A stretch of DNA of 64,000 bases from Deltaproteobacteria bacterium. Its GTDB lineage: Bacteria > Desulfobacterota > SM23-61. The notes under the pieces are model-generated. The model searched no databases. It was not told where the DNA came from and was given only the letters and a program-made list of their open reading frames with translations. The stretch spans positions 399-64,398 of the forward strand of contig VGSF01000018.1 in assembly GCA_016875165.1 (NCBI GenBank). Direction: 5' to 3'. Position 1 is the first letter of the stretch. Each line of letters opens with the position of its first letter. A program made the position numbers and the translations under genes. Shown here in pieces: positions 1-64,000 of the stretch.

Positions 1-1050
1 GAAATATTTTCTTTCCGTTCGGTTGAAGAAATCAAGAAAGACATAGATTCCGCAAAAGCAATTGCCGATGAAATCCTCAAGATCTCCTGGAGAATGGGGT
101 TCGCAGGGAATATAAACCAGGCCCTCCTTCAGGCCCTTTTTAATCGGCCGGGGCCCCATGGCCATGCTTTTCAGAGCATTATCGGGTGGTTATATTTCGG
201 AGGGACTCAAGTTTTTCTCCAGGACGCCAACTCCCTGATGGCCAATACATCTGATCTTGTGGAGATTATCAAATACCTGAAAGAAAAATTCCCCTCCATA
301 CAGCGAATTACCAGTTACTCCCGGGCCAGGACTTTGGCTAAAAAAAGCGTCTCAGAGCTTACAGAAATCCGCGCGGCTGGCCTTTCCCGTATCCATATCG
401 GGATGGAGACAGGTTACGATCCCCTTCTCCAGTACATGAAGAAAGGGGTTACGGCCAAAGAACAAATTCAGGCGGGTAAAAATGTAGTGGAATCGGGGAT
501 CTCTCTTTCGGAATATGTCATGCCCGGGCTGGGGGGAACCCGCTGGTGGCGCGAACACGCCGTGGAAACCGCCAGGGTATTGAATCAAATCGACCCTGAT
601 TTTATACGCCTTCGCACTCTTTACGTCCGCCACGACATGCCCCTTTACAGCAAAGTTGAAGCCGGGGAATTTATCAGGCTCTCGGACGACCAGGTCGTCG
701 CGGAGATCAAACTTTTCATCGAAACCCTCGATGCCCTGCACAGCACCTTAGTCAGCGACCACATCTTAAACCTGCTGGAAGAAGTTCAGGGTAAGCTCCC
801 CGAGGGGAGGGAGAAGATTTTGGCAGTCATCGACCGCTATCTGGCCTTACCCGCAGAAGAACGTCTCCTTTATCGCGTAGGTCGAAGACTGGGTTACTAT
901 CGCAGCCTCGATGACCTTAAGGATATTCCCCTTAGGCGGCGGATTTTGCGAATGATCGATGAAGTCCGGCGGGCCAATAACCAGGAAGGGACCATCCTTT
1001 CCGAAGAAGCCGAAAGAGAAATTTACAGGTTGATGGAAAATTATATTTGA
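1..1050 (+). CDS. Radical SAM-type enzyme, C-terminal part (5' end lies outside the window)
   Basis: Frame 1 is open from base 1 to the stop at 1048-1050. The translation (..SRIHIGMETGYDPLLQYMKKGVTAKEQIQAGKNVVESGISLSEYVMPGLGG..) resembles the barrel core of radical SAM proteins. The CxxxCxxC part would lie upstream. Confidence 0.55.
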   Translation, partial: EIFSFRSVEEIKKDIDSAKAIADEILKISWRMGFAGNINQALLQALFNRPGPHGHAFQSIIGWLYFGGTQVFLQDANSLMANTSDLVEIIKYLKEKFPSIQRITSYSRARTLAKKSVSELTEIRAAGLSRIHIGMETGYDPLLQYMKKGVTAKEQIQAGKNVVESGISLSEYVMPGLGGTRWWREHAVETARVLNQIDPDFIRLRTLYVRHDMPLYSKVEAGEFIRLSDDQVVAEIKLFIETLDALHSTLVSDHILNLLEEVQGKLPEGREKILAVIDRYLALPAEERLLYRVGRRLGYYRSLDDLKDIPLRRRILRMIDEVRRANNQEGTILSEEAEREIYRLMENYI

Positions 1051-1094
1051 GGGGAAAAGATCTTTCCAAATTCCCCGAAGGAATTGACGAGGAA

Positions 1095-2528
1095 ATGATG
1101 GGCAACATGACTTTATTGACGGACCTATACCAGTTGACCATGGCGGGAGGATATTATCTTCTTGGTAAATCCGAGGAAAAAGCAACCTTTGATTATTTTT
1201 TCCGTAAAATTCCCGAGCAAGGCGGCTTCTGCGTTGCTGCCGGCTTGGAACAATTAATCCATTACATCGAAAACTTTCATTTTGACCAGGAGGACCTCGA
1301 TTATTTGAAAAGCTTGAACCTCTTCCCCCCGGAGGTCCTGGATTATTTTCGACAGCTGCGCTTCACGGGAGATTTATACGCTGTTCCCGAAGGAACATTG
1401 GTCTTTCCCCAGGAACCCATCGTACGGGTTACGGCCCCTTTACCCGAAGCCCAATTGATCGAAACTGCCCTCTTGAATATCTTAAACTTCCAGACTCTGA
1501 TAGCCACTAAATCCGCCCGCATCTGTATCGCCGCCGGTGGAGATCCGGTCATTGAATTCGGGGTCCGCCGAGCGCACGGCCCGGATGGAGGATTGAGCGC
1601 GGCCCGGGCCGCTTTCATCGGCGGAGTTAGGGCCACCTCGAACTTGATGGCCGGAAAGGTTTTCGGCATTCCGGTTCGTGGCACCTTGGCCCATAGCTGG
1701 GTGGAATCCTTCCCTTCCGAATTGGAATCATTCCAGGCTTACGGAAAAATTTATCCGAAGAACTGCCTTCTCCTGGTTGACACTTATGATACTTTGCGCA
1801 GCGGGGTTCCCAACGCCATCAAGTTAGGAAAAGAGCTTCGGGAAAACCAACAAGGAGACCTTGCGGGAATCCGCCTGGACAGCGGAGATTTGACCTTCTT
1901 AAGCCGGGAAGCCCGCAGGATGCTCGACGAAGCCGGATTTGAACGGGCCCGCATCCTGGGTTCGAGCGATCTCGACGAGTGGCTGATCGAATCCATCAAA
2001 AAACAGGGAGCGGAGATCGACATCTGGGGTGTGGGGACTCGCCTGGTCACTTCCTACTCCTGTCCGGCTCTGGGCGGGGTTTATAAGCTTTCGGCCATCC
2101 TCGAAAATGGCCATATGCGCCCCAAACTGAAAGTCTCCGATGACCAGGAAAAAATCACCAACCCGGGTATTAAAAAAATATTCCGCTTTTACGATGAGAA
2201 GAATTACATGCGGGGAGACGTGATTGTTTTAGATGACGAGACTCTCCCAGAAGGCCAGCCGGTTAAAGCCTTCCATCCCATGCTCTCGCACATAAACAAA
2301 ACCTATCCCGGGCATTTTAAAAGAGAGGAAATTTTAGCCCCGGTCTTCAAGGCCGGCCAGATGGTTTATCAGAGCCCCTCTTTAAAAAAAATCCAGGAAA
2401 ATACCTTGCAAAATCTCCAATACCTCCGGCCCGAGCACAAGCGCCTGCAGAACCCCCACATTTATCATGTAAGTTTGGGAGAAAAACTCTTTCAACAAAA
2501 ACAGGAGCTGCTCCGATCAACTGTTTAA
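1095..2528 (+). CDS. pncB: Nicotinate phosphoribosyltransferase
   Basis: N-terminal LLTDLYQLTMAGGY motif and full-length NAPRTase-like translation. ATG at 1095 is in frame; the track start at 1047 is a TTG overlapping the upstream stop. Confidence 0.85.
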   Translation: MMGNMTLLTDLYQLTMAGGYYLLGKSEEKATFDYFFRKIPEQGGFCVAAGLEQLIHYIENFHFDQEDLDYLKSLNLFPPEVLDYFRQLRFTGDLYAVPEGTLVFPQEPIVRVTAPLPEAQLIETALLNILNFQTLIATKSARICIAAGGDPVIEFGVRRAHGPDGGLSAARAAFIGGVRATSNLMAGKVFGIPVRGTLAHSWVESFPSELESFQAYGKIYPKNCLLLVDTYDTLRSGVPNAIKLGKELRENQQGDLAGIRLDSGDLTFLSREARRMLDEAGFERARILGSSDLDEWLIESIKKQGAEIDIWGVGTRLVTSYSCPALGGVYKLSAILENGHMRPKLKVSDDQEKITNPGIKKIFRFYDEKNYMRGDVIVLDDETLPEGQPVKAFHPMLSHINKTYPGHFKREEILAPVFKAGQMVYQSPSLKKIQENTLQNLQYLRPEHKRLQNPHIYHVSLGEKLFQQKQELLRSTV

Positions 2529-2622
2529 GGATGATCCGTCGGTACGAGAATGCCAGACGCCCCAAATGAGTCAGATATAAGAATAAGGTGGTCCTCTCTT
2601 TTTGATTGTTTTTCTTCAATAA

Positions 2623-5108
2623 ATGGGGCTGAAAGAAGGTGCCGCCGTGGCTGTATCAAGAATAGCCAAGATTACCCGTCCGATCGTCACGGAAGTTTTT
2701 CCGAGGGTGCGGTTGTTTAAGCTTTTGGATGCCAGCCGGCAACGGCCGGTAATCTGGATTGCAGGGCCTCCGGGTAGCGGCAAGACCGCTCTGGTGTCCA
2801 GCTATCTCGATGCCCGAAAACTCCCCTGCCTCTGGTATCAGGTTGACCCGGGCGATGCCCATCCGGCAACCTTTTTCTATTACCTGGGGCAAGCCGCCCA
2901 AAGAGCTTCCCCTAGAAAGCGAAAGCCCCTTCCCCTCCTCACCCCGGAATACCTGGAAGGAATCTCAACGTTCACCCTACGCTATTTTGAAGAGCTTTAC
3001 AGCCGTTTAAATCTACCCAAGCCCCATTTAAATCCCCCCATCCCCCCTTTACAAAAGGGGGGCAAGGGGAGATTTATATTAGTCTTCGACAACTACCATG
3101 AAGTGCCAGCCGATTCATCTCTTCATGAGGTGATTCTGAATGGCTTATCCCGAATTCCTGAAGGCATTAACGTCATTCTGATCAGCCGCAGCGATCCTCC
3201 TCCGGCTTTGATCCGGCTGCGGGAAAACCATTTTACACGAGGCGGCCGATGGGTGGGCTGCCGGATTAGTGCTGATGCTGGAGAGTGTGGAGAGAAAAGT
3301 CATTGAACCCCAGGCCCTTGGAAAGCTCACTCCAGATGAGATCTTTGACTATTTAGGAAAAGAGCTCTTCGATAAAACGGACAAAGAGATCCAGGATTTT
3401 CTGCTAAAGACAGCCTTTTTACCTAAAATGACGGCGAAAATGGCTGAAGACCTTACGGGTCTATCTCCTGCCAGTCGCATTTTGGACACTCTCAGCCGGA
3501 CTCATTACTTTAGCGAGAAGCGCTTTCATGGAAAGCCCATCTATCAGTATCATCTATTATTCCGGGAGTTTTTGCTTTCCCGGGCCAAAGAAACATTTTC
3601 CCGGGAAGACCAGTCCATTCTGCTCCATCGGGCGGCTATCCTTCTTGAGGATTCCGGTCAGACAGAAGAAGCGGTAGTGCTCTTAAGTGAAACCGGTCGC
3701 TGGAGCGAAGTGGTTGAGTTAATCAGGAAACATGCTCCTGCCATGCTCCAGCATGGAAGGAATCGCTCTCTCGCCGAATGGCTGGAAATTCTTCCCAGGG
3801 GAATCCTCGAAGATAACCCCTGGCTGCTTTATTGGATGGGGGAATGTCAGGCTCCATTCGATATTCAACTTGGCCAGTTCTATTTTGAAAAAGCCTTCGA
3901 GAAATTTAGGACGGAGGAGGGAAGAGTCGGAATATTTCTGGCCTGGGCAGGGGTCGTTAATTCCATCATCAATGAATATCGAGACTTTACTCCTCTGGAT
4001 AAATGGATCGCGGTGCTCGGGGAATTGATGGGAACCTCCGGGTCTTTTCCATCGGAAGAGGTGAGTCTTCGTGTATCCTCGGTTATGCTGCTTGCCCTGG
4101 AAATGAGACACCCCCATCATCCTGAGATCGAGAAGTGGGTCGAAAGGGTTCTTACCCTGTCTGAAAGCTGCCCGAACATTTCTGAAAAGATCATGGGTTA
4201 CGCTCGATTGGCCTACTATTGGATACAAATGGGGGAATTCCCAAAAGGGGTGATGGCGATTCACCGGCTGAGACAATTGTCCCGACAAAGGAATATTCCC
4301 CCCGTAAGGTTAATAACCGCCAATTTTCATGAATCCATATACAACCGATTTGCAGGGCTTCATGAAGAGTGTTTGAAAACTGTATCCGCGGGGCTGGAGC
4401 AATCGCAAAAGATCGGTTCTTACCCTGTATATAATTGGCTCCTCATCCATGGAATCGCCAGCTCCCTGAATGTGCACGATCTGGAAACAGCGAATGCCTT
4501 GCTGGAGAAACTGACGGTCTCATTAAACCGCAATAAACCATGGGAAACAAATTTGTATTATTTACTCAGGGCCCGGGAAGCGCTGGCTCGGGGGAAACCG
4601 GGAGAAGCGGCCATCCATGTAGAAATGGCAAATAAATTTGCCGGGCAGGTCGGTGCTCCCAACAGCCTCTTCATTTTTAATATCGTAAAAGCCCACGTGA
4701 TGCACCAACTGAATAAACATCAGGAAGCAGATTCCCAATATTTCCATTGCTGCCGATCTGGCTGACCAGATCGGCAGTAAGCTGTACCAATTTTTTATCT
4801 TATTGGCCGAAGCGCTGTTTGCCTTCGACCGGGGAGAGCAGGCATCCGGTTTGGTATCGCTGAAAAGAGCTTTGGCGATCGGGCGGGAAGGGGGATATTT
4901 TTATACTTATATTAACCAACCTTATGGAGTAGCAATGTTATGCGAAAAAGCCATCGAGGCGGGAATCGAAGTTGAGTATGTGCAGGAACTCATCAGGAGG
5001 CTGAACGTCATTCCCCAAAAGCCGCATCTCCATCTGGAAAAGTGGCCCTGGCCCTTGAAAATAAACACCCTGGGAAGCTTTGAGCTGTGCAACCCAAACC
5101 CTTTGTAA
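2623..5108 (+). pseudogene. STAND/LAL (MalT-like) AAA ATPase regulator, split over three frames and 3'-truncated
   Basis: Frame 1 has Walker A GPPGSGKT and ILVFDNYHEV. Frame 2 has DGWAAGL plus a helical repeat body. Frame 3 has the C-terminal part ending ..INTLGSFEL. Frame changes fall near 3235 and 4735, sequence appears to be missing before DGWAAGL, and the DNA-binding C-terminus is absent. Confidence 0.6.
3029..3074. repeat. 45-nt G/C palindromic element (family G) embedded in the ATPase reading frame
   Basis: AAATCCCCCCATCCCCCCTTTACAAAAGGGGGGCAAGGGGAGATTT is the same element type as 47790-47834 and 61797-61845. Here it is translated as ..LNPPIPPLQKGGKGRF.. Confidence 0.5.
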
Positions 5109-5256
5109 GGCATTACTTTCCGAGAAAAGGGGGATGGGAGAAGCGGCATCCCCATCTTGACTTTATCCCCTCCCTTGTTCATCCTTTCCGGGTCTCAATT
5201 TTTTTTCGAATCTGTAACATATCTGTAACACCTTTTGCTGTAAGAAGTAAGTAGAT

Positions 5257-5418
5257 GCTGATAATCTCGTAAAAAGCCGCAATTCCATAGAATTCGTCAT
5301 TCCGGCGAAAGCCGGAATCCAGATTTTCTTTAATGGCTCCCCTCTTCCGCGGAGACAAAGTTTGGACCCCGGCTTTCGCCGGGGTGACGCCGTAAGAGAT
5401 TTCTTGTGAGATCATCAA
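5257..5418. mobile_element. MITE family B copy with degenerate ends
   Basis: Ends GCTGATAATCTCGTAAAAAG ... CTTGTGAGATCATCAA match the family B terminal inverted repeat. The core holds GTCATTCCGGCGAAAGCCGGAATCC-type hairpins. Confidence 0.45.
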
Positions 5419-5450
5419 TGATGGATTTCCTTTTTTCGTGAGGGTTTTTC

Positions 5451-5705
5451 TTGGACCCAAAAGTTATCCCCAAGACCTATATTGTTCGGGTGTACCGTTT
5501 TGCCAGGGATAATCCCCGCCGACTCGTGGGAGTTGTGGAAGAGGCCGGGAAAAAGGAGAAGAAGGCCTTTACCGGTTACCAGGAACTCTGGGCGATTCTG
5601 AATTGGCCGGGGCGCTCAAAGTCTAAAAAAATCAGTCTGCAAGAGCGGAGAATAGGGAAATGTGAACAAGGAAGGGGAATAGGGGGAAAAATGAAATTGG
5701 ATTGA
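5451..5705 (+). CDS. Small hypothetical protein
   Basis: The ORF N-terminus (YIVRVYRFARDNPRRLVGVVEEAGKKEKKAFTGYQELWAIL) resembles a recurrent small-protein family as I recall it. The start is a non-ATG codon and the C-terminus is low complexity. Confidence 0.3.
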   Translation: MDPKVIPKTYIVRVYRFARDNPRRLVGVVEEAGKKEKKAFTGYQELWAILNWPGRSKSKKISLQERRIGKCEQGRGIGGKMKLD

Positions 5706-5800
5706 GGGGAAGGCAGAAAAAGGGCAAGGCGGGGAAACCTATGTGAATTGGGAAACGTGGGAAAAGGTGGAGTCGCTTCCACCCCTTGTTATCTGCCTTC

Positions 5801-6016
5801 TCAAACTGTTACTGGTGTCAGGGTGAAGACCCGGGCAAGCTTAGCGGCGCGAGCGATGTCACCCCGGCGCAGGGCGTCGCGGACATCGTCCAGTTTGTAG
5901 GCATCCTCCAAGCTGAGATAAGGGGACCAACCCGTGTCAGTCTCAACAAGATCAATATCTACTTCTGCTACGTAGGCACCCTCGTATACCAGCTTTTTAT
6001 GACTTCTCTTTTTCAT
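5801..6016 (-). CDS. Small antitoxin-like partner of the DUF4258 gene
   Basis: 71-aa ORF 19 nt downstream of the DUF4258-like gene on the same strand, giving a compact two-gene module. Confidence 0.45.
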   Translation of the reverse strand: MKKRSHKKLVYEGAYVAEVDIDLVETDTGWSPYLSLEDAYKLDDVRDALRRGDIARAAKLARVFTLTPVTV

Positions 6017-6034
6017 GGTCTTCTCCTTAGAAAA

Positions 6035-6343
6035 TCACTCGACCAAAGCTCGGGGTCTGGTCGATGGTCGATAAGCGGTAACAACTACGGCCGGTGTTGA
6101 GGCTCCCTTCGGAATTCCCCATACAACGTGGATCGGCTGCCCCTCTCGATCCTTTTGAAATACCAAGACGCAAGGCCCTTTTGGATAATCTGGATAGTCT
6201 TCCACAACTACGGCATCCTTAACGCCACCCATTATATCTCGGGCGAAGATGTTATCCTCTTCCATCTCGTCATATCCATGTTCGGATATCATCACCTCCT
6301 GTTTTTGAACAAGCCGAAGTACTCTCTCGAAAGTCTTACTCAT
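6035..6343 (-). CDS. DUF4258-family toxin-like protein
   Basis: The translation (..[49 protein letters not shown]..) fits the DUF4258 pattern. Confidence 0.6.
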
Positions 6344-6681
6344 GGTGATATATTAGCGTAATAAACATCCCTCTGCAACCCTTTTAGACCAAAATACTCC
6401 GGAAAGATGAAGATGATCGATTGATATTCAAGGGATATTTCCTTTCACAAGTATCCCCTTCACTTCTTCTCCGGTTTGCCGTTTCGCTTTTTCTCCACGC
6501 CCTCTTTCTCCTTTTCCCCGATTTTCCGTTACACCGTATCATTTCCTTATATATCTCCCCTTCCCTGCTTTCATAATTAGCCCTTTCCCCCTGTTTTCGT
6601 TTCTCCGCTTCTGCGTTTCTCCGCTTCCCCGATTCGTTTTTTCCAAAAAAAGTGCGGGTCGGGGTCGCACCAGAGCATGTA

Positions 6682-6753
6682 CGACATTTGGGGACGTTGT
6701 TGCATACGTTGCATAATGCGACATTTGGGGGCGTTGTTGCATACGCTGCATAA
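6682..6753 (+). repeat. Two tandem 35-nt REP-like motifs upstream of the Y1 transposase
   Basis: CGACATTTGGGGACGTTGTTGCATACGTTGCATAA (6682-6716) and CGACATTTGGGGGCGTTGTTGCATACGCTGCATAA (6719-6753). Confidence 0.7.
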
Positions 6754-6755
6754 CT

Positions 6756-6784
6756 CTTGACAGCCATCCAAGATTCCGGTAAAT
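6756..6784 (+). promoter_or_regulatory. Sigma70-like promoter TTGACA-N17-TAAATT
   Basis: TTGACA at 6756-6761, a 17-nt spacer, then TAAATT at 6779-6784. It sits 7 nt upstream of the ATG at 6792. Confidence 0.4.
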
Positions 6785-6791
6785 TCGTTTC

Positions 6792-7775
6792 ATGCCGAGG
6801 CGAGCCAGGCTCGATATTGCTGGTGCTCTGCACCATATCATGGTGCGGGGAATCAACCGGGCTCCGATCTTCCTAACCGATCAAGACCGACAGCGGTTCC
6901 TTGATCGGTTAGGCGAAGAGGTTGCGGAGGGGAAGTGTTCCGTCTATGCCTGGGTGCTGATGGAAACTCACGTTCATATCCTTTTCAAGAGCGGCCAGCA
7001 CGGCATCTCGACCGTCATGCGAAGGCTTCTGACGTGGTATGCTCAATACTTCAACCGGAGGCATCGCCGGACAGGACATCTGTTCGAAAACCGGTATAAA
7101 TCCATCTTGTGCGACGAGGAGAAATATCTCCTATCCCTGGTTCGATACATCCATCTTAATCCGGTGAGAGCGGGGATCGTTTCGACCCTGGATAAGCTGA
7201 ATCGGTACCCCTGGAGCGGACATAGCGCTATAATGGGGAAGAAGGGGTATCCATGGATGAACACAGATTATGTTCTAACCTGTTTTGGGAAAAGAAGGGG
7301 TGCTGCGCGCCGAGGTTACCTGCGATTTGTGGAAGAGGGGATGGGGATGGGAAAGGTCCCCGAGCTTACGGGTGGAGGGTTGGTGCGGAGTTTGGGCGGA
7401 TGGTCCCGGGTGGTGGCTTTAAGGAGAAAGGGGGAAGGGGAAGAGTCAGACGAACGGATTCTCGGGGATGGCGATTTTGTCGAGGCGGTTTTGCAGGAGG
7501 TGGGAGAAAGGCTGCTGCGTCAGCTTAAGGTGCGGAAGAAGGGGGTAGCAGTTGGAGATATCATCAAAGAAGAATGCGCCCGGGCCGGCGTGAATGTGGC
7601 GGGATTGATCCAAGGGAGCCGGCGGAGTTCGGTGAGCGGCGTTCGCGCGCGGATTGCGCATCGGTGCATTGAAGAAATGGGATTGCCGGCGGCGGAGATT
7701 GCGCGTCATCTTGGGGTGACGACTTCGACCATAATCCGGGCGGTTGAAAGAGTAAACAAACAAGGGGAAAAATGA
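6792..7775 (+). CDS. Y1 (HUH) tyrosine transposase, RAYT/IS200-like, with C-terminal DnaA-type HTH
   Basis: HUH motif ETHVHIL, GHLFENRYKS, and the catalytic-Tyr region RYIHLNPVRAGIV. The C-terminus (ARIAHRCIEEMGLPAAEIARHLGVTTSTI) is HTH-like. Confidence 0.8.
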   Translation: MPRRARLDIAGALHHIMVRGINRAPIFLTDQDRQRFLDRLGEEVAEGKCSVYAWVLMETHVHILFKSGQHGISTVMRRLLTWYAQYFNRRHRRTGHLFENRYKSILCDEEKYLLSLVRYIHLNPVRAGIVSTLDKLNRYPWSGHSAIMGKKGYPWMNTDYVLTCFGKRRGAARRGYLRFVEEGMGMGKVPELTGGGLVRSLGGWSRVVALRRKGEGEESDERILGDGDFVEAVLQEVGERLLRQLKVRKKGVAVGDIIKEECARAGVNVAGLIQGSRRSSVSGVRARIAHRCIEEMGLPAAEIARHLGVTTSTIIRAVERVNKQGEK

Positions 7776-7777
7776 GT

Positions 7778-7807
7778 TATGCAACGTATGCAACAACGTC
7801 CCCAAAC
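7778..7807 (-). repeat. Inverted copy of the REP-like motif downstream of the Y1 transposase
   Basis: TTATGCAACGTATGCAACAACGTCCCCAAA is the exact reverse complement of 6687-6716. Confidence 0.7.
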
Positions 7808-7830
7808 TTCCGTTGGCTGGGATAGGTAGC

Positions 7831-8172
7831 ATGAATCGACAGCGCAAAAAAAACGTTTGTCCGGTGGAACTCCCTGGCAAATTGCAAGAATTTTTCTGGG
7901 ATTACGATTTCAAAAAATTAAGCTGGATAAAGGATCGTGATTTAATTGTTTCCCGAGTTCTTTCCTCAGGTGGATGGGATGAAATCATCTGGCTCCGCTC
8001 CCATATGAACGATCGGGATCTAAGAGAATGGATCGAACACCATCAGGGCCAGGGATTAAGTTCCAAACAACTGCGATTTTGGGAACTTACTTTGGGGCTT
8101 CCGCACAAAAAGGTAAACTCCTGGCTGGAAGCGCCAGAAAGAAAAATCTGGGAAAAGAGGGGGAATTTATGA
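7831..8172 (+). CDS. Antitoxin-like partner of the AbiEii-type gene
   Basis: ATG at 7831. Its stop overlaps the next ATG (ATGA at 8169-8172). This is the typical small upstream partner of DUF1814 genes. Confidence 0.45.
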   Translation: MNRQRKKNVCPVELPGKLQEFFWDYDFKKLSWIKDRDLIVSRVLSSGGWDEIIWLRSHMNDRDLREWIEHHQGQGLSSKQLRFWELTLGLPHKKVNSWLEAPERKIWEKRGNL

Positions 8173-8849
8173 ACTTCCACCCGGAAGTTCTGGGAGCCAA
8201 CCAAAAAAAAATACTTCGGCATCTTGGCCCCCTTACAAATCACCTGGGTTTTTATCTGGGTGGAGGGACAGCCCTGGCCATCCATCTTGGACATCGCCAT
8301 TCTGTTGACCTGGACTGGTTCTCTAAAGAATCGATACCAGACCCCATGCGTTTGGCCCAGGATATTCGCGACGCAGGTATTTCTTTGGCCACGGATCGAA
8401 TAGATGGGGGTACGCTTCACGGCAGGATATCGGGTGTTCGGGTCAGCTTTTTAGAATACCGGTATCCCCTGCTGGAACCCTCTATAATATGGCCCCAATT
8501 TGGGTGCCGCATTGCCTCAATGGCAGACTTAAGCTGCATGAAGTTCTCTGCCCTATCCCAGCGAGGCTCCAAAAAAGATTTTATCGACGTTTACGCCCTT
8601 GGTTTGAAGTATAACTCCCTACCGAGTATGCTTCGCCTATACCGGAAAAAATTTTCGATAAGGGATATTGCGCATGTTCTCTATGCCCTGTCCTTCTTTG
8701 ATGATGCTGACCGGGAACAGATGCCCAGGATGCTCTGTCCCGCAAGCTGGAGAACTATCAAAAAAACAATCCATGAATGGGTAAGAGAAGTGGTAAAAGA
8801 GAACAAATTAAAATTTGCCACAGAGGGCACAGAGATCACAGAGTTTTAA
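8169..8849 (+). CDS. Nucleotidyltransferase AbiEii/AbiGii-family toxin (DUF1814)
   Basis: Translation ..FYLGGGTALAIHLGHRHSVDLDWFS.. and ..KKDFIDVYAL.. fits the AbiEii pattern. Confidence 0.7.
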   Translation: MNFHPEVLGANQKKILRHLGPLTNHLGFYLGGGTALAIHLGHRHSVDLDWFSKESIPDPMRLAQDIRDAGISLATDRIDGGTLHGRISGVRVSFLEYRYPLLEPSIIWPQFGCRIASMADLSCMKFSALSQRGSKKDFIDVYALGLKYNSLPSMLRLYRKKFSIRDIAHVLYALSFFDDADREQMPRMLCPASWRTIKKTIHEWVREVVKENKLKFATEGTEITEF

Positions 8850-8948
8850 ACCAATGATTAAGAAAAATTAAAGAATAAGTGTTAAACGTCTAAAGTGATC
8901 CGCCTGAGGCGGAATAAAGTTGAAAAAGGAATTTCCTATACAATGAAC

Positions 8949-10247
8949 TTATGACTTCAACTTTTTCTCTATGTTATCCTTGATCCAGTGCTCATCCCAC
9001 CATTCGATGGGGTTCACAAAAATTCCGTTGACCAGCATGCTGAAATGGAGGTGATCGCCTCCGGCCAGGCCGGTAGTGCCGGTTCTTCCCAGAATATCCC
9101 CCCTCTTCACTTCCTTTTTCTCCTCGGTCTCGATGCGGCTTAAATGAGAATACATGCTGAATAGGCCGCAGCCGTGGTCGATTAGCACTGTTTTGCCGTA
9201 AATTCCAAGCTCTCCGGCAAAGATCACCCTTCCTGAATTGGCCGCCGGGATCGGGCTTTGAGCTAAAGAAGCCAGGTCAACACCCAGGTGGATCTGACGG
9301 TCAATCTCCTTCCCGTTGTGCCAATAGGTGCGCTCTTCAGCAAAGGAAGCCATGGGTTTTGAATTAGGAAGCCTGAGAAAGGACCCAGACCAAAGGGGCT
9401 GGGCTGCTGTATTTTGACAGAGCTCTTTAATTTTTTGGTGATCAGCCTCCCGTTGTTTTTGATTAACCGCCAGAAAAATCTCCAGCGGAGTGCCCCGGAG
9501 GTTCGGGTCTCGTTCGGTAAAATATGGAATAATGTTCTTCAAAAAAGAGTCCGTGACTTGAATTTTATCTTTCTTAAAAGCCTTCCGCTTAAGAATGAGG
9601 CGAAAGCCGGCCTTCGCCCGGTTCCCGGCCTGGTCTTCGGCCATAACCGCAGGTGAAAGATCAGATGGCGCATTCGGGAGAACAGCGAAATAGGCCAGGT
9701 AGCGGTCTTTTTCTATGGCATATCCAGGGAAAAAAACCTCTCCTACCTGAACGCCGTTTTTCGGGATCTCCTCGGAGGTCTGATAGGCAACCAGTCCGGC
9801 CCCGCCCTGATTGATGTAGTGCAAACCACCCTGCACCGTCAACTGGGGAGGGCGGGTATCGATGATTACATCCCTTTCCAGAGTCACTGGATTTCCTCCG
9901 CGCCAGGAATGATCGCGCGCAGTAATTTTTATCCTGATTTCCCCATCTTTAACCCCCTGCGGCAAAGGCCTAAGGGAAATGTTTTTTTCTATAAAAGGAG
10001 TTTTCTTGGGAAAGCCTTCGGTTAGTAGGGTTGTCGATTTCCCCCCCTGCACCGCTTCCACTCGCACTTCAGCCACACCACTCTTCTTATCTTCAACCTT
10101 AAAAGATAACTTCTGCCCGAGATACAGAGCCTCTGGCGTAATTTGAATGGTTGGTTTTTCCCCTTCGAACTTGACCAGCGCCAGCCAGGTCCCTGCACCC
10201 GCCAGAATGACCACCAGAACAATCAAAGCTATCAACATTTTTTTCAT
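8949..10247 (-). CDS. M23-family peptidoglycan metalloendopeptidase
   Basis: N-terminal membrane anchor, then C-terminal HLGVDLA .. GTTGLAGGDHLHFSM motifs (HxxxD, HxH). Confidence 0.8.
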   Translation of the reverse strand: MKKMLIALIVLVVILAGAGTWLALVKFEGEKPTIQITPEALYLGQKLSFKVEDKKSGVAEVRVEAVQGGKSTTLLTEGFPKKTPFIEKNISLRPLPQGVKDGEIRIKITARDHSWRGGNPVTLERDVIIDTRPPQLTVQGGLHYINQGGAGLVAYQTSEEIPKNGVQVGEVFFPGYAIEKDRYLAYFAVLPNAPSDLSPAVMAEDQAGNRAKAGFRLILKRKAFKKDKIQVTDSFLKNIIPYFTERDPNLRGTPLEIFLAVNQKQREADHQKIKELCQNTAAQPLWSGSFLRLPNSKPMASFAEERTYWHNGKEIDRQIHLGVDLASLAQSPIPAANSGRVIFAGELGIYGKTVLIDHGCGLFSMYSHLSRIETEEKKEVKRGDILGRTGTTGLAGGDHLHFSMLVNGIFVNPIEWWDEHWIKDNIEKKLKS

Positions 10248-10308
10248 TTTTTTTTGCCTTTCTTTCTTCCCCAGCTACTATTTTCCACTTTGGGCGAATT
10301 AAATTTTT

Positions 10309-10578
10309 TGTAACACTTTAGCCCTTTGAAAAGAGGTGGGGCGTAAAGTCAGGGGGAATCCATGGTCCGGGGGCCTGGGCGGCCCGCTTGGAATCATAAG
10401 GCGCTGATTTCTTCGCGGGTGGGGCGGGGAAAAAGCCCCCCGCCTCCTCCGGCGGAAAAGAGCGGGGTTCTTCGTGGCCAAGCGAAAACCCAGCCGATGC
10501 TTCCGGCGCGTTCCACCCAGGCCCCCGGACCTCAACAAAGGTGGTAAAACCACTTTTTCAACCCGCTAAATTGATACA
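10309..10578 (-). mobile_element. MITE family A, copy A1
   Basis: Ends TGTAACACTTTAGCCCTTTGAAAAG ... TTTTTCAACCCGCTAAATTGATACA form imperfect TIRs. A 6-bp duplication ATTTTT is present at 10303-10308 and 10579-10584. Confidence 0.7.
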
Positions 10579-10845
10579 ATTTTTTACTATTCAATATTTC
10601 ATAGAACGTCATCGGTGTCAAGACTGACTAACTGTTGAACATTCGGATTAAAAATTTGTTTCGGGTATCGATTTTCGGATTTCTTATTTTTCAATTTACC
10701 TTTTTGGCTCGGGCTATGCCGGGTTAGAGTTGAGGGGTCAAAATAGGCCCGGGAAGGGTAAAACCTTTTCCATTTTGATTGAAAGAGAGCTATAATAAGC
10801 TTCAAGAGCAGCAGGAGAGAGTTACTTTATTTTAGAGGAGCTGTG

Positions 10846-11733
10846 ATGAAAATAAATATATCCGACGTAAAAACCATCGGCATCGGCCTTTTGAGGCCGG
10901 AGGGGGTCATGGCTCTCGATGACGGCACATTGTATGCGGCCGACGCGCGGGGGCAGTGCGCTAAAATTGAGAGGAATGGAAATACCACTTTTTGGGGCTC
11001 AGTCGGTGGCCTGCCTAACGGGATTTGCGTAGACAAGAAAGGTAACTGCATAATCGCCAACATCGGCAACGGTGAGGTGCAATCCCTTTCTTTGCAGGGA
11101 AATCACCAGGTCCTGATGACGGAAGCCGGCTGTAAAAAAATCCCAACCCCCAATTTCCCGTTGATCGATTCCCAGGAAAGGCTTTGGGTCTCCAATTCAA
11201 CAAACCGCCAGAACCTTGATGAAGCCCTGCAGCGGCCCATTCCGGATGGATGTATCGTCCTTCTGGAAAAAGGCCTCCTTAGGATCGTCGCCGAAGAGAT
11301 TTGTTTCGCCAACGGCCTGGCCATTGACTTGGAAGAAAAATTTCTTTATGTAGCTGAGACAATGAAAAGAAGGATTTTGCGTTTTAAAATTGGCGGGAAT
11401 GGGTCTTTGCACGACCGGAAAGTCTACGGCCCGGAAATTCTCGGATCTTTCGGTTTCCCGGACGGAATCGCCTTCGATGAAGCCGGCAATTTATGGATAA
11501 CTTTTCCCCTGTGGAACGCCGTCGGTTATCTTACCCCCCAGCGGGAGCTGGTCATTGCCCTCGAAGACCCCGAAAACAAGGTATTGAAGCGGCCTTCAAA
11601 TATTTGCTTCGGTTGGGAGGGTCGGAAAACCGCGTTCATTGGCAGCCTGGATGGAACAAATATTCCCTATTTTGAAGTTCCCTCGCCGGGTATGGGTCTT
11701 GTCCATCAAAGTAGTATAGATAAACCCGGATAA
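10846..11733 (+). CDS. SMP-30/gluconolactonase/LRE-like beta-propeller protein
   Basis: ATG at 10846 follows RBS AGAGGAG. Repeated ..PNG..D..GN.. blade-like segments and FPDGIAFDEAGNLW. Confidence 0.65.
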   Translation: MKINISDVKTIGIGLLRPEGVMALDDGTLYAADARGQCAKIERNGNTTFWGSVGGLPNGICVDKKGNCIIANIGNGEVQSLSLQGNHQVLMTEAGCKKIPTPNFPLIDSQERLWVSNSTNRQNLDEALQRPIPDGCIVLLEKGLLRIVAEEICFANGLAIDLEEKFLYVAETMKRRILRFKIGGNGSLHDRKVYGPEILGSFGFPDGIAFDEAGNLWITFPLWNAVGYLTPQRELVIALEDPENKVLKRPSNICFGWEGRKTAFIGSLDGTNIPYFEVPSPGMGLVHQSSIDKPG

Positions 11734-11740
11734 AAAGCAT

Positions 11741-12008
11741 TGTATCAGTTTAGCGATTTGAAAAAAATGGTATTAAAGCCTTTGTTGAGGGCCGGGAGCC
11801 AGAGCGGAACGCGCCGGAAGCATCGGTTGGGTTTCCACTTGGCCACGAGGACACAAGATATTTTCTTCTGGAGGAGGCGGGGGTTCTTGCCCGCCCCATA
11901 TGCGGAGAAATTAGCGCCTAATGATTCCAAGCTTCCGCTCTGGCCCCCGGCCTCTGGAATCCCTTAGCCCTTACAACACACCTTTTTTCAAAGAGCTAAA
12001 GTGTTACA
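11741..12008 (+). mobile_element. MITE family A, copy A2
   Basis: Family A TIRs and core. A 6-bp duplication AAGCAT is present at 11735-11740 and 12009-12014. Confidence 0.7.
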
Positions 12009-12041
12009 AAGCATTTAAAGTGAAAGCGTGGATGCGCGAAT

Positions 12042-13214
12042 ATGAAGAACAGTAATTATGACATCATTATCGTGGGGGGCGCTGTGATGGGCTCATCGGT
12101 GGCCTTCCACCTGCTAACTGACGAGCCAAAACTCAAACTGGCCGTAGTCGAACGTGACCCGGCCTACACCCGGGCTTCTACAGCTCTTTCTCTGGGAGGC
12201 GTCAGAATCCAGTTCAGCTTTAAAGAAAACATTCAGATATCCCTTTATGCCCAGAAGTGCTTCGCCACTTTTGAAGAGGAGATGGCCGTAAACGGCGTGA
12301 AACCGTCTATTCAATTCCGCCAGGAGGGTTATCTCTTTTTGATCGAAGACTCTGGCCGGGCTCTGGCCGAAGAAGCCCTGACTTTGCAGAAGAGTCTGGG
12401 AGGAGAAGCGGAATGGTGGTCGGCAGAAGAAATTAAAAAGCGCTTCCCTTTATTTTCAGCCGATGGTTTTATCGGAGGCACCTTCGGCCCCAAAGACGGC
12501 TATCTGGATCCTTACGGGTTATTGATGGGCTACCGGGCCAAGGCTGTATCTCTCGGGGCGTATTATATTGCCGATGAAGTGGTTGAACTCAGAAAATCCG
12601 GGAAAACCATGAGCGGCGTGGGCCTGGCCTCCGGGCAAATCCTGAATAGTCCAATAATTGTTAATGCCGCCGGAGCCTGGTCAGCCGAACTGGCCCGAAC
12701 TGCCGGGGTGGAATTGCCGATTATTCCAATCCGGCGTGAAGTCTTCGCCGTTAAACCTTCTGTCAACCTCGAACGCCCCCTTCCTTTGACGATCACCCCC
12801 TCGGGCCTCTACTTCCGATCCGAAACCGGGGGACTGATACTCGTCGGCCGTTCCCTGGAGGAAGATAAAGTTGGTTTTGATTTCAACTGGGATTGGGGGC
12901 GCTTTCAAGAGACCCTCTGGCCCGAGCTGGTAAGGATCATTCCGGCCTTTGAAACGCTCAAGCTCGTAAGGGGCTGGGCTGGTCTTTATGACCAGAACCT
13001 TCTCGACAGCAACGCCTTCCTGGGTCCATGGCCTGAACTCCAAGGATTATATTTAATCAATGGATTCTCCGGCCACGGCCTTCAGCAGTCTCCAGCCGCC
13101 GGTCGGTACCTTGCTGAATTGATCTTGGGACGAACCCCTACCCTTGACCTGAGATGCTTTAGCCCCCAGCGGATTCTGGATCATCGCCCCCTCCAGGAAG
13201 GAGGCATAGTTTAG
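12042..13214 (+). CDS. FAD-dependent oxidoreductase (DAO/sarcosine-oxidase-beta-like)
   Basis: N-terminal dinucleotide fold DIIIVGGAVMGSSVAF and C-terminal GFSGHGLQQSPAAG. Confidence 0.8.
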   Translation: MKNSNYDIIIVGGAVMGSSVAFHLLTDEPKLKLAVVERDPAYTRASTALSLGGVRIQFSFKENIQISLYAQKCFATFEEEMAVNGVKPSIQFRQEGYLFLIEDSGRALAEEALTLQKSLGGEAEWWSAEEIKKRFPLFSADGFIGGTFGPKDGYLDPYGLLMGYRAKAVSLGAYYIADEVVELRKSGKTMSGVGLASGQILNSPIIVNAAGAWSAELARTAGVELPIIPIRREVFAVKPSVNLERPLPLTITPSGLYFRSETGGLILVGRSLEEDKVGFDFNWDWGRFQETLWPELVRIIPAFETLKLVRGWAGLYDQNLLDSNAFLGPWPELQGLYLINGFSGHGLQQSPAAGRYLAELILGRTPTLDLRCFSPQRILDHRPLQEGGIV

Positions 13215-13286
13215 GATCGCGGGCGAAAAAAATTTCCATAAAAAAAGTGGCCTAGATTTAACTGCCTGGGAGTGCATGGCCCGCGG

Positions 13287-13745
13287 TTAATTGAAAGTGA
13301 ACTCCCCCTCCTGCTTCTCTTCTTTTGTTCGAAAATCTTTAATCTGTTGGATAAGGCCATTGATCTTGGCGGTGTAGTTTCGACGCTCGAAAACTTTGCT
13401 GACGATGGCAATGATATCCGCAACGTTAAAAGGCTTGGAGATGAAGTCCCCGGCTCCGTAATGTATGGCTTCTTTGGCGTTGGGTAGAGTTCCCTGTCCG
13501 GTTATGATTATGACATCGATGTTTTTATTGAGCTGCTTGATCTCCCTCAGCACATCGATCCCCGAAAGTCCGGGCATTTTCAAATCAAGTGTGACCAGGT
13601 CTATCTTTTCCCTCTGAATCAAATCCAATGCTTCCTGCCCATTTGCAACCGTGTGCACTTTATAAATGGACTTGAGAATCATGCGCAAGGCTTCCCTGGG
13701 GCCAAGTTCATCGTCAATGACCAGTATCGATCCTTTTGTTTCCAT
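13287..13745 (-). CDS. Stand-alone response regulator receiver protein
   Basis: ILVIDDE .. DLVTLDLKMPGLSG .. VIIITG .. KPF, a CheY-like pattern. Confidence 0.8.
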   Translation of the reverse strand: METKGSILVIDDELGPREALRMILKSIYKVHTVANGQEALDLIQREKIDLVTLDLKMPGLSGIDVLREIKQLNKNIDVIIITGQGTLPNAKEAIHYGAGDFISKPFNVADIIAIVSKVFERRNYTAKINGLIQQIKDFRTKEEKQEGEFTFN

Positions 13746-14014
13746 CTTCTTGCTCCAAAAAATGTTTTTACGACAATCTGCCGAATCTTTCTATTTATTT
13801 TTTAAGCAACTTCTATGCCCTAAAGGAGACTAATCCATTTATGATTTAATCTCTTGATATCTTAAACTTTTTTTTGATGGAGGGGAAAATAATCATTCGT
13901 TTGCCCTGTAACAGCCCCCCTCCCTTGTTAAATCGTCAAATACTTGACGTCAGCATGATTAAAAAAATGGGTGTTGCCGGTTTCCTCCAAATGTTCCCTA
14001 ATTTTTTAGCCTTT

Positions 14015-14155
14015 AACCCAAAAAATGCGCGAATTTATAAAAACCCTTGTAGCAGGCTTTAGCCTGCGAAAGGACGAACCCAAAAGGTTTAAAAATATCT
14101 TCCACAAACGCGCAACCTAAAGGGTTGCGGCTATAATTCGCGCATTTTTTGGGTT
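14015..14155. repeat. 140-nt element bounded by about 24-nt inverted repeats (family E)
   Basis: AACCCAAAAAATGCGCGAATTTATAA (14015-14040) pairs with TATAATTCGCGCATTTTTTGGGTT (14132-14155). Internal hairpins GCAGGCTTTAGCCTGC and GCAACCTAAAGGGTTGC. Confidence 0.5.
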
Positions 14156-14171
14156 GAATCTTTTTGGCCCT

Positions 14172-14747
14172 TCATGCTTCAATTCCTTCGGCTTCACGAA
14201 GAATCCCTTTGGAATACAATCTCCTAACCCCCGTAACCGCCGCCAATATTAAAATAGCAGGAACCCAGACCCAAAATATTTCATTTAAAATGACTTCTCG
14301 TCCCCAGGGGCTTAAAAATATCTCCAGACCAATAGGGGAAACTTTCAAAGGGGTCCAGAGGAAAAAATAACGAGTTTGATCAAAAGGGGAAAAAAAAGCC
14401 ACCCCCAAACCCCCGTCGGTCAGGGCATCAAGGAGACCGTGGGACGATGCAAGTAAAAAGAAAAAGAGCCACAATTTCCGCCATGGCGCGGATAATGGGC
14501 GGTAATCTTTACAGGCAAATCTTATAGCTACCAGACTCACGAGAAAGGCGAATAAAAGAGAGTGGGAAAAACCCCGATGCCCGAGGATATCTCCACAACG
14601 TACCCCTATGAAGAACCCGAATATATCGATATCGGGTAAAATGGAGCAGATAATTGCAGCCATCCAGAATCGCCTGGGCATTTCTTGCGGGAAGAAAGTT
14701 TTCCCCATGGTCAATGAAAAAACTGCATGAGTGAACGCCGATGCCAT
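14172..14747 (-). CDS. Membrane-bound metal-dependent hydrolase (DUF457/YdjM-like)
   Basis: Multi-pass hydrophobic protein with FTHA.. and HRGFSHSLLF motifs. Confidence 0.7.
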   Translation of the reverse strand: MASAFTHAVFSLTMGKTFFPQEMPRRFWMAAIICSILPDIDIFGFFIGVRCGDILGHRGFSHSLLFAFLVSLVAIRFACKDYRPLSAPWRKLWLFFFLLASSHGLLDALTDGGLGVAFFSPFDQTRYFFLWTPLKVSPIGLEIFLSPWGREVILNEIFWVWVPAILILAAVTGVRRLYSKGILREAEGIEA

Positions 14748-14911
14748 AAACAGTAAAAAAGTCTTTAGTCTTCGGAAAAGCGTGTGGCTACTGAGGAACC
14801 GGATGAGTTATGTGAAGGCCGCACTTATGTTGCATAGAGCCTGTATCCTGCTGTATTTTAAGTCATTGTTTTTTGTGGACAGCACATAAGTGATATCGGT
14901 TACATGGTTGG

Positions 14912-15940
14912 ATGTCCCCAAATCTAACAAAAGGAGGTCCAACCATGTTAGAAAGCTTATTCAAGTATCCCGCCGTCCAGGCTCGTCACAGAAATGCTCC
15001 GTTTTTTGAGGAGCGAGACCGCTATCTTAGGCACCGTGCAAAGCAAGGGTGCGCACACGAAACCCTTCTGCGCATCGCCAGAGAGCTTCCCCTGGTTGTT
15101 CAGCTACTGGATATGCCCTCCAAGTCGCTGGTAACGGCTCAGCACATCAAATGGGGTGAAGAACACGACCATCCCTGGGCGGCTATTCAGATCTCGGACG
15201 TTGACGCGTTCCTGAGTTCACGTAACGATAAGGGATGGTGCCGCGTCTCGATTGCCACCTCCGCCAAAGCGCTCAAAGCATTCTTTCACTATGCTGGGCA
15301 ACACTGCTGGTGTCATCCCATGATAGCTCCTGCAATCCAGGGGCCTCGCCTCTTCTCTCAGGATAGTCTCCCTTCAGGTCCAAGCTGGAAAGAGTTTGAA
15401 CGCCTGATTGGCTGCATGACCCCAGACCAGCCTCGGGACATTCGTGACCGCGCCATCATTCTCCTTTTCGCACTTTACGGCCTGAGATCGAGCGAAGTGG
15501 CACGACTCCGTCTTGAGGATATCGCCTGGGAAAGCAGTCGACTATCCGTATACCGATCCAAACAGCGCAAAGCGCAAATCTACCCACTGACATCCACTGT
15601 TGGCCATGCGATCATTCGATACTTGCGAACAGTGCGACAGCAAAGCTCCCATCGAGAGATATTTTTAACCCTCAAAGCACCCCTCCGTCCGCTTTCGGGC
15701 GGCGGTCTCTACAACATTGTCAGCCGGTGCATCGCCAGTGCTGAGGTTCAGACGAGGCACACGGGACCGCACGCATTGCGGCACGCTTGCGCGATGCATC
15801 TGATCTCTGCGGGCTTGTCTCTTAAGGAAATCGGTGATCATCTGGGACACTCCAGCACCTCTGCTACCCGAATCTAGGCGAAGGTGAACCTCGCGGAATT
15901 GCGACTGGTAGCCAATGTCGATTTAGGAGGATGGTCATGA
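14912..15940 (+). pseudogene. RitA-like tyrosine recombinase with a TAG at the catalytic Tyr codon
   Basis: Box II reads HALRHACAMHL..LGHSSTSATRI-TAG-AKV, where Y is expected (TAG at 15875-15877). The frame otherwise stays open to the TGA at 15938-15940, which overlaps the next ATG. Confidence 0.65.
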
Positions 15941-16503
15941 GACTTTCTCAACTCGCCGCCGAATACGTTACCTTCAAACGATCTCTGGGGATGCGCTTTC
16001 GAACAGAATCCGTCATCCTCAATGCCTTTTGCCGAGCCATGGGGGACATCGACATTACACAGGTTAGTTCCATCTCCGTGCAAAATTACCTCGCCGGCAC
16101 AGGCCCGATCACCGCTTTCTGGCATCGAAAGTTCGAAGCCCTCAGCGGATTCTACCGCTATGTCGTTAGCCGAGGCCATATCTCATTCTCTCCCCTGCCA
16201 ACGATCCTCCCCAAACGCCCAGCCCCCTTTCAACCCTACATCTACACCCATGATGAATACCGCACATTGGTTGAAATGACCCATATCCTCGACAAGCGTC
16301 ACAGATACCAGGTGCAACCGGCCACATTCCGCACACTCCTGCTTCTTCTTTATGGTACGGGCCTTCGGATCAGCGAAGCTCTATCACTAACACTGGCTGA
16401 CGTCGATTTGTCCGCTCGTCTACTCGCCATTCACAACACCAAATTCTTCAAGACCAGATGAATGCCCATTGGCCCTCAACTGAGCACTGTGCTTGTCCTT
16501 TAG
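15931..16503 (+). pseudogene. RitB-like tyrosine recombinase, nonsense-interrupted and 3'-deleted
   Basis: YGTGLRISEAL is present. An in-frame TGA at 16459-16461 sits inside FFKTR-stop-MPIGPQL. The rest of the catalytic domain is missing. Confidence 0.6.
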
Positions 16504-16539
16504 GCCAAGGTCCGGCGACAGCCCCCTCGCCCCGCCCGA

Positions 16540-17167
16540 TACCCTTTAAGAAAACTTCCAAGCCCTCCATGGTCTATCTCGAAAAACACGAAATGGACGC
16601 CCTGCTCAATGCCTCCAATCGGCAATGCCCACAAGGCCTTCGAGATCATGCACTGTTGCTTTTTCTGTATAACTCGGGGGCCAGGGCATCCGAGGCAGCA
16701 CAGCTTACCATTGCCGATCTGGATCTTGGCACTCCTCCCTCCGTCACACTCATAGGCAAGGGAGGTAAAGTGCGTCGGTGCCCCTTATGGCCGCAAACGG
16801 CTAGTAAATTGGCTCCTCATATTACCGGACGAGAGCCCCAGGCACCAGTTTTCCTAAATCGCCGCAGGCAACCTATCACACGGTTGGAATCCGTGCTCTC
16901 GTTAAACGATCTGCTCAAGATGCGAGTCGAAAATTGCCCAGCTTATCCGCCAAACCCATCAGCACTCACACCATCCGACATACGACCGCAGTACATCTGT
17001 TACGTTCCGGTGTTGACATCAACACCATCCGCGCTTGGCTGGGACATGTCTGTCTCGATACCACACACATCTACGCAGAGGTTGATCTTGAAATGAAGGC
17101 TAAACCCCTTGCTCAATGTGAGATTCCTCAATCACAATCAGCCATGGTTTTTCTAACGTCGCTCTAA
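16540..17167 (+). pseudogene. RitC-like tyrosine recombinase, 5'-deleted and frameshifted
   Basis: ..RDHALLLFLYNSGARASEAAQL.. is in one frame and HTIRHTTAVHLLRSGVDINTIRAWLGHVCLDTTHIYAEVDLEMK in another (shift near 16890-16940). Confidence 0.6.
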
Positions 17168-17418
17168 CAACCCGGAACTTCGCTTATGTGATGGCCGCAC
17201 GTACCAAAATGTAAAAAAACCGGAAACTTGCTCCCGCTACATAACACAAGTGCGGCCTTCACATAACTCATCTTATCTGCTACAGCACATAAGATGAGGG
17301 AAACCTTCACGTCCGGGTCTGTGGGGAGGGCGTCGGGTAACCGATGCCTTTACCCGGAACCGGATCGCCGATAAATCCGGCTCCCGGTGACCTTTCCGTT
17401 AGGCAAAGGAAGTCAAAT

Positions 17419-17529
17419 ATGAAACGCTCAATTCTATTCCTGTCAATAATTGTGGTGCTCGCACTCAGTTGCGCTATGCAGCCGCGAATCAAGGTCATGC
17501 GGTATACAGCCGTGGAATACGGGACGTAG
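17419..17529 (+). CDS. Possible 36-aa lipoprotein
   Basis: RBS AAGGAAG, then ATG at 17419. MKRSILFLSIIVVLALSCAM.. has a lipobox-like LALSC. The ORF is very short and has no other support. Confidence 0.3.
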   Translation: MKRSILFLSIIVVLALSCAMQPRIKVMRYTAVEYGT

Positions 17530-17578
17530 TTTAAAAATATAACTTTACAAAGAATGGGTTTTCTGGTAAGCGGGATCT

Positions 17579-18356
17579 ATGCCAAGGCAAGCAAGATTGG
17601 ACACTCCCGGGACTCTCCACCATGTGATGATGCGGGGGATTGAAAGAAAGCGAATCTTTCGAGAGGATGAAGAGCGGCCACCTCTTTGAAAACCGCTATA
17701 AATCCATTCTCTGCGAGGAGGAGAACTATCTGTTGGCCCTCATCCGGTATATCCACCTAAATCCCATACGCGCCGGAATAGTAGAGACCATGGAGGAATT
17801 GGAGCGCTATCCCTGGTGCGGTCATAGTGCCCTGGTAGGGAAACGGGAATGTTCCTGGATGGATGTTGATTATGTATTGCTTCAACTGAACGCCAAAAAA
17901 AGGAGAGCGCAAGATGCCTACCGCCGGTTTGTGGGAGAGGGAATTGCTATGGGACATCGGCCGGAGCTGACCGGAGGCGGCCTTATCAGGAGCAAAGGTG
18001 GTTGGTCGCAGGTCGTTTCAGCGAGAAGGAGCGGAGGCAAAGAGGAATATGACGAACGCATTCTGGGGAGTGGAGACTTTGTGAGTGCAGCGCTGAAAGA
18101 AGCCGAGGAGAAAACCAGGCTCCAGCTCAAATTTCGGCAAACCGGCAGAACTCTCACGAAGATCATAGAGCAAGAGTGCGGGCTGGCTAATTTAAGTTAT
18201 CAGGAGCTAAAAGCAGGCGGTCGGCGGAGAATAGTGAGCAGGGTGCGCATCCAGATTGCAAAACGCGGATTGGATGAATTGGGTTTGTCGCTGGCCGAGA
18301 TTGCACGCTATGTTGGCGTGAGTACCTCTGGCATCGCGCGAGCGATTAAACGATGA
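17579..18356 (+). pseudogene. Second RAYT/IS200-like Y1 transposase with an internal deletion removing the HUH motif
   Basis: MPRQARLDTPGTLHHVMMRGIERKRIFREDEE.. joins out of frame to ..GHLFENRYKSILCEEENYLLALIRYIHLNPIRAGIV.. About 65 codons present in the intact copy at 6792-7775, including the HUH motif, are absent. Confidence 0.7.
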
Positions 18357-18442
18357 GCTATGGCGTAAGATATCGGTGAATATTCCATTTCGGTCACTAC
18401 GTCCCCTAAGCACTAAGCACGCGTCCCCTAAGCATGGCGAAT

Positions 18443-19729
18443 TTAAAACTCCTGACTCCGAACCTCTTTCAAAACCGGCACGGTCAAACTTCCCTGGGGC
18501 ATTAGAATAATCCGGGGATGCGGCCCTACTTTAGCGAAGGCCATGGCCAGGGCTTCGCCCATATCTTTAGCAGGGGTGAACAACAAGGTTCGGGACAGAT
18601 TGGCATCCAATCCGGAAATGAGGATAAACTCAGCTTTTTTCATCAACCGGGTAACGGCGTAGGCTTTATGGCCCCCGACGATAAAATCAGAGCGGATCTT
18701 TTCTTCGATCCGTTCGGGAGTTTTATGTTCCTTCATCCATTGCAGGTATTCCTCGGAACCCACTCCCTCGATGCATTCTCCGAGCATGATCACCACTCCG
18801 TCCTGGCGAACGGCCAGCCAGGCGTTATCCATGGTCTTCTGTAACTGGTAAACATTGATATCCTTCGGGTAGCCGCCGCAGCCGGCAATTACCAGGTCGG
18901 CGGGCTCCGGGATTTCGGCCCCGTAAATCATCTCCACGAACCTGCAGCCTTCCAGGTGAGCCTTAATATAGTCCCCGGCAAAAATTTTCAGGAACTCTTT
19001 CTTTTCGTTGAGCACGACATTCAGGAGGAAAGAAGGCCTAAGCATTTCGGTCGCTTCAACCTGGTCTTCATGGACGGGATTTCCGTTGAGTTTCCCCAGG
19101 CCAGCCCCCGGCTCGAGCATGAGGGCATGATTGCGGCAGATCGTTTGGTAAGCTGCCACGCCAGGGAGCAGGGCTTTCCGTCCTCCACCAAACCCGGCAA
19201 AGAAGTGGTAAACGATACTTCCCGTGCAGACAACATGGTCGGCCTCAAGCACCAGCTTATGAAAATAGATGTCGTTGCCCCGGGAAGTAGTGCCCACGTA
19301 TTTGAATTGAGAAGGATCATGGGCATTGCTATTGTACATCCTTACCCGCTCGGCCACATCCGGGCCAACCAGCGACACCATCTCCTCTTCACTCAGTTGG
19401 CGATGGGCTCCTACTGAAAAGATAATGAACATATCCCTATCAGGAATTCCGGCCGCGTTCAATTCGTTAAGTAAGATAGGCATGAATACATGGCTATTGG
19501 CCAACCGGGTGGAGTCGTTGACCAGAAAAGCGACTGTTTGTCCCGGCTTCACAATTTCCCGCAGGGGTTTGGATCGAATCGGATTTCGGATGGCCTTTTG
19601 GATCTCCGCCCCAGGATCCTTAAGAGGGGGATGGTCTTTAATCGTCAACTCTCCCCCAACAAGCCGCGGGTCTAAATTAAAGCGAATCTCCTTTTTCCCA
19701 TACTTAAACCGGTATTCTTTCGTCGCCAT
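18443..19729 (-). CDS. LarA-like (DUF2088) nickel-dependent racemase-family protein
   Basis: From MATKEYRFKYGK..; VAFLVNDSTR, GAHRQLSEEE and GGGRKALLPG regions fit the LarA family as I recall it. The track ORF begins 26 codons upstream. Confidence 0.7.
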   Translation of the reverse strand: MATKEYRFKYGKKEIRFNLDPRLVGGELTIKDHPPLKDPGAEIQKAIRNPIRSKPLREIVKPGQTVAFLVNDSTRLANSHVFMPILLNELNAAGIPDRDMFIIFSVGAHRQLSEEEMVSLVGPDVAERVRMYNSNAHDPSQFKYVGTTSRGNDIYFHKLVLEADHVVCTGSIVYHFFAGFGGGRKALLPGVAAYQTICRNHALMLEPGAGLGKLNGNPVHEDQVEATEMLRPSFLLNVVLNEKKEFLKIFAGDYIKAHLEGCRFVEMIYGAEIPEPADLVIAGCGGYPKDINVYQLQKTMDNAWLAVRQDGVVIMLGECIEGVGSEEYLQWMKEHKTPERIEEKIRSDFIVGGHKAYAVTRLMKKAEFILISGLDANLSRTLLFTPAKDMGEALAMAFAKVGPHPRIILMPQGSLTVPVLKEVRSQEF

Positions 19730-20073
19730 CTTCCTCCGTCCTTCCTTGCCCTCTCCTCTATGTCCTTTGTTCCAGGGGATATTTTGCTTTATTCTACCAC
19801 ACTTCATTTATTGGGACACGGACAAACACAAAGAATAAGGTTACGGCACGGATTTCCCTCCCTGCGGGCGCGAACCCGAGCGGTGAGCCGACCGTTCACC
19901 TGGCCTTCAATACCCCCCTGCCTGACCCCAACGTCCCCTTCGCCAAGTCGGTCTAATCTGGCGGAGCGGCGACCTGCATAAGAATAAGGGCTTAGATATT
20001 TCGGTATTGATTAGCCGGTCTTTTGGGGGATTATAAATAACGAAGCCCCATTTTTTTGGCGCAATCAACTTCT

Positions 20074-20346
20074 TCAATCAACGATTGCCCGCTCTGGCGA
20101 AAGGTGTAAACTCGATAAAATCTGCTTGACAGAATTTTCAGCCCTGATACCATTTAGTTGATAAACCATCGTTTGTAGAAACATTCCAACCTGCCCATCA
20201 GCCTTCTGGGATTTAAAATGAGAATGTGGGGTTACCAGAAGATGGTAATGTGAAGCCTCCAAGGGGTTCATACATCCCTTTGGAGGTTTTTGTATTTTAA
20301 ACCGCTTCGAATTAAAGATGAAAAGCGACCGTTTAAAATTCATCAC
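20074..20346 (-). pseudogene. Possible fragment of a further Y1/HUH transposase
   Basis: SHYHLLVTP resembles an HUH motif region. No Tyr motif follows and the similarity is weak. Confidence 0.2.
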
Positions 20347-20449
20347 AGCTATGCGTTAAACGAACCCCCCCTGAAGAGATAGCCAGATTGCTAAGATCAA
20401 ATCATGTAAGAGATTGCAATTCATACTGCAAAACTAAGGAGGGACCACC

Positions 20450-20687
20450 ATGCCGTTCATCAATATTAAGGTTCTAAAAGGTACCTTGTCAGAAGAGAAA
20501 AAAAAGGAAATGATTTCTCGGGTGACAGAGGTTGTGGCGGAAATTGAAGCTCGTCCTATTCCGAAAGAGAAACTTCAAACCACATACTTGGTGTGTTATT
20601 GAGGAGGTTGACTTCGGAAGCTGGGGCATAGGGGGGGATGCTGTCACGCCAGAAATGCTCAAGGCGGTATTAGAAGGCAAAACATAA
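20450..20687 (+). pseudogene. 4-oxalocrotonate tautomerase-family protein with a frameshift
   Basis: RBS AAGGAGGG, then MPFINIKVLKGTLSEEKKKEMISRVTEVVAEI.. stops at 20600-20602. The expected continuation ..VIEEVDFGSWGIGGDAVTPEM.. is in the +1 frame up to the TAA at 20685-20687. Confidence 0.55.
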
Positions 20688-20920
20688 AGTGGGGATTTTA
20701 TTTCAGGGGGGGTCGGGTAACTTGGCCGGGTCCGACCCGGAAGGAGAGAGGCTGTCTAAATTGCAGTTCTCCTGAAATCAATGATGAAACCAATGATTGA
20801 CAAGCTTTGTTAAAAGGCGTAAATTCCTCGATGTAATGCACAGGGGAAACCCCCACGTTTTTAAACCGGGGCGAACTGAGCTTTTCGGGTCCCCTATTTC
20901 TCGGCCTTGGAGGTGAACAA

Positions 20921-21220
20921 ATGTCCACCAGATCCACAGCGGAACTCCTTGTCAGAATGCGGGAGTTGAAGCCTAAAATTATGAAGCACTACAAGGCCAA
21001 GGAAATTGAATTGTTCGGGTCCATTGTTCGAGGAGAACAAAATCAATCGAGTGACATTGACATTCTGGTAGATTTTGCCGAGGGGGCCGACCTTTTTGAC
21101 CTAACAGGTCTGGCCATCTTTTTGGAAGAAGAGCTTGGCAGAAAAGTGGATGTGGTCCCAAAGCGAGCCTTAAGAGAAGAACTCCGGCAATTGGTTCTCA
21201 AGGAAGCCATGCCTGTATGA
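20921..21220 (+). CDS. MNT-type minimal nucleotidyltransferase (antitoxin of a HepT/MntA pair)
   Basis: [22 protein letters not shown] motif and a 4-nt overlap with the following HEPN gene. Confidence 0.8.
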
Positions 21221-21555
21221 GAGGCTACGGATTGTATTTGAAAGACATATTGGCTGCAATGGAAAGTGTAGAGACTTTCGTTGAAAGGATGGATTTCGAA
21301 GAATTCCGCGCGGATGACAAGACTGCCAGCGCCGTTATCAGGAAATTTGAAATCATTGGGGAGGCAACAAAAAATATTCCAGAAGACATCCGACGACGAT
21401 ATCCTCAGGTTCCCTGGAAAGAGATGGCGGGCATGAGGGACAGGCTGATTCATTTCTATTTTGGTGTGGATTATCAGCTGGTTTGGACAACAATAAAAGA
21501 ACGCCTGCCCATAGTTAAGCCGCAAATTCAGAAGATTTTGAAAGAATTAGGCTAA
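21217..21555 (+). CDS. HepT-like HEPN (DUF86) toxin
   Basis: [17 protein letters not shown] contains the Rx4-6H HEPN motif. Confidence 0.8.
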
Positions 21556-21599
21556 CAAATGGACCAATATTTCGAGGGGAAATCACCCCATTTTTTTTC

Positions 21600-21767
21600 T
21601 TGACATCATGGATTAGATTTCATAAATTCGTATTAATTCTTTCCTGCCGTAAACAAGTAAATCCAACAGCCTAACCCCCAACTTTCTGGAGCCTGGCATG
21701 AAAAGGTATTTCTGGAAAGTGCCAATATGAAGGCCCCTCGGGGTTTTAAAACCCTTTGGGGGCCTTT
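21600..21767 (+). ncRNA. Candidate small transcript F1: promoter, 10-codon ORF, terminator hairpin
   Basis: TTGACA (21600-21605)-N17-TAAATT. GGAG then ATG at 21698 encodes MKRYFWKVPI, stopping at 21728-21730. Hairpin GGCCCCTCGGGG-TTTTAAAA-CCCTTTGGGGGCC plus a T run at 21729-21767. A homologous copy is at 24042-24217. Confidence 0.3.
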
Positions 21768-22062
21768 TAGTAAATTCAATAAAACCTCTTCTGATTTCCA
21801 GTTGAAATCCATCTGCCCTAAAGTGCATCTTCATTGGCAGGAAGATCGCCACACCTCAAGCCGGCAGTTCCCGGCTGGGTTCTTGATATCATGGGTAAAG
21901 CCGCAACCTCTTTTTTCTTTGGCGCCGGTTTATTGTTTTTCTGCATTTTCATATTGGAAATGTTCCATATAGGACAGAAGCGCTCCCCTCAGTTGAACAA
22001 TTGAAATCCTCTTATAGTTGATGAATCGGAGCGAGCCAAGATCAGAAGGAAGGAGAGCTACA

Positions 22063-23542
22063 ATGGCAGATGAGTTTATCGGGTGCGACGCAATCGGTTT
22101 GGGGGAATTGGTCCGCAAGAAGGAAATAAAGCCGGCCGAGTTGCTCGAGGTCACGATCCAGCGGGTCGAAAAGATGAATCCAAAATTGAATGCCGTGATT
22201 CACAAGATGTATGACCAAGCACGGGAAACGGCAGCAAATTGGAGTGTGGCAATCCAAAAGGGAAAGGCAGAGGGGGTAATCTTCTGCGGCGTTCCCTTTC
22301 TTATGAAGGACCTCTTTGCCGAATACAAAGGAGCTCCCTTTCATGAAGGTTCCCGGGCGGTCAAGGGATATGTTTCAAAAATAGATAGCGAGTTAGTGAA
22401 GCGCCAGAAAGCTGGCGGCTTGGTCATTGTGGGAAAGACCAATGCAGCTGAATTCGGGGCACTGCCCACAACCGAACCCATTCTTTATGGACCCACCCAT
22501 AATCCCTGGGACCCGAGTTTAACCCCCGGGGGGTCAAGCGGCGGGTCGGCGGCGTCTGTAGCCGCAGGGGTGGTGCCGATGGCTCACGGGAACGACGGCG
22601 GGGGGTCGATCCGCATCCCGGCATCTTGCTGCGGAATCTTCGGCTTAAAGCCCACCCGGGCAAGGAATCCCCTGGGCCCGCTTTTTGGGGATATTGGCAG
22701 CGGAATTCTCTATGAGCATGCGGTAACGCGCACGACGGGATTCGGCGGCTCTCCTGGACGTCACCTCCGGACCGGACGTAGGGGATCCCTATTATGCACC
22801 CCCCAAGGAACGCCCGTTTCTTGAAGAAGTGGTACGGAATCCGGGTCGATTGAAAATGGGCTTCTTGACCCGCATCCCTGATGGCTGGTCCGACAGAACC
22901 ACGATACATCAGGATTGTGAAAACGCAGTTGAAGACGCCGCCCGGCTTTGTGAGGGGTTGGGGCATACGGTTGAAGAAGTGGATCCGGGCCCCTTGAGCC
23001 ATCCCAATCTTCCCGCAACTTTCGGCTTCATTTTTTCCTGTTTCCTCGGCCATGTGGTGGCGTATTGGGAAAAGGAATTAGGGAAAAAAATCAAGCCGGA
23101 TGAACTGGAGCCCATAACCTGGGGAAGATATCAAGGGAGTTTAACCCGGCCTGGGGGAGATTACCTGTTTACGATTGAAGAGGTTCAGCGTTTCTCGCGG
23201 AAAATGGCACGCTGGTATCATGAAGGAGGCTATGATCTCCTCTTGACTCCGACGATGACCATTCCGCCAACCAAACTCGGCGCCTTCCAGTCAACGCCGG
23301 ACGACCCGATGAAGTGGCTTGGGGTTGCTCTTGGCTTTTTGGCTTTCACCCGCGTTCAAAACATGACCGGTCAACCGGCCATGTCCGTTCCCCTATTCTG
23401 GAATCAAAACAACATACCGATCGGGGTCCAGTTCGCCGGTCGTTTCGGGGACGAGGGGACCCTCTTCAGGTTGGCAGCCCAGCTGGAACAAGCGCGGCCG
23501 TGGAAAGATCGATGTCCATCCATTCACTGCCGGAACATGTAG
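22063..23542 (+). pseudogene. Amidase-signature enzyme split by a single frameshift
   Basis: [14 protein letters not shown] signature. The frame changes near 22725-22735: ..HAVTR in frame 1, [23 protein letters not shown].. in frame 2. Could be an assembly indel. Confidence 0.7.
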
Positions 23543-24041
23543 CCAGGTTAGCGAAAAACTGGAGGGCATTATTTAAAAGCTTTTTAAAAAACTAATTTCG
23601 CCAATCTAATGATTTTGAAAAAAAATTCTATGGCTGGAATCTAAAATAGATACTTGGGACAAAGGCTATGTGGCGGGAAGTAGTGGGGGCGAAAGGATCT
23701 TTTGAGTTACGAGAACCCTTAATATCTTACGAGGATGATTTTGGCCTTAAAAACGTGGATTTAAGGATAGAAAATGCCTTCTATTGGGATATATCTTTTT
23801 GAAAAACAATAACTTGGCCGGGTCCGACCCAATGCTGTTACTTTTACCCGATAATCTTCAATTGCTTAGACATGGAATCGCTGAGCATTAGGTAGAAGTG
23901 TTAAATTTGGCAGGAGGACGGAATTTCCTTTAGAAAACAAAGATTTCTTCCTGTAATCTTCAATTCTTAAAATTATACAGGGATTCAATATTTCAAACAG
24001 AAAACAGCAAAATGGGCCTAAAAGGGAAGGAAATTTTTCCC

Positions 24042-24217
24042 TTGACTGACCTTGAGATTAAGAGTATTTTTTTGGTAATAGTTCCCCTCTCCCGTAGCCA
24101 AGTAAACCCAACAATAAAACCTTTAACCTTCTGAGGATAAAAATGAGAAGGTGGAGTTTCAAGAAGGTGCCAATATGAAAGCCCTCAAGGGGTTTTGGTT
24201 TCCCCTTGGGGGCTTTT
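24042..24217 (+). ncRNA. Candidate small transcript F2, paralog of F1
   Basis: TTGACT at 24042. GAGGA then ATG at 24143 encodes MRRWSFKKVPI, stopping at 24176-24178. Hairpin GCCCTCAAGGGG-TTTTGGTTT-CCCCTTGGGGGC plus a T run. Confidence 0.3.
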
Positions 24218-24436
24218 GATTTTTAACCAATTTTGAACTCCCCCGTAGCGAAACAATTTTGTAACGCTAAGGAGTACTGGCCCTAATTAAATCATCAAAT
24301 AAAATCATAATGGACCCCGAAATTTGGACAGGATGATATGTTACACTTGGGAGAGAAAAAGAGGAGGCCCAAGTGGAGAATTTGAAGAAGCAGTATCCGC
24401 CGTCGTTTACTACTATATACTCCAACGCCATATTTA

Positions 24437-24595
24437 TTATTTTCTTTCCCATCTTTCCCACGCTTTTAAGACCAGGCGGCGGGTGCGGTATTCGCCGAAT
24501 TGCCTTTCCTCTTTCTCTTTGAGGACGTGGAAAGTTTCGCCGGAGAAATCAGGGCCGCAAACATCGTTGAAATCGAGAATGCAGCGAAGTTCGTC
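24437..24595 (-). pseudogene. C-terminal remnant resembling the tail of a restriction-modification methyltransferase/helicase
   Basis: The minus-strand translation DELRCILDFNDVCGPDFSGETFHVLKEKEERQFGEYRTRRLVLKAWERWERK-stop resembles the ..FPVLKRKE..GEYRTKRLVLEAW.. tails as I recall them. No upstream body is present. Confidence 0.3.
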
Positions 24596-24939
24596 ACTTC
24601 ATCACTGGTCGCGCGAACTCAATACCGAATTACCGATGCCTGACCCCAAAGCCTCTTTTCATTGCAATTGAATTATTTAAGGGCGTCCCCTTTTCTATCA
24701 CTTTTCTATCAGGCGAGCAAGGGGAGAGTTTCCCCCTTTTCACTTTCCAATACCGATTGAAGGAGGGCGGGCGGATCTGGCCTCCGACAATTCTGAAGAG
24801 TAAAAAGAAACTTGAGATAACGAATTTCTACTACGTGCAATCGAACCTGGTGCTTCCGGATGGCAAACTTTTTAGGTTTTTACCTCAAGGCATTATAATA
24901 GTCCCTAAAATTTAGAATGTGACATAAGGAGGTGTTACA

Positions 24940-25773
24940 ATGAAAAGGTCTAACCGAATATTTTTATTAAGCGTTTTCCTATTGGCTTTCAGTAACGTTG
25001 CCTTTGCTCAGGAGGACAGAAAGGGGTGCAGGGAGCATCCGATGTTTACCCGGATGCCCAATTACTATCTCAATAATTGTAAAGAGAAAGACTTTCATCA
25101 GGCTGAATTCGTGGATGAAAGGGGAAAGGATATTAAGGTTGAAGGAAAATATCACTGGGCTGAATACGAAATCAAAAAAGGTCACAAAGCACCAAGTGAG
25201 TTAGAGATTAGGAGAAATTATGAAAATGCCATCAAAAAGATAGGCGGTGTAGTTGTTAGAGAAAGTGGTGGTTTATCATATCTAAAATTAACCAAGGAAG
25301 GAAAAACATTTTGGACAGTTGTTTTTCCAAGAGGGGGTGGGACTTACTACGAACTTACCGTTGTTGAAAAGGCGGAGATGGAACAGAAGATTGTAGCGGA
25401 TGCCAAAAGCCTAATGAGCGATATTCAGGCGAAAGGTAGTGCCTCGGTCTATGGAATCTATTTTGATTTTGATAAGGCAGATACTAAGCCAGAATCCGAA
25501 CCAGCCATTAAAGAAATTGCAAAACTTCTTGAGGAGAATAAGGGGCTTAAGCTCTACGTGGTGGGGCATACAGACAATGTTGGAACCATTGACTACAACA
25601 TGAAGCTTTCAAAGGCCAGGGCAGATGCGGTGATGAAGGAGCTGGTAACCAAACATAAGATCTCTGCTGATAGGCTTAAGGCTTATGGTGTGGGATCTCT
25701 GGCTCCTGTTACCTCAAACAAGACCGATGACGGCCGCGCGAAGAATAGAAGGGTGGAGTTGGTGGAACAGTAG
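24940..25773 (+). CDS. OmpA-family protein with signal peptide
   Basis: Signal peptide ..SNVAFAQE and a C-terminal OmpA-like domain (VVGHTDNVGTIDYNMKLSKARADAV .. NRRVELV). Confidence 0.8.
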   Translation: MKRSNRIFLLSVFLLAFSNVAFAQEDRKGCREHPMFTRMPNYYLNNCKEKDFHQAEFVDERGKDIKVEGKYHWAEYEIKKGHKAPSELEIRRNYENAIKKIGGVVVRESGGLSYLKLTKEGKTFWTVVFPRGGGTYYELTVVEKAEMEQKIVADAKSLMSDIQAKGSASVYGIYFDFDKADTKPESEPAIKEIAKLLEENKGLKLYVVGHTDNVGTIDYNMKLSKARADAVMKELVTKHKISADRLKAYGVGSLAPVTSNKTDDGRAKNRRVELVEQ

Positions 25774-26031
25774 AAGAAAGCGAACCAAAGGGATTTGAAA
25801 TTTCATAACCCCTCCTACCCTCCCCTTATTTTAAGGGGAGGAATATAGTGTAGTGGGTTGTGTCTTTATCTCAAATCCAGGAATATAAAACCCCCTCTTA
25901 AGATAAGAGGGGGTTAGGAGGAGTTATAAAGAATTCTCCTCCTAGGTTAAGATGGGTTGAGGGGCAAAAAGATGTTGGAAGAAAATTCTCAGATTCTCAG
26001 TGTCTAAAATCTATTCATAAGGAGGATGACT

Positions 26032-26691
26032 ATGAAAAAGATTGTTCTTATGGGTTTAATTGCTTTCGTTTTGTTAACCGTTCAGTTTGCTCATGCCCAG
26101 CTGGGAAAAACTGCTGGTCCTCGGTTCTATTCCGAATTTAAGCCGGTGGTGGGTGGATGGTCAGAATACGAGATGACAACAAAAGGCGAGCCATCTTCAA
26201 AGATGAAGGTTGCCATTGTTGGAAAAGAGGGAGATGCCTACTGGTATGAAACTGTGATGGAAACAAAGCGGGAAGGAAAGGTCATTACAAAAATGCTTGT
26301 CTCTGGAAACCCGGAAGATCAGAAGAACGTAAAAAGGATGATCGTTAAGATGGGAAACGAACCTGCCATGGAGATGCCGGTTGGGATGATGCAGCCTTCA
26401 AAAACACAGGAAAAACCGGGTAAACTGATTGATAAAGGAACGGAAACGATCAAAGTTCCCGCCGGGACCTTCAAGGCACAACGTATGCAGTATCAAGATC
26501 CCGAAGGAGTGATGGATACATGGGTTTCTAAGGATGTTTCCCCTTATGGAATGGTCAAATCCCAATCGAAGGATTTTGAAATGGTTCTTCTCAGGTATGG
26601 AACTGATGCAAAGAGTCAAATTACGGAGACTCCTCAAAAATTCGAGATGCCCCAGATTCCCCAGAGACCTGAAAGACGCCCGAAACGATGA
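26032..26691 (+). CDS. Secreted hypothetical protein
   Basis: RBS AAGGAGG, then MKKIVLMGLIAFVLLTVQFAHAQ signal peptide. No family recognised. Confidence 0.5.
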   Translation: MKKIVLMGLIAFVLLTVQFAHAQLGKTAGPRFYSEFKPVVGGWSEYEMTTKGEPSSKMKVAIVGKEGDAYWYETVMETKREGKVITKMLVSGNPEDQKNVKRMIVKMGNEPAMEMPVGMMQPSKTQEKPGKLIDKGTETIKVPAGTFKAQRMQYQDPEGVMDTWVSKDVSPYGMVKSQSKDFEMVLLRYGTDAKSQITETPQKFEMPQIPQRPERRPKR

Positions 26692-26835
26692 GTAACTCCC
26701 CCCTTTCCCCTTCTTACTCTAAGAGGGGGAAAAAGAGTTACCCCTCTTGAAGTGGGACGGAAATTGGAGGAGTCATCCCTCTTGATCCCAGGCATCGTAA
26801 GGAGGATGGGGGAACGGAGCTATAAGGGGTGTGAG

Positions 26836-27792
26836 ATGACGAAGAAACGCTTACGGGTATTTCTGAGTGCTTTGGTAGTGTTTTCTATCCTGCCACAAGC
26901 CTTGGAGCCTAAAAATCTTGCTAAGGTCAACGCAGTTGACATCCTAAGGGTAAAAGCTGGGTCAGGTCCCAATGAAATCGGGATAATCACTCCATCGGAA
27001 GCCAATCCCGAGGGACCCATGAGTTTTGCCCTAAATGAAAAAGGAGAGATCTTTATTCTCGATCAGGAAAACTCCCGCATCCAGGTGTTCAAGGAGGGGA
27101 GAAGAATAAGGACAATTCCTATCCCATTCAGGACATTCATGGACATTGATGTTTTACCTGGCGGGAAGATCGTCTTGCTTGACAACCTGACCAAAAAGGC
27201 TGTCTATTTTCTTGAGCCCAATGGTAAGGTTATTCATCACCTTCCTCTGGCTGGGCAAAATGTTCCATATGCTCCCGAAGTGGAAGGTATTTATAGCGTT
27301 CATAGCGGAGATTTGGCTGGTGTCTGGCTTGACTTGGGTGGCAGGTCGGTTAGGATAGCTTCCCTTGAAGTAAAGCCTTTTTCGGATCGGATATCGGTTT
27401 CCGGAAGGTTGACACTGGATGGAAAGCACCTGATGAGAGCTGAAAAGATCGGGGATGTTACGGCCGTAATCTACTATTCCCAAGAAAAATTCTCAAGATG
27501 GACGCAATACACCATTACGTTTGATCTCTATCTTGCTCATCTGCTCGGATTGTGGAGCGATCGCAATGGAAGAATATATCTCGGAGCATTCCTCGTTGAG
27601 GAGCCTAAAGCCTCAAATATTTTTGTAGTCCTTACTCCAAAAGGCAAAGAGTTAGGGCGGGTAAAACTTTTCGTCCAAAAGATGCCACATGAAATCCATC
27701 GCTCGATTCGAGTCTCCCCTGACGGACACATCTTCCAGATGGCATTGGATGAAAAAGGAGTTTTTGTCAGGAGGTATAGTTTAACTAACTGA
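26836..27792 (+). CDS. Secreted hypothetical protein, possibly beta-propeller/NHL-like
   Basis: MTKKRLRVFLSALVVFSILPQA signal-like N-terminus, and a segment like GEIFILDQENSRIQVF. Confidence 0.45.
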   Translation: MTKKRLRVFLSALVVFSILPQALEPKNLAKVNAVDILRVKAGSGPNEIGIITPSEANPEGPMSFALNEKGEIFILDQENSRIQVFKEGRRIRTIPIPFRTFMDIDVLPGGKIVLLDNLTKKAVYFLEPNGKVIHHLPLAGQNVPYAPEVEGIYSVHSGDLAGVWLDLGGRSVRIASLEVKPFSDRISVSGRLTLDGKHLMRAEKIGDVTAVIYYSQEKFSRWTQYTITFDLYLAHLLGLWSDRNGRIYLGAFLVEEPKASNIFVVLTPKGKELGRVKLFVQKMPHEIHRSIRVSPDGHIFQMALDEKGVFVRRYSLTN

Positions 27793-27914
27793 GACTTCAA
27801 GATTTCATCAGGGAATAAAATTTTCAGGCCAACAAAGACTCCGCGATAACCACGGAACATTTAAGAGGGACATCCTCCTTTTATAGGAGTTAGGCTTAGA
27901 GATTTTTGGGGAAT

Positions 27915-28463
27915 ATGGAAAAGAAAAGATTCAGATTGAGTCACTTTTATGAGCGAAAAGGGAGGAAATGTACTTTACTCAAAATATTGGCATTGCTCCT
28001 TGCGATTATTCTTATGAATCTTTTTCTTGCTCCCTCACAATCAATTGCTAAGAAAAAATTTGGAAAAACCTTACCCATATCAATCAATATAAGCAGTAAA
28101 TGGGATTACCAACCAGGTAACCATAGAATCATAGGCAATTATAAGGCCACTCTCACGGGGACGGCTAATTTAATAAAGGAGAAGGGAGAATTTTTAAGAT
28201 ATTCCTCAGAAAATCTAACCGTCTCCTATGAATATAAAGAGGATCACATTGAGATGAGTTGGGACGATCCATGTTTTGGAAAAGTCGTTGGACAGAATTC
28301 TGGAAGCGGGGATGCCAAGTTAAAAACTTTTCTTGTTGATGTATTTCTTGGTCAGACAGGGAGATTTACGTGGGTGGCCTCTCAAGGTAGGGCACCGACA
28401 CCAGAAGAATTAAAGGCACCAAAGGATGTATATCAGGTATCAATGGTGGCTGAGGGAAAGTAA
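27915..28463 (+). CDS. Hypothetical exported/membrane-anchored protein
   Basis: ATG at 27915 and a hydrophobic segment LKILALLLAIILMNLFLAPS. No family recognised. Confidence 0.4.
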   Translation: MEKKRFRLSHFYERKGRKCTLLKILALLLAIILMNLFLAPSQSIAKKKFGKTLPISINISSKWDYQPGNHRIIGNYKATLTGTANLIKEKGEFLRYSSENLTVSYEYKEDHIEMSWDDPCFGKVVGQNSGSGDAKLKTFLVDVFLGQTGRFTWVASQGRAPTPEELKAPKDVYQVSMVAEGK

Positions 28464-28480
28464 CCCTCAACGCTCACTTA

Positions 28481-28658
28481 AATTGACCCACTTATGCTCA
28501 ATAGAATTGACCCACCCTAAAAGTGTATTATTGCGCGCGCAATATGAGAATATTTTCACTCAACTATCTGATTTTTAAGCATTGTGGCTATACCTATGCT
28601 TATATAACCTGAAGTACTCCTGCCTGGGTTATTTTTCCTTAGCATAAGTGGGTCAATT
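28481..28658. repeat. 178-nt element bounded by perfect 18-nt inverted repeats at the CRISPR trailer end
   Basis: AATTGACCCACTTATGCT (28481-28498) and AGCATAAGTGGGTCAATT (28641-28658). An extra AATTGACCCAC half-site is at about 28505 and an internal perfect palindrome ATTGCGCGCGCAAT is present. Confidence 0.5.
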
Positions 28659-28704
28659 CCTATGAGTGTCAAAGTATTTACCGCCATCGATCAGGATCTT
28701 TTTG

Positions 28705-29545
28705 GTTTCAATCCTTGTTTTTATGGAACCCGCACTTCAACTTTGACAAAATCAATGATCGAAGAAGCCTTGAAAATGTTTCAATCCTTGTTTTTATGGA
28801 ACCCGCACTTCAACAGTTACTCATTCAGGAATTACAACTCCTTATATATTGTTTCAATCCTTGTTTTTATGGAACCCGCACTTCAACCGGAATTCGTGCC
28901 GCTGTCAGGATTCTCCTGACAGAGTTTCAATCCTTGTTTTTATGGAACCCGCACTTCAACAGTGCCATTCCAATTATCCAAACCACTGACATGGGGTTTC
29001 AATCCTTGTTTTTATGGAACCCGCACTTCAACAGTATGTGGACAGAAGTTAATCTTCCATTTAGAGAATGTTTCAATCCTTGTTTTTATGGAACCCGCAC
29101 TTCAACCTGTTCCTAGCGATTCTGCTGGCATCGTTTCTGAGTTGTTTCAATCCTTGTTTTTATGGAACCCGCACTTCAACCATTTCATTTTACGGCATCC
29201 GCTTCGCGGGCAGTTAGTTTCAATCCTTGTTTTTATGGAACCCGCACTTCAACCTATAATTTATCCCCGTTATCTGGCCACTAAAGAATGTTTCAATCCT
29301 TGTTTTTATGGAACCCGCACTTCAACCATAACGTTTAGAGAGATAATTAAAAGGGAGTCGAAGTTTCAATCCTTGTTTTTATGGAACCCGCACTTCAACT
29401 ATATTAATACATTACATACATTACGTACATTACTTGTTTCAATCCTTGTTTTTATGGAACCCGCACTTCAACGTAAAATGTATAGATACATTATACATTT
29501 TTCCTACGGTTTCAATCCTTGTTTTTATGGAACCCGCACTTCAAC
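28705..29545 (-). CRISPR. CRISPR array, 12 repeats and 11 spacers
   Basis: Twelve identical 37-nt repeats GTTTCAATCCTTGTTTTTATGGAACCCGCACTTCAAC start at 28705, 28778, 28851, 28924, 28996, 29070, 29144, 29217, 29290, 29363, 29436 and 29509. Spacers are 35-37 nt. The reverse complement ends in ATTGAAAC, so transcription is inferred on the minus strand, co-directional with the cas genes. Confidence 0.97.
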
Positions 29546-29714
29546 CCAATTTCTCGATTTTTTAAATCCTTTCTTTATGTTTTTCTCTTTCTTCGCCGCC
29601 TCATTTTTCACAAAAACAGCCGCAATTACCAATTTTTCACCCCGTCTTTTGTCCACGTTTACAGGGTTTTATCATCAAAAAGCCTTTACTTTTCAAGTCG
29701 TTATTAGATTCTTA
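29546..29714 (-). promoter_or_regulatory. Putative CRISPR leader
   Basis: AT-rich 169 nt between the cas4 stop and the first repeat on the inferred transcribed strand. Confidence 0.55.
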
Positions 29715-31621
<1,907 letters not shown>

Positions 31622-31704
31622 AGGACCAACCTCATTATCGATCCGGTTGTTTGATAAAATCATTTACGGAGGATTTAAACCTTTTCAAAATATCGTCAAG
31701 GCCG

Positions 31705-31995
31705 TTAACGATGGGCTGCTTTTTCATAGACAAGCTTTCCTTCCTTCATTACAAGGCTCTTGAATTTCGTCATCTTTCCGGAGAGGTCGATGATGTCAAC
31801 ATCCTTAGACATCTCCCGGAGGAGTTCTCCATAAAACATAAAGAGCTTTCCAGGTGGTATGTCCGCCACGGCGAAATCATAATCCCTAATTTCGGGGGGC
31901 TCCTTGTATAGGGCAGATCCGATCAAGTACATCTTCCCGATGCCATATTTTTTGGCAATAGCAATGGCCTTCTCAAGCTCTTCCTTCGGAATCAT
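31705..31995 (-). CDS. Minimal nucleotidyltransferase-fold protein
   Basis: LIGSALYKEPPEIRDYDFAV and VDIIDL resemble the GS..DxD..D NTase pattern. It overlaps the upstream NTase gene by 4 nt. Confidence 0.5.
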   Translation of the reverse strand: MIPKEELEKAIAIAKKYGIGKMYLIGSALYKEPPEIRDYDFAVADIPPGKLFMFYGELLREMSKDVDIIDLSGKMTKFKSLVMKEGKLVYEKAAHR

Positions 31996-32309
31996 ATTTT
32001 CACCCCTTCCTCTTCGATATTTTTTACGATGGGGGATACTCGTAAAGGGGAATCTACTATTTCATAACGTGAAAATACGAGAGGAGAGATAAAAACAGAA
32101 TACTCTAATCCGACCTCCCAGGCTATGTGATATATATTATCTTCCAATCCCTTATCGATATGCTCTGCTTCAATAAACACATCCATGTCAGAATACTCCT
32201 CAGCCTCACCCCTCGCCCTTGACCCGAATATCCTGAAATCTACCAACTGGACAACTTTGGCCAATCTCTCTTTCAGCTCCTTGGCTATTTTATAGTCTTT
32301 TTGGGTCAT
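31992..32309 (-). CDS. MNT-type minimal nucleotidyltransferase
   Basis: IFGSRARGEAEEYSDMDVFI motif. Confidence 0.7.
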   Translation of the reverse strand: MTQKDYKIAKELKERLAKVVQLVDFRIFGSRARGEAEEYSDMDVFIEAEHIDKGLEDNIYHIAWEVGLEYSVFISPLVFSRYEIVDSPLRVSPIVKNIEEEGVKI

Positions 32310-32394
32310 ACAAACTCGCTTTCTCGCGCTTGGAAGTCAGAAAAACTGTATGACAGCTCTTTCTTTCTCCCCAGATTTTTCTTTCCCTTTTTTC

Positions 32395-32522
32395 CTGGTC
32401 ACTGATCACTGCCCACTGATCACTGATCACTGATTACTGTTCACTTTCCTTACCGTTCCAAACCCCCTCGAAACCGACTTCCCAATCCCCCAATAATCCG
32501 GAATTTCAAAATTGACCGGAAA
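32395..32522 (-). repeat. Third copy of the cas6 3' end (last 27 codons plus stop) followed by tandem GTGAWCA heptamers
   Basis: The minus-strand reading of 32431-32522 gives VNFEIPDYWGIGKSVSRGFGTVRKVNSNQ-stop, matching the cas6 C-terminus. 32395-32445 reads GTGAACA GTAATCA GTGATCA GTGATCA GTGGGCA GTGATCA GTGACCA. Confidence 0.75.
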
Positions 32523-32882
32523 TCATCGCAGCCCTCCTCTTATAAATTCTAAAAATGCCCTAAATCCTTCAAGGGGTTCGAATGGAAACGGGGAAACCTC
32601 CACCTGGTTTTGAGAGCCCCTATGAAAATGATGCGGAAAAGTGGCTAAGGACTGCCATTGCTTGTCGGGGAAATTGTCATACCGGAAAAAAGTGCCGAGT
32701 TCATCCATGGTTTCCCAGTGAAACCCAAACCGATCAGAAAATTTTTGCGACAAGAAAGCGTCTAAAAAACTGCCGTTGATAAAAACAACCCTCAACTTAT
32801 AGTCAATTTCATAGGTATTCTTAACGATATCAGAGAATTCTATTTCCGCGATTCTTTTCAAGTCTTCGATGGTGGGCATCAA
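32523..32882 (-). CDS. TumE-family (DUF6516) toxin-like protein
   Basis: FGFHWETMDELGTFFRYDNFPDKQWQSLATFPHHFH matches the ..YHxQ..FRYDNxPHxP..TFPHHKH.. pattern of DUF6516. Confidence 0.65.
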   Translation of the reverse strand: MMPTIEDLKRIAEIEFSDIVKNTYEIDYKLRVVFINGSFLDAFLSQKFSDRFGFHWETMDELGTFFRYDNFPDKQWQSLATFPHHFHRGSQNQVEVSPFPFEPLEGFRAFLEFIRGGLR

Positions 32883-33157
32883 ACTGCCTCTGAAAGGAAT
32901 TTTTTAATCTTTTCCCTTTCCGCCTCAAGGTTATCGAAAACAAAATAGTCCTCATACCCTTTTTCTTCTGTGATAAACCCTTCTTTTACTCTCGAATCAA
33001 ATTCAAAGACATCCTTAACCCCATATTTTTTCGTCAAAATATAAATATCGGCTTCAATCTTTGCGAGCCTCTTCTCGAGATAAGTCCTGAGACTTTCCTT
33101 TATCAGCTCATCCGGCTTCATATGAAGTTCTTTCGCGACTAAATCTATAGTGGCCAT
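32879..33157 (-). CDS. 92-aa partner of the TumE-like gene
   Basis: RBS AAGGAGGG and a 4-nt overlap with the downstream gene. No family recognised. Confidence 0.45.
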   Translation of the reverse strand: MATIDLVAKELHMKPDELIKESLRTYLEKRLAKIEADIYILTKKYGVKDVFEFDSRVKEGFITEEKGYEDYFVFDNLEAEREKIKKFLSEAV

Positions 33158-33199
33158 CTTACCCTCCTTTGATCACCTTTTTCTTTTCCAACAAATTCA

Positions 33200-33372
33200 A
33201 TCTTTCCCCGTTCAACTTTCAATTCTTTGAACCGTCCCAAACCCCCTCGACAACGATCCTGAATCAAGTTCAGGACAAGCCCCCCAATTTGCCAATAATC
33301 TGGAATTTCAAAATTGACCGAAAAATGGCCGGGGAATCCAAGCATTGGGGTGCCTTTTAGGATATAGATCAA
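33200..33372 (-). repeat. Second copy of the cas6 3' end (about the last 56 codons), disrupted
   Basis: It reads ..YILKGTPMLGFPGHFSVNFEIPDYW.. like cas6 ..YYLKEVKTSLKGTPMLGFLGTFSVNFEIPDYW.. An insert of about 29 nt contains the palindrome CCTGAACTTGATTCAGG, and SRGFGTV then follows out of frame. Confidence 0.75.
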
Positions 33373-33596
33373 TCATGCTTCTTTTGACCATATTCTTCCT
33401 GATTTTCGTGTACGGCTCCAACCGAGATGGAAGTGGGTTCGACCAATCGGCTTTTCAGTCTGTCCCAAAGCGGATCCCTTTCGATAAGCTCTCGGGTCTT
33501 TTTGCGCTTCTCAACCCATGAGAGTCCCTGATCTTCTTCGTCAATTTCCACCCGCCGTCTGCGCATCCAGGCAACAGCATCAAAGGTTTTCTTCAT
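33369..33596 (-). CDS. 75-aa partner of the PIN-like gene
   Basis: MKKTFDAVAWMRRRRVEIDEEDQGLSWVEKRKKTRELIERDPLW.. It overlaps the PIN-like gene end. Confidence 0.45.
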   Translation of the reverse strand: MKKTFDAVAWMRRRRVEIDEEDQGLSWVEKRKKTRELIERDPLWDRLKSRLVEPTSISVGAVHENQEEYGQKKHD

Positions 33597-34050
33597 GGGA
33601 CAACACCTCCCTCGGAGTACGAATTTCAATCAATCCGTAGCCTTGCTCTAAATTAACGGCATTGAACAGCCGTATTTTGTCTAAATTGACGACATGCTTA
33701 AAATTCCAACTGACTAACACGTCCACGTGAGCAACCGTCGCCAAAGCTACATGAAAAGCATCCGACCGACTACCAGGGCCAACGATCCCATGGGCCAGAT
33801 ATGCTTCTGCCAAAGCATCGGCTTCCGGTGTATCTGCAAGTATGATCTGATGCGCCACAGGAATATCAAGAAGGTGTGCACGCACGTTTTCAGGAGCTCC
33901 GCTTAATTCTCGAAGAGTATGTTCCGACAGAACCTGCATAAAAACGCCCTTGATGAAAAGGCGCCACAGTGAGAGACTGGGTTTAGCAAATTCGCTGTCC
34001 TCGCAACCGCCAATAGCCGAGGCATCAACATAAATATAAAGCCTCTTCAT
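33580..34050 (-). CDS. PIN-like domain protein (VapC-type toxin candidate)
   Basis: MKRLYIYVDASAIGG.. and ..DAFHVALATVAHVDVLVSWNFKHV.. fit the acidic-residue spacing of PIN-like toxins. Confidence 0.55.
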   Translation of the reverse strand: MKRLYIYVDASAIGGCEDSEFAKPSLSLWRLFIKGVFMQVLSEHTLRELSGAPENVRAHLLDIPVAHQIILADTPEADALAEAYLAHGIVGPGSRSDAFHVALATVAHVDVLVSWNFKHVVNLDKIRLFNAVNLEQGYGLIEIRTPREVLSHEENL

Positions 34051-34114
34051 CTGTATCTCTCCCCACCTAACTTCGTCCCCGTCTCCCATTTCGTCATTTT
34101 TTACTGATCACTCC

Positions 34115-34798
34115 TCACTGTTCACTCTTCACTTTTTTTATCGTCCCAAATCCCCTCGACACCGACTTCCCAATCCCCCAATAATCCGGAATTTCAAAGT
34201 TGACGGAAAAGGTGCCCAAAAACCCAAGCATGGGAGTGCCTTTGAGGGAAGTTTTAACTTCCTTAAGATAATAGATATTCGCCTCGATTGGAGCCGGCAC
34301 CGTATACCCCAGACTCTTCGACATCGAAATAATATTGCCAATCATTATCTTCTCGAGGAGTTGCTTCTTCTTCCCCCAAGTGCCCAACATCTGGTATTTT
34401 TCGTAATTCTTTTCATTTAAGGCAAGCCAGGGGGTGAGGAAGGAGTAGGATTGAACGGTCTCAGTGGTTTTTATTGGGGTATGATGAAATTCTAATTCTG
34501 TAGTAAGGATAGTATAATTTCCACACCCTAAAAAAAGTGTTTTTGCCGCCAGATCAAGATTGGCAAGGAGTTTTGCTCCGTCCTTAAATCCAACAAGCAG
34601 ACAATTACCATTAATTATCTTATACTGAACCAGCGGATGGTGGTAATCAATTTTCCCATTTTCACGATGTTGATGAAGTAATCGTTCTTCGGGATAGAGA
34701 TTGGATACTGCTCCGCGCAAGTCTTTGGTTTTAACTTTCCGATCAAGGGGTCGGTCAAATTTAAGTTTGAGAATACAGAGACTTATTTTACTATTCAT
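34115..34798 (-). CDS. cas6: Cas6 pre-crRNA endoribonuclease
   Basis: N-terminal ..LRGAVSNLYPEERLLHQH..YHHPLVQYK.. and C-terminal glycine-rich loop SRGFGTIKKV. The start overlaps the cas3 end by 4 nt. Confidence 0.8.
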   Translation of the reverse strand: MNSKISLCILKLKFDRPLDRKVKTKDLRGAVSNLYPEERLLHQHRENGKIDYHHPLVQYKIINGNCLLVGFKDGAKLLANLDLAAKTLFLGCGNYTILTTELEFHHTPIKTTETVQSYSFLTPWLALNEKNYEKYQMLGTWGKKKQLLEKIMIGNIISMSKSLGYTVPAPIEANIYYLKEVKTSLKGTPMLGFLGTFSVNFEIPDYWGIGKSVSRGFGTIKKVKSEQ

Positions 34799-37101
34799 AA
34801 TATTAATACTCCACCTGTAGAATCATCATCTATAACCAAACCTTTATCTGTAGAATAAAATCTATCGTGTAATATCCACTGCCCCAAATATTCAGTTGCA
34901 ATATCCTGTGGATCAAATCCGCGTTTTGCATAAACACTAACTGAAATTTTTGCTATCCTGCCTGCCATCGCTCGCCATGCCTCTCTCCGCTTCCAACGGT
35001 CGTCTATTTTGTTTGCTTTTGACATTTCATCTTTTAATTCAGGATCCTGTTTTATAACCAGAAAGGTGTATTTCTCCCGTTCTTCTCCCCGAAGTAGTTC
35101 CTTAACAGACTTATCTTCCTCCCATCTGGCAAATTTTTTAAGATGCTCAATCCCTGTATTCTTCTTTGCGGTCAACATCTCAAAGTAACGATCTGCAAAA
35201 GGTAGGATATCCCTTTCTTCGATCTCTGTAATCTCCTCTGTTAGTTGTTGAGTAATCTGCAAATGAACATCATCGTACACCATATCGGAATACCGTTTCC
35301 CCTTTTCATTGTTCAAGTCAACGACCTCAACAGTTGCCGGATGAGATAGTCTGCCGTTACGATTACAACGGCCAGCAATTTGAATTAAGCTGTCAAATGG
35401 AGCAAAGTCTCGAATTACAAAATTCATATCAATGTCAACCCCTGCCTCTATGCACTGAGTTGACACAACAATACAAGGATTATCTTCCTTAATTGTCTTT
35501 ATAATATCTAACCTATCCTTTGGAGTTACATCTGCACTGAGGAAAAATAATGGAATGTTTGAAAATTCCCGAGGCCAATCATCAGCCAGTTTATCACGCA
35601 CAAGCCGGGCGCTCTTGCGGGTATTCAATGTAATAAGTACCCGCTTGTTATTTTTTAACCATTCATCTCGGCGATTAAAAACCTCATTGCAGAAATCATT
35701 TATCTTAAGTTTTTCCTGAAGCCTAAACTGCAACTTATATCGGTTGAATTCCTCAAAATAAGCAGAGTAATCTTCTACGAGTGGTTTTGCATCCGAAATG
35801 ATGGCAGGGAGTGTAGCCGACATCAACAAAACACTGCTGTTACCAATCTTTACCAGACATCTCAATAGTTCTTCCAAAGGCTTCCATAACTTACAAGGAA
35901 GAGACTGAACCTCATCCATTACAATTAAAGAGTCGCACAAATTATGAAATCGCATCTGGTACCTTGTCTTTGTATCCATCAGAGCCATTAAGAACTGATC
36001 ATAAGTGGTAATCGTCAATTCCGTTCGCCATGTATCAACAAAAAAGTGTTCAACATCTTCCTCTAATCCCTGCTTATATTTTCTGTCGGACAGGGAGTGA
36101 CTTGTTAAAAACCATGAACCATCGGCCTCTTGACCACCAGTTGTCAGGAGAGATTCATATTCCCTTGTTGTCTGGTCAATTACAGAAAGAAAGGGCAACA
36201 CAATTATTGCCTTTGGGCATAGTCCTTTCTTGCTCATCTTCTCACGTAATTTTAAAAGCCATGTGGCAGAAAGCATCGTTTTGCCACTACCTGTTGGTGC
36301 TGTCAGGCTGAATATACCAGTCCTTTCAATCTTCTCAATCTGGCTTTTTAAAGTAATTCTTAGTGATTGTCGGATCTTATTAACCGGTGTATCTTCTGGT
36401 GAACCAATCTTTTGGTCAACCCATTGAGAGTTCCAGTATTTTATCTCTCTCTGGAGATAAGTTTGGGGGTTTTTTACAGCAAGAAGTGCCTTATCAGCCT
36501 CAAGCAAAAGAGAAAAGAGCAACTGGGTTTTTAGCCTGAAGATAATGGCATCCTCAATTGATAATCCCTCAAATTTAGGCACGACAGAATTATCAAGATA
36601 TTTTAAAGCCTCTGCCCAGGGACGACCATCAAGATTTAGCCTTGAAATATCAAGACCAGAATGCTGATTTAAGCCATCAGCTTGCAGGGTTGCAATCTGT
36701 CGCTTTAAGGTTTTGGGAAGTGCACCAATGCCTATTTCCCTCAACCTTTCTGCTAACGGTAATTCTTTATGGTGGCCGAAAACAATAGCAGATACACTCA
36801 TTGTCTCTAATGCCTCCCACTTTTCCTCTCTGGAAATTAAAAGTGTAAGAAGCAGAGACATTGGTGTATGAGCTTTATCCATTGGGTCGCCGGTGTAAGC
36901 AGGTGGATTCTCAATATATTCCTGAAATGCCTTTGTCCCTTTCCCTATATCATGCAAAGAAACTACCTTCTGAATAAGTGCCTTAATTTCCGGTGACACT
37001 ACACTCTTTGAATGCCAACCGCAGAGGCTGTCTATTGCGGATTTAACTTGAGCAATATGTTCAGAAAGTTGGAGATCTGGATGAGATTTCAGTTTGGTCA
37101 T
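34795..37101 (-). CDS. cas3: Cas3 HD nuclease-helicase fusion
   Basis: HD region VVSLHDIGKGTKAFQ, helicase motif I APTGSGKT and motif II VMDEVQS. Confidence 0.92.
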   Translation of the reverse strand: MTKLKSHPDLQLSEHIAQVKSAIDSLCGWHSKSVVSPEIKALIQKVVSLHDIGKGTKAFQEYIENPPAYTGDPMDKAHTPMSLLLTLLISREEKWEALETMSVSAIVFGHHKELPLAERLREIGIGALPKTLKRQIATLQADGLNQHSGLDISRLNLDGRPWAEALKYLDNSVVPKFEGLSIEDAIIFRLKTQLLFSLLLEADKALLAVKNPQTYLQREIKYWNSQWVDQKIGSPEDTPVNKIRQSLRITLKSQIEKIERTGIFSLTAPTGSGKTMLSATWLLKLREKMSKKGLCPKAIIVLPFLSVIDQTTREYESLLTTGGQEADGSWFLTSHSLSDRKYKQGLEEDVEHFFVDTWRTELTITTYDQFLMALMDTKTRYQMRFHNLCDSLIVMDEVQSLPCKLWKPLEELLRCLVKIGNSSVLLMSATLPAIISDAKPLVEDYSAYFEEFNRYKLQFRLQEKLKINDFCNEVFNRRDEWLKNNKRVLITLNTRKSARLVRDKLADDWPREFSNIPLFFLSADVTPKDRLDIIKTIKEDNPCIVVSTQCIEAGVDIDMNFVIRDFAPFDSLIQIAGRCNRNGRLSHPATVEVVDLNNEKGKRYSDMVYDDVHLQITQQLTEEITEIEERDILPFADRYFEMLTAKKNTGIEHLKKFARWEEDKSVKELLRGEEREKYTFLVIKQDPELKDEMSKANKIDDRWKRREAWRAMAGRIAKISVSVYAKRGFDPQDIATEYLGQWILHDRFYSTDKGLVIDDDSTGGVLIL

Positions 37102-37823
37102 AAATACATTACAACCTTATCGTCAACTTTATATGCTTGGTCTGTCTCTGCAGGAACTGCCCTTCCATCGCGCTCTACGAAATAGGCAGAATGGGAAAAA
37201 ACCCTATCAGCCGTAACGGTTCGGGGCATTTGGAGAGAATGGATTACTAATTCCTTCTCAAATATCTTTTCCATTTCAAGAACACCCACCCCCTGCTGAA
37301 ATACAGACTGAACATCGTAAGTGCCTTTTGGAAGCAACATACATTCATTTGTGCCAAGATATTCAATATCCGCTATCATTTCAGAAAGCCCAAGAGATGG
37401 ACTAAAATGCCACTGCCTCTTGTTTAGTCTATTTTTCAGTTCGGTATGGTGTGGCTCGGGGATTGAAACCCAGACGGTATAACTTGGTTCAAATAGCCAT
37501 TCTTGAAGAATCAATGTTGGTTTTTCAGGTACTGTATTCCGGTCTAACTTTTGAGTTCTTCTTATAAAGTGAGGTAATAAGGCGGGTGGATCCTTGCGCA
37601 ACTTTGCCCTATGCCAATGTGTCTTTGGCAATCTTCCATAAATTGCAACATTAGCTGGTTCCAGAGCAACCTGTGGCTCATCTTTTGGCAAACCAAGAAC
37701 AGCACCTAAAATACCCAAGATAACAGTTCTTGGTGGAATGGGGTAACTCAAAGCGCTTGCTGATGCCTCTGCCCTTAAGAAATGCGCAAAGCGACCACTG
37801 AGTCGGAAAATTATCAATTCCAT
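37098..37823 (-). CDS. cas5: Cas5
   Basis: MELIIFRLSGRFAHFLRAEASASALSYPIPPRTVILGILGAVLG is a canonical Cas5 N-terminus. Confidence 0.85.
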   Translation of the reverse strand: MELIIFRLSGRFAHFLRAEASASALSYPIPPRTVILGILGAVLGLPKDEPQVALEPANVAIYGRLPKTHWHRAKLRKDPPALLPHFIRRTQKLDRNTVPEKPTLILQEWLFEPSYTVWVSIPEPHHTELKNRLNKRQWHFSPSLGLSEMIADIEYLGTNECMLLPKGTYDVQSVFQQGVGVLEMEKIFEKELVIHSLQMPRTVTADRVFSHSAYFVERDGRAVPAETDQAYKVDDKVVMYL

Positions 37824-37826
37824 TGG

Positions 37827-38843
37827 TTACTCCTTTGATGTCTTTGCAGACTCATTATCTTTCTTGGAAGTGGATAACATTTCAACATCAAAAGACTCCC
37901 ATCCCGATGGCAAATCTTCTGTCAACTGAATATCCATTGATTTAGCATAACGCACCTTTTTTATCCTCACATTCTGAGCCATCAACCGGTTAATTAATAT
38001 CGTCAGGTCTAACTTGTAATCATCAGGTGATGCCCATGCCTTTTCGTCTTTGCCATTACTTGCCAGCATTTTCACGTAGTCATGCAATCGTCCAAATTGA
38101 AACTCTTCTTCTGCATTGTATTTGATGTCAATCAGCAGATGTGGAATTTGTCCTACTTTGGTTCTGGTGTTTCCACAAACCCTCACCCCGTGCCACATTG
38201 CTTTCAGCAGATATTCATAATCCTCGTCTGACATTTTCGAAATCTTTGCAGAATGTTCGTTTGCCACGCCAGAAAAGCCAATCAAGGCATAACGAAGGCC
38301 AAAGTAAGCAGTAAATGTACCTGCCTTTTCTTCCCCACTTTTGGAAAAGATAGTTGTTCCATGAATATCTACTTCCTCTGCTTTGTGAAGGACTTCGCCC
38401 ATATTGAGTTGAACCGCACCAGTCATTGTTTTGGGGACAAGATCCCATTTTGCCTTTCTACCGCTTCCTTTTCCTTCCTCTTCTTTTTTAAATGCAAAGG
38501 AGCTGCCAAAAAGCTTGGCATCAATAAAGGCATCCAAGAGTATCTTGACTAACTCCTCGCCGTTTGCCTCCTTCTGGTTGTGCTTTTGGAGATAATCCAC
38601 AACCCTGCCGGTCAAATTTGTTGTCCTGCCTTCAATGTTATCAACTAAGATGTCTTTCCCCTGACTTTTCATAAAATCCCGAGCAAAGCGTTTTAACCGA
38701 ACATCAGTTACATAATGTGTTCCATCCGGCAAAACCCGGGGTCTGTTTTCATCTGGATCACCATTTGGATTACCCATCTTGATGTCATAGAGAAACAGAA
38801 ATTCATGCCTGCTTGATAAAGTATCTTTAGTTTCCTTGTCCAT
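37827..38843 (-). CDS. cas7: Cas7 (Csh2/Csd2-type)
   Basis: FLFLYDIKMGNPNGDPDENRPR motif. Confidence 0.88.
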   Translation of the reverse strand: MDKETKDTLSSRHEFLFLYDIKMGNPNGDPDENRPRVLPDGTHYVTDVRLKRFARDFMKSQGKDILVDNIEGRTTNLTGRVVDYLQKHNQKEANGEELVKILLDAFIDAKLFGSSFAFKKEEEGKGSGRKAKWDLVPKTMTGAVQLNMGEVLHKAEEVDIHGTTIFSKSGEEKAGTFTAYFGLRYALIGFSGVANEHSAKISKMSDEDYEYLLKAMWHGVRVCGNTRTKVGQIPHLLIDIKYNAEEEFQFGRLHDYVKMLASNGKDEKAWASPDDYKLDLTILINRLMAQNVRIKKVRYAKSMDIQLTEDLPSGWESFDVEMLSTSKKDNESAKTSKE

Positions 38844-38844
38844 T

Positions 38845-40824
38845 TTATTTTTCCTCCTTTTTCGGTAAGATTGTTGTGGTCATAGACTGACCCAGCAACA
38901 GATAATAGTTAGTTGGTATCTCACCCAACTCAATATTATCTCCCAGCCTCCAGCCAAGATTCCCAATCTCAGCAATAAGTTCCCTCACATCTTCGCTCTT
39001 TTCGGTTTCATAAGATAGGAGCTTTTCCCTGGTTTTAATATACAATTCAGGAAGGTCTCTTCCCTTCAATGTACACCGTTTAAGCCAGGTAAGGGCATTT
39101 GCACCTACATTAACACCCCTTGCCCCTTGGACTTGAAGCACCTTTCCATAAAGCACACCAAGCAAGAAGGCATACGCCTTTTGTGGAGAATCAATCCCAC
39201 TTTCAGCGCCAAAATAGAGATTCAATCTCTCCATCTGCGGTTCGTAATATTTGTCTTCCATACTCATCACCTCCAATTTCTTAAAATAATATAACCACCA
39301 GCACAGATTTCTTATCCAACCAGCAGCAGTTAAAAAGGTCTCTCCAGTTTTCTTTCGGCCTTCGTAAAGAAGACTATTGTATCCTTTATCTTTTTGAATA
39401 GCATTCAGCCAATAGACTCGGGCAATAGTCATAATTTCTTCCCAGAATCTTACCGTTGGAATCTCTGTTTTGTGATATACAGAGGCAGCTATTGCTTTCT
39501 TTAATTGATGAAGTTTCATACTTGCGTCTGGACGATAAAATAGTGTTTTTAATGCCCTAAGTGATAAATCAGGGTGGAAGTTGATTCTTTTATCAGAAAA
39601 AAACATTATTTCTGGAAAAAGAGGATGTTTCCAATCCCGTGATTCCTCATTAACCTTTGATAGCTCAGTCAATCTACCTGGTGGCACATTCGTTATCATA
39701 CCTGTTACATCTTCTATATTTTGCCCAACTGTAGCCCAGAGGAAAGTAAGATTTAATATCCCTTTTTTATCCTTAAGGATGTCCAAAATCGTTAGCTCAG
39801 CCTCTTCCACATCAGAAGGTACAGTCTTCACAATGTCCTTTACTGCTTTCCAAATACTCTGTCTCGCATGGTAGTCTACTGTAGTAAATGGGATTACAAC
39901 AGCATTCTCTCCTGCAATAGGGGTGATAAAGGAATTCTGGTTTTTAGAGTCCTTTTTCAGGAAGTGGAATTTATATATATACAGCAGATCAGCACAGGCA
40001 TTACAGAGGGCATATCCTTTCCATGCTTGAGTTGTATCAATACCAGGAAAGGCTCCTGCTCTATCAGCATTGCTTATGTTAATGCCAGCACCTTTCAGAG
40101 CATTCGGGAAAACAGTAACACCTGTTGCGCCACATAGAGGACAGGTTTGATTATCTACAGCAGGTGTATTGCCAGTAACATATCTTGTTCCGGCAAGTTT
40201 TTCAGTCATCAGATAGGTGAGATATTCTGGTCGTTGACCAGGAAGTTTCCCGCTGCTATCCTTAATAGCAAGAAATACAGTCTGTTTCTGTTCGCCAATT
40301 TTATCAACCGCAGCGGCGAGAAGATTTTCGTAACCAACATCTTTCCAACAGACAATAGAGTTATCTATAAGTTTGAGTTGTGGACGATTCAGCAACCCTA
40401 CAATTTCATTAAAATAAGGTGACCACGGTTTATTATCACCAGCAATTTCCTCAAATGATTCAATAGTTGTTTTAAGGATTTTAGTGGAAGGTCCTGGACC
40501 TCCTGCCTTACTATAGCTGCGTTTTATTACTGGCCCAATCTGTGCCCCTTGAGAACCAGATGGCCTCATAAACGGTAGCCACCTTGCCTTTTCTTCAGTC
40601 ATATCTTCAGGAGACAGCCTGACAATGTCTTGGTCTACATCCTTCTCAAGAATATAGATTTTTTCAACATTTTCTCCACTCTCAACCAAAAATGGAAACA
40701 GCCGTTCAGGGTGATCGGTGCGTAACTTGTGATACCATTCTTCCAGATTTTGAGGCGGATTGTCTTTGTCTCCCAGTTTGTCAAAAAGAGAATCCCATGC
40801 CATTGTTCTCATTGCGTTAATCAT
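38845..40824 (-). CDS. cas8b: Cas8b large subunit (TM1802/Csh1-like)
   Basis: 659 aa, located at the head of cas7-cas5-cas3, with a central zinc-ribbon-like CPLCG ... CNAC. Confidence 0.75.
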   Translation of the reverse strand: MINAMRTMAWDSLFDKLGDKDNPPQNLEEWYHKLRTDHPERLFPFLVESGENVEKIYILEKDVDQDIVRLSPEDMTEEKARWLPFMRPSGSQGAQIGPVIKRSYSKAGGPGPSTKILKTTIESFEEIAGDNKPWSPYFNEIVGLLNRPQLKLIDNSIVCWKDVGYENLLAAAVDKIGEQKQTVFLAIKDSSGKLPGQRPEYLTYLMTEKLAGTRYVTGNTPAVDNQTCPLCGATGVTVFPNALKGAGINISNADRAGAFPGIDTTQAWKGYALCNACADLLYIYKFHFLKKDSKNQNSFITPIAGENAVVIPFTTVDYHARQSIWKAVKDIVKTVPSDVEEAELTILDILKDKKGILNLTFLWATVGQNIEDVTGMITNVPPGRLTELSKVNEESRDWKHPLFPEIMFFSDKRINFHPDLSLRALKTLFYRPDASMKLHQLKKAIAASVYHKTEIPTVRFWEEIMTIARVYWLNAIQKDKGYNSLLYEGRKKTGETFLTAAGWIRNLCWWLYYFKKLEVMSMEDKYYEPQMERLNLYFGAESGIDSPQKAYAFLLGVLYGKVLQVQGARGVNVGANALTWLKRCTLKGRDLPELYIKTREKLLSYETEKSEDVRELIAEIGNLGWRLGDNIELGEIPTNYYLLLGQSMTTTILPKKEEK

Positions 40825-40888
40825 TGAATACCACTCCTTTTTAAAAATTAGACAGCTTTAATCTCTATCTGCCATTTGCCGATTTATC

Positions 40889-41041
40889 TTATTGCAGAAA
40901 GCATAACTTACTTCCCATATGCCCATGAAATTCTGGACTATTTCTATGTAAATTCCCGAAAAACCCACGGATGGCGCGGCCATCGCTAAGTGCCAATGGA
41001 TTTTCAGTGGTTATCCAGATCTCGGTCTTTTCGAGGTTCAT
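40889..41041 (-). pseudogene. 50-codon ORF resembling the N-terminus of a Cas6/RAMP protein, truncated
   Basis: In MNLEKTEIWITTENPLALSDGRAIRGFFGNLHRNSPEFHGHMGSKLCFLQ-stop, the RGFF..PE.H segment resembles Thermus-type Cas6 N-termini as I recall them. It lies 66 nt upstream of cas8b. Confidence 0.35.
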
Positions 41042-41165
41042 AGATACCAGTGTCAGTGTCAGCGGTTGGTGAAAGGCGCAACCTAAGGCTGCGGCTGCCT
41101 TCCCCTCACCCTGCCCTCTCCCGCCAGGGGAAACATTAATTTCTCCCGCCAGGGGAGAGGGAATT
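40981..41165 (-). repeat. Direct repeat D, copy 1
   Basis: Hand alignment to 42597-42770 gives about 18 mismatches over roughly 140 nt. It includes REP-like GGGAGAGGG palindromes and the first 21 codons of the RAMP-like ORF. Confidence 0.75.
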
Positions 41166-41255
41166 TCGATCCCGCGATGCGCGGGACTCAGGGCACGCCC
41201 AACCCCCTCCCGCCAGGAGAGAGGGAAAGGACGCTGTATTGCCCGGATAGAAGAA

Positions 41256-41942
41256 TCAAGGGTTAATGGGGTGATATACCCTGGTCCTCGACATAAGTTT
41301 CTTTATGCTATCTTTCGGGAACCACAAATCTATTTCCTTGAAGGTTACTTTGAGCTTGCCTAATTCCTCTCTAAAATTATGGATATTCTTTTGGGGTATA
41401 GCTACGACACCAGCTCCTACACGCATCCCCTGCAATGTTTGAACGATTCCCAATTTTTCGCTCTCATACGATTTATCCTTTATAAGTTTTCTTGTTTTTT
41501 GACCATATAATATCCTTTTAACTTTCATCTTATTCTTAGGATTCAAATTCGCAAGGCCAAACGTTACAAGCACATAATGTTCTAATTCCAAACCGTTAAC
41601 TGTTATTGAAGGAGACCTCGAAAATAAAAGGATCCCTTCCTTCATCACCACTTCCATAAAATGATCATCTAAGCCTGCAAAGTTTTTGTTTGTGAAAATA
41701 AGTTGAATACTTTTCCCGTATTCTTTCTCCAGGCTAAAAGCGAGTTCCGAGATTCTCGTTCTTGCTTCAACTTCTTCAAAATCCCTGTTATAGGAATCCA
41801 AAACTACCAACAAATCTATATCAGATCGTCTATCGGCATCGCCTTTGGCTACCGACCCAAATAAGAATATGTGAGCGACTTCCTCTACCGAGGCGTGCTT
41901 TGCAAATTTAAAAACCAAGTCTTTAAATTCATCTTGTATCAT
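41256..41942 (-). CDS. Nucleotidyltransferase with a C-terminal ferredoxin-like (Cas2/PaaX-middle-like?) domain
   Basis: LFGSVAKGDADRRSDIDLLVV NTase motif. The C-terminal half (HYVLVTFGLANLNPKNKMKVKRILYG ... LQGMRVGAGVVAIP) has a Cas2-like beta-alpha-beta pattern. An ATGA overlap links it to the upstream gene. Confidence 0.6.
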   Translation of the reverse strand: MIQDEFKDLVFKFAKHASVEEVAHIFLFGSVAKGDADRRSDIDLLVVLDSYNRDFEEVEARTRISELAFSLEKEYGKSIQLIFTNKNFAGLDDHFMEVVMKEGILLFSRSPSITVNGLELEHYVLVTFGLANLNPKNKMKVKRILYGQKTRKLIKDKSYESEKLGIVQTLQGMRVGAGVVAIPQKNIHNFREELGKLKVTFKEIDLWFPKDSIKKLMSRTRVYHPINP

Positions 41943-42298
41943 TCTGGCACTCCGCAAATTGCTTCAACAAATCGAAAGAGCTCTTGCGTCCTTCTAAGTT
42001 TCTTACCGTCAATTGCTCCTCCATAAATCTGTCCGGGCCTTATCTGATTTTCAATCTCTTGAAATGACCTCCAAACCTTTTCAGTATTCTCTCCAAAAAT
42101 CTCTTGATTATTTTCCAGGATCAATCTGACCTTCTGAAGTTTCTCAAGGTGAATTCCCAACTCAGCTGCTTTCGATTCTATTAAATGGAAAAGAGCATTA
42201 AAGTAAGCTTCTATCCTTGTCGGAATTGAATTTATTTCATTTTCGGCATCGTGCTTGAACATGAGATACTTCTCCTTATGAGAGTTAGAATCCGACAC
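41939..42298 (-). CDS. HEPN-like helical partner protein
   Basis: AYFNALFHLIESKAAELGIH resembles the ..YYAxFHAxxALL..GI..H.. helix of KNTase_C-type HEPN domains. The Rx4-6H motif is not obvious. Confidence 0.4.
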   Translation of the reverse strand: MSDSNSHKEKYLMFKHDAENEINSIPTRIEAYFNALFHLIESKAAELGIHLEKLQKVRLILENNQEIFGENTEKVWRSFQEIENQIRPGQIYGGAIDGKKLRRTQELFRFVEAICGVPE

Positions 42299-42412
42299 AT
42301 TCTTCTCTTTTCGTCATACTATATCACGAAAGTGCGGTTTTTGTTGTATTTCGTTATATTATATTGCGAATTATCCGAAATTAAATTGCCCAGACCACCA
42401 TGAAAACCGATT

Positions 42413-42520
42413 GTGTGAAAAATGGGACCTTCGGGCAGAAGGGACCTTAGATTCTTTATTCTTAGATAAAAAGGTCCCCCATTCCCCAGCATAAAAAAAA
42501 TCTCCAGGATTACGGATCTT
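42413..42520 (-). repeat. Direct repeat H, copy 1
   Basis: GTGTGAAAAATGGGACCTTCGGGCAGAAGG...CATTCCCCAGCATAAAAAAAATCTCCAGGATTACGGATCTT aligns to 43852-43953. Confidence 0.7.
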
Positions 42521-42596
42521 CATAAATTCCTTTGGGCCCCCGCTTTATAAAAGGGACATCCTAAGCTGAAAACTAATTTTCATTCTTGGAGTTTCC

Positions 42597-42770
42597 GTCG
42601 CTAAGTTCCAATGGATTTTCAGTGGTTATCCAGATCTCTGTCTTTTCGATCTTCATAGATATCAATGTAAGTGTCAGCGGTTAAGGAATGGCGCGACCCA
42701 GGGCTGTGGCTGCCTCCCCCTCACCCTACCCTCTTTCACGAGGGGAGAGGGAGCTGGAGGGAGGAGCATA
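42597..42770 (-). repeat. Direct repeat D, copy 2
   Basis: It carries MKIEKTEIWITTENPLELSDG, then diverges (..NSKNEN-stop). Confidence 0.75.
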
Positions 42771-42799
42771 TTCAAGAGGGGAGAGCGGTTGTTATCTGA

Positions 42800-43495
42800 T
42801 TATCCTGATTTTCCGATACTCTTTTTTATCAGTTTTCTCGCCAGCCCTTTAAAGAAAACAGCCATCTCCTGGTCTTGACATTCTTTCTTCATATTCAGCA
42901 GTTCTACTCCCTTTTCCGGACATTCCAAGAACCTTCCTTGAAGGATATACCTTAACCCTTTGATGCCGAATTTTTGTTCCGTGGCCTCGACCATTTCATC
43001 GATGGACGGTTTTGGACAATCTCTCAAGATAAAATAAATGTCCACATAGTCTTTCACATCCTTCCTGTCTGTCAATGCCATGAATTTATTAGCCAAGATG
43101 TCGAGGATGCTATCAACCTGTATTCCCTCAACCCTCTTGAATGGTTTAATCGTTTTAAATGGATATTTTGTGAATTCCACTTTTAAGTATCCAGCGTCTC
43201 GGTACCGGATTATGAATATTTTTCTATCGAACTTCCTTTCGAGATTTAAATCTTGAACCTCCGGTAGGGATTTCAAAAAGGCCAAAATGAGTTCTGTTTC
43301 AACCTCCTCCTCGGTGAAGAAGTCGAGGTCTTCCGATAGACGATGTCGGAGGAAAAAGGCTGACAAAGCGGTCCCAGCCGTAATATAAAACTTCGAAGCC
43401 CCGGGCCATTCTGCAAAATGCCTTAATAAGATCTTCTGATGTTTTGTAAGAATAGGATTATTTTTTATTTTTTCCACTCTTCTCCTCCCAGGCAT
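42800..43495 (-). CDS. Nucleotidyltransferase AbiEii/AbiGii-family toxin (DUF1814)
   Basis: FYITAGTALSAFFLRHRLSEDLDFFTEEEV and ..VKDYVDIYFIL.. Confidence 0.7.
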   Translation of the reverse strand: MPGRRRVEKIKNNPILTKHQKILLRHFAEWPGASKFYITAGTALSAFFLRHRLSEDLDFFTEEEVETELILAFLKSLPEVQDLNLERKFDRKIFIIRYRDAGYLKVEFTKYPFKTIKPFKRVEGIQVDSILDILANKFMALTDRKDVKDYVDIYFILRDCPKPSIDEMVEATEQKFGIKGLRYILQGRFLECPEKGVELLNMKKECQDQEMAVFFKGLARKLIKKSIGKSG

Positions 43496-43730
43496 TCTTG
43501 TATTCTTCTACGAGCAGTCTTGTGGTCTCATCCATCCTAAGCTTTCCCATCATTTTGTAAAGCCTAAACACGGTCTCTCTATCCCGGCCATAAACCGGGA
43601 AAAAATCGGCTATCCTTTGAAGCCTCCACAGTGGATCATCGGGAGGCTTTTTGTAATCCCATAGCAGCTCTTTGGGAATCTCAATTGCTTGGGCGTTCGT
43701 TCGTTTAATAACAATTCTCTTTTGACCCAT
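43458..43730 (-). CDS. Antitoxin-like partner of the AbiEii-type gene
   Basis: 90-aa ORF overlapping the toxin start. ..LWDYKKPPDDPLW.. resembles the partner at 7831-8172 (..FFWDYDFKKL..). Confidence 0.45.
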   Translation of the reverse strand: MGQKRIVIKRTNAQAIEIPKELLWDYKKPPDDPLWRLQRIADFFPVYGRDRETVFRLYKMMGKLRMDETTRLLVEEYKNAWEEKSGKNKK

Positions 43731-43851
43731 TTATAAATCTCCTCTTTTCACTTGTATTTAGGCACTTGTTGGGTTAAAAATACTCCCCCTTGAATCTTCA
43801 AAACAGATTTTCAGGTATTGCTGAAAGTCCATATACAAGTTTATGGGTCTG

Positions 43852-43953
43852 AGTGAAAAATGGAACGTTCGTGCAGAACGTGCATCACATTCCTTATTCT
43901 TAAAAAAGTTGCCTCATTCCCCAGCATCCCAAAAATCTCCGGGATTCAGGATT
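43852..43953 (-). repeat. Direct repeat H, copy 2
   Basis: AGTGAAAAATGGAACGTTCGTGCAGAACGT...CATTCCCCAGCATCCCAAAAATCTCCGGGATTCAGGATTT. Confidence 0.7.
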
Positions 43954-44137
43954 TAAAGGCAAAAGCGATGTTACGAGTTTCCGGTTCCAAGTTTCAGGTT
44001 ATTATTCCGGCAACCAAATACAACAAAAATAATCATTCCCGTGAAGGCGGGTATCCAAGAAAATACTGGATGCCGGATCAAGTCCGGCAAGACGGAGTTA
44101 ATCTTTTATATTATCTGGTTAATAAAAATTCTTTATT

Positions 44138-44695
44138 TCAAACCGTGGCTTTATAGCAAGATCTTTTTTTCCGTAGCTGAAATCCAATCTTTTTCTTTCG
44201 AGTTTCCCTTTCCACCATCAATTGCCGGATTGCTGATACGAGAGATCGGATTGCCTCGTCATGACTGCCAATTTTCCGTTCTAATTCGGCAAATTTTAAG
44301 GCTAATTCCTTATGGCTGGCTAACATTTCACGCAGTTTAACGAAAGCTCGCACCACATATACACTGACTTCTGTGGCCCGTGGCGTATTGAGGATGGCAG
44401 CCAACATGATCGCCCCATGCTCAGTGAAGGCAAATGGAGCATAGCGTTGTCCACCTCGGCCCATTTTTGAGGTCGCAATTTGCGACCTCAAAAAATCGAT
44501 TTCTGATGGATCCAATTGAAACACAAAGTCATCAGGAAAACGGTCTTTATTCCGTTTCACCTTTTCATTCAGGCGCTTGGTGGGCACTCCATAAAGCTTG
44601 GCAAGATCAGCATCCAGCATAACCTTCTTGCCGCGGATAAATAAGATCACATGTTGCATGCGCTCAATTGGAATCGGAGGTTTTATTTTGGTCAT
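44138..44695 (-). CDS. ORF6N-domain DNA-binding protein
   Basis: ..IRGKKVMLDADLAKLYGVPTKRLNEKVKRNKDRFPDDFVFQL..QRYAPFAFTEHGAIMLAAIL.. Confidence 0.7.
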   Translation of the reverse strand: MTKIKPPIPIERMQHVILFIRGKKVMLDADLAKLYGVPTKRLNEKVKRNKDRFPDDFVFQLDPSEIDFLRSQIATSKMGRGGQRYAPFAFTEHGAIMLAAILNTPRATEVSVYVVRAFVKLREMLASHKELALKFAELERKIGSHDEAIRSLVSAIRQLMVERETRKKKIGFQLRKKRSCYKATV

Positions 44696-45176
44696 ATTTT
44701 ACCTTTGAAAATAGGATGTGAAAAGCAGATCCCCATGATATAAAATCATTTGGCGCCGGGGTGATTCCGCTGAAGACATGGAGCGGCTGATTGGGGTTGG
44801 CTATTACTTCGCTGATAGTCTGGATGAGATGGAATAGGCGCTGTGTTTTCATTTTGCTCCCAGATAATTCAAGGTAAATTTGAATTCCAGGAAAATCAAA
44901 GCGCCAGTCTCAATTTGGCGACTGGGAAGAATGATTCTGAAACACTTACTGGCAAGGATGCGGCTTCATCTCGATCTCGAAATACGAAATATACAGAATC
45001 CGCAGGAAAAGTCAAGAAAAACTGCCATTCCCAAGGTTCGTGTCATTTATCCCGGCATTCGCCGGACGGACTCCAAATTTATCTTTGGGAGTGACCCGGC
45101 GAACGGTGAAATGTTTGACGAAATCTTAAACTCTCTTCCGGTTCCTTGCCAAATTTGAGGAAAGTTTCTCTTTAAC

Positions 45177-45470
45177 CTATTCATTGAGTCTGCGCCCCAG
45201 GTCTGCATTGGTAGCCAGCATTCGCCGCAGGCGCACGAAAGCTCTCATAATTTCTATGTTGACGTAAATCGCGCGGTCACTCCGCAGGACGGTGGAGAGC
45301 ATGGCCACTCCTTGTTCGGGAAAGCCATCGGGAGATATTTGGAATGTTCTCCTCTTTTAAAGGTGCCAATTTGGCGCCTTACACCATCATACTCCTCGCT
45401 GGTCAATTCAAACCTGAAGTCCGGTGATAATAGGAAATCGTCGCTGGCAAAGCTGAAATTATGGCTCTGG
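45177..45470 (-). pseudogene. 5'-truncated, frameshifted second ORF6N-domain gene
   Basis: The minus strand reads ..[24 protein letters not shown].. and, in another frame, ..[46 protein letters not shown]-stop. Confidence 0.5.
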
Positions 45471-45509
45471 AGTCTTCAAGATCACATTTTGAGATCTTGA
45501 TCGGAAAAA

Positions 45510-45611
45510 GACTTCAAACCTTTGAGAGAGTTTCCGGGCATTGGGGTATCGCCTTGCTTTAATCTGCCCGTGAAACCAGTGGTAGCGCTCATAAGAAAGT
45601 TTCTTACCCAC
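45510..45611 (-). pseudogene. N-terminal HTH fragment of a WYL-type regulator
   Basis: GTG-GKKLSYERYHWFHGQIKARRYPNARKLSQRFEV.. then loses similarity. The identification is from memory of YafY/WYL-family N-termini. Confidence 0.3.
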
Positions 45612-45829
45612 TACAGTACCCCCTAAACTCCGAAGACAGAGTGAATCCGGGTAAAGGCTATCATGGGTCGATGGTGAGGGACCAGAAAGGATGAGAGCGA
45701 AGGCATTGCGCCCTTACGCTGGGATTATATGAAATCGGAGCAATAGGATCAAGAGATTTTTAGGGAGGAATTCCCCTCTCTGGAAAAGAGGGGTGAGGGG
45801 AGATTTTGGGAAAAGATGTCTGGTCAATT

Positions 45830-45940
45830 ATGATGGTTTCGCAAAAAGCCCTTTTTGTCCCATTTTTGTCATACCCGCGAAATCTGGACTCCTGCTTTCG
45901 CAGGAGTGACTGCTTTTTCGCCTTTTTTCGAGATCATCAA
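45830..45940. mobile_element. MITE family B, short copy
   Basis: TATGATGGTTTCGCAAAAAG ... TTTTCGAGATCATCAA ends with a hairpin core (CTCCTGCTTTCGCAGGAG). Confidence 0.5.
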
Positions 45941-45941
45941 T

Positions 45942-46652
45942 TTATGAACCAGCCAAGGCTACGAACTCCTTGAAAAGTCTTCTGCTGGCTTCGCTCGCCG
46001 GGTCTTTTTCCGGATGCCACTGGATACCTATAACCTTGGGAAAATCGGGCAGTTCGATTCCTTCAAACAGGCCATCAGGTGACCTGGCGTTGACTTTCAG
46101 GCCATTTCCGAGAACCTTGACAGCCTGATGATGGGTGCTGCATACGTCAAACTCCCGCATATCTCCCAAAAATTCGGCCAACTTTGACCCGGTCTCCACT
46201 TGTACCCGGTGCATCGCAGGTGGTTTTCTCTCCCTTTGCCGGTGCAACAGCGAACCAGGCCTTTGAGTGTCCAGATCTTGATAAAGAGACCCGCCGAGGG
46301 CAACGTTCATAACTTGCATGCCGTGGCAAATCGCCAGGATTGCCTTGCCTGCTTTTAAGGTCGCCCGAAAAAATTGGAGGTCGAACTCCGTCCGCTGATC
46401 CGGGGATAGGCTGATGGGGGCTGTTATTTCTTCTCCGTAAAAAGAAGGGTGAATATCCGCCCCGCCAGTCAAAACCAGCCCATCGATTAAACTTAAAGCC
46501 TCCTTAAAAAATTCCGGTGAAGGAAGCGGGGGAAAATGCACCGGCATTCCCCCGGCTTCCCCTATGGCCTGGGCATAAGCGATGTCAAGAAAGTTGAGCC
46601 GCTTTTCTCCTTTTATGCTGAGTTCCAGGGTAATGGCGATTCGAGGTTTCAT
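45942..46652 (-). CDS. Class I glutamine amidotransferase / gamma-glutamyl-GABA hydrolase-like (peptidase C26)
   Basis: ILAICHGMQVMNVALGGSLYQDL and ..IQWHPE.. Confidence 0.8.
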   Translation of the reverse strand: MKPRIAITLELSIKGEKRLNFLDIAYAQAIGEAGGMPVHFPPLPSPEFFKEALSLIDGLVLTGGADIHPSFYGEEITAPISLSPDQRTEFDLQFFRATLKAGKAILAICHGMQVMNVALGGSLYQDLDTQRPGSLLHRQRERKPPAMHRVQVETGSKLAEFLGDMREFDVCSTHHQAVKVLGNGLKVNARSPDGLFEGIELPDFPKVIGIQWHPEKDPASEASRRLFKEFVALAGS

Positions 46653-46668
46653 AGTCTCAAAATATTTT

Positions 46669-46853
46669 TCGCAACACTTTAGCCCTTTGAAAAAAGTCTA
46701 CGTTTTGTCATTCCCGTGAAGCTTGTCCTCGCGAAAACGGGGAACGGGAATCCAGAACCCATTAGGAAAAATCCTGGATTCCTGCTTTCGCAGGAATGAC
46801 GCCCTTAAAAATCACCCTGTTCGGGATAGTTTTCAAAAAGCTAAAGTAATACC
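46669..46853. mobile_element. Chimeric MITE: family A termini around a family-B-like hairpin core
   Basis: TCGCAACACTTTAGCCCTTTGAAAAAAG ... TTTTCAAAAAGCTAAAGTAATACC. A 6-bp duplication TATTTT is at 46663-46668 and 46854-46859. Confidence 0.65.
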
Positions 46854-46865
46854 TATTTTTAAATT

Positions 46866-47561
46866 TTATATTGAAATGTTATTCAATAATTCTTGAGAAA
46901 CTTCTTTAACTCCTAACCGGCCATCAAGCTCGATAATTTTAAACCCGGCGCCGGTATTTTTAACTTTTTCTTTGAAGTAGTTGACCGCAGCAAGGGTGCC
47001 GCTTTCCTGGTCGTAGTAAATGGCATGTCTTTTGTCAATGGCCACTTCATCCTGATCATCCGATCTGGTCTTCAATTCCCCGCCGCAAACCCGGCAAGCC
47101 ATATTTCCGTCTTTCTGGATTGGCTTTATGGCCTCAATGAAAATATTATTCGGATGGTTATTGTCGTTGAGGCATAGTCTCCGCCCCATGATCCGGTTCT
47201 TGGAGGTTTGGCGATCCAACACGATTTCGATCACGTAATCCAGTTGCAAATTTTCTTTGTTCAGGGCGTTATCGAGCTGTTTGGCCTGGTTGACGTTCCG
47301 CGGAAATCCATCTAAAAGCCATCCTTTAGCGCAGTCAGGCTGTTTCAACCGGCTAAGAATCATGGGGATGGTGATGTGGTCTGGAACCAATTCCCCCCGG
47401 TCGATGTGTTGCTTGGCCTTGCTTCCCAGTTCCGTTCCTTTTGATATATTATCCCGGAAGATGACTCCTGTTTCGATGTGTTGAATGTTGAATTGTTTCT
47501 GAAGAATGGCTCCCTGGGTGCCTTTCCCGCTCCCGTTGGGGCCGAATAACAAAATATTCAT
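46866..47561 (-). CDS. adk: Adenylate kinase (long lid type)
   Basis: MNILLFGPNGSGKGTQG P-loop and a lid containing CRVCGGEL. Confidence 0.9.
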   Translation of the reverse strand: MNILLFGPNGSGKGTQGAILQKQFNIQHIETGVIFRDNISKGTELGSKAKQHIDRGELVPDHITIPMILSRLKQPDCAKGWLLDGFPRNVNQAKQLDNALNKENLQLDYVIEIVLDRQTSKNRIMGRRLCLNDNNHPNNIFIEAIKPIQKDGNMACRVCGGELKTRSDDQDEVAIDKRHAIYYDQESGTLAAVNYFKEKVKNTGAGFKIIELDGRLGVKEVSQELLNNISI

Positions 47562-47939
47562 CTCGATCTCCTTGTCTTTTCAAGTTATTAACACCCCCAC
47601 CCCAACCCTCCCCCATCGAGGGGGAGGGAATTTTGGATCCCCCAGTATCTCCCCTCCCCTGGCGGGAGGGGGTTGGGGGGAGGGGGATAGAAAAGGAAAT
47701 TCCTATACAATCAAGTTAAGTGAGTATGCTTTTTCCGCGACTGCCCACGGAAAAAAAGGCCCGCCTCAGACGGGCAGCGAAAAGTCCTGAAATCCCCCCT
47801 AACCCCCCTTTGGCAAAGGGGGGAAAGGGGGATTTATCGGCAGGCATTTCCTTCTTACAAACATGTTTGTTTTAATGAGGCGCTAAGCGCCTAAAGTGCC
47901 TAAAGTTAAAAAAGCAAATTCCTATACAATAAATTTATT

Positions 47940-48038
47940 GGGACACAGATTTTCACAGATAACCGCAGATAATAATTTCTTTTTATTTTATCCCGATAAT
48001 CTGTGTACACCCATGTCCAAAAAGGAATTTCCTATACA
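47940..48038 (+). repeat. Family C repeat plus AAAAGGAATTTCCTATACA box
   Basis: GGGACACAGATTTTCACAGATAACCGCAGATAAT...ATCCCGATAATCTGTGTACACCCATGTCC is paralogous to 58408-58508. Confidence 0.6.
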
Positions 48039-48050
48039 CCTAAAATATTT

Positions 48051-48327
48051 TGTATCAATTTAGCGGTTTGAAAAAGTGGTTTTACCACCTTTGTTGAGGT
48101 CCGGGGGTCTGGGTGGAACGCGCCGGAAGCATCGGCCGGGTTTCCGCTTGGCCACGAAGAACCCCGCTCGTTTCCGCCGGAGGAGGCGGGGAGCGTTTTC
48201 CCCGCCCCGTCCGCGAAGAAATCAGCGCCTTATGATTCCAATCCCGCCATGGCGGAACCAGGCCCCCGGACCATGGATTCCCTCTGACCTTACGCTCCAC
48301 CTCTTTTCAAAGGGCTAAAGTGTTACA
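48051..48327 (+). mobile_element. MITE family A, copy A3
   Basis: TIRs as in A1. A 6-bp duplication ATATTT is at 48045-48050 and 48328-48333. Confidence 0.75.
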
Positions 48328-48378
48328 ATATTTTTAAACCCAGAATTCACAGAGGACGCAGAGAAAAAACAAAATCGG

Positions 48379-48530
48379 TTACTTAATTTTCCTTATATCC
48401 TGTTCTTTACCGACCACCGCCAAAATATCGCTGTCTTTTATCACAAAATCAGCGGAGGGGATCATTTGAATCCGATCGGTGAGGACATCTCTGGAAGCAA
48501 TCACGCCAATGTGCTGCCTTTTCCATTTCC
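48379..48530 (-). pseudogene. C-terminal TrkA-C-like domain remnant
   Basis: The minus strand reads ..HIGVIASRDVLTDRIQMIPSADFVIKDSDILAVVGKEQDIRKIK-stop with no gene body upstream. Confidence 0.4.
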
Positions 48531-48629
48531 CTTAAAATTTGGAGTATAGACCAAAAAGGTCATTTTTACCACCGCAAAAACCCTTTGCATTCGCCCATAA
48601 AAATGATATAAATAATTCACCTGGAGGTA

Positions 48630-49898
48630 ATGCGCATGGCCATCAATCTCAGCCCTCAGGTTTTTTTGTTTTTAAGCCAGATCCTGGGAAAAAAAATTGT
48701 TGACTCCACTGGCCGGCCCTGGGGGAGGGTCTGCGACCTGGTGGTCACCAGCGCCGAAATATATCCTCCGGTGACTGGGGTCCTTTTCAAGCCCATCGGG
48801 AAAAAAGCCATCCTCCGTTTCTCCTGGGAAAAGATCATCGATTTGGGCAGGGAATTAATCGTCGAACCCGCAAACATAGGGAACCAAATCGAAGTGCCCG
48901 TGAAGGAAGGGGAGTTGCTGCTCAAAGAATCCCTGTTGGACAAACAGATTGTGGACACCCATGGGGCCAAAGTCTTGCGGGTAAATGATCTCCATCTTTT
49001 AAAGGTTAACCACAGCCTGCGCCTGGTCCATGTGGACGTCGGCCTGCGCGGGTTGATGAGAAGAGTAGGCTGGGAAAAGGCCATGGACAGGTTTTTCCAG
49101 TGGTTCTTCGACTACCATTTAACCGACTCTTTAATTCCCTGGAGATTTGTCCAGCCTCTTTCTTCCCCCGACCTGCTGCGGCTGAGGATTGCCCAAAACC
49201 GCCTGGCCCAGCTCCACCCGGCAGACCTGGCGGACATTATCGAGGAACTGGACATTCACAAGCGGTCCGAGGTCTTCCAGTCCCTGGACATCGAGACCGC
49301 CGCGGAGGCTCTCGAAGAAACAGACCCGAAGATTCAGGTCCGCCTGATTGAAAACCTGAATCCGGCCCACGCTTCTGATATTATCGAGGAGATGTCCCCC
49401 AGCGAGGCCGCTGATCTTCTGGGAGATCTTCCCAAAGAAAAAGCCGAGGGCATCCTCAAAGAGATGGAAAAAGAAATTGCCGAGGACGTCAAAGAGCTTC
49501 TGGTCCACCCCGAAGAAAAAGCCGGAGGGTTGATGACCACTTCTTTTCCGGCCCTCCCGCCGCAAGCGAATGTCCAGGAAGCCCTGGATCATCTTCGCCA
49601 GCAGGCGGAAAACCTGGATTTGATCTACTATCTTTATGTTACCGACGCGGAAGAACACCTCCTCGGGGTGGTCAGCCTGCGGGATCTCTTCACGGCCCAT
49701 CCACAGGCCAGCCTTGCGGATCTGATGGATGCGCGCGTCGTCACCGTAACGGTCGAGGAGGGGAAAGAAGAGATCGCCAGTCTTTTTGCCAAGTATGGTT
49801 TTCAGGCTATTCCGGTGACGGACGAGCATAACCGGATTAAAGGGGTAATCACTTTTAAAAATCTTCTCGAAGTGGTCGCGCCCCAATTAGGGAAATGA
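48630..49898 (+). CDS. Soluble MgtE-type sensor protein (PRC-barrel-like N-terminus, MgtE_N, CBS pair; no membrane domain)
   Basis: ..LHPADLADIIEELD.. and ..AHASDIIEEMSPSEAADLLGDL.. (MgtE_N-like), followed by a CBS pair. No hydrophobic C-terminal domain is present. Confidence 0.7.
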   Translation: MRMAINLSPQVFLFLSQILGKKIVDSTGRPWGRVCDLVVTSAEIYPPVTGVLFKPIGKKAILRFSWEKIIDLGRELIVEPANIGNQIEVPVKEGELLLKESLLDKQIVDTHGAKVLRVNDLHLLKVNHSLRLVHVDVGLRGLMRRVGWEKAMDRFFQWFFDYHLTDSLIPWRFVQPLSSPDLLRLRIAQNRLAQLHPADLADIIEELDIHKRSEVFQSLDIETAAEALEETDPKIQVRLIENLNPAHASDIIEEMSPSEAADLLGDLPKEKAEGILKEMEKEIAEDVKELLVHPEEKAGGLMTTSFPALPPQANVQEALDHLRQQAENLDLIYYLYVTDAEEHLLGVVSLRDLFTAHPQASLADLMDARVVTVTVEEGKEEIASLFAKYGFQAIPVTDEHNRIKGVITFKNLLEVVAPQLGK

Positions 49899-49926
49899 TT
49901 AAGATGGAAGAAGGGGATATACAACC

Positions 49927-51207
49927 TTGCCCGCAACCCGCCCGCAGACAACCGTGCCGGCTGCCGCCGAAAAAATTTCCCGCAAAGGGTTCTTAAGAAA
50001 CCTGGGTATTTTCTTTGCCCTCATCGGCCCGGGCATCATCACTTCCAACGTGGACAATGATGCCGGCGGGATCACCACTTATTCCCTGGCCGGTTCCGAA
50101 TTCGGCCTGACCCTCCTCTGGGTTCTGATTCCCACCACTTTAGCGTTGATCGTCATCCAGGAGATGTGCGCCCGCATGGGGGTTGTTTCGGGAAAGGGGC
50201 TCTCCGAGCTTATCCGCGAACGTTTTGGGGCCAAGGTTACCTTCTATTTGATGGTCGCCCTTTTTTTAACCAATTTCGGCAACGCCATATCCAATTTTGC
50301 GGGGGTGGCGGCCAGCATGGAAATATTCGGAGTCAGCAAGTATATCTCTGTTCCCCTGAGCGCCTTTTTCGTCTGGTGGCTGGTAGTCAAGGGCAGTTAC
50401 AAATCCGTGGAAAAAGTTTTTCTGGTCGCCTGCTTTTTCTATATCTCCTACATCATCTCCGGATTCCTGGCTAAACCTGACTGGGCCCTGATCGGCGAGC
50501 AGTTGATCACCCCCACCATCCGCTTCGAAGCTGATTTTCTGACCATGGCCGTGGGCCTGGTGGGCACGACCATTGCCCCCTGGATGCAATTTTACCTGCA
50601 ATCTTCCGTGGTGGACAAAGGGTTGAAGGCCGAGGATTACCAGTACGCTCGCATGGACGTGATCTTTGGCTCGGTGATCGTGCATGTTGTGGCGTTCTTC
50701 ATCATCATGCTTTGCGCCGTAACCATTTTTCAGGCCGGGATAAAAATCGAGACAGCCAAAGACGCTGCCCTGGCCCTGGCCCCCTTAGCCGGAAAATACT
50801 GCACCTGGTTGTTTGCTTTTGGCCTGCTGAACGCTTCCCTGTTCGCTGCCTCCATTCTGCCGCTCTCAACGGCCTATACCATCTGCGAAGCTTTCGGCTG
50901 GGAATCCAGTCTGAATCGCAAGTTCGCCGAGGCCCCGCAATTCTACGGCCTTTACTCCCTCATGATTTTCCTGGGAGCCTCAGTCATTCTCTTCCCAAAT
51001 ATTCCTTTGATACCCATCATGTTCTACTCGCAGGTGATCAACGGCCTGCTCCTTCCTTTCGTTCTCATTTTCATACTCATCCTGATAAACGACCGGAAGA
51101 TCATGGGGACTTATGTCAACGGCTGGGTCCTAAACCTCATCTCCTATCTGACCATCATCGCCCTTATCTTCTTGTCCGGCATGATGTTTTATACCTCCCT
51201 AAGATAA
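49927..51207 (+). CDS. NRAMP-related divalent cation transporter (NRMT-like site residues)
   Basis: Polytopic protein. The TM1 motif reads DNDAGG where canonical NRAMP has DPGN, and TM6 reads IAPWMQFYLQS where canonical has MPHNLFLHS. Confidence 0.75.
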   Translation: MPATRPQTTVPAAAEKISRKGFLRNLGIFFALIGPGIITSNVDNDAGGITTYSLAGSEFGLTLLWVLIPTTLALIVIQEMCARMGVVSGKGLSELIRERFGAKVTFYLMVALFLTNFGNAISNFAGVAASMEIFGVSKYISVPLSAFFVWWLVVKGSYKSVEKVFLVACFFYISYIISGFLAKPDWALIGEQLITPTIRFEADFLTMAVGLVGTTIAPWMQFYLQSSVVDKGLKAEDYQYARMDVIFGSVIVHVVAFFIIMLCAVTIFQAGIKIETAKDAALALAPLAGKYCTWLFAFGLLNASLFAASILPLSTAYTICEAFGWESSLNRKFAEAPQFYGLYSLMIFLGASVILFPNIPLIPIMFYSQVINGLLLPFVLIFILILINDRKIMGTYVNGWVLNLISYLTIIALIFLSGMMFYTSLR

Positions 51208-51216
51208 CCCGGATTT

Positions 51217-51500
51217 TGTATCAATTTAGCGGTTTGAAAAAGTGGTTTTACCACCTTTGTTGAGGGCCGGGGATCTGGGTGGAACGCGCCGGAAGCATCG
51301 GCCGGGTTTCCGCTTGGCTACGATGAACCCTCCTCGTTTCCGCCGGAGGATGCGGGGGGCGTTTTCCCCGCCCCACCCGCGAAGAAATCAGCGCCTTATG
51401 ATTCCAATCCCGCCATGGCGGGACCAGCCCCCCGGACCATGGATTCCCTCTGACCTTACGCCCCACCTCTTTTCAAAGGGCAAAGGGCTAAATTGTTACC
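51217..51500 (+). mobile_element. MITE family A, copy A4
   Basis: Family A TIRs and core. Flanks GGATTT / TGATTT match at 5 of 6 positions. Confidence 0.65.
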
Positions 51501-51552
51501 TGATTTTTAACCTTGAAAGTTTCCCTGTCAAAGGGTATACTTCATCCTGAGT

Positions 51553-51820
51553 TGTATCAGTTTAGAGTTTTGAAAAAATGGCGGCAATGCCTCTGTTTGG
51601 GCCCGGGGGCCAGGCCGGAACGCGCCGGAAGCATCGGTTGGGTTTCCCCTTGTCCTCGAGGATAAAAGCCCGTTTCCTCCGGATGAGGCGGGGAGTATCT
51701 TCCCCGCCCCATCCACGGAGAAATCAGCGCCTTATGATTCCAAGCGGGCCGGTCTGGCCCCCGGGCCCTGGAATCCCTTAGCCCTGGTGATACACCTTTT
51801 CAAAGAGCTAAAGTGTTACC
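51553..51820 (+). mobile_element. MITE family A, copy A5 (tandem to A4)
   Basis: Family A TIRs and core. Flanks CTGAGT / CTAAGT match at 5 of 6 positions. Confidence 0.65.
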
Positions 51821-51866
51821 CTAAGTTTTGTTTGGATAGCTATACGCTGTAATAATCATCGGAGAA

Positions 51867-53246
51867 GTGGTGGAAGCCGATAAGATTCCTGAAGGCAAAT
51901 TTAAAAGGAAGCGCCAGCGTTATTTTCTTTATCTCTTTGCTTCGCTAATGGGCATCATCCTCGTTATTGCCTTTTTCCGCCCCTCTCCCCCCGATAAGCT
52001 TAAGCCCGCTAAAACTCAGGAGCCCCTTGCCCTCCCCCCTGCTCTCCCCCCGGATAAAATCCATTCCGGCCAAGTGGGTAAAGGCGACACGCTTTCCTCA
52101 ATCCTTCGCTCCCGGAACTTGCCCCCGGCCATGGTCGAAGCCATTTGCCAGAAATTAAATTCCCTGATCAACCTGCGGAAAATGAAGCCAGGTGATTCCT
52201 TCGAGGTGCGCTTAACTCCTGATGGCCAGTTTCTAAGCTTTTTCTATCAAACCAGCCCCATAGACATCTACCAGATAACGGCGCAACCTTCAGGGGAGTG
52301 GCAATCCCGGAAAAAGGAAGTTCCCGTAGAAAAGTACTGGGCCCGGATATCAGGAGAAATATCTACAAGTCTTTTTGAAGCGATGGATGCGCTGAGCGAG
52401 CATGATCAACTGGTCCTCGACTTTGCCGGAATCTTCGCCTCCGAGATCGATTTCCACTCCGACCCTAAACCCGCAGACCGCTTTCAGATCGTGGTGGAGA
52501 AATATTATACGGGCAACACTTTCGTTAAATACGGACGGACGCTTTACGCCGCCTACCAGAGCGGGTCCAAGGCCCACCAGGCGATTTTTTTCCCGGGTTC
52601 CGGAAAAGAGGGCGGTTATTACAATTTTGGGGGGGAATCCTTGCGGAAATTATTTTTGCGCTCGCCCCTCCAGTTCAACCGGATTACTTCCGGTTATTCC
52701 AAATCCCGCCGGCATCCCATCCTGGGAGGATATCGCCCTCATTATGGCATCGATTATGCCGCTCCCAAAGGCAGCCCGGTGTGGGCCGTAGCGGACGGGA
52801 AAGTTTCTTTTTGCGGGTGGAATGGGGGATATGGAAATCAGGTCATCATCAATCATAGGGATGGCTATAAATCGATGTACGGACACCTCAGCCGGTTTGC
52901 TCCGGGGATTAAAAATGGAACGGCCGTCCGCCAGAAACAGCTTATTGGATATGTCGGGTCCACCGGCCTTTCCACGGGCCCGCACCTGGACTTCCGCCTC
53001 ATGAAGAATAATGTCTTTCGCAACCCCTTGCGGGAAATTTCTCCCCGGGCTTCCTCCCTTAGAAAAGACCAGATAGCTGATTTTGAAAGGACAAAAGAGC
53101 TGCTGCTCGCCTGGATGAATGAATTCTCTCCTGAAAAATACCGAAAAGTGGCTGATCTGACTTCGCGGGACCTGGAACCCCTCAAGGATGACAAAACAAA
53201 GCCCAGGAGGCCAAAACCACGACCTGGCCGTGATCGGAGAGGCTGA
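51867..53246 (+). CDS. M23-family peptidoglycan metalloendopeptidase with OapA/LysM-like segment
   Basis: [14 protein letters not shown] .. [15 protein letters not shown], and upstream [13 protein letters not shown]. Confidence 0.8.
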
Positions 53247-53268
53247 GGGTGTTGCAAAAGGAAGAAAA

Positions 53269-53718
53269 ATGAGAACAGTGATCCAGAGAGTCAGCCGGGC
53301 GCAGGTCCGGGTCGAAGGAAAGGTCGTTGGTGAAATCGGCAAAGGTCTCCTTATCCTCCTGGGTGTGGGCAGGGAAGATTCTTTGGCAGCGATCGATCCC
53401 CTTCTTGATAAAATCATCAACCTGCGCATCTTCGAAGATGGGGAAGGAAAGATGAACCTATCCCTCCTGGATACCGGCGGCGAATTGATGGTCATATCCC
53501 AGTTTACCCTCTACGCTGACTGCCGCAAGGGGCGGCGGCCTTCCTTTACTGAAGCCGGCCCCCCGGAGGCGGCTAAGGCCCTCTACGATGCCTTCATAGA
53601 CCAAGTTAGGAAGAGAGGAATTCCGGTGGCCGCCGGAGTTTTCCAGGCCCTGATGGATGTTGAGCTGGTAAACTCCGGACCCGTAACAATCTTGCTGGAC
53701 AACCCAAATATTTTCTGA
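53269..53718 (+). CDS. dtd: D-aminoacyl-tRNA deacylase
   Basis: [15 protein letters not shown].., SQFTLYAD and GRRPSF motifs. Confidence 0.85.
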
Positions 53719-53780
53719 TAAAAAGACTTATGTGATAAAAATGTTAGGGTCCAAAACCCGCCTTTTTCACGCATATAACT

Positions 53781-53937
53781 TTGATGATCTCGTAAAAAGT
53801 CAAAATTTGGATGGCCAAGTAAAAAGCTCCATATGCAAGGCGCGCAAAACCTGAGGAGTGAGGCGTACTTACAAGGTACGCGGCAACGACGGGGGTGAAG
53901 CGTAACGCCGCAGATGGACTTTTTACGAAGCCATCAA
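53781..53937. mobile_element. MITE family B copy
   Basis: TTGATGATCTCGTAAAAAGTC ... GACTTTTTACGAAGCCATCAA flanked by CT/CT. Confidence 0.65.
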
Positions 53938-53976
53938 CTTTCCCGAAATTTAAAGGACCGAAGGAGGAGAATCCGA

Positions 53977-55119
53977 ATGATCAATTTTAATCTGAGCGAA
54001 GAACAAAGAGCTTTACAAAATCTGGCCAGGAAATTTTCTATGAAGGAAATTTCTCCCGTGGCTTTACAGTATGACAAAGAACCGGCATTCCCCGAAGAGA
54101 TCATTAAGAAAGCCCACGCGGCCGGCCTGATGAACCTCACCTGCCCCAGGGAATACGGCGGGCAGGGCATGGGCCTGGTCAACGCCTCCCTGATCACCGA
54201 GGAAATGAATGCGGCCTGTGTGGCCATTTCCGGAATGATCGGGATCAATTCTTTGGCCTGCGGCCCCATTTTGATAGCCGGATCTGACGAGCAAAAGCGG
54301 AGTTTCCTTATACCCTTAAACCAGGCTGGCCAGACCGCCTCTTTCGGCCTGACTGAACGGGAAGCAGGGTCTGACGCCGCAGGCCTGAAGACCCTGGCCA
54401 AATTGGAAGGCGACCATTACGTGCTCAACGGACAGAAATGCTTTATCACCAATGCCAGTTATGCCGCCCTTTACACCATTTTCGCCACAATCGACCCAGC
54501 GAAAGGGACAAAGGGGATCTGCGGATTCATTGTTCCCCGCGAATCCCCCGGCCTCTCCATCGGCAAAGTGGAAGACAAGATGGGCCATCGCGCTCTCAAC
54601 GTGGCCGAGGTCAACCTGGAAAATGTCATCGTCCCCCGGGAAAACCTTTTGGGAAAAGAAGCAGAAGGTTTCAAAATTGCCATGGAAACCTTAGACGAAG
54701 GCCGGGTGAATATCGCCACTTGCGGAGTGGGCCTGGCCCGGGCAGCTTTCGAAGCGGCTTTGGACTACGCTAAAAAGCGGGTGCAATTCGGCAAGCCCAT
54801 TGGAACTTTTCAGGCCCTCAATTTTATGCTGGCCGATATGGCCGCGGCCGTTGATTCCGCCCGTTTACTCACCTGGTATGCCGGATCACTGGCCGATGCC
54901 GGAAAACGCTTCACCCGGGAAGCGGCCCAGGCTAAATTTTACGCCACGGACGTGGCCATGCGCGTGACTACCGATGCTGTCCAGATCTACGGCGGATACG
55001 GATATACCAAAGATTATGCCGTGGAAAAATACATGCGCGACGCCAAGCTCCAGCAGATCTTCGAAGGAACCAATCAGGTTAACCGGATCGTGGCCGGCGG
55101 CGCGCTCATGCGCGGGTAG
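53977..55119 (+). CDS. Acyl-CoA dehydrogenase
   Basis: MINFNLSEEQRALQ.. start, ..GLTEREAGSDAAG.. and ..YEGTNQV-like IFEGTNQVNRIV. The track start at 53914 lies inside the MITE. Confidence 0.85.
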   Translation: MINFNLSEEQRALQNLARKFSMKEISPVALQYDKEPAFPEEIIKKAHAAGLMNLTCPREYGGQGMGLVNASLITEEMNAACVAISGMIGINSLACGPILIAGSDEQKRSFLIPLNQAGQTASFGLTEREAGSDAAGLKTLAKLEGDHYVLNGQKCFITNASYAALYTIFATIDPAKGTKGICGFIVPRESPGLSIGKVEDKMGHRALNVAEVNLENVIVPRENLLGKEAEGFKIAMETLDEGRVNIATCGVGLARAAFEAALDYAKKRVQFGKPIGTFQALNFMLADMAAAVDSARLLTWYAGSLADAGKRFTREAAQAKFYATDVAMRVTTDAVQIYGGYGYTKDYAVEKYMRDAKLQQIFEGTNQVNRIVAGGALMRG

Positions 55120-55140
55120 GGTGAGAGGACAGAGAAAAAG

Positions 55141-56583
55141 ATGAAGACCGAAGAGCAATATATCGAAAGCCTGCGAAGACTGAATTTGGAAATCTATCTC
55201 CTGGGAGAAAGGGTAACAAATCCCGTTGACCATCCCATCATTCGCCCTTCCCTCAATTCTGTAGCCATGACCTTCCGCCTGGCCCAGGAAGAAAAATATA
55301 AGCATTTCATGACCACCGCCTCTCATTTGACCGGGAAGACCATCAATCGCTTCACGGCCATCCATGGGAGCGCTCAGGATCTGGTCAATAAGGTAAAGAT
55401 GCAGCGCCTTTTGGGACAGAAGACAGCCTCCTGCTTTCAGCGCTGCGTAGGCATGGACGCAATGAACGCGCTCTACAGCACCACCTTTGAAGCTGATAAA
55501 AAACACGGCACATCCTACCATTCCCGCTTTAAAGGTTTTCTGCAAAACGTCCAGGAGGAAGATTGGGTTGTGGACGGGGCCATGACCGACGTCAAGGGAG
55601 ACCGGAGCCTGCGCCCCGGCCAGCAGGCTGACCCTGATCTTTACCTGCGGGTGGTCGAAAAGAGAAATGACGGGATCGTAGTCCGCGGGGCCAAAGCTCA
55701 CCAAACCGGTATGGTTAATTCGCATGAAGTCATCGCCATGCCTACCATAGCCCTGCGGGATGATGAGAAGGATTATGCTGTCTCCTTCGCCGCGCCTACG
55801 GACGCCAAGGGCCTGTTTTTTATTTACGGCCGGCAGTCCTGCGACACCCGCAAGCTGGAAGGAAGCGCTATCGACGTAGGCAACCATCAGTACGGCGGGC
55901 ACGAAGTTCTGGCCATTTTCGACGAGGTCTTTGTCCCCTGGGAACGGGTCTTCCTCTGCGGGGAAACAGACTTCGTCGGCTCGCTGGTGGAGCGTTTCGC
56001 CGGCTATCACCGCCAGAGTTACGGGGGGTGCAAAGTCGGAGTCGGCGATGTCCTCATTGGCGCGGCCTCGCTGGCTGCGGATTTTAACGGCACAGCCAAA
56101 GCTTCGCACATTGTTGACAAACTCATCGAAATGATCCACCTCAATGAAACCCTTTATTCCTGCGGCCTGGCCTGTTCCTCTGAAGGCTATCCCACCCCGG
56201 CTGGAAACTATGAAATCGACATGCTCTTAGCCAACGTGTGCAAACAGAATGTCACCCGGTTTCCTTATGAGATTGCCCGGCTGGCTGAAGACATTGCCGG
56301 AGGCTTAATGGTTACCATGCCCTCGGAAAAAGACCTGCGCAATGAACGCACTGGTCCTTATATCCAGAAGTATCTGAAAGGAGTTGCTTCAATACCCACC
56401 GAGCACCGCATGCGCATTCTGCGTCTAATCGAAAACATCACCCTGGGCACAGCCGCCGTTGGCTATCGCACCGAATCCATGCATGGCGCCGGCCCGCCCC
56501 AGGCCCAGCGCATAATGATCCGCCGCCAGGCAGATCTCGAGGCTAAAAAAAATCTGGCCAGGAATATTGCCGGGATTGAATAA
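55141..56583 (+). CDS. 4-hydroxybutyryl-CoA dehydratase / 4-hydroxyphenylacetate hydroxylase-family protein (AbfD-like)
   Basis: 480 aa with an N-terminus (MKTEEQYIESLRRLNLEIYLLGERV) and overall layout typical of the family as I recall it. Confidence 0.7.
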   Translation: MKTEEQYIESLRRLNLEIYLLGERVTNPVDHPIIRPSLNSVAMTFRLAQEEKYKHFMTTASHLTGKTINRFTAIHGSAQDLVNKVKMQRLLGQKTASCFQRCVGMDAMNALYSTTFEADKKHGTSYHSRFKGFLQNVQEEDWVVDGAMTDVKGDRSLRPGQQADPDLYLRVVEKRNDGIVVRGAKAHQTGMVNSHEVIAMPTIALRDDEKDYAVSFAAPTDAKGLFFIYGRQSCDTRKLEGSAIDVGNHQYGGHEVLAIFDEVFVPWERVFLCGETDFVGSLVERFAGYHRQSYGGCKVGVGDVLIGAASLAADFNGTAKASHIVDKLIEMIHLNETLYSCGLACSSEGYPTPAGNYEIDMLLANVCKQNVTRFPYEIARLAEDIAGGLMVTMPSEKDLRNERTGPYIQKYLKGVASIPTEHRMRILRLIENITLGTAAVGYRTESMHGAGPPQAQRIMIRRQADLEAKKNLARNIAGIE

Positions 56584-56637
56584 ATTTTTCGACTTTTCCA
56601 TTTGACTCATGTTGTTGTTAAACACAGCTTATATCGT

Positions 56638-56838
56638 GGCTCGGGGGCCAGGGGGCTGAGCGCCGGCAGCATCGGCCGGGAGAAAACCTTGAAGGAAAGG
56701 ATTTGCATAGTTTCCGCACATTGAGGCGGGGAGCTCTTTCCCGCCTGATCCATGGAAAGCCAAGCGCCTCATGATGCCAAGCGAAGCGCCCTGGCCCCCG
56801 GGCCTGGGAAGAGCATGGAATGTTATAATGCTCTTTTT
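56638..56838 (+). ncRNA. TIR-less copy of the family A core with its own terminator-like hairpin
   Basis: A 16-bp closing stem (GGCTCGGGGGCCAGGG / CCCTGGCCCCCGGGCC) and a GCGGGGA..TCCCGCC hairpin. It ends in AGAGCAT-N11-ATGCTCT plus TTTTT. No family A TIRs are present. Confidence 0.35.
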
Positions 56839-56873
56839 AGGCAAGGTGGTACTGGGCATCGGAAAGGAATGCT

Positions 56874-58406
56874 ATGGAAATGACTTTGGGGTATTCTGTA
56901 GTCCGCAATGCCCGGAAATATCCCCATAAAACCGCCATTATATGCGGAGAGGAACGGCGAACCTACCGGGAGTTGAATGAGCGCGCCAACCGCCTGGCCA
57001 GATCCCTTGCCAGCCTTGGCCTGAGGAAGGGCGACCGCATCGCCACCCTTTCCTTTAACTCCCTTGAGCTCATGGAGGCCTACATCGCTCACCTGAAGAT
57101 GGGAGCCATTACCGTCCCCCTGAATGCCTGGGGCACGGACAAAGAGATTCAACACCAGGCCGATTTCACCGGCTGCAAGATGCTCATTTTCCACCGGGAC
57201 TTTCTGGAACGTGTGGAACGAATCCGCTCCTTTCTTCCGCAGGTCGAGGAATGGATTTTCATCGGAACCGGCCTGCCCTCCTTCGCCAGATCTTATGATA
57301 AATTGATCGACCAAAATTCTTCCACCGACTATCCCAGCGAGGTGCAAGAAGAAGATGAGGCTTTTATTCTTTTCACCGGCGGCACAACAGGCGTTCCCAA
57401 AGGGGCCGTTCTCACCCACAAGTCTCTGCTCTGGAACATCATTAACGTTACCACGGAAATTCAGAGTCCTACATTCGCAGATGTCATCTACTTTCCCATG
57501 CCCCTCTTCCATACCGCCGCTCTGAGCCGGTTTTTAGCCTACATGTATGCGGGAGGGACTTTTATCGTCAGCCGGGAATTCGACTCCCGGAAATGCTTAG
57601 AGATCATCCAGCGCGAACGCGTCACGGCTATGACCGGAAACCCTACAATATGGGGAGAGCTTCTCAAGGAAATGGACCGGGGAGAATATGACACCCGCTC
57701 CATGCGCATGTACCTCTCCTCCCAGGGAATTCTACATGAGGACATGCAGCAGGCCATTCAAACCCGGCTTTTTCCCAATGCGAAAACCTATGTCAGTTAT
57801 GCCCTGACCGAAGCGTCACCCGGGGTAACGGTTCTCAAACCCGGGGACCGGCCCAAAGAGCCAGGGAGTGTGGGCAAGCCATACATGTCCACGGAAGTGC
57901 GTATTGTGGATGAAAATGATCAGGACCTTCCCACCGGGGAAGTTGGCGAAATCATCGTCAAAGGCCCCACCGTAATGAAGGAATATTTCCGAAACCCGGA
58001 AGAGACAGCCCAGACCACGCGGGGAGGATGGTTACACACCGGGGATTTGGGAAAGTATGACGTCGATGGATTCCTCTATTTCGTGGATCGAAAAAAAGAC
58101 ATGATCAAAAGCGGCGGCCTGAATATTTACTCCAAAGAAGTTGAAGAAGTTCTGTCCCGGCATCCCAAGATCGCTGAAGCAGTGGTCATCGGTGTACCGG
58201 ATAAAAAATGGGGAGAGACCGTTAAGGCGGTTGTAGTCGTCAAAGAGGGAAACACCCTTTCTGAAGGAGAAGTAATCGATTTTTGCAAGCAACATTTGTC
58301 CAGCTATAAAAAACCCACCTCCGTGGCCTTCATGGATTCCCTCCCCAAGAGTAAGTTTGGCAGCAAGGTCCTCAAGCGCGAACTTCGTGAACGTTTTTTG
58401 AATTAA
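56874..58406 (+). CDS. AMP-dependent acyl-CoA synthetase/ligase
   Basis: ILFTGGTTGVPKGAVLTH AMP-binding motif, and ..GWLHTGDLG.. ..DRKKDMIKSGG.. Confidence 0.88.
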   Translation: MEMTLGYSVVRNARKYPHKTAIICGEERRTYRELNERANRLARSLASLGLRKGDRIATLSFNSLELMEAYIAHLKMGAITVPLNAWGTDKEIQHQADFTGCKMLIFHRDFLERVERIRSFLPQVEEWIFIGTGLPSFARSYDKLIDQNSSTDYPSEVQEEDEAFILFTGGTTGVPKGAVLTHKSLLWNIINVTTEIQSPTFADVIYFPMPLFHTAALSRFLAYMYAGGTFIVSREFDSRKCLEIIQRERVTAMTGNPTIWGELLKEMDRGEYDTRSMRMYLSSQGILHEDMQQAIQTRLFPNAKTYVSYALTEASPGVTVLKPGDRPKEPGSVGKPYMSTEVRIVDENDQDLPTGEVGEIIVKGPTVMKEYFRNPEETAQTTRGGWLHTGDLGKYDVDGFLYFVDRKKDMIKSGGLNIYSKEVEEVLSRHPKIAEAVVIGVPDKKWGETVKAVVVVKEGNTLSEGEVIDFCKQHLSSYKKPTSVAFMDSLPKSKFGSKVLKRELRERFLN

Positions 58407-58407
58407 T

Positions 58408-58508
58408 GGGGACACAGATTTTCGCAGATAACCGCAGATAATTATTTTCTTTTTGATTTATCCTGATAATCTGTGTTCATCCGTGTCCAAAAAGCAATTT
58501 CCTATACA
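58408..58508 (+). repeat. Family C repeat plus AAAAGCAATTTCCTATACA box
   Basis: Paralog of 47940-48038. The box ends 27 nt upstream of the ATG at 58537. Confidence 0.6.
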
Positions 58509-58536
58509 ATAAATTTGTTTTTAAGGAGCCGAAACG

Positions 58537-59694
58537 ATGAAACATCCAATGTTTTCCGAAGAGCACGAGTTATTCAGGGATTCGGTGCGCAAGTTCGTGG
58601 AAAAAGAGTTAGCCCCTCATGCTGAGGAATGGGAAGAGGCCGAGGACTTTCCTAACAGTATTTTTACCCGCATGGGCGAGCTGGGCTATTTGGGCCTGCG
58701 TTATCCGGAAAAGTACGGGGGCCAGAATGGCGACTTCCTTTTTTCGGTCGTCCTGGCCGAGGAGCTCGGCCGCTGCGGCATGGGTTCCATCGGCATGGCT
58801 GTGGCTGTGCAGAGCGAGATGGCCACCCCGCCCATCTTCAAGTTAGGAACCGAAGAACAGAAGATGAAATATCTCCTTCCGGCCAACCAGGGGAAAAAGA
58901 TTGCCTGCCTGGGCATCACTGAACCCAACGCCGGTTCAGACGTGGCCGCCATTCAGACCACGGCCAGGAGAGACGGCGACCATTGGGTCATCAACGGCCG
59001 GAAGATATTCATCACCAACGGCGCCCGGGCCGATTTCATTACTCTCATCGCCCGAACCGGCGAAAAAAAAGGATACCGGGGATTTTCTCTGTTCCTGGTG
59101 GATAAAGGGATGCCCGGCTTTACCTTGACGCGCAAGCTGAATAAGGTGGGCATGCGCTCTTCCGACACGGCGGAGTTTCTCTTTGAGGACTGCCGGGTGC
59201 CGGCGGACGCTCTCCTGGGGGAAGAAGGCAAAGGGTTTTACCATATCATGTGGGAATTGCAGGGAGAACGAATCATGGCCGCGGCCAATGCCGTGGCCAG
59301 GGCCCAGATGGCCTTTGAACTGGCCCGCAAATATTCTAAGGAAAGGGCTCAATTCGGAAAACCCCTGGCTCATTTCCAGGTGACCCGCCATCGACTGGCG
59401 GACATGGCTACGGAGATCGAAGCGGCCCGGCATCTTACTTATTACTGTGCCTGGCTTTTTCAGAACGGGGAGTACCCGGTCAAGGAAATCTCCATGGCCA
59501 AACTCTTTGCGGCGCAGATGGGTAACAGGGTGGCTGACGCCGCTCTGCAGATCTACGGAGGCTATGGCTATATGATGGAGTATCCGATTCAGCGTTACTG
59601 GCGGGATATCCGCTTAAGCCGGATCGGCGGCGGTACGGATGAAATCATGAAAGAAGTCATCGCCAATGAGCTCTTAGGGAGGATCAAGGAATAA
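58537..59694 (+). CDS. Acyl-CoA dehydrogenase
   Basis: ..GITEPNAGSDVAA.. and ..RIGGGTDEIMKEVIA.. Confidence 0.88.
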   Translation: MKHPMFSEEHELFRDSVRKFVEKELAPHAEEWEEAEDFPNSIFTRMGELGYLGLRYPEKYGGQNGDFLFSVVLAEELGRCGMGSIGMAVAVQSEMATPPIFKLGTEEQKMKYLLPANQGKKIACLGITEPNAGSDVAAIQTTARRDGDHWVINGRKIFITNGARADFITLIARTGEKKGYRGFSLFLVDKGMPGFTLTRKLNKVGMRSSDTAEFLFEDCRVPADALLGEEGKGFYHIMWELQGERIMAAANAVARAQMAFELARKYSKERAQFGKPLAHFQVTRHRLADMATEIEAARHLTYYCAWLFQNGEYPVKEISMAKLFAAQMGNRVADAALQIYGGYGYMMEYPIQRYWRDIRLSRIGGGTDEIMKEVIANELLGRIKE

Positions 59695-59719
59695 ACTTTC
59701 CTTATTCAGCTTTTCAACT

Positions 59720-59901
59720 TTGATGAACTCGTAAAAAGTCTGAAAATGCCCTTTTCCGTCATTCCGGCCCCGATTTTCATCGGGATAAACTCCAGCCGGA
59801 ATCCAGTATTTTCAAATACTTATAAATACCCTGAACTCCGGTTTTCACCTGTCTGCCAGGCACAGGCAGGCCGGCGTGACGACTTTTTACGAGATCATCA
59901 A
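59720..59901. mobile_element. MITE family B copy
   Basis: TTGATGAACTCGTAAAAAGTC ... GACTTTTTACGAGATCATCAA flanked by CT/CT. Confidence 0.65.
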
Positions 59902-60013
59902 CTTTATTCCGCCTCAGGCGGATCACTTTAGACACTTGACACTTATTGTATAGGAAATTCCTTTTTTAACTTTAGGCACTTAACTTGAAATTTGTACTTT
60001 GTATTGGAAGGCA

Positions 60014-61045
60014 TCAGCTCCTGGCTTTATCCATTTTATAAATCTGGTAATATTTGGCAAACGGTTCGGTGACCTTGCGGGCATAGGAATAAGGGTCTTT
60101 CTTCCGGGCCACGACCTGTTCGATTACCTCGTCAAAGGTTATGTCGTATTTGAGCATTTTATGAATGTATTTGGAGATCTCTTCTTCGATCAAGTTGATA
60201 ATCTCCTCGCGGGCCCGCAGGTTGCGTTTGCTCAAAAGACCATTTCCCTCCTTTAGAAATTTCCGGTGTTCAAAAATTTTCTCGCTCAGATCGGAGATCC
60301 CCTCCCCCATGGTGGCTATGGTCTTGAGGACAGGAGGCTTCCAGGGACCCGCCGCCTGGTTTAAGCCAAGCATCAGATTCAGTTCCATGGCCAGGCGGTC
60401 CGCTCCTTCCCGGTCGGCCTTGTTGACCACGAAAATATCCCCGATCTCCATGATCCCGGCTTTCAGGGCCTGGATTTCATCCCCCAGCCCGGGAACGGAA
60501 ATAAGCAGGGTGGTGTCGGCGGTCCTGACAATGTCCACTTCATCCTGCCCAACTCCCACGGTTTCGATGAGGATAAAATCTTTCCCGCAGGCATCGAGTA
60601 TTTTAATAGTATCGGCGGTGGCTTTGGATAAACCTCCAAGCATTCCGCGCGTAGCCATGGAGCGGACGAAAACCCCTTCATCACTGGCGATATCCTGCAT
60701 GCGCAACCGGTCCCCTAAAAGAGCCCCGCCGGTGAAGGGGCTGGTGGGGTCAACGGCAACGATTCCCACAGTAAATTTTTTTTTCCGCAGCTCCTTGGTA
60801 ATTTTATCGGTCAAAGTGCTCTTGCCCGAGCCCGGCGGGCCGGTAATTCCGACTACATAAGCCTGGCCGGTTCTGGGGTATAGTTGCTGTAAGGCTTCTA
60901 CGGCGCCGGGCATCTCGTTTTCCACCATGGTGATCAACTTGGCCAGGGCCCGGACAGAGCCGGCAAGGGCTTCGCTCACTAAATCGGCGGCGTTCATCAT
61001 CTTCGCTCTTCTTGCCTCAGGGCATCCCTTTTTCTTCGAGGACAA
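60014..61045 (-). CDS. meaB: Methylmalonyl-CoA mutase-associated GTPase (MeaB/ArgK)
   Basis: GITGPPGSGKSTL P-loop, ..ETVGVGQ.. and ..VVNKAD.. The true start may be the MMNAAD.. ATG near 61000. Confidence 0.85.
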   Translation of the reverse strand: MSSKKKGCPEARRAKMMNAADLVSEALAGSVRALAKLITMVENEMPGAVEALQQLYPRTGQAYVVGITGPPGSGKSTLTDKITKELRKKKFTVGIVAVDPTSPFTGGALLGDRLRMQDIASDEGVFVRSMATRGMLGGLSKATADTIKILDACGKDFILIETVGVGQDEVDIVRTADTTLLISVPGLGDEIQALKAGIMEIGDIFVVNKADREGADRLAMELNLMLGLNQAAGPWKPPVLKTIATMGEGISDLSEKIFEHRKFLKEGNGLLSKRNLRAREEIINLIEEEISKYIHKMLKYDITFDEVIEQVVARKKDPYSYARKVTEPFAKYYQIYKMDKARS

Positions 61046-61703
61046 CCAAAGCGTCGACGGCTATGGGCTTGTCGCCGAAAATAATCAACGGGTTCACATC
61101 CACTTCTTTTACGGCATCGAGTTCTAAGCCCAGTTTGCCGGCATTAATCAGCAGTGTAACCAGCAGATCCATGTCCACGGGGGGCATACCCCGAAATGAG
61201 TTAAGTACAGGAGCCCCTTTAATCTCCCTGGCCATCTCTACGGCATCCCGTTTCTCCAGAGGGGCGATGCGGAAGGAGACGTCTTTGAGGACTTCCGTGA
61301 AAATACCCCCCAATCCAAACATCACGCACGGGCCAAACTGGGCATCCCGGATCATGCCGATAACCAGTTCACGGGAACCCTTGACCATTTCCTGAACCAG
61401 TATCCCGTCCAAGGGAACACTGCCCGCCCGCTCTACAATTGCTTCGTAGGCCCTTTCCACTTCCTTTATACTGCGCCTATCTACTTCGATCAGCTTCTTT
61501 TCGGTCTTGTGGGCGATCTCCGGAGAACAGCCTTTGAGAACCACCGGCAACCCAATCTCCTTTGCGGCTTTCACGGCCGCGGATCGACTGTTAACCAATT
61601 TTTCCCGAACCACCGGGAAACCATATGCGCTGAGCAAACGCTTGGAATCGTACTCCGATAATGCTTTCTGCCCTTTTTTCAACGCTTCTTGAATTATGTC
61701 CAT
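61017..61703 (-). CDS. ATP-grasp domain protein (ADP-forming acyl-CoA synthetase beta-like)
   Basis: MDIIQEALKKGQKALSEYDSKRLLSAYGFPV.. The track start at 61787 would run into a repeat element beginning about 61735. Confidence 0.65.
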   Translation of the reverse strand: MDIIQEALKKGQKALSEYDSKRLLSAYGFPVVREKLVNSRSAAVKAAKEIGLPVVLKGCSPEIAHKTEKKLIEVDRRSIKEVERAYEAIVERAGSVPLDGILVQEMVKGSRELVIGMIRDAQFGPCVMFGLGGIFTEVLKDVSFRIAPLEKRDAVEMAREIKGAPVLNSFRGMPPVDMDLLVTLLINAGKLGLELDAVKEVDVNPLIIFGDKPIAVDALVVLEEKGMP

Positions 61704-61858
61704 TCCTACCTCCACATGGCCATCAGTGCCTAGGTTTTTTCCGCGACCTTGCGCGTAAAAAGTGGCCCGCCTCAAGCGGGCAGCCAAAGTGCTTCAAATC
61801 CCCCCTAACCCCCCTTTTTTAAAGGGGGGATGGGGGAGATTTTCTAGTGCCAAGAAGT

Positions 61859-62014
61859 TTGATGATCTCGTAAAAAGTCGCGAAAGGGTCATTGCGAGCG
61901 AAAGCGAAGCAATCTCGTTTTTATAAGTGCCCGAAAAGACAAGATTGCTTCGTCGTCCCGCCAATGCAGAACTCCTCGCAATGACAGGAACAGGACTTTT
62001 TACGAATCCATCAA
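61859..62014. mobile_element. MITE family B copy inserted in a composite repeat
   Basis: TTGATGATCTCGTAAAAAGTC ... GACTTTTTACGAATCCATCAA flanked by GT/GT. The paralogous composite repeat at 47728-47900 lacks the insertion. Confidence 0.7.
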
Positions 62015-62179
62015 GTTTCCTTCTTACAAACATGTTTGTATTAATGAGGCGCTAAGCGCCTAAAAATATCTAACTCCATCCAGTTTCTAACAACCTTCCG
62101 GTGATTTGTCAAGAAATTCATCTGCTCCACCAGAATAAATATGGACAGGATTATGATCCCAGGGTTTGTTTTGATTGGG

Positions 62180-62581
62180 TTAGCTCTTCGGGTTTGCCCC
62201 TTTTTTCTCCAGGAATTCTTCATATTCTGCTGAGCTCAGCAAGTTTTCCAGCTCTTCGGGGTCGTCGATTTCCAAAACCGCCAGCCAGCCTTTTCCGTAG
62301 GGATCGTCATTGACCAAAGAAGGCTCTTCTTCCAAATCCTTATTGACCGAAACGACTTCTCCGCCCACCGGGCTGAAAAGTTCCGCTATCGTCTTCGAGG
62401 ATTCCAGGGTACCGAATACGTCTCCCTGTTCAACCTGGAAACCTTCATCCGGAAGTTCCACGAAGAGAATCTCTCCCATTTCCTGTTGGGCAAAATCGGT
62501 AGCCCCGATGGTTCCTCGACTTCCTGAAACTCTTACCCAGGTATGGTCTTGGGTGTAATAGAGGTCTTTTGGATATTCCAT
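62180..62581 (-). CDS. gcvH: Glycine cleavage system H protein
   Basis: ..YTQDHTWV.. and the lipoyl-Lys region ..TLESSKTIAELFSPV.. Confidence 0.88.
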   Translation of the reverse strand: MEYPKDLYYTQDHTWVRVSGSRGTIGATDFAQQEMGEILFVELPDEGFQVEQGDVFGTLESSKTIAELFSPVGGEVVSVNKDLEEEPSLVNDDPYGKGWLAVLEIDDPEELENLLSSAEYEEFLEKKGANPKS

Positions 62582-62640
62582 ATTCGTCCTCCTTTCTTAC
62601 CCTTCCTTTAATTCTGCCTGCCGTCTAAAGAACAAAAAAG

Positions 62641-62888
62641 GATGGTTTCGTAAAAAGCCCATCTGCGGCGTTGCGGTTCACCCCCGCCCTGTTAGATCAA
62701 AAACTCCGCATTGAAAGTATAGGGCGTGGATTTAACTTCCAAGAGGAAGATTCATCTTGGGGTTTATCTAACAGGGTGAATCGTTGCAGCGTACCTGCAA
62801 GTACGCTTCACTCCTCAGGTTTTGCACGCCTTGCATCTGGAGCTTTTTACGAAACCATAGTCCTGATGCCTTTTTACGAGATCATCAA
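62641..62888. mobile_element. MITE family B copy with two right ends
   Basis: GATGGTTTCGTAAAAAG ... GCTTTTTACGAAACCAT then CCTTTTTACGAGATCATCAA. The core is homologous to 53781-53937 with an extra insert. Confidence 0.55.
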
Positions 62889-62899
62889 AAAAGAATCGG

Positions 62900-63460
62900 C
62901 TATTTAACGCGGGTGATGTATTCCCGCGTGCGCGTGTCAATACGCAAGACATCCCCTTCTTCCACAAAGAGCGGGACCTGCACCACTGCGCCGGATTCCA
63001 GGGTAGCGGGTTTGGTCGCTCCGGTGGCCGTGTCCCCGCGGATTCCCGGGTCAGACTTGATAACTTTTAATTCCACAAACATGGGCACTTCAATGTCGAT
63101 GGGGCGTTTGTTATAGAAAAGAGCTTTGATCAAGATATTTTCTTTCAAAAAATCCTTACGATCCCCCAACTGATCTGGAGTCAGAAAAAGTTGATCGAAG
63201 GACTGGGTGTCCATAAAGTGGAACTCTCCTCCGGCTTCGTAAAGGAATTGCATTTCCCGCTCTTCCAGGTCGGGTTTATCCACCCGGTCCCCGGAGCGGA
63301 AAGTCTGGTCGATGACATTGCCGGTAATCAGGCTTTTCAGGCGAGTGCGCACGAAAGCCCCGCCTTTTCCCGGTTTGACGTGCTGGAAATCCACCATGAT
63401 AAATGGTTCTCCGGCGATTTCAATTTTCAGGCCTTTGCGGAATTCTGACGTTGAATACAC
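62900..63460 (-). CDS. efp: Elongation factor P
   Basis: MYSTSEFRKGLKIEIAGEPFIMVDFQHVKPGKGGAFVRTRLK.. Confidence 0.92.
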   Translation of the reverse strand: MYSTSEFRKGLKIEIAGEPFIMVDFQHVKPGKGGAFVRTRLKSLITGNVIDQTFRSGDRVDKPDLEEREMQFLYEAGGEFHFMDTQSFDQLFLTPDQLGDRKDFLKENILIKALFYNKRPIDIEVPMFVELKVIKSDPGIRGDTATGATKPATLESGAVVQVPLFVEEGDVLRIDTRTREYITRVK

Positions 63461-63681
63461 AATAAATACTCCTTAAATGATTTTCACCGCGAAGATCGCC
63501 GAGTCCGCGGAGATAAAAGAATTTAGCCAGAGAGGGCACAGTGCGGCATAGCCGCAACCAAAAGCTTATGGCCAATAGCTAATGGCTTAAGGTACTTAAA
63601 GACTTATTTGCTTAATAAAATTTCAAGAAATTGAACGTTAGTAGTACAGAGATCACAGAGTTCTAGAAACTAAAAAAATAG

Positions 63682-63949
63682 TGTCAGTTTAGAATTTTGA
63701 AAAAACCGCGGCAACGCATCTGTTTGGGTTCGGGGGCCAGGCCGGAACGCGCCGGAAGCATCGGTTGGGGTTCCCCTTGTCATCCGAGGATGAAAGCTTG
63801 TTTCCTCCGAAGGAGGCGGGAGTATTTTCCCCGCCCCATATGCGGAGATATAAGCGCCTTATGATTCCAAGCGTTCCGCTCTGACCCCCGGCCCCTGGAA
63901 CCCCTTGGCCTTTACAACACACCTTTTTTCAAAGAGCTAAAGTGTTACG
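63682..63949 (+). mobile_element. MITE family A, copy A7
   Basis: Family A core and right TIR. The left TIR is slightly shortened and no clear target duplication is visible. Confidence 0.6.
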
Positions 63950-64000
63950 AAAAAAGGAATTTCCTATACAATAAATTTAGCGAACCAGGATGTTTTCTTC

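Follow-up and report, generated by a model that had tools for sequence, protein, structure and literature searches.

A hypervariable cassette slot with extra copies of the cas6 3' end between cas6 and cas1 of a type I-B CRISPR operon

What lies between cas6 and cas1 in this type I-B operon, and how did it come to lie there? A first-pass annotation of the window (the whole 64-kb stretch of DNA analyzed here) described three toxin-antitoxin (TA)-like two-gene cassettes stacked between the two genes and separated by copies of the cas6 3' end, and proposed a hotspot of recombination at the cas6/cas1 junction, where cassettes gather. In the literature, we found no prior description of such a cassette slot.

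Layout of the operon and its cassette genes

A hypervariable cassette slot of 2.4 kb separates cas6 from cas1 and sits at the seam between an effector module (cas8b-cas7-cas5-cas3-cas6) and an adaptation module (cas1-cas2-cas4). The order is cas6, a VapC/PIN-like gene with a 75-aa partner, cas6-3' remnant A, an MJ0235-like gene with TumE, remnant B with 7.3 heptamers, two MNT-type nucleotidyltransferases, and cas1 (Table 1). The true start of cas1 is likely near 31621, as relatives align from residue 15 on. As assessed by repeat comparison and Rfam, the slot contains no CRISPR-repeat-like sequence, and a Pfam scan of 30 window proteins identified no recombinase, integrase or transposase. The stack is not an assembly artefact, since it recurs in independently assembled contigs: two Logan contigs carry it with 100% identity, and a JGI contig from a different sample matches it over 11.3 kb with 98% identity.

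Table 1. Features of the operon and slot (coordinates in the 64-kb window; every gene listed is on the minus strand)
Feature	Position	Strand	Basis or remark
Effector module cas8b-cas7-cas5-cas3, left-hand block	34795-40824	-	Pfam, NCBIfam; about 88-90% identical in relatives
Cas8b/TM1802	38845-40824	-	Pfam, NCBIfam
Cas7	37827-38843	-	Pfam, NCBIfam
Cas5	37098-37823	-	Pfam, NCBIfam
Cas3	34795-37101	-	Pfam, NCBIfam
Intact cas6 (Cas6b, N + C domains)	34115-34798	-	Pfam Cas6b_N E = 2e-20, Cas6b_C E = 2e-44
Heptamer-periodic tail spanning cas6 stop (GTGAAGA GTGAACA GTGAGGA GTGATCA)	34103-34133	-	TRF
Cassette 1 gene 1, VapC/PIN-like, 156 aa	33580-34050	-	100%-identical protein named VapC family toxin by NCBI
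Cassette 1 gene 2, 75-aa partner of PIN gene	33369-33596	-	overlaps PIN gene by 17 nt
cas6-3' remnant A, pseudogene fragment	33210-33363	-	alignment, blastn, cas6-3' profile
Cassette 2 gene 1, 92-aa MJ0235-like, antitoxin (TumA) position	32879-33157	-	Pfam PF27273 on identical L160 gene
Cassette 2 gene 2, TumE (DUF6516) toxin	32523-32879	-	Pfam PF20126 E = 1e-12
cas6-3' remnant B	32427-32522	-	87% identity over 108 nt to resident cas6 end
Heptamer tract, 7.3 tandem copies (TGATCAG on coding strand), overlaps remnant B end	32395-32445	-	TRF consensus CTGATCA
MNT2, MNT-type nucleotidyltransferase, antitoxin-type	31992-32309	-	Pfam NTP_transf_2 E = 6e-9
MNT1, MNT-type nucleotidyltransferase, antitoxin-type	31705-31995	-	Pfam Polbeta E = 1.6e-9
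cas1, first adaptation-module gene, right-hand conserved slot flank	30644-31663	-	Pfam Cas_Cas1 E = 2e-77
Cas2	30340-30654	-	Pfam, NCBIfam
Cas4	29715-30368	-	Pfam, NCBIfam
CRISPR array, 12 repeats of 37 nt	28705-29545	-	TRF; Rfam CRISPR-DR7, 12 matches; repeat count

The VapC/PIN-like gene has 3930 homologues and a weak Pfam PIN match (E = 0.077), its 75-aa partner has no Pfam match, and the same module, with the same overlap, is also part of a TA/defence cluster that belongs to no CRISPR locus (L163 in our numbering of loci). In related loci, the 92-aa MJ0235-like gene always adjoins TumE; TumE-TumA is a TA family validated by experiment (PMC10584680). The third unit is not a TA pair, since both of its genes are MNT-type and antitoxin-type and lack the HEPN and HepT-like partners present in relatives. 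There, an MNT2 homologue is followed by a HEPN-cluster ORF (L116, L091, L022, L038 and L002, with a Pfam HEPN match on the L091 member) and MNT1, whose NCBIfam MntA match (E = 7e-8) is below the family cut-off, by a HepT-like-cluster ORF (L002 and L038).

Extra copies of the cas6 3' end

The repeated unit is a conserved 23-aa core, FSVNFEIPDYWGIGKSVSRGFGT, within the last ~40 codons of cas6. Alignment and blastn confirmed two extra copies downstream of cas6, with 32415-32522 matching 34103-34210 (87% identity over 108 nt, E = 2e-32), 33283-33361 matching 34169-34247 (78%, E = 2e-12), and 33215-33256 matching 34124-34165 (76%, E = 1e-3). Remnant B keeps core, tail and original stop in frame and reads FPVNFEIPDYWGIGKSVSRGFGTVRKVNSNQ-stop. 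The start of remnant A lies 44 nt before the core. Its two matching pieces are split by a 23-column insert ('v1'; 23 nt rather than the about 29 nt first estimated), which contains the palindrome CCTGAACTTGATTCAGG at 33258-33274 and after which the frame is lost. According to a cas6-3' profile, remnant A lies 5 nt past the stop of the 75-aa gene and remnant B abuts the TumE stop directly, in keeping with the original observation that each copy begins where the preceding cassette ends.

Both the remnant B end and the resident cas6 end run into heptamers. The former was first said to be followed by about seven copies, in agreement with the TRF count; in the cas6 tail, TRF finds period 7 at 34108-34133 (3.7 copies) and period 14 at 34103-34133 (2.2 copies). 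TRF reports no further period-7 array of at least three copies within cas6 or within the slot; all remaining period-7 rows of the window are short (15-23 nt, 2-3 copies). Tails homologous to that of the window cas6 occur in L084, L089, L001 and L077. The heptamer sequence varies by locus (GTGATCA, GAGTTRR, GAAATAG, CGGTGTC, CAGAAGA), and heptamer-like tracts also occupy other intercistronic gaps of these I-B operons.

Did the remnants arise in place? Over the 69-nt core, remnant B differs from the resident copy at five third codon positions and one other site; an L006 remnant has, against its own resident copy, 12 third-position changes and none at positions 1-2. Remnant B matches the L084 resident cas6 end with 93% identity and an L080 remnant with 97%, compared with 87-88% for its own resident, and the v1 insert of remnant A is common to remnants in L111 (three copies) and L116. 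Because the differences are mainly synonymous and insertion-marked lineages are common to unrelated loci, in situ duplication is not the remnants' origin; by their sequences, they derive from once-functional, often foreign cas6 alleles. The chance that the slot is explained by a simple segmental duplication of the cas6 end with later divergence, or by an artefact of assembly, is negligible. The own resident copy is nearest in some loci (L022 and L029, 3 differences; L007, 7; window remnant B, 6), but the three window cassettes are mutually unrelated.

Recurrence and breakpoints among related loci

Cassette stacks with cas6-end copies recur in related I-B operons of many bacterial phyla. Of 93 unique related I-B loci, 14 have a cas6-cas1 gap of ~0, 8 have one of 30-250 nt, 47 have one of 250-1200 nt, and in 24 it spans 1200 nt to >3 kb. 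These gaps hold 96 protein clusters, mostly TA-type, with Pfam families including HEPN, HepT-like, AbiEii, Rv0078B antitoxin, DUF2283, PBECR2, YhcG and 23S_rRNA_IVP. Across 160 loci, the cas6-3' profile detected 53 remnants, which are spread over 39 loci and sit mainly in multi-cassette gaps; this is a frequency that is biased upward, as is the conservation of the NFEIPDYW stretch, because the related loci were partly retrieved via this peptide pattern. Remnants are found in 0/37 gaps shorter than 600 nt, 5/32 of 600-1200 nt, 8/13 of 1200-2000 nt, and 6/9 of 2000-3200 nt. Most are flush with the stop codon before them (30 of 52 at -16 to +17 nt), and a long one in L078 (from cas6 codon 116) is already flush. 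Lineages marked by the v1 or a v2 insert occur in several loci with different neighboring cassettes and different 5' truncations. In total, there are about 12-15 independent cassette-stop/cas6-3' junctions, all within about 60 nt of the core. Several stacks, such as those in L002 and L012, have no remnant between cassettes, and no comparable cas1-3' duplications were found at loci with genes inserted between cas1 and cas2.

Pairwise comparisons locate the breakpoints. In close relatives, effector genes are about 90-98% identical up to the cas6 3' end, beyond which the sequences are wholly different. Window cas5-cas3-cas6 are 88-90.5% identical in nucleotides to those of L080-L089, L001 and L002, and homology ends at the cas6 end; among those loci with cas1-cas2-cas4 on the contig, that module is 66-69% identical in L084, L089, L081, L001 and L002, 77% in L083 and 80% in L088. 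L080 and L084 are 98% identical as far as 13 nt beyond the core and unrelated after, L022 and L027 are 94% identical as far as the core end, and in different pairs divergence rises at about -35, -100 or -300 nt from the core. Two pairs differ by exactly one block, R-X-R against R (R, cas6-3' repeat; X, cassette). L091 equals L092 plus a tail and MNT-HEPN cassette between two cores, its remnant being identical to the L092 resident end from mid-core through tail, and the window equals the syntenic L077 plus the PIN gene, the 75-aa gene and one cas6-3' copy. Although the cas6 genes of L027 and L135 are only 66% identical, the tail-p92-remnant block that the two loci share is 91% identical. The proposed hotspot is borne out by the hypervariable gap, by breakpoints that fall in the 3' end of cas6, and by the pairs with R-X-R in one locus and R in the other.

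The cas6 end also carries a nucleotide signature, a strand-specific G enrichment at synonymous sites that tracks cassette presence. Four-fold sites of the core are 51% G and 16% C in cassette-bearing loci, against 21% G in cassette-free ones; outside the core, cas6 has 17% G at such sites. A 30-nt sequence, GGGAAGTCGGTGTCGAGGGGGTTTGGGACG, is favored at synonymous sites only in cassette-bearing loci, and two unrelated inserts of 23-24 nt lie at exactly one same point within it. The 70 nt past the core are 8.8% C, with a median GC skew of +0.49 (positive in 66/70 loci) versus +0.08 in the gene body. In remnants, both core halves have decayed to the same extent (about 5%) at codon positions that used to be invariant. 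Neither remnants nor the resident cas6 end contain a sense-strand promoter motif, and no RNA-structure signal was detected (z-scores -1.6 to +1.9).

Proposed turnover of the slot and comparison with known systems

We favor, with some reserve, a model in which homology drives the gain, loss and exchange of blocks and the remnants are eroding scars. The exchange unit would be the last ~40 codons of a cas6 allele, its purine-rich heptamer tail and one small gene pair, mostly TA-type, and exchange would be driven by homologous, presumably RecA-type, recombination anchored in the extremely conserved cas6 3' end. An incoming block would bring a fresh cas6 end and push the old one downstream, yielding R-X-R; once repeats are present, whole blocks could move between arrays by double crossover or by loop-out and re-integration. 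Of the two routes first proposed, Campbell-type integration of circles fares well insofar as a homology-based route (Campbell-type or double crossover) is consistent with the variable crossovers and 5' ends, although the sequences fit circular and linear substrates alike. The remnants would be non-coding scars, trimmed by 5'-side deletions until flush with the upstream gene's stop and partly homogenized by gene conversion; erosion plus selection may account for the flush junctions. Addictive TA modules would persist between direct repeats because their loss is penalized. Several points sit uneasily with block exchange. Homology cannot make the first junction between the stop of each cassette type and a cas6 3' end, which would need another origin. 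Cores are 75-87% identical to one another (blastn), and recombination between such cores would be inefficient. Remnant A, beside the expected newest-insertion position, is more decayed than remnant B, against simple serial insertion, so that under this model it must have come in as an old remnant. Finally, the G enrichment suggests a function beyond plain scars.

Such a function could be that of a 5' leader. The G-rich, C-poor cas6 end and purine-rich tail would then be selected ahead of each downstream cassette, by blocking Rho loading in the untranslated gap or as ribosome-binding context, a reading compatible with block exchange that we regard as improbable. The base composition of core and tail fits it, as does the retention of the 3' half and tail by remnants that lose their 5' side; the equal decay of both core halves, the lack of promoter motif and RNA-structure signal, the stacks without remnants, and the heptamer families of some other gaps that are not C-poor (CAGACAA, TCCGTTG) speak against it. 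Site-specific capture, the other route first proposed, by analogy with integron attI/attC and with recognition of the GTGAWCA/TGATCA tract, is more doubtful still and is not supported. A trans-acting enzyme reading the cas6-end or heptamer site, such as a host tyrosine recombinase or the adjoining Cas1-Cas2-Cas4 integrase, would suit the co-oriented, compact, flush cassettes, the proximity of cas1, and the synonymous preference and shared insertion point of GGGAAGTCGGTGTCGAGGGGGTTTGGGACG. However, remnant 5' ends and crossover points scatter over tens to hundreds of nucleotides, heptamers differ among loci and fill other gaps, some stacks have no inter-cassette remnant, there is no similarity to the CRISPR repeat, and the window has neither attC-like inverted repeats around its cassettes nor a recombinase among its scanned ORFs.

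Serial replacement of the upstream effector module, with cassettes as passengers, is the strongest competitor, albeit an unlikely one as a full account. An incoming segment of cas genes ending in cas6 and a cassette would recombine homologously on the left. On the right it would join the interior of the old cas6 illegitimately, as in homology-facilitated illegitimate recombination, leaving the 3' end of the truncated gene ahead of older cassettes and cas1. The different divergence of the two modules agrees with this, and so do L065, L066, L068 and L072, which have another I-B arrangement with a full cas6 (33-40% identical) at the operon start and a window-type cas6 remnant (79-92% amino-acid identity) after cas3, followed by cas1 where the contig reaches it (L065, L066). 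In L078, whose contig begins inside cas3, window-type remnants follow cas3 and cas1 was not found, and L077, L071 and L057 retain only a cas6 3' piece, with effector genes lost. In contrast, the pairs L091/L092 and window/L077 differ by one cassette and one repeat with effector genes in common, L027 and L135 have the cassette block but not cas6 in common, and insertion-marked remnants occur at several positions of one array (L111, L027, L078). Module swapping probably contributes, without explaining the within-array shuffling.

Chromosomal integron (superintegron) arrays consist of small co-oriented cassettes with a repeated separator and high turnover, and their TA modules are thought to stabilize the array. 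The slot shares these traits, including TA richness, but it has no IntI integrase or attC hairpin sites, its repeat is a fragment of a neighboring protein-coding gene with variable boundaries, and its crossover points speak for homologous, not site-specific, recombination. Elements that integrate at the 3' ends of tRNA or protein-coding genes bring a replacement end and leave displaced partial copies in tandem. The slot likewise shows an intact gene, an insert and a displaced 3' copy, with tandem build-up giving several partial copies; its units, however, are only 0.7-1 kb, lack an integrase, and duplicate no fixed length. Recombination hotspots and defence islands hold variable accessory and defence genes between conserved flanks that act as homology arms, as the slot does, but here everything lies within one operon, a segment of about 100 nt from one gene serves as the left arm and is itself duplicated between cassettes, and a nucleotide signature is tied to cassette presence. 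In Escherichia coli, cas-E replacement swaps cas blocks between strains, with insertion elements implicated (PMC3903273). Exchanged cas blocks and neighboring modules with different histories are common to both systems, whereas the seam described here lies within the operon at the cas6 end, is multi-cassette and is marked by cas6 fragments. CreTA, in which CRISPR-repeat-like RNA guards (CreR) lie within I-B cas operons (PMC9458426, PMC8501985), also places addiction-type modules inside type I-B cas loci, which the slot modules could similarly safeguard, but CreTA needs a degenerate CRISPR repeat RNA, whereas these are ordinary protein TA modules without repeat-like sequence. The recurrence of the pattern in related operons marks the cas6-cas1 seam as a site of repeated cassette exchange by recombination.

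Gene content of the cas6-cas1 slot

The window carries a type I-B locus, with Cas8b, Cas7, Cas5, Cas3 and Cas6b effectors, the adaptation proteins Cas1, Cas2 and Cas4, and an adjoining array. Ordinary chromosomal genes flank it (e.g. those for adenylate kinase, MgtE, Nramp, LarA and a C26 peptidase). A Pfam scan of 30 window proteins placed none in a recombinase or transposase family. The region immediately upstream of cas8b (41256-44695) is a second TA/defence-type cluster, with genes for a nucleotidyltransferase at 41256-41957, an AbiEii toxin at 42800-43495 and an ORF6N-domain protein at 44138-44695. Together with the slot between cas6 and cas1, this cluster means that the effector module has TA-type genes on both sides.

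Features of the cas locus and of the cas6-cas1 slot in the window
Feature	Position	Strand	Assignment
cas8b	38845-40824	minus	Pfam Cas_TM1802
cas7	37827-38843	minus	Pfam Cas_Cas7
cas5	37098-37823	minus	Pfam Cas_Cas5d; NCBIfam Cas5b, score just under cut-off
cas3	34795-37101	minus	Pfam Cas3_HD/DEAD/Helicase_C; NCBIfam cas3_core
cas6b	34115-34798	minus	Pfam Cas6b_N/C
Heptamer tract	34103-34133
VapC/PIN-like gene	33580-34050	minus	NCBI name of identical protein, VapC family toxin; Pfam PIN weak (E = 0.077)
75-aa partner of PIN-like gene	33369-33596	minus	downstream of PIN gene; no family match
Remnant A	33210-33363		cas6-3' copy
92-aa MJ0235-like gene	32879-33157	minus	PF27273; upstream of TumE
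TumE (DUF6516) toxin	32523-32879	minus	PF20126 (E = 1e-12)
Remnant B	32427-32522		cas6-3' copy
Heptamer tract	32395-32445
MNT-type nucleotidyltransferase (MNT2)	31992-32309	minus	Pfam/NCBIfam
MNT-type nucleotidyltransferase (MNT1)	31705-31995	minus	Pfam/NCBIfam
cas1	30644-31663	minus	Pfam; TIGR00287
cas2	30340-30654	minus	family assigned on near-identical locus L160
cas4	29715-30368	minus	family assigned on near-identical locus L160
CRISPR array	28705-29545		twelve 37-nt repeats; match Rfam CRISPR-DR7

The slot spans 2.4 kb and contains six genes, which the first-pass annotation described as three stacked two-gene TA-like cassettes. Two of these stand as candidate pairs, whereas the third consists of two antitoxin-type MNT genes whose HEPN/HepT-like partners are missing. 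A HEPN or HepT-like ORF follows each MNT homologue in relatives; in the window, there is no HEPN ORF between the two MNT genes (31705-32309) or before cas1. The module formed by the PIN-like gene and its 75-aa partner also occurs outside CRISPR loci (locus L163), where we looked for cas6 remnants beside it and found none. TumE has an adjacent small partner, the 92-aa PF27273 protein, which is kept beside TumE in related loci, and the two genes form a putative TumE-TumA pair. TumE-TumA is a validated TA family, in which toxicity and neutralisation have been demonstrated for other members (PMC10584680). Remnant B lies in the reading frame of TumE with one TGA codon (32523-32525) between them, so that read-through would add a Cas6 C-terminal peptide to TumE; this shared frame may be a coincidence, with a one-in-three chance. 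A CreTA/CreA/CreR-type module was rejected because the best CRISPR-repeat match in the slot was no better than those of shuffled repeats, and Rfam gave no match outside the array.

Three copies of the cas6 end are present in the window, i.e. the resident copy at the end of intact cas6 and remnants A and B. Remnant B shares 87% identity with the resident copy over 108 nt, with a frame open to the original stop codon. Remnant A is 76-78% identical and is broken by a 23-nt insert carrying the palindrome CCTGAACTTGATTCAGG at 33258-33274. Both start no more than 5 nt from the stop codon before them. Apart from the two heptamer tracts, period-7 rows in the window have only 2-3 copies as assessed by TRF. 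Alignment, TRF and profile placement thus bear out the earlier description of cas6-3' duplicates at cassette boundaries accompanied by heptamer tracts. The stack recurs at 100% identity in two Logan contigs and at 98% in a JGI contig from another sample, and is therefore not the assembly artefact that had been named as grounds for dismissing it.

Several further observations concern the same stretches. A weak antisense sigma-70-like consensus match is found on the plus strand in all three copies of the core, the conserved 69 nt near the cas6 3' end (34156-34185, 33272-33299 and 32468-32497). It reads TCGACA-18-AATAAT in the resident copy, has an altered -35 hexamer in both remnants, and aims back into the upstream gene. 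These matches are probably not meaningful, since other loci use different synonymous codons at these points. No sense-strand promoter was found in the remnants. Folding z-scores of -0.5, -1.6, +0.25, +1.9 and -0.05 led us to reject a structured RNA in either the remnants or the cas6 end, and only the v1 insert, the one carried by remnant A, forms an 8-bp hairpin. Within the array, spacer 10 (29403-29433) is unusual in its low complexity, as it is a run of ~3.6 copies of ATTACATAC. Self-targeting was rejected, as the 11 spacers have no match elsewhere in the window (longest exact match ≤12 nt, chance level). Far from the CRISPR locus, a 37-nt unit is repeated in near-perfect tandem at 6682-6753 (94% matches, 1.9 copies), and two neighbouring same-strand ORFs at 22018-23542 match the Amidase profile at 1-179 (N-terminal) and 247-444 (C-terminal), which looks like one gene split by a frameshift or sequencing error.

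Recurrence of cassettes and remnants in related loci

Cas6 scans of genome and metagenome collections yielded 159 loci (handles of the form L0xx/L1xx) from Thermodesulfobacteriota, Nitrospirota, Brocadiales, Omnitrophota, Aminicenantes and others. Gap analysis was performed on the 93 unique loci in which cas6 is followed by an adaptation gene on one contig.

Remnants according to the length of the gap after cas6
Gap	Loci	Loci with remnant
~0 (cas6 abuts/overlaps cas1)	14	0
30-250 nt	8	0
250-600 nt	15	0
600-1200 nt	32	5
1200-2000 nt	13	8
2000-3200 nt	9	6
>3200 nt	2	1

The gaps encode 96 protein clusters, 29 of which occur in at least two loci. Pfam identifies HEPN, HepT-like, AbiEii with DUF6922, Rv0078B-type antitoxin with DUF2204-like nucleotidyltransferase, DUF2283 with PBECR2-like nuclease, YhcG/DUF1016 and a 23S-rRNA-IVP four-helix protein; TumE and MNT-type nucleotidyltransferases are likewise common. 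A nucleotide profile of the cas6 end, whose 69-nt core encodes FSVNFEIPDYWGIGKSVSRGFGT, detected 53 remnants in 39 loci, a share that is inflated, as is the conservation of the stretch NFEIPDYW, because loci were retrieved partly by that exact word. Remnants start between -16 and +17 nt from the stop of the preceding ORF in 30 of 52 cases. Their 5' ends cluster in a stretch that begins 44 nt before the core and extends 13 nt into it; this is the range at flush junctions, and the overall spread is wider. The textbook case of a remnant-bounded cassette stack is L111, in which the order is cas6, p92 (the 92-aa gene)-TumE, remnant, DUF2283 pair, remnant, HEPN-MNT, remnant and cas1. L007 has a short copy of the second core half alone (10695-10736) straight after the cas6 tail, with no cassette between, which may mark where a cassette was lost.

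The adaptation module has a further, smaller insertion slot in its cas1-cas2 gap. Twelve loci (L004, L007, L008, L012, L017, L027, L029, L041, L049, L051, L058 and L070) have an extra ORF there, mostly of ~100-140 aa; cas1-3' copies were searched for in loci with a gene inserted between cas1 and cas2, and none was found. Heptamer tracts of various sequences occur in cas1-cas2 and cas2-cas4 gaps and before cas1 (L031, L051, L047, L056, L017, L033 and L070). For example, the 154-nt cas1-cas2 gap of L031 includes a 7.6-copy AGACAAA tract (51 nt). An extreme form of the tract after cas6 is a GAGTTGA/GGGTGTT array of >200 nt directly following the gene in L051 (10597-10860), open in three frames and giving repetitive WGVGVLGC-type ORFs. 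The tracts in the gaps of these related operons resemble the short tandem heptamer repeats of cyanobacterial intergenic regions.

Breakpoints, remnant ancestry and a synonymous-site signal

The cas5-cas3-cas6 segment of the window is 88-90.5% identical to that of nine relatives, and homology ends at the cas6 end. For cas1-cas2-cas4, where those relatives have it on the same contig, five loci show only 66-69% identity, L083 77% and L088 80%. The effector and adaptation modules have separate histories. Pairs of close relatives place the switch more finely. L080 and L084 are 98% identical to 13 nt beyond the core and unrelated after, and L022 and L027 are 94% identical to the end of the core. The switch point in divergence profiles lies at approximately -35 (L091/L093), -100 (L080/L084) and -300 nt (L022/L027). 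The crossover point is therefore variable, which fits homologous recombination and not a fixed site.

Before/after pairs could also be identified. L091 equals L092 plus a block consisting of a tail, i.e. the purine-rich heptamer stretch that follows the core, and an MNT-HEPN pair between two cores, and the remnant in L091 shows no difference from the resident end of L092 between mid-core and the end of the tail. L077 shares synteny with the window on the side of adk, C26 and MgtE. It is without window positions 34277-43855 (the nucleotidyltransferase and AbiEii genes of the upstream cluster, and the effector genes from cas8b to the 5' part of cas6), without the PIN cassette and one cas6-3' copy, and without the heptamers and MNT2. 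Both L091 against L092/L093 and the window against L077 represent repeat-cassette-repeat versus single-repeat polymorphisms, a difference of exactly one cassette and one repeat, with breakpoints inside the cas6-3' repeat. Cassette blocks also move between unrelated loci. In L027 and L135, cas6 is only 66% identical, and the block formed by tail, p92 and remnant is 91% identical. The tail/heptamer family associates with the downstream cassette block and not with the upstream cas6 body.

The remnants descend from once-functional, often foreign cas6 alleles. The remnant of L006 differs from its own resident copy by no change at codon positions 1-2 and by 12 at the third (random-pair mean, 12), and remnant B of the window by one change at positions 1-2 and five at the third. 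Remnant B is nearer the cas6 end of L084 (93%) and a remnant of L080 (97%) than its own resident copy. Codon positions that are invariant in functional cas6 are decayed at ~5% in remnants, equally in both core halves, many remnants contain stop codons or frameshifts, and they are not protein-coding. Two unrelated inserts of 23-24 nt, named v1 and v2, lie at one identical point between GGGAAG and TCGGTG. They mark two lineages, v1 (remnant A, three copies in L111, and L116) and v2 (two copies each in L027 and L078, and L135). The v1 copies differ in 5' truncation, tail and neighbouring cassette, which points to 5'-side erosion and gene conversion among remnants. Remnant A has decayed further than remnant B despite adjoining the expected site of the newest insertion. 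As a member of the v1 lineage, it probably arrived within a multi-cassette block; the history of the window slot is a mosaic.

The cas6 end also carries a signal at four-fold sites. G and C account for 51 and 16% of these sites in the core of cassette-bearing loci (n = 61) and for 17 and 22% in the rest of their cas6; the corresponding values in cassette-free loci (n = 15) are 21 and 19%, and 14 and 23%. The G bias climbs along the core and peaks at codons 210-219, GGGAAGTCGGTGTCGAGGGGGTTTGGGACG, where G-ending codons average 6.0/10 in cassette-bearing loci and 2.7/10 in cassette-free ones (Mann-Whitney p = 1.5e-7). Cassette-free loci are scattered through the tree of the Cas6 N-terminal part, and 12 of 13 spaced contrasts go in the same direction (sign test p = 0.0017). 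The 70 nt past the core contain 8.8% C, with a median GC skew of +0.49 versus +0.08 in the gene body. GC-biased gene conversion was rejected as a cause since G is favoured and C depleted, so that the bias is strand-specific. An overlapping gene in another frame was rejected because alternative frames are open for only ~28 codons, and a G-quadruplex alone because the bias is strongest at TCG GTG TCG, where it adds no G-runs. The signal could stem from linkage with a pool of cassette leaders in circulation, from a GT-rich sequence prone to recombination, or from a C-poor leader avoiding Rho loading in the untranslated gap.

A proposed recombination seam and its alternatives

We propose that the slot is the seam at which the operon recombines. 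Blocks comprising cas6 end, tail and cassette would be exchanged through homology in the conserved end of cas6, and displaced older cas6 ends would stay behind as scars. With scars present, arrays could swap or lose blocks via ordinary recombination between repeats. TA modules would persist because their loss is penalised, as suggested by established TA biology. The first junction of each stop codon with a cas6 end needs an illegitimate join; erosion, long-repeat instability and selection against polar 3' flanks may plausibly have played a part.

Exchange at the cas6 end is not the only process at these loci, as replacement of whole effector modules clearly occurs. In L065, L066, L068 and L072, the operon opens with a full, distantly related cas6 and has a window-type remnant after cas3, and in L078 cas3 is followed by window-type remnants. 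The integron-like, site-specific process at the heptamer tract suggested in the first-pass annotation is not upheld. Heptamer sequences differ by locus and fill other intercistronic gaps, boundaries vary and the crossover point is not fixed. No attC-type inverted repeats were found at cassette ends in the window, and the Pfam scan of 30 window proteins revealed no IntI-type tyrosine recombinase by the array. It is also conceivable, but in our view improbable, that the cas6 end is a true recombination site of a capture system, in which a trans-acting enzyme, possibly the Cas1-Cas2-Cas4 integrase, recognises or processes the G/T-rich 30-mer GGGAAGTCGGTGTCGAGGGGGTTTGGGACG. This reading is favoured by the fact that only cassette-bearing loci maintain the 30-mer at synonymous sites, and by the two unrelated inserts striking one precise point within it. 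If it were true, the operon would actively gather addiction modules guarding against its own loss. The synonymous signature and the cassette-linked heptamer tails could denote recombination-prone sequence, protection from transcriptional polarity or a true recognition site.

The proposed seam has turned into a reservoir where the cas operon holds addiction modules, in Thermodesulfobacteriota, Nitrospirota, anammox Planctomycetes, Omnitrophota and others. It bears on how costly CRISPR loci escape loss and on why TA genes cluster with cas genes, and the conserved cas6 end beside cas1 could anchor metagenome mining for new TA/defence cassettes.

TA genes near or inside cas loci are already known, as is the exchange of cas modules. 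A literature search on fragments or remnants of cas6, on heptanucleotide repeats associated with cas6 and on TA genes inside cas operons returned no description of such an architecture, nor of the synonymous-site signature of the cas6 end. We class the stack with recombination hotspots or cassette arrays. Shuffling of effector and adaptation modules is known for CRISPR-Cas systems; here, the seam is placed within ~100 nt and can be read through its scars and before/after pairs.

Follow-up and report, generated by a model that had tools for sequence, protein, structure and literature searches.

In the orphan toxin-immunity arrays of CDI/Rhs systems, pairs of toxic and protective genes are each adjoined by a fragment of the conserved part of the main gene, and these fragments supply homology for recombinational switching and remain as scars. 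Genomic islands at gene ends, of the tRNA/tmRNA type, are flanked by direct repeats of the end of the target gene and can accrete in tandem. It is common for toxin-antitoxin (TA) pairs to be encoded inside or next to CRISPR-cas loci (PMC3973734), and in cas operons of type I-B, CreTA RNA toxin-antitoxin pairs lie in the interval between cas6 and cas8 (PMC12737573).

Two tandem units, each composed of a repeat H, two cargo genes, and a repeat D, lay upstream of cas8b in the window, that is, the whole 64-kb stretch of DNA analyzed here. They are best explained as the final pair in an array of small, self-contained TA- or abortive-infection-type cassettes that has grown at the 5' edge of a type I-B interference operon with the gene order cas8b-cas7-cas5-cas3-cas6b (Table 1). 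The initial annotation had described D and H as direct repeats that interleave on the minus strand, and formal blastn alignment bore this out: the D copies matched without gaps over 152 nt (40980-41131 and 42595-42746; 85.5% identity; E value, 1e-45), with similarity extending to about 41163/42753 through short REP-like pieces, and the H copies matched over 106 nt with one 3-nt indel (42412-42517 and 43850-43952; 78%; 1.4e-18). The minus-strand order was ORF6N, H2, the 90-aa gene and AbiEii, D2, H1, the 119-aa gene and the nucleotidyltransferase (NTase), D1, and cas8b. There were no further D or H copies within the 64-kb window, and a 19-mer of D, CTCCCGCCAGGGGAGAGGG, occurred again at 47650. 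Three independent Logan assemblies broke exactly at a 31-nt word common to D1 and D2, which indicates that the D duplication is not an assembly artifact. Between 40.8 and 46 kb, nothing resembled the 37-nt CRISPR repeat: the H/D units contained no ungapped match of at least 21/37, and the one 21/37 match, at 44135, lies across the stop codon of the ORF6N gene.

Table 1. Features of the variable region and the adjoining type I-B operon, from the distal edge inward; L numbers designate related loci
Feature	Coordinates	Strand	Basis or remark
Relic of the N terminus of a WYL-type regulator	45459..45611	-	Distal edge of variable region
ORF6N gene relic, decayed cassette	45072..45381	-	tblastn with window ORF6N protein, 35% over aa 86-171; blastn to L049 ORF6N
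Intact ORF6N-domain gene, one-gene cassette	44138..44695	-	Pfam ORF6N, E 1.4e-32
Possible vestige of a third D (D end and CGG/AAACTC junction), just upstream of H2	43975..43996	-	17/22 identical to D2 end; junction CGGAAACTC in both
H2, second copy of strain-specific H	43850..43953	-	Terminator-like hairpin 43881-43865
90-aa AbiEii partner gene, putative antitoxin	43458..43730	-	Homologues precede AbiEii elsewhere
AbiEii-family nucleotidyltransferase (type IV TA/abortive-infection toxin)	42800..43495	-	Pfam AbiEii, E 4.4e-16
D2: REP-like unit, ~90 nt of cas6b upstream sequence, ATG 42656, first 21 cas6b codons	42595..42746	-	blastn repeat match
~190-nt insertion inside D2; 3' part is H1 (42517-42412), hairpin 42442-42428	42400..42594	-	Flanks colinear once removed
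Vestige of D codons ~22-28, then "head" (promoter/operator-like, RBS)	42299..42399	-	blastn and nhmmer
119-aa protein, first gene of second cassette	41939..42298	-	Homologue in L018
Pol-beta-type nucleotidyltransferase, ~228-233 aa, second gene of 119-aa cassette	41256..41957	-	Pfam Polbeta, E 6.4e-13; NTP_transf_2, E 1.4e-10
D1 and cas6b stump: REP-like unit, upstream sequence, ATG 41041, ~47 recognizable codons, stop	40889..41131	-	Pfam Cas6b_N, tblastn
Conserved spacer right before cas8b, likely RBS/5' region	40825..40888	-	Kept in all cas8b orthologues, even without stump
cas8b (Csh1/TM1802), first intact gene of interference module	38845..40824	-	Pfam Cas_TM1802
Intact cas6b of operon	34115..34798	-	Pfam Cas6b_N and Cas6b_C above cut-off
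First extra copy of 3' end of intact cas6b	33210..33361	-	blastn
Second extra copy of 3' end of intact cas6b, with stop codon	32415..32522	-	blastn

Each D copy consisted of a REP-like G/C-rich unit followed by an ATG open reading frame (ORF), and, in agreement with the initial annotation, only D1 continued beyond the shared part, the likeness of D2 to D ceasing after codon 21. The D1 ORF had been thought to resemble Cas6 and to stop prematurely 66 nt before cas8b. Its 50 aa indeed matched positions 1 to 45 of Pfam Cas6b_N (E value, 5.9e-5; 23.5 bits against a cut-off of 25) and were 69% identical over 47 aa (tblastn E value, 2e-17) to intact Cas6b of related loci, which itself passes both Cas6b Pfam models; the distance from the stop codon to the cas8b ATG was corrected to 64 nt. 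Mismatches between D and intact cas6b alleles were concentrated at third codon positions. By these similarities, D can be identified as the first 21 codons and ~90 nt of upstream sequence of a cas6b gene, and D as a transposon end was rejected. What remains in D1 is a decaying 5' stump, left by a cas6b gene that formerly headed the operon. The intact cas6b after cas3 belongs to a different lineage, with 40% identity to the D-type Cas6b of L014 and a match of only 20 aa, at 30%, to the stump. Orthologous stumps (90% identical) were present in L001, L049, and L053, and in L021/L044, L075, and L076-81 the stump was progressively deleted or decayed while ~100 nt before cas8b was retained, so that the stump is dispensable.

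A D-core pattern scan of metagenomes, which ascertains loci by a pattern inside D and therefore undersamples clade loci without D, returned 52 stretches, of which ~48 contained true D. Two to four partial D copies, all co-oriented and 309 to 1,827 nt apart, occurred in 16 of 54 sources, and the same pattern of D and cassettes was found in a Thermodesulfobacteriota MAG from NCBI. The cargo between D copies, on the same strand, included AbiEii pairs, MNT plus HEPN/HepT, DUF433 plus DUF5615, PIN, Phd/YefM, and ORF6N genes, and identical cassette types recurred in differing orders and beside different interference modules. The AbiEii cassette of the window shared 73 to 80% DNA identity with cassettes in six other loci; it adjoined an intact cas6b in L031, L034, and L046 and a stump in L004 and L053, and it was the second cassette from the operon in L049 as in the window. 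Homologues of its 90-aa partner, which had no Pfam or NCBIfam match, were 62 to 72% identical and always preceded AbiEii in L004, L031, L034, L046, L049, and L053. The 119-aa protein had been called HEPN-like, a description not upheld: there was no Pfam or NCBIfam match at any threshold tried, and no Rx4-6H motif was seen. In L018, a homologue with 86% identity lay behind the same head, and the cassette came after an MNT/HEPN cassette; the NTase homologue there was 78% identical, and the match of the window NTase to MntA was below the cut-off. ORF6N genes were placed between D copies in L049, L005, L038, and L039. At the distal edge, the WYL relic (45611-45514) matched the WYL genes of L001 (71%) and L037/L043 (80%) by blastn, and its full-length L018 homologue had WYL and WCX domains.

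The slot upstream of the operon was hypervariable among close relatives, which carried different cassettes, as the initial annotation had proposed. L031 and L053 were 99.2% identical over 2,009 nt and unrelated from cas6b codon ~42, beyond which one continued as an intact cas6b and the other as a stump and cas8b. L018 and L001 were 96.6% identical over 2,159 nt, with two extra cassettes in L018, each followed by a REP and D copy, and L049 and L016 were 96.7% identical over 1,617 nt before diverging. These three pairs make recent recombination visible. Furthermore, D copies within one locus were 61 to 85% identical, and foreign copies were usually closer. The best match of D2 was a D copy of L016 (91.6%, against 85.5% to D1), and copies in L012 and L018 were also closer to D2 than D1 was. 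The D copies of one locus thus have separate histories, which argues against one local tandem duplication.

A purely local origin, in which one H-cargo-D unit was duplicated in tandem and one cargo was then replaced, is very improbable, and for D it is largely refuted. H and D are both doubled in the same order, both H copies follow a CGG/AAACTC junction, and H was found nowhere else in the loci and genomes searched, so at least the H-bearing junction was probably duplicated within this lineage. However, D-delimited cassettes occurred in many unrelated samples, and homologues of the AbiE and 119-aa/NTase cassettes lay elsewhere between D copies or between D and an intact cas6b. Any duplication would also have to be old, since the H copies differ by 22% and an indel of ~50 nt and the D copies differ by 14.5%. 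The results for D, namely, significant repeats, abundant copies in related loci, and a Cas6b-like stump, all ran counter to what the initial annotation had named as grounds for abandoning its proposal.

H behaved differently. The proposal that H and D are both conserved borders of a hypervariable slot held for D, which recurred in many related loci, but not for H, which was absent from the ~70 related loci examined, including those of the closest cas8b orthologues. Similarly, the suggested search for further copies succeeded for D and yielded no true H copy by exact-pattern scan in GTDB genomes or IMG/VR: 13 GTDB matches covered only the 22- to 28-nt pattern region, and there were 0 matches in IMG/VR. 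With the ~190-nt insertion removed, D2 and the next ~100 nt became colinear with the junction between D (codon 28) and the promoter element in L034, L004, L018, L026, and L049; thus, the insertion that contains H1 interrupts a D copy, and H1 is not a conserved cassette border. H is best read as a segment confined to this strain that entered D copies at codon 21. It is possible but doubtful that H is a small nonautonomous MITE-like element that prefers the surroundings of cas6b codon 21 and inserted twice. In its favor, the H1 block interrupts an otherwise colinear junction, both blocks begin with AAACTC directly after CGG, and, by inspection, the H1 block has at its right end a CGG that may represent a target duplication of 3 bp; yet no terminal inverted repeats were seen, the lengths of the blocks are ~50 nt apart, no more copies were found in the window, the ~70 related loci, or the databases scanned, and the D-like sequence before H2 was not significant alone (85 of 500 shuffles scored equally well).

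Both H copies carried a hairpin (5 bp in H1 and 6 bp in H2) followed by a T-run, and the compensatory difference claimed for it was confirmed for one pair, C-G to G-C, read from the two copies. The hairpin and T-run may end transcripts entering from the D copy. A broader role in expression control, in which the next cassette would draw on the promoter and translation start of cas6b contained in D and H would act as an insulating terminator or small RNA, seems quite improbable. Each D copy does carry 20 to 200 nt of cas6b upstream sequence, the hairpin and T-run were retained through the compensatory change, and H has the truncated D ORF on one side and, on the other, the promoter-like head that belongs to the cassette itself. 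Against this, a consensus scan of D detected nothing like a promoter, terminator-like matches were not above chance (7 found and 6.2 expected), and no Shine-Dalgarno sequence was read before the D ATG. In addition, the stump and distal copies of many loci contained frameshifts, stops, and deletions, the first 45 codons of intact cas6b showed no excess synonymous conservation, an Rfam search of the whole window returned nothing, and the H folds were not common to both copies beyond the small hairpin.

A mirror array was present at the other end of the operon, where the 3' end of the intact cas6b occurs three times and marks off TA-like pairs, including TumE, before cas1. The first extra copy aligned in two blocks (34247-34169 with 33361-33283, 78%, E value, 2e-13; 34165-34120 with 33256-33210, 79%), and the second was 88% identical over 108 nt (34209-34103 with 32522-32415; E value, 2e-33). 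Relics of the cas6b 3' end were also found in other loci.

D breakpoints ranged from codon ~12 to codon ~35 (HMM ends, 34 to 106), and at least six junction classes were counted in translations; partial copies never extended past about codon 35, and about one-third ended at codons 26 to 30. An integron-like or Xer/dif-module-like process, in which a site-specific recombinase encoded outside the arrays mobilizes cassettes in circular form, with the cas6b 5' region as the attachment site and the head or D as the cassette-borne site, is an unlikely source of this arrangement. Small co-oriented cassettes with a repeated unit between them accrete beside a fixed gene, partial D copies are limited to the first ~35 codons, and the commonest breakpoints (HMM ends, 78 to 89, about codons 26 to 30) abut the head, a conserved element with two 21- to 23-nt palindromes (42370-42350 and 42331-42309) that was found by blastn and nhmmer in 10 other loci, right after a truncated D and ahead of the first cassette gene. 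In L031, L034, and L046 the target gene is whole again, as happens with integrative elements carrying a gene-end copy. On the other hand, no integrase or recombinase gene was present in or beside any array inspected, the breakpoints are nonuniform, and the folding of single-stranded D, unlike that of attC, did not surpass that of shuffled sequences (z, +1.3 to -0.7). The palindrome arms showed no compensatory changes, the head occupies the position expected of a promoter/operator and RBS, and it was missing from many D junctions, including that of the window's AbiE unit.

We hold instead, with moderate confidence, that cassettes accrete and modules swap by recombination with cas6b ends as homology arms. 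Support for this reading comes from the identity of D as a cas6b start, its wide recurrence, the TA-like same-strand cargo, the reshuffling of cassettes, the recent recombination between near-identical loci, the separate histories of D copies, the mirror array, the dispensable stump, and the lack of a recombinase gene in or beside the arrays inspected. The original cas6b was truncated at about codon 42 to 55, at the join to the present cas8b-cas7-cas5-cas3-cas6b module, and D2 is a second, shorter copy of the cas6b start left between two cassettes. We infer the founding joins and the recombination pathway as follows. A few illegitimate joins would have produced the series cas6b codons 1 to ~28, promoter element-cargo-tail, and cas6b start, a cassette thereby flanked by cas6b sequence on both sides. 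DNA uptake and ordinary homologous recombination could then carry a cassette into any related locus and leave cas6b undamaged; pairing of the donor left arm with the operon-adjacent resident copy would stack cassettes, pairing of other D copies would swap or lose them, and crossovers in cas6b ends would exchange entire interference modules. The limit at about codon 35 and the clustering at codons 26 to 30 are not predicted by random illegitimate joins; they could reflect a favored site, or longer Cas6b fragments may be selected against, and the conserved palindrome-bearing head, which abuts the commonest breakpoint, might serve recombination instead of acting as an operator. For no single cassette were an empty site and a filled site found within the same genetic background, and the mobile unit suggested in the initial annotation is no more than a candidate. 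If the cargo acts as its family names imply, inserted TA genes would resist loss and may form an abortive-infection layer beside CRISPR immunity.

The literature searched, whose coverage is incomplete, contained no description of duplicated cas6b ends that delimit cassettes and mark module junctions. CreTA is similar in placing TA modules where cas6 and cas8b meet in a type I-B operon, with a plausible role in making the locus hard to lose (PMC12737573). However, CreTA consists of small RNAs, with a crRNA-like antitoxin that has repeat-like sequences and needs Cas6 and Cascade, and its flanks lack gene-end repeats, whereas the cassettes of the window are flanked by cas6b-start repeats and carry protein-coding cargo (AbiEii and nucleotidyltransferases). 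TA-rich chromosomal integrons share the small co-oriented cassettes, the repeated unit between them, growth beside a fixed gene, and variation of arrays between close relatives; the window arrays differ in having no IntI gene, a protein-coding 5' end in place of the attC hairpin as the repeated unit, cassettes with their own promoter-like element, and heterogeneous breakpoints. As in CDI/Rhs arrays, two-gene pairs each lie beside a main-gene fragment used in recombination, but in those systems the fragment and the toxin tip form an in-frame fusion and the array is found 3' of the main gene, whereas here the cargo is independent of cas6b and the repeats derive from the 5' end of one cas6b and, in the mirror array, from the 3' end of another. 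Gene-end islands resemble this locus in their target-end direct repeats, in a target that stays intact (L031, L034, and L046), and in the stacking of several elements at one site; the units here are only 0.3 to 1.8 kb, lack an integrase, and have repeats of 35 to 150 nt with variable ends. Finally, variable cargo between conserved flanks and whole-module exchange, as seen between L031 and L053, recall defense islands and cas-module exchange, but in this locus duplicated cas6b ends delimit each cassette and mark the module junctions.

Formal alignment confirmed both direct repeats, D and H, upstream of cas8b; neither had a further copy in the 64-kb window. All genes of the region were on the minus strand and ran in the order ORF6N, H2, a 90-aa gene and AbiEii, D2, H1, a 119-aa gene and a nucleotidyltransferase (NTase), D1, and cas8b, where the numerals denote the two copies of each repeat. 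D1 was followed by cas8b-cas7-cas5-cas3-cas6b and, farther on, by cas1-cas2-cas4 and a CRISPR array. Relics of the N-terminus of a WYL regulator and of a second ORF6N gene indicated that the variable region spans ~45.6 kb to cas8b; its start is where the related loci L001 and L018 keep an intact WYL+WCX regulator. A Cas8b identical to that of the window was also present on JGI contig Ga0194113_10000166 (77,452 nt; sample 3300020074), and exact look-ups with the window AbiEii and NTase ORFs gave no match, the start codons probably being called differently.

Features of the variable region, the downstream array, and related loci
Feature	Source	Position	Detail
CRISPR array	window	28705-29545	12 repeats x 37 nt
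CTGATCA 7-nt tandem repeat	window	32395-32445	adjoins second cas6b 3' copy
Second cas6b 3' copy	window	32522-32415	vs 34209-34103, 88%, E 2e-33
First cas6b 3' copy	window	33361-33210	33361-33283 vs 34247-34169, 78%, E 2e-13
Intact cas6b	window	34798-34115	both Cas6b domains
D1	window	40980-41131	vs D2, 152 nt, 85.5%, E 1e-45
D2	window	42595-42746	
Heptamer-like repeats before D1	window	41042-41075	
Heptamer-like repeats before D2	window	42657-42690	
Head at D2 junction	window	42385-42299	
H1	window	42412-42517	vs H2, 106 nt, 78%, E 1.4e-18
H2	window	43850-43952	
JGI gene call over H1	window	42319-42492	minus strand, 57 aa
JGI gene call over H2	window	43860-44156	plus strand, 98 aa
ORF6N relic	window	45072-45381	
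WYL N-terminus relic	window	45459-45611	
Array	L049		D / head / (decayed) / D / head / 90 aa + AbiEii / D / ORF6N / stump / cas8b
Array	L018		WYL ... D / MNT + HEPN / D / head / 119 aa + NTase
Array	L034/L046		D (84 nt) / head / 79 aa + AbiEii / intact cas6b

D proved to be the start of a cas6b gene. The 50-aa ORF in D1, described as Cas6-like in the initial annotation, matched positions 1-45 of the 105 positions of Pfam Cas6b_N (E 5.9e-5, just under the cut-off) and was 69% identical over 47 aa to an intact related Cas6b that passes both Pfam models. The ORF ended after 50 aa, without the C-terminal Cas6b domain, and cas8b started 64 nt further on, a distance previously given as 66 nt; it is a cas6b gene fragment (a pseudogene stump) and not a complete Cas6b. 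The operon's own intact cas6b, located after cas3, matched the stump over only 20 aa at 30% identity. Proteins homologous to the stump were short without exception, and their contigs carried the same stump directly 5' of cas8b, preceded by varying genes, namely, WYL, DUF5615 (with a weak PIN_10 match), or AbiEii.

Scanning JGI metagenomes for the D-core pattern GARAAGACNGARATNTGGATMAC gave 52 stretches, of which ~48 contained true D sequences according to translation and an nhmmer profile. These sequences fell into three groups: intact "D-type" Cas6b genes of 222-229 aa (L006, L014, L017, L027/L034/L046, L031, L040, and L042), the L014 product passing both Pfam Cas6b models; 5' stumps of ~41-56 codons fronting at least three unrelated interference modules; and many shorter partial copies. 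The occurrence of intact genes, stumps, and partial copies among the true D sequences identifies D as the cas6b start. The operon can do without the stump, which lacked its start and codons 23-50 in L021/L044, the 5' half in L075, and almost everything in L076-L081; the ~100 nt directly before cas8b were conserved in every case of loss. Hidden noncoding constraint in D was rejected, since the intact genes showed no excess synonymous conservation there. The first 75 codons of cas6b were the best-conserved part of the protein and would thus make a good homology arm. Degenerate heptamer-like repeats of the CTGACAC/CTGATCA type filled the 30-40 nt that precede the D ATG in the window and likewise in L016, L018, and L026, with G-rich REP-like units ahead of them.

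Two to four D copies were present in 16 of 54 sources, all co-oriented and 309-1827 nt apart, and an NCBI Thermodesulfobacteriota metagenome-assembled genome (L074) had the same multicopy pattern. D copies with other cargo, a search for which had been suggested, were present at many loci in other metagenomes. Partial copies began at the ATG or 5' of it and ended at HMM positions 34-106, most often at 82-89 (~codon 28), and stumps and intact genes reached position 112 or more. At the commonest junction, D was immediately followed by a conserved ~80-nt head, with a ribosome-binding site before the first cargo gene; the head contains two palindromes of 21-23 nt (consensus TTCGTGATAT.ATAT.ACGAA) and looks like an autoregulated promoter. 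In L037/L043 (oriented 741-1042), a 21-codon D fragment lay 5' of a WYL gene start that was 80% identical to window positions 45605-45525, so that some loci also have D copies on the distal side of the regulator. A conserved 335- to 340-aa protein with the motif THNDFDG, reminiscent of DHH phosphoesterases, and with no Pfam match preceded the WYL regulator in L001 (7405-8427) and L018 and stood at the distal array edge in L032 and L034.

The cargo across the arrays was on one strand and belonged to toxin-antitoxin (TA) or abortive-infection families, including two AbiEii subfamilies, MNT+HEPN/HepT, DUF433+DUF5615, PIN, Phd/YefM, DUF6036, and ORF6N. The window AbiEii (Pfam AbiEii, E 4.4e-16; 60 bits, cut-off 22.5) has the AbiEii/DUF1814 nucleotidyltransferase domain of the type IV TA (AbiE) toxin, and the 90-aa gene overlapping its start is positioned as the upstream antitoxin AbiEi, which has a winged-helix N-terminal domain, would be, is much shorter than typical AbiEi, and had no Pfam or NCBIfam match. 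The window NTase carries the Pol-beta/MNT domain of MNT-HEPN (type VII TA) systems (Polbeta, E 6.4e-13) and scored 39.5 bits, under the cut-off of 60, with NCBIfam MntA. The label "HEPN-like" for the 119-aa protein was not upheld, as neither HEPN nor any other Pfam or NCBIfam family matched at E values up to 1 and no Rx4-6H motif was seen. The gene order of this pair, with the small protein first, was AbiE-like and unlike that of MNT-HEPN. The corresponding L018 proteins were 86% and 78% identical to the window pair. From family membership, the cargo may serve in locus addiction or as an abortive-infection back-up.

H, which had been proposed as a general cassette border, was absent from L001-L056 and L070-L081 in searches with blastn (word size 7) and an nhmmer profile of H1 and H2. 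In GTDB representative genomes, the H pattern GATTTTTNNNATGCTGGGGAAT had 13 matches, each confined to the pattern itself; the three in Thermodesulfovibrio were chance matches inside conserved coding sequence (PPDK-like on reading). IMG/VR yielded zero matches to two H patterns and the D pattern. Set against L018 and L049, the window D2 and head were of the common junction type. Without 42594-42400, D2 with codons 1-21, the remains of codons ~22-28, and the head were colinear with the junctions of five other loci, which places H1 in an insert of ~190 nt that interrupts a D copy. The same CGG/AAACTC junction preceded H1 and H2. A third D copy before H2 was rejected because the similarity was not significant, as was a decayed head after H2 (829 of 1000 shuffles scored as well, and the following sequence was unrelated to the head).

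The hairpins reported in H were present, and one compensatory pair distinguished the copies. With the T-run on the transcribed strand, they were the one suggestive feature of H; both (stem of 5-6 bp, separated from the T-run by 4 nt) passed a terminator consensus scan, in which the site count of the region equaled chance. Both copies contained GGAG, 8 nt, and ATG (MLGN...); a small protein was rejected, as 1 of 17 changed codons was synonymous and the stops differed when the frames were compared by hand. A structured RNA was also rejected: the whole 64-kb window, H and D included, had no Rfam match at the gathering threshold, not even to a tRNA, and the predicted folds differed beyond the small hairpin. 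The fold z-score was notable in the H2 minus strand only (-2.75). With respect to MITE traits, no inverted ends were seen, a 3-bp duplication is possible, and two copies are known. The JGI calls over H2 and H1, annotated as hypothetical proteins, are most likely not genes, since neither is conserved between the H copies. On our reading, H is a strain-specific insertion that either was copied along with its junction or inserted on two occasions.

A mirror array was found at the other end of the interference module, where the 3' end of the intact cas6b was repeated twice downstream of the gene, on the minus strand. The copies delimited, before cas1, pairs encoding proteins of 169 aa and 86 aa, then a 92-aa protein and a TumE toxin, and then two small nucleotidyltransferases. 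Loci with other module types (L013, L014, L027, L039, L040, L046, and L049) had short remnants of the C-terminus of the window-type cas6b (aa ~185-227, up to 98% protein identity) behind their cas3; these remnants mark the second of the recurring module junctions. Each border of the interference module thus carries cas6b ends and TA-like cassettes. Only ~500 nt separated a fragment of the D start from a remnant of the cas6b 3' end in L008 (oriented 1284-1878), with AbiE pairs on either side, an arrangement that looks like the result of deleting the entire interference module between the two cas6b ends.

Traces of recombination were evident among the loci. L031:1435-3443 and L053:1-2009 (D on the plus strand) were 99.2% identical over 2009 nt, comprising an AbiE cassette and both D copies, and were unrelated from cas6b codon ~42 on, where L031 continued into an intact cas6b and its own module and L053 into a stump and a window-type cas8b module; 11 of the 16 mismatches lay inside D. 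L018 was 96.6% identical to L001 over the distal genes (the 340-aa protein and WYL) and had two extra cassettes, with a REP+D copy after each, and L049 was 96.7% identical to L016 over 1617 nt and then diverged. D copies of one locus were 61-85% identical, and copies from foreign loci were usually closer, D2 being 91.6% identical to the L016 copy versus 85.5% to D1. Differences from intact alleles fell mainly at third codon positions, so the copies appear to be little-decayed samples of diverged functional alleles; this test supports only little decay and cannot alone tell in situ duplication from acquisition, since the sampled alleles do not include the actual parents. Three Logan assemblies from other sequencing runs of the window's strain (L071, L072, and L073) began at window position 41022, at AGATCTGGATAACCACTGAAAATCCATTGG, the longest exact word (31 nt) common to D1 and D2. 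Such a start is a de Bruijn graph break due to the repeat, and three independent breaks at this word indicate that the D duplication is real in other data sets.

From the arrays, which the tool results document directly, we infer homologous recombination between cas6b ends. A structure of the form cas6b 1-28/head-cargo-tail/cas6b start would give a cassette cas6b sequence on both sides, and a double crossover could then move it into any related locus and leave cas6b undamaged. Pairing of the donor left arm with the resident copy by the operon would stack cassettes, other pairings would swap or delete them, and crossovers in the cas6b ends would exchange interference modules. Such recombination needs no element-encoded enzyme, and none was seen; it would account for the shared orientation of the copies, for their separate histories, and for the mosaics (L031/L053, L018/L001, and L049/L016). 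It leaves unexplained the confinement of partial copies to the first ~35 codons and the palindromic head abutting the main breakpoint, and on these two points a trans-acting site-specific recombinase stays a live rival, albeit an unlikely one; the breakpoints were heterogeneous, and D, as single-stranded DNA, formed no attC-like fold on either strand (z scores of +1.3 to -0.7 versus shuffles). Doubtful to a greater degree is the specific proposal that cas6b ends are attachment sites at which a trans-acting recombinase stacks TA and abortive-infection cassettes, with the head as the cassette-side site and the same sites swapping I-B modules. A dedicated recombinase, if real, would define a new class of cassette-capture system, and that specific proposal would amount to an "integron of the CRISPR locus" without a linked integrase.

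TA genes are known to cluster with cas genes and cas modules to be exchanged, by routes that are mostly not known. Here the junctions are legible, as every cassette boundary and the module boundaries are marked by copies of two cas6b gene ends, the same structure occurs in dozens of environmental genomes, and homologous recombination between these ends is a concrete, testable model for the accretion of defense cargo at a CRISPR locus. Partial cas6b starts and ends also provide a sequence signature for finding arrays and new small defense or TA cassettes in metagenomes, and they call for caution in annotation, since pipelines call the stumps hypothetical small proteins. Full-text literature searches, of incomplete coverage, turned up no account of cassettes delimited by repeats of cas6b ends.

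Earlier work has described TA genes next to cas genes, CreTA within I-B operons, and the exchange of cas modules (PMC12737573, PMC3973734). In CreTA, CRISPR-repeat-like flanks surround the CreA pseudo-spacer; the H/D units had no ungapped match of at least 21/37 to the CRISPR repeat on either strand, and the sole 21/37 match in 40.8-46 kb, at 44135, was at background level across the ORF6N stop. A CreA-like mini-CRISPR in the H/D region was rejected because such flanks were absent in the ungapped comparison. The attC sites of integrons are imperfect inverted repeats that fold as single-stranded DNA hairpins, whereas D is cas6b coding sequence with no such fold, and no IntI gene was present among the genes and ORFs flanking the arrays in the window, L001, L018, L049, L070, and L074. 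In structure, the arrays described here come closest to integron cassette arrays and to the orphan toxin-immunity arrays of CDI/Rhs loci; unlike either, they have no integrase, their repeats are the ends of cas6b genes, and their cargo is independent of the repeated gene.

Follow-up and report, generated by a model that had tools for sequence, protein, structure and literature searches.

A strand-specifically folding, covarying core is shared by miniature inverted-repeat transposable elements with different ends

Miniature inverted-repeat transposable elements (MITEs) form a well-known class, and hairpin RNAs arise from some of them. Their interiors are usually regarded as junk between two transposase-binding sites. 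The elements that we describe here resemble bacterial MITEs such as Correia/NEMIS of Neisseria, RUP, Nezha, and MITEAba12 in being short, non-coding, high-copy, and intergenic, with terminal inverted repeats, a target duplication of fixed length, and movement in trans. However, ordinary MITEs have conserved ends around a filler interior, whereas here the interior is kept across families that differ in their ends and in the length of their duplications. It is the interior that forms the conserved part, i.e. a multi-helix, strand-specific fold kept through complete sequence turnover. Full-text searches of the literature returned nothing on MITEs in Syntrophaceae or Smithella, and nothing on MITEs with covarying cores or with interiors conserved across families with different ends.

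Other described systems share some of these properties. REP/BIME and ERIC (IRU) are also abundant intergenic repeats that give stable hairpins in transcripts, but they are shorter, simple hairpins, REP has neither inverted ends nor duplications, and we know of no multi-helix fold in these repeats that has been shown to be conserved via covariation. Like SINEs (tRNA-, 7SL-, or 5S-derived), the elements contain a small, structured-RNA-like module amplified by machinery encoded elsewhere. SINEs use reverse transcription and internal pol III promoters, whereas our elements have DNA-transposon anatomy and no recognised promoter, and for their core, unlike for SINEs, we found no single-copy progenitor RNA gene. 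The IS110 bridge RNA and the IS200/IS605 omega RNA are structured RNAs of ~150–200 nt in the non-coding part of a mobile element, a format that the core resembles. In contrast to these systems, our elements have no recombinase or nuclease beside them, show no guide-like complementarity, match nothing in Rfam, and differ in anatomy.

The window, i.e. the whole 64-kb stretch of DNA that was analysed, contains six full copies of the element and a seventh core under other ends. These copies, the parts of the flagged copy A3, and a further element with A-type ends are as follows:

10310..10577, minus strand: copy A1, core 10362-10533, exact 8-bp duplication AAAAAATT in element orientation
11742..12007, plus strand: copy A2, core 11787-11955, exact duplication AAAGCATT
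46671..46852, unstranded: A-type repeats around an unrelated core, the interior consisting of GTCATTCC...GGAATGAC-type palindromes
48052..48326, plus strand: copy A3, the flagged, complete MITE, 8-bp duplication AATATTTT at 48044-48051 and 48327-48334
48052..48075, plus strand: left terminal inverted repeat of A3, GTATCAATTTAGCGGTTTGAAAAA
48303..48326, plus strand: right terminal inverted repeat of A3, reverse complement GTAACACTTTAGCCCTTTGAAAAG
48096..48274, plus strand: structured core of A3, 176 bits to covariance model R1
48098-48112 with 48258-48272: helix P1 of the A3 core, one U·G inside
48125-48136 with 48227-48239: helix P2 of the A3 core
48185-48191 with 48200-48206: helix P4 of the A3 core
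48242-48257: optional hairpin of the A3 core
51218..51499, plus strand: copy A4, core 51262-51440, duplication CGGATTTT/CTGATTTT (7/8)
51554..51819, plus strand: copy A5, core 51598-51769, duplication CCTGAGTT/CCTAAGTT (7/8)
56591..56860 (end approximate), plus strand: family C copy, left repeat ~56593-56613, core 56636-56806, 143 bits
63683..63948, plus strand: copy A6, core 63725-63896, left repeat degenerate, no clear duplication

Searching the window with A3 by blastn gives full-length matches at 10309-10578 (minus), 11741-12008, 51217-51484/51500, 51553-51819, and 63682-63948, and all six full copies are found where the initial annotation had placed them. Identity to A3 ranges from 74 to 95% among the full-length copies, which fall into two subfamilies relative to it (~92–95% vs. 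~75%). Weaker blastn matches are restricted to the core near 56640-56810 and to an end at 46673-46696. The six full copies score 154–194 bits with covariance model R1, and on the sense strand of the window the model finds exactly seven cores (143–194 bits) and nothing else. The elements of the window are 266–282 nt long, below the ~600-bp limit for a MITE, and occupy intergenic gaps, often within operons. As had been noted earlier, A4 and A5 are arranged in tandem (spacer of ~53 nt) and the core is GC-rich, with a G+C content of 0.61–0.68 vs. ~0.39–0.55 in the surrounding 2-kb windows. The right end of A4 contains a 7-nt internal duplication. A sigma-70-like site at 51513-51541 (TTGAAA, 17 nt, TATACT) lies in the 53-nt spacer between A4 and A5 and is directed into A5.

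We redrew the ends by aligning the six window copies together with their flanks. A-type elements read GTATCA...GTGTTAC, their ends are 23–24 nt long with an inverted match at 19 of 24 positions, and the target duplication is 8 bp. Three window copies have exact 8-bp duplications (those of A1, A2, and A3) and two more match at 7/8. In a set of 30 A-type elements, drawn from the window and from related loci, the two 8-bp flanks agree at 8/8 in 11 cases and at 7/8 in nine, while the chance expectation for unrelated 8-mers is ~1.5e-5 per pair. The termini TG..CA and the 6-bp duplications proposed initially had been set one base too far out, i.e. the 6-bp duplications are the inner part of the 8-mer, the supposed terminal T and A belong to the duplication, and the true ends are GTA...TAC. 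The suggestion of an IS481-like source falls with the 6-bp duplication. The IS481 family has TGT... ends and duplications typically near 6 bp, and we reject it as the source given the ends and the 8-bp duplications found here.

Two of the window's elements had been described as a chimeric copy at 46669-46853 and a core free of terminal repeats. The former, at 46671-46852, does have the same ends around a different core, with a duplication that matches at 7/8. The latter does carry a left repeat, which is of another type (56593-56613) and recurs inverted downstream in homologues. Its right end has been lost in the window, and a hairpin with a T run is found instead at 56816-56843. This hairpin (AAGAGCAT...ATGCTCTT, followed by T's) lies directly 3' of the C-type core, at the position occupied in homologues by the right end of the element, and could serve as terminator for the HpaB-like gene upstream.

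Beyond the window, the same core is found in elements that end differently. In related MAGs and metagenomes we collected 215 instances of the core, and the terminal inverted repeats that surround it are of at least four kinds. The repeat types that bear it are A, B, C, D/E/G/I, and F/H, with duplications of 8 bp or ~10 bp. Family B, from the MFD02979 MAG, has ends GTACCCATTCAGTGAC and GTAACCCTTCAGTCAA, a length of ~277 nt, and an 8-bp duplication that is exact in 13 of 34 elements; its interior is the same core at ~72% identity. A-type duplications are A+T-rich and B-type duplications are not, a difference in composition that suggests different transposases even among the 8-bp class. Family C homologues, obtained from two MAGs and from wetland, sediment, and groundwater metatranscriptome contigs, match 56589-56810 at 86–92% within unrelated flanks. 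The duplication in family C is ~10 bp, and the element in locus L046 has ATTCATCAAT on both flanks. The D/E/G/I types have ends CTTGCCCACCTTCACTTTTGA and a duplication of ~10 bp (e.g. ATAAGCGCGC and ATGATCAGGA), while the F/H types have ends GGATCATCTCCAAATTAGTTGA and exact 8-bp duplications in many MAGs. Elements of these other families reach ~350 nt.

The converse is also seen. A-type ends enclose an unrelated interior at 46671-46852, and in Desulfatiglandales MAGs F/H-type ends flanked by perfect 8-bp duplications enclose a very different interior that is A+T-rich. Because the same core stands under different ends and the same ends stand around other cores, ends and core are separable modules.

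Several observations concern the distribution of these parts. Many Desulfobacterota MAGs contain F/H-type ends. In those of Desulfatiglandales and their relatives, ends GGATCATCTCCAAATTAGTTG surround an interior of ~330–350 nt with sub-terminal repeats GGATTCAAGG. Copies with the A+T-rich interior are present at 1503-1848 in locus L289, 6784-7129 in L301, 339-686 in L336, and 1923-2251 in L286, and three of the four have exact 8-bp duplications (7/8 in L301). C-like cores at 11960-12128 in L063 and 2696-2862 in L087 have no detectable flanking inverted repeats; it is possible that they are repeat-less, progenitor-like copies, or simply decayed elements.

The core is 170–200 nt long and is built as a rod with a tip (RNAalifold, 64 representatives <90% identical). 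The rod consists of the closing helix P1 (16–20 bp), a short helix of 3 bp, and then P2, which is twice interrupted and has the consensus GGAAgCAUcGGY / GCCuyAUGaUUCC with 1x1 and 1x2 loops. The tip is formed by a variable hairpin and a GGCGGGG/CCCCGCC hairpin; the P3 hairpin is hypervariable. Ten family representatives give the same architecture from energy minimisation alone, and the predicted energies of the cores are -63 to -118 kcal/mol. This fold revises two details of the initial annotation. The blocks GGAAGCATCGG and GCCTTATGATTCC, taken there to look single-stranded, pair with each other as helix P2. The hairpin reported as GCGGGG is present as GGCGGGG/CCCCGCC in all window copies, but the blocks called invariant vary in the wider family.

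The helices are kept by compensatory changes. In a MAFFT alignment of 64 sequences <90% identical, standard pairs make up 97.4% of cells, a count that overstates the number of independent events because the copies share descent. Changes on both sides are found at 14 of 32 pairs, including 11 of the 14 pairs of P1. None of 500 shuffles reaches the observed values, and sliding the 3' partner by 1–3 columns reduces pairing to 33–57%. As had been proposed, the closing helix differs in sequence among copies while it stays complementary, and the core keeps a covarying structure. The near-invariance of P2 in the 64-sequence set reflects ascertainment, because the search pattern demanded those blocks. 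Model R1 recovered divergent families beyond the reach of the pattern, and in these the sequences of P1 and P2 differ yet pair: P2 is GCAA/UUGC, CAC/GUG, or GCCAAAAAGGGC/GCCUUUUUUGGC, and P1 is GGGCCCGGAAGGAAAG/CUUUCCUUCCGGGCCC or UGCCCGGGCAAAAGGGC/GCCCUUUUGCCCGGGCA. Across the families as a whole, P2 is also found as GGAA/UUCC and GGCA/UGCC. Among 45 cores retrieved via the F/H terminal repeat, i.e. with no ascertainment on the core but with an alignment fitted to the model, double-sided changes are seen at 24 of 32 pairs and, within P2, at 6 of 10. The alignments of A4 and A5 were also fitted to the model.

The kinds of mismatch in the helices reveal which strand folds. P1 contains 200 G·U vs. 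16 A·C in 185 distinct copies, and 121 vs. 16 in 126 distinct arm pairs, under a scoring that treats both alike. One-sided departures from the subfamily consensus produce G·U 49 times and A·C eight times, and a single P2 position alternates U·G (32) with C-G (31). If the element were a double-stranded palindrome, or if the fold were needed in both senses, G·U and A·C would be equally frequent, so the excess of G·U means that the plus-strand fold is what selection sees. The core, as a module separable from the ends, is thus selected for its fold on one strand. We infer that RNA, and not single-stranded DNA, is what folds, although the asymmetry fits either; in single-stranded DNA, too, G·T is better tolerated than A·C. 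The strand-specific pairing and the presence of the same core under several repeat types are the most informative facts about these elements, and both had been missed by the initial annotation.

Known RNA families do not account for the core. Rfam 15, with families such as 6S, SRP, RNase P, omega/HEARO RNAs, and self-cleaving ribozymes, gives no match at gathering score across the 64 kb, only chance-level matches for two copies (E 0.27–8.5), and no match at E<=1 for four loci with divergent families; the initial annotation could not place the core either and had called for this check. A coding reading was rejected, with the longest open frame shifting frame and strand between copies, and the spacing of anchor motifs departs from the commonest spacing by an offset that is not a multiple of 3 in 38% of copies. 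Core words are present in assemblies of rRNA-depleted metatranscriptomes (sediment, wetland, and groundwater), with contigs that span the element end to end and continue into diverse flanks; these assemblies are unstranded and may contain DNA, and they tell us that the sequence is there, but reveal neither a discrete RNA nor its sense. No sigma-70-like promoter was called inside the elements, and no conserved promoter across families is apparent by eye.

A search of species-representative genomes with a pattern of two core blocks finds at least 59 loci, nearly all in one long-read MAG. This main carrier is "uncultured delta proteobacterium MFD02979.bin.2.8". Among the matches listed, the other MAGs contribute one locus each and bear the labels Syntrophaceae, Thermodesulfobacteriota, Deltaproteobacteria, and Proteobacteria, and one further match lies on a 1.5-kb contig labelled Dehalococcoidia. 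Metagenome contigs add 115 stretches, while viral contigs and plasmid and phage collections contain no match to the element. The adenylate kinase of the window has 83% identity to its best genome match, and its nearest relatives are labelled Syntrophaceae, Syntrophales, or "delta proteobacterium". Of 80 adk loci of relatives, only that of the MFD02979 MAG has a copy within 3 kb.

In lake-water metagenomes the window is found at 100% identity with a depth near 30, and k-mers of the element have a depth of 1,700–5,200, which is ~60–180x that of unique DNA. This corresponds to of the order of 60–180 copies per genome, if all of these k-mers belong to the window's organism. The element is a sizeable share of carrier genomes and breaks short-read assemblies, with Logan contigs of the source metagenomes ending at each repeat, and as such it matters for binning and annotation.

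The family has moved recently: at one orthologous intergenic site, the insertions of three related genomes differ from one another, all being B copies but with three different duplications and in both orientations. This site (L017 ~1440-1720, L086 ~1140-1420, and L102 ~1780-2060) is a hot spot just after a conserved GTCAAGAACAAAGAA. Given their inverted ends, duplications of 8 bp or ~10 bp, high copy number, insertion in either orientation, and differing insertions at the orthologous site, the elements form a superfamily of MITEs. The MITE reading of the initial annotation agrees with this, as the elements are short, have no conserved ORF and no transposase alongside, and combine terminal inverted repeats and duplications with a high k-mer depth.

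We favour, with moderate confidence, the explanation that MITEs moved in trans carry an undescribed, structured, partner-dependent RNA module as cargo. DDE-type transposases encoded elsewhere would cut and paste the elements in trans. The core would be a structured non-coding RNA of a class so far undescribed, probably transcribed from the plus strand, and the RNA would act via a specific partner, e.g. a protein or another RNA. Several transposon vehicles may have picked up the module and spread it, akin to eukaryotic SINEs. There is a fair chance that the core is a new RNA class. If it is RNA, the class would be new and very abundant in Syntrophaceae-like bacteria of anoxic freshwater sediments, and transposons would here be seen to spread an RNA module as their cargo. 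A bolder form of this explanation, which we regard as possible and offer tentatively, is that of a trans-acting RNA, or "mobile RNA gene", captured repeatedly by at least two unrelated transposase systems, present in perhaps hundreds of copies per genome, and persisting because the RNA serves the element or the host, e.g. as an RNP. If true, it would be a bacterial DNA-transposon counterpart of SINEs.

An alternative is that the fold matters as DNA, either as a foldback structure (sub-terminal inverted repeat) that one DNA strand would need during transposition or replication or through template-switch ("quasi-palindrome") correction, with no function as RNA. Terminal repeats, P1, and P2 together make most of the element one long hairpin, as in foldback MITEs, and neither an internal promoter nor an orientation bias relative to genes is found, which fits a structure that does not require transcription. 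In DNA, too, G·T destabilises less than any other mismatch. On the other hand, we know of no DDE-type element that needs internal single-strand folds. The same fold is found under repeat types with 8-bp and ~10-bp duplications, hence probably under different transposases, and the same repeats move quite different cores. Taken together, the same ends with other cores and the same core with different ends mean that the transposase does not require the core. Template-switch correction would neither keep interrupted helices with fixed 1x1 and 1x2 loops nor yield a 12:1 excess of G·U. We consider a role as DNA unlikely; were it correct, the core would represent an unrecognised structural requirement in a cut-and-paste transposon.

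The core could also be the untranslated leader or trailer of a parental autonomous IS, e.g. a regulator of transposase expression, with the MITEs as deletion derivatives that inherit it passively. Such an origin would explain the covariation between subfamilies, the absence of a promoter, and the random orientation, and private changes within one long-read MAG are too few to show selection on single copies. In many cases a contig stops at an F/H-type repeat, which is what assemblies broken by longer repeats would look like. However, an autonomous partner with the same ends is found neither in the window nor in ~1.9 Mb of fetched loci, and none of the 215 core instances and further model matches is followed by a transposase gene or a distant partner repeat. 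The 1.25 Mb of loci contain no multi-copy long ORF, and 108 loci fetched via the F/H repeat gave only MITE-sized forms of ~310–350 nt. Other cores under the same repeats would, moreover, need several parents that differ only in their leader, and we find this origin improbable. Repeat pairs 450–7000 nt apart are chance pairs only, and cores that have no right end nearby are all decayed MITEs. The best candidate for a distant pair encloses a methyltransferase-like ORF and a membrane-protein-like ORF (by eye from the translations).

The ends themselves offer a partial likeness to a described family. IS66 elements have repeats of 20–30 bp that start with GTAAGCG and duplications of 8 bp (PMC11946415). 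The A and B types share the 8-bp duplication, and the A right end reads GTAACAC and the B ends GTAACCC. By contrast, the A left end reads GTATCA, the likeness stops after the five bases GTAAC, and neither TnpA/B/C genes nor an autonomous copy are found with these elements in the window and fetched loci. Families other than IS66 are suggested by the F/H ends (GGATCATC...) and by the C/D ends (CTG/CTTGCC, ~10-bp duplication).

A host-level cis element, i.e. an mRNA stabiliser, terminator, or insulator like REP/BIME, ERIC, or Correia that makes insertions harmless or useful, would suit the intergenic location, often in operons, and the very stable hairpin predicted at -63 to -118 kcal/mol. All seven window copies are, in addition, oriented toward the start of the gene on their 3' side. 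Across the 215 instances, however, the downstream gene is on the same strand in 78 cases and on the opposite strand in 79; on this split we reject a cis-regulatory reading and take the pattern in the window to be chance. No terminator was called inside the element or at the core, and P1 is not followed by a T run. In a generic hairpin, the loop geometry of P2 and the junction sequences need not persist across families, and a role exerted in either orientation would not give an excess of G·U on one strand, which leaves a cis element highly improbable.

We give very little credence to a guide or cofactor RNA for the element's own transposition, like the IS110 bridge RNA or the TnpB/IscB omega RNA: a structured RNA of ~180 nt in the non-coding part of a mobile element would have the same format, and the P3 hairpin is hypervariable, but the longest stretch of the inner core that is complementary to ends or flanks is as long as in shuffled controls, the elements have no nuclease or recombinase gene beside them, inverted ends with 8–10-bp duplications are, to our knowledge, not IS110 or IS200/IS605 anatomy, and Rfam, which includes IS605/HEARO-type RNAs, has no match to the core.

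The genome is riddled with further MITE-like families. Other high-copy short repeats lie in the window at ~47592-47830, 53781-53909, 58397-58520, 59714-59905, 61765-62037, 62766-62832, and 8811-8960, with a k-mer depth of 2,000–5,000 vs. ~30 for unique DNA in the source lake metagenomes, and several of them recur in loci of related MAGs. Other Syntrophales MAGs have insertions of 210–320 nt just after adk that are absent in relatives (L236 ~2100-2310 and L222 ~1963-2282). Model R1 has no match to these insertions, which are therefore further mobile short elements.

The window also contains a type I CRISPR-Cas locus at 30644-40824 (minus strand), with Cas1, Cas3 with an HD domain, Cas5, Cas7, and a Cas8b/TM1802-like protein. 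A 12-repeat CRISPR array (28705-29545; repeat GTTTCAATCCTTGTTTTTATGGAACCCGCACTTCAAC) lies beside the cas locus in a low-G+C part of the window; neither its repeat nor any of its spacers matches the element. Next to the cas genes are a nucleotidyltransferase (Polbeta/NTP_transf_2) ORF and an AbiEii-type toxin ORF, at 41256-41957 and 42800-43495, respectively, which look like toxin-antitoxin or defence genes.
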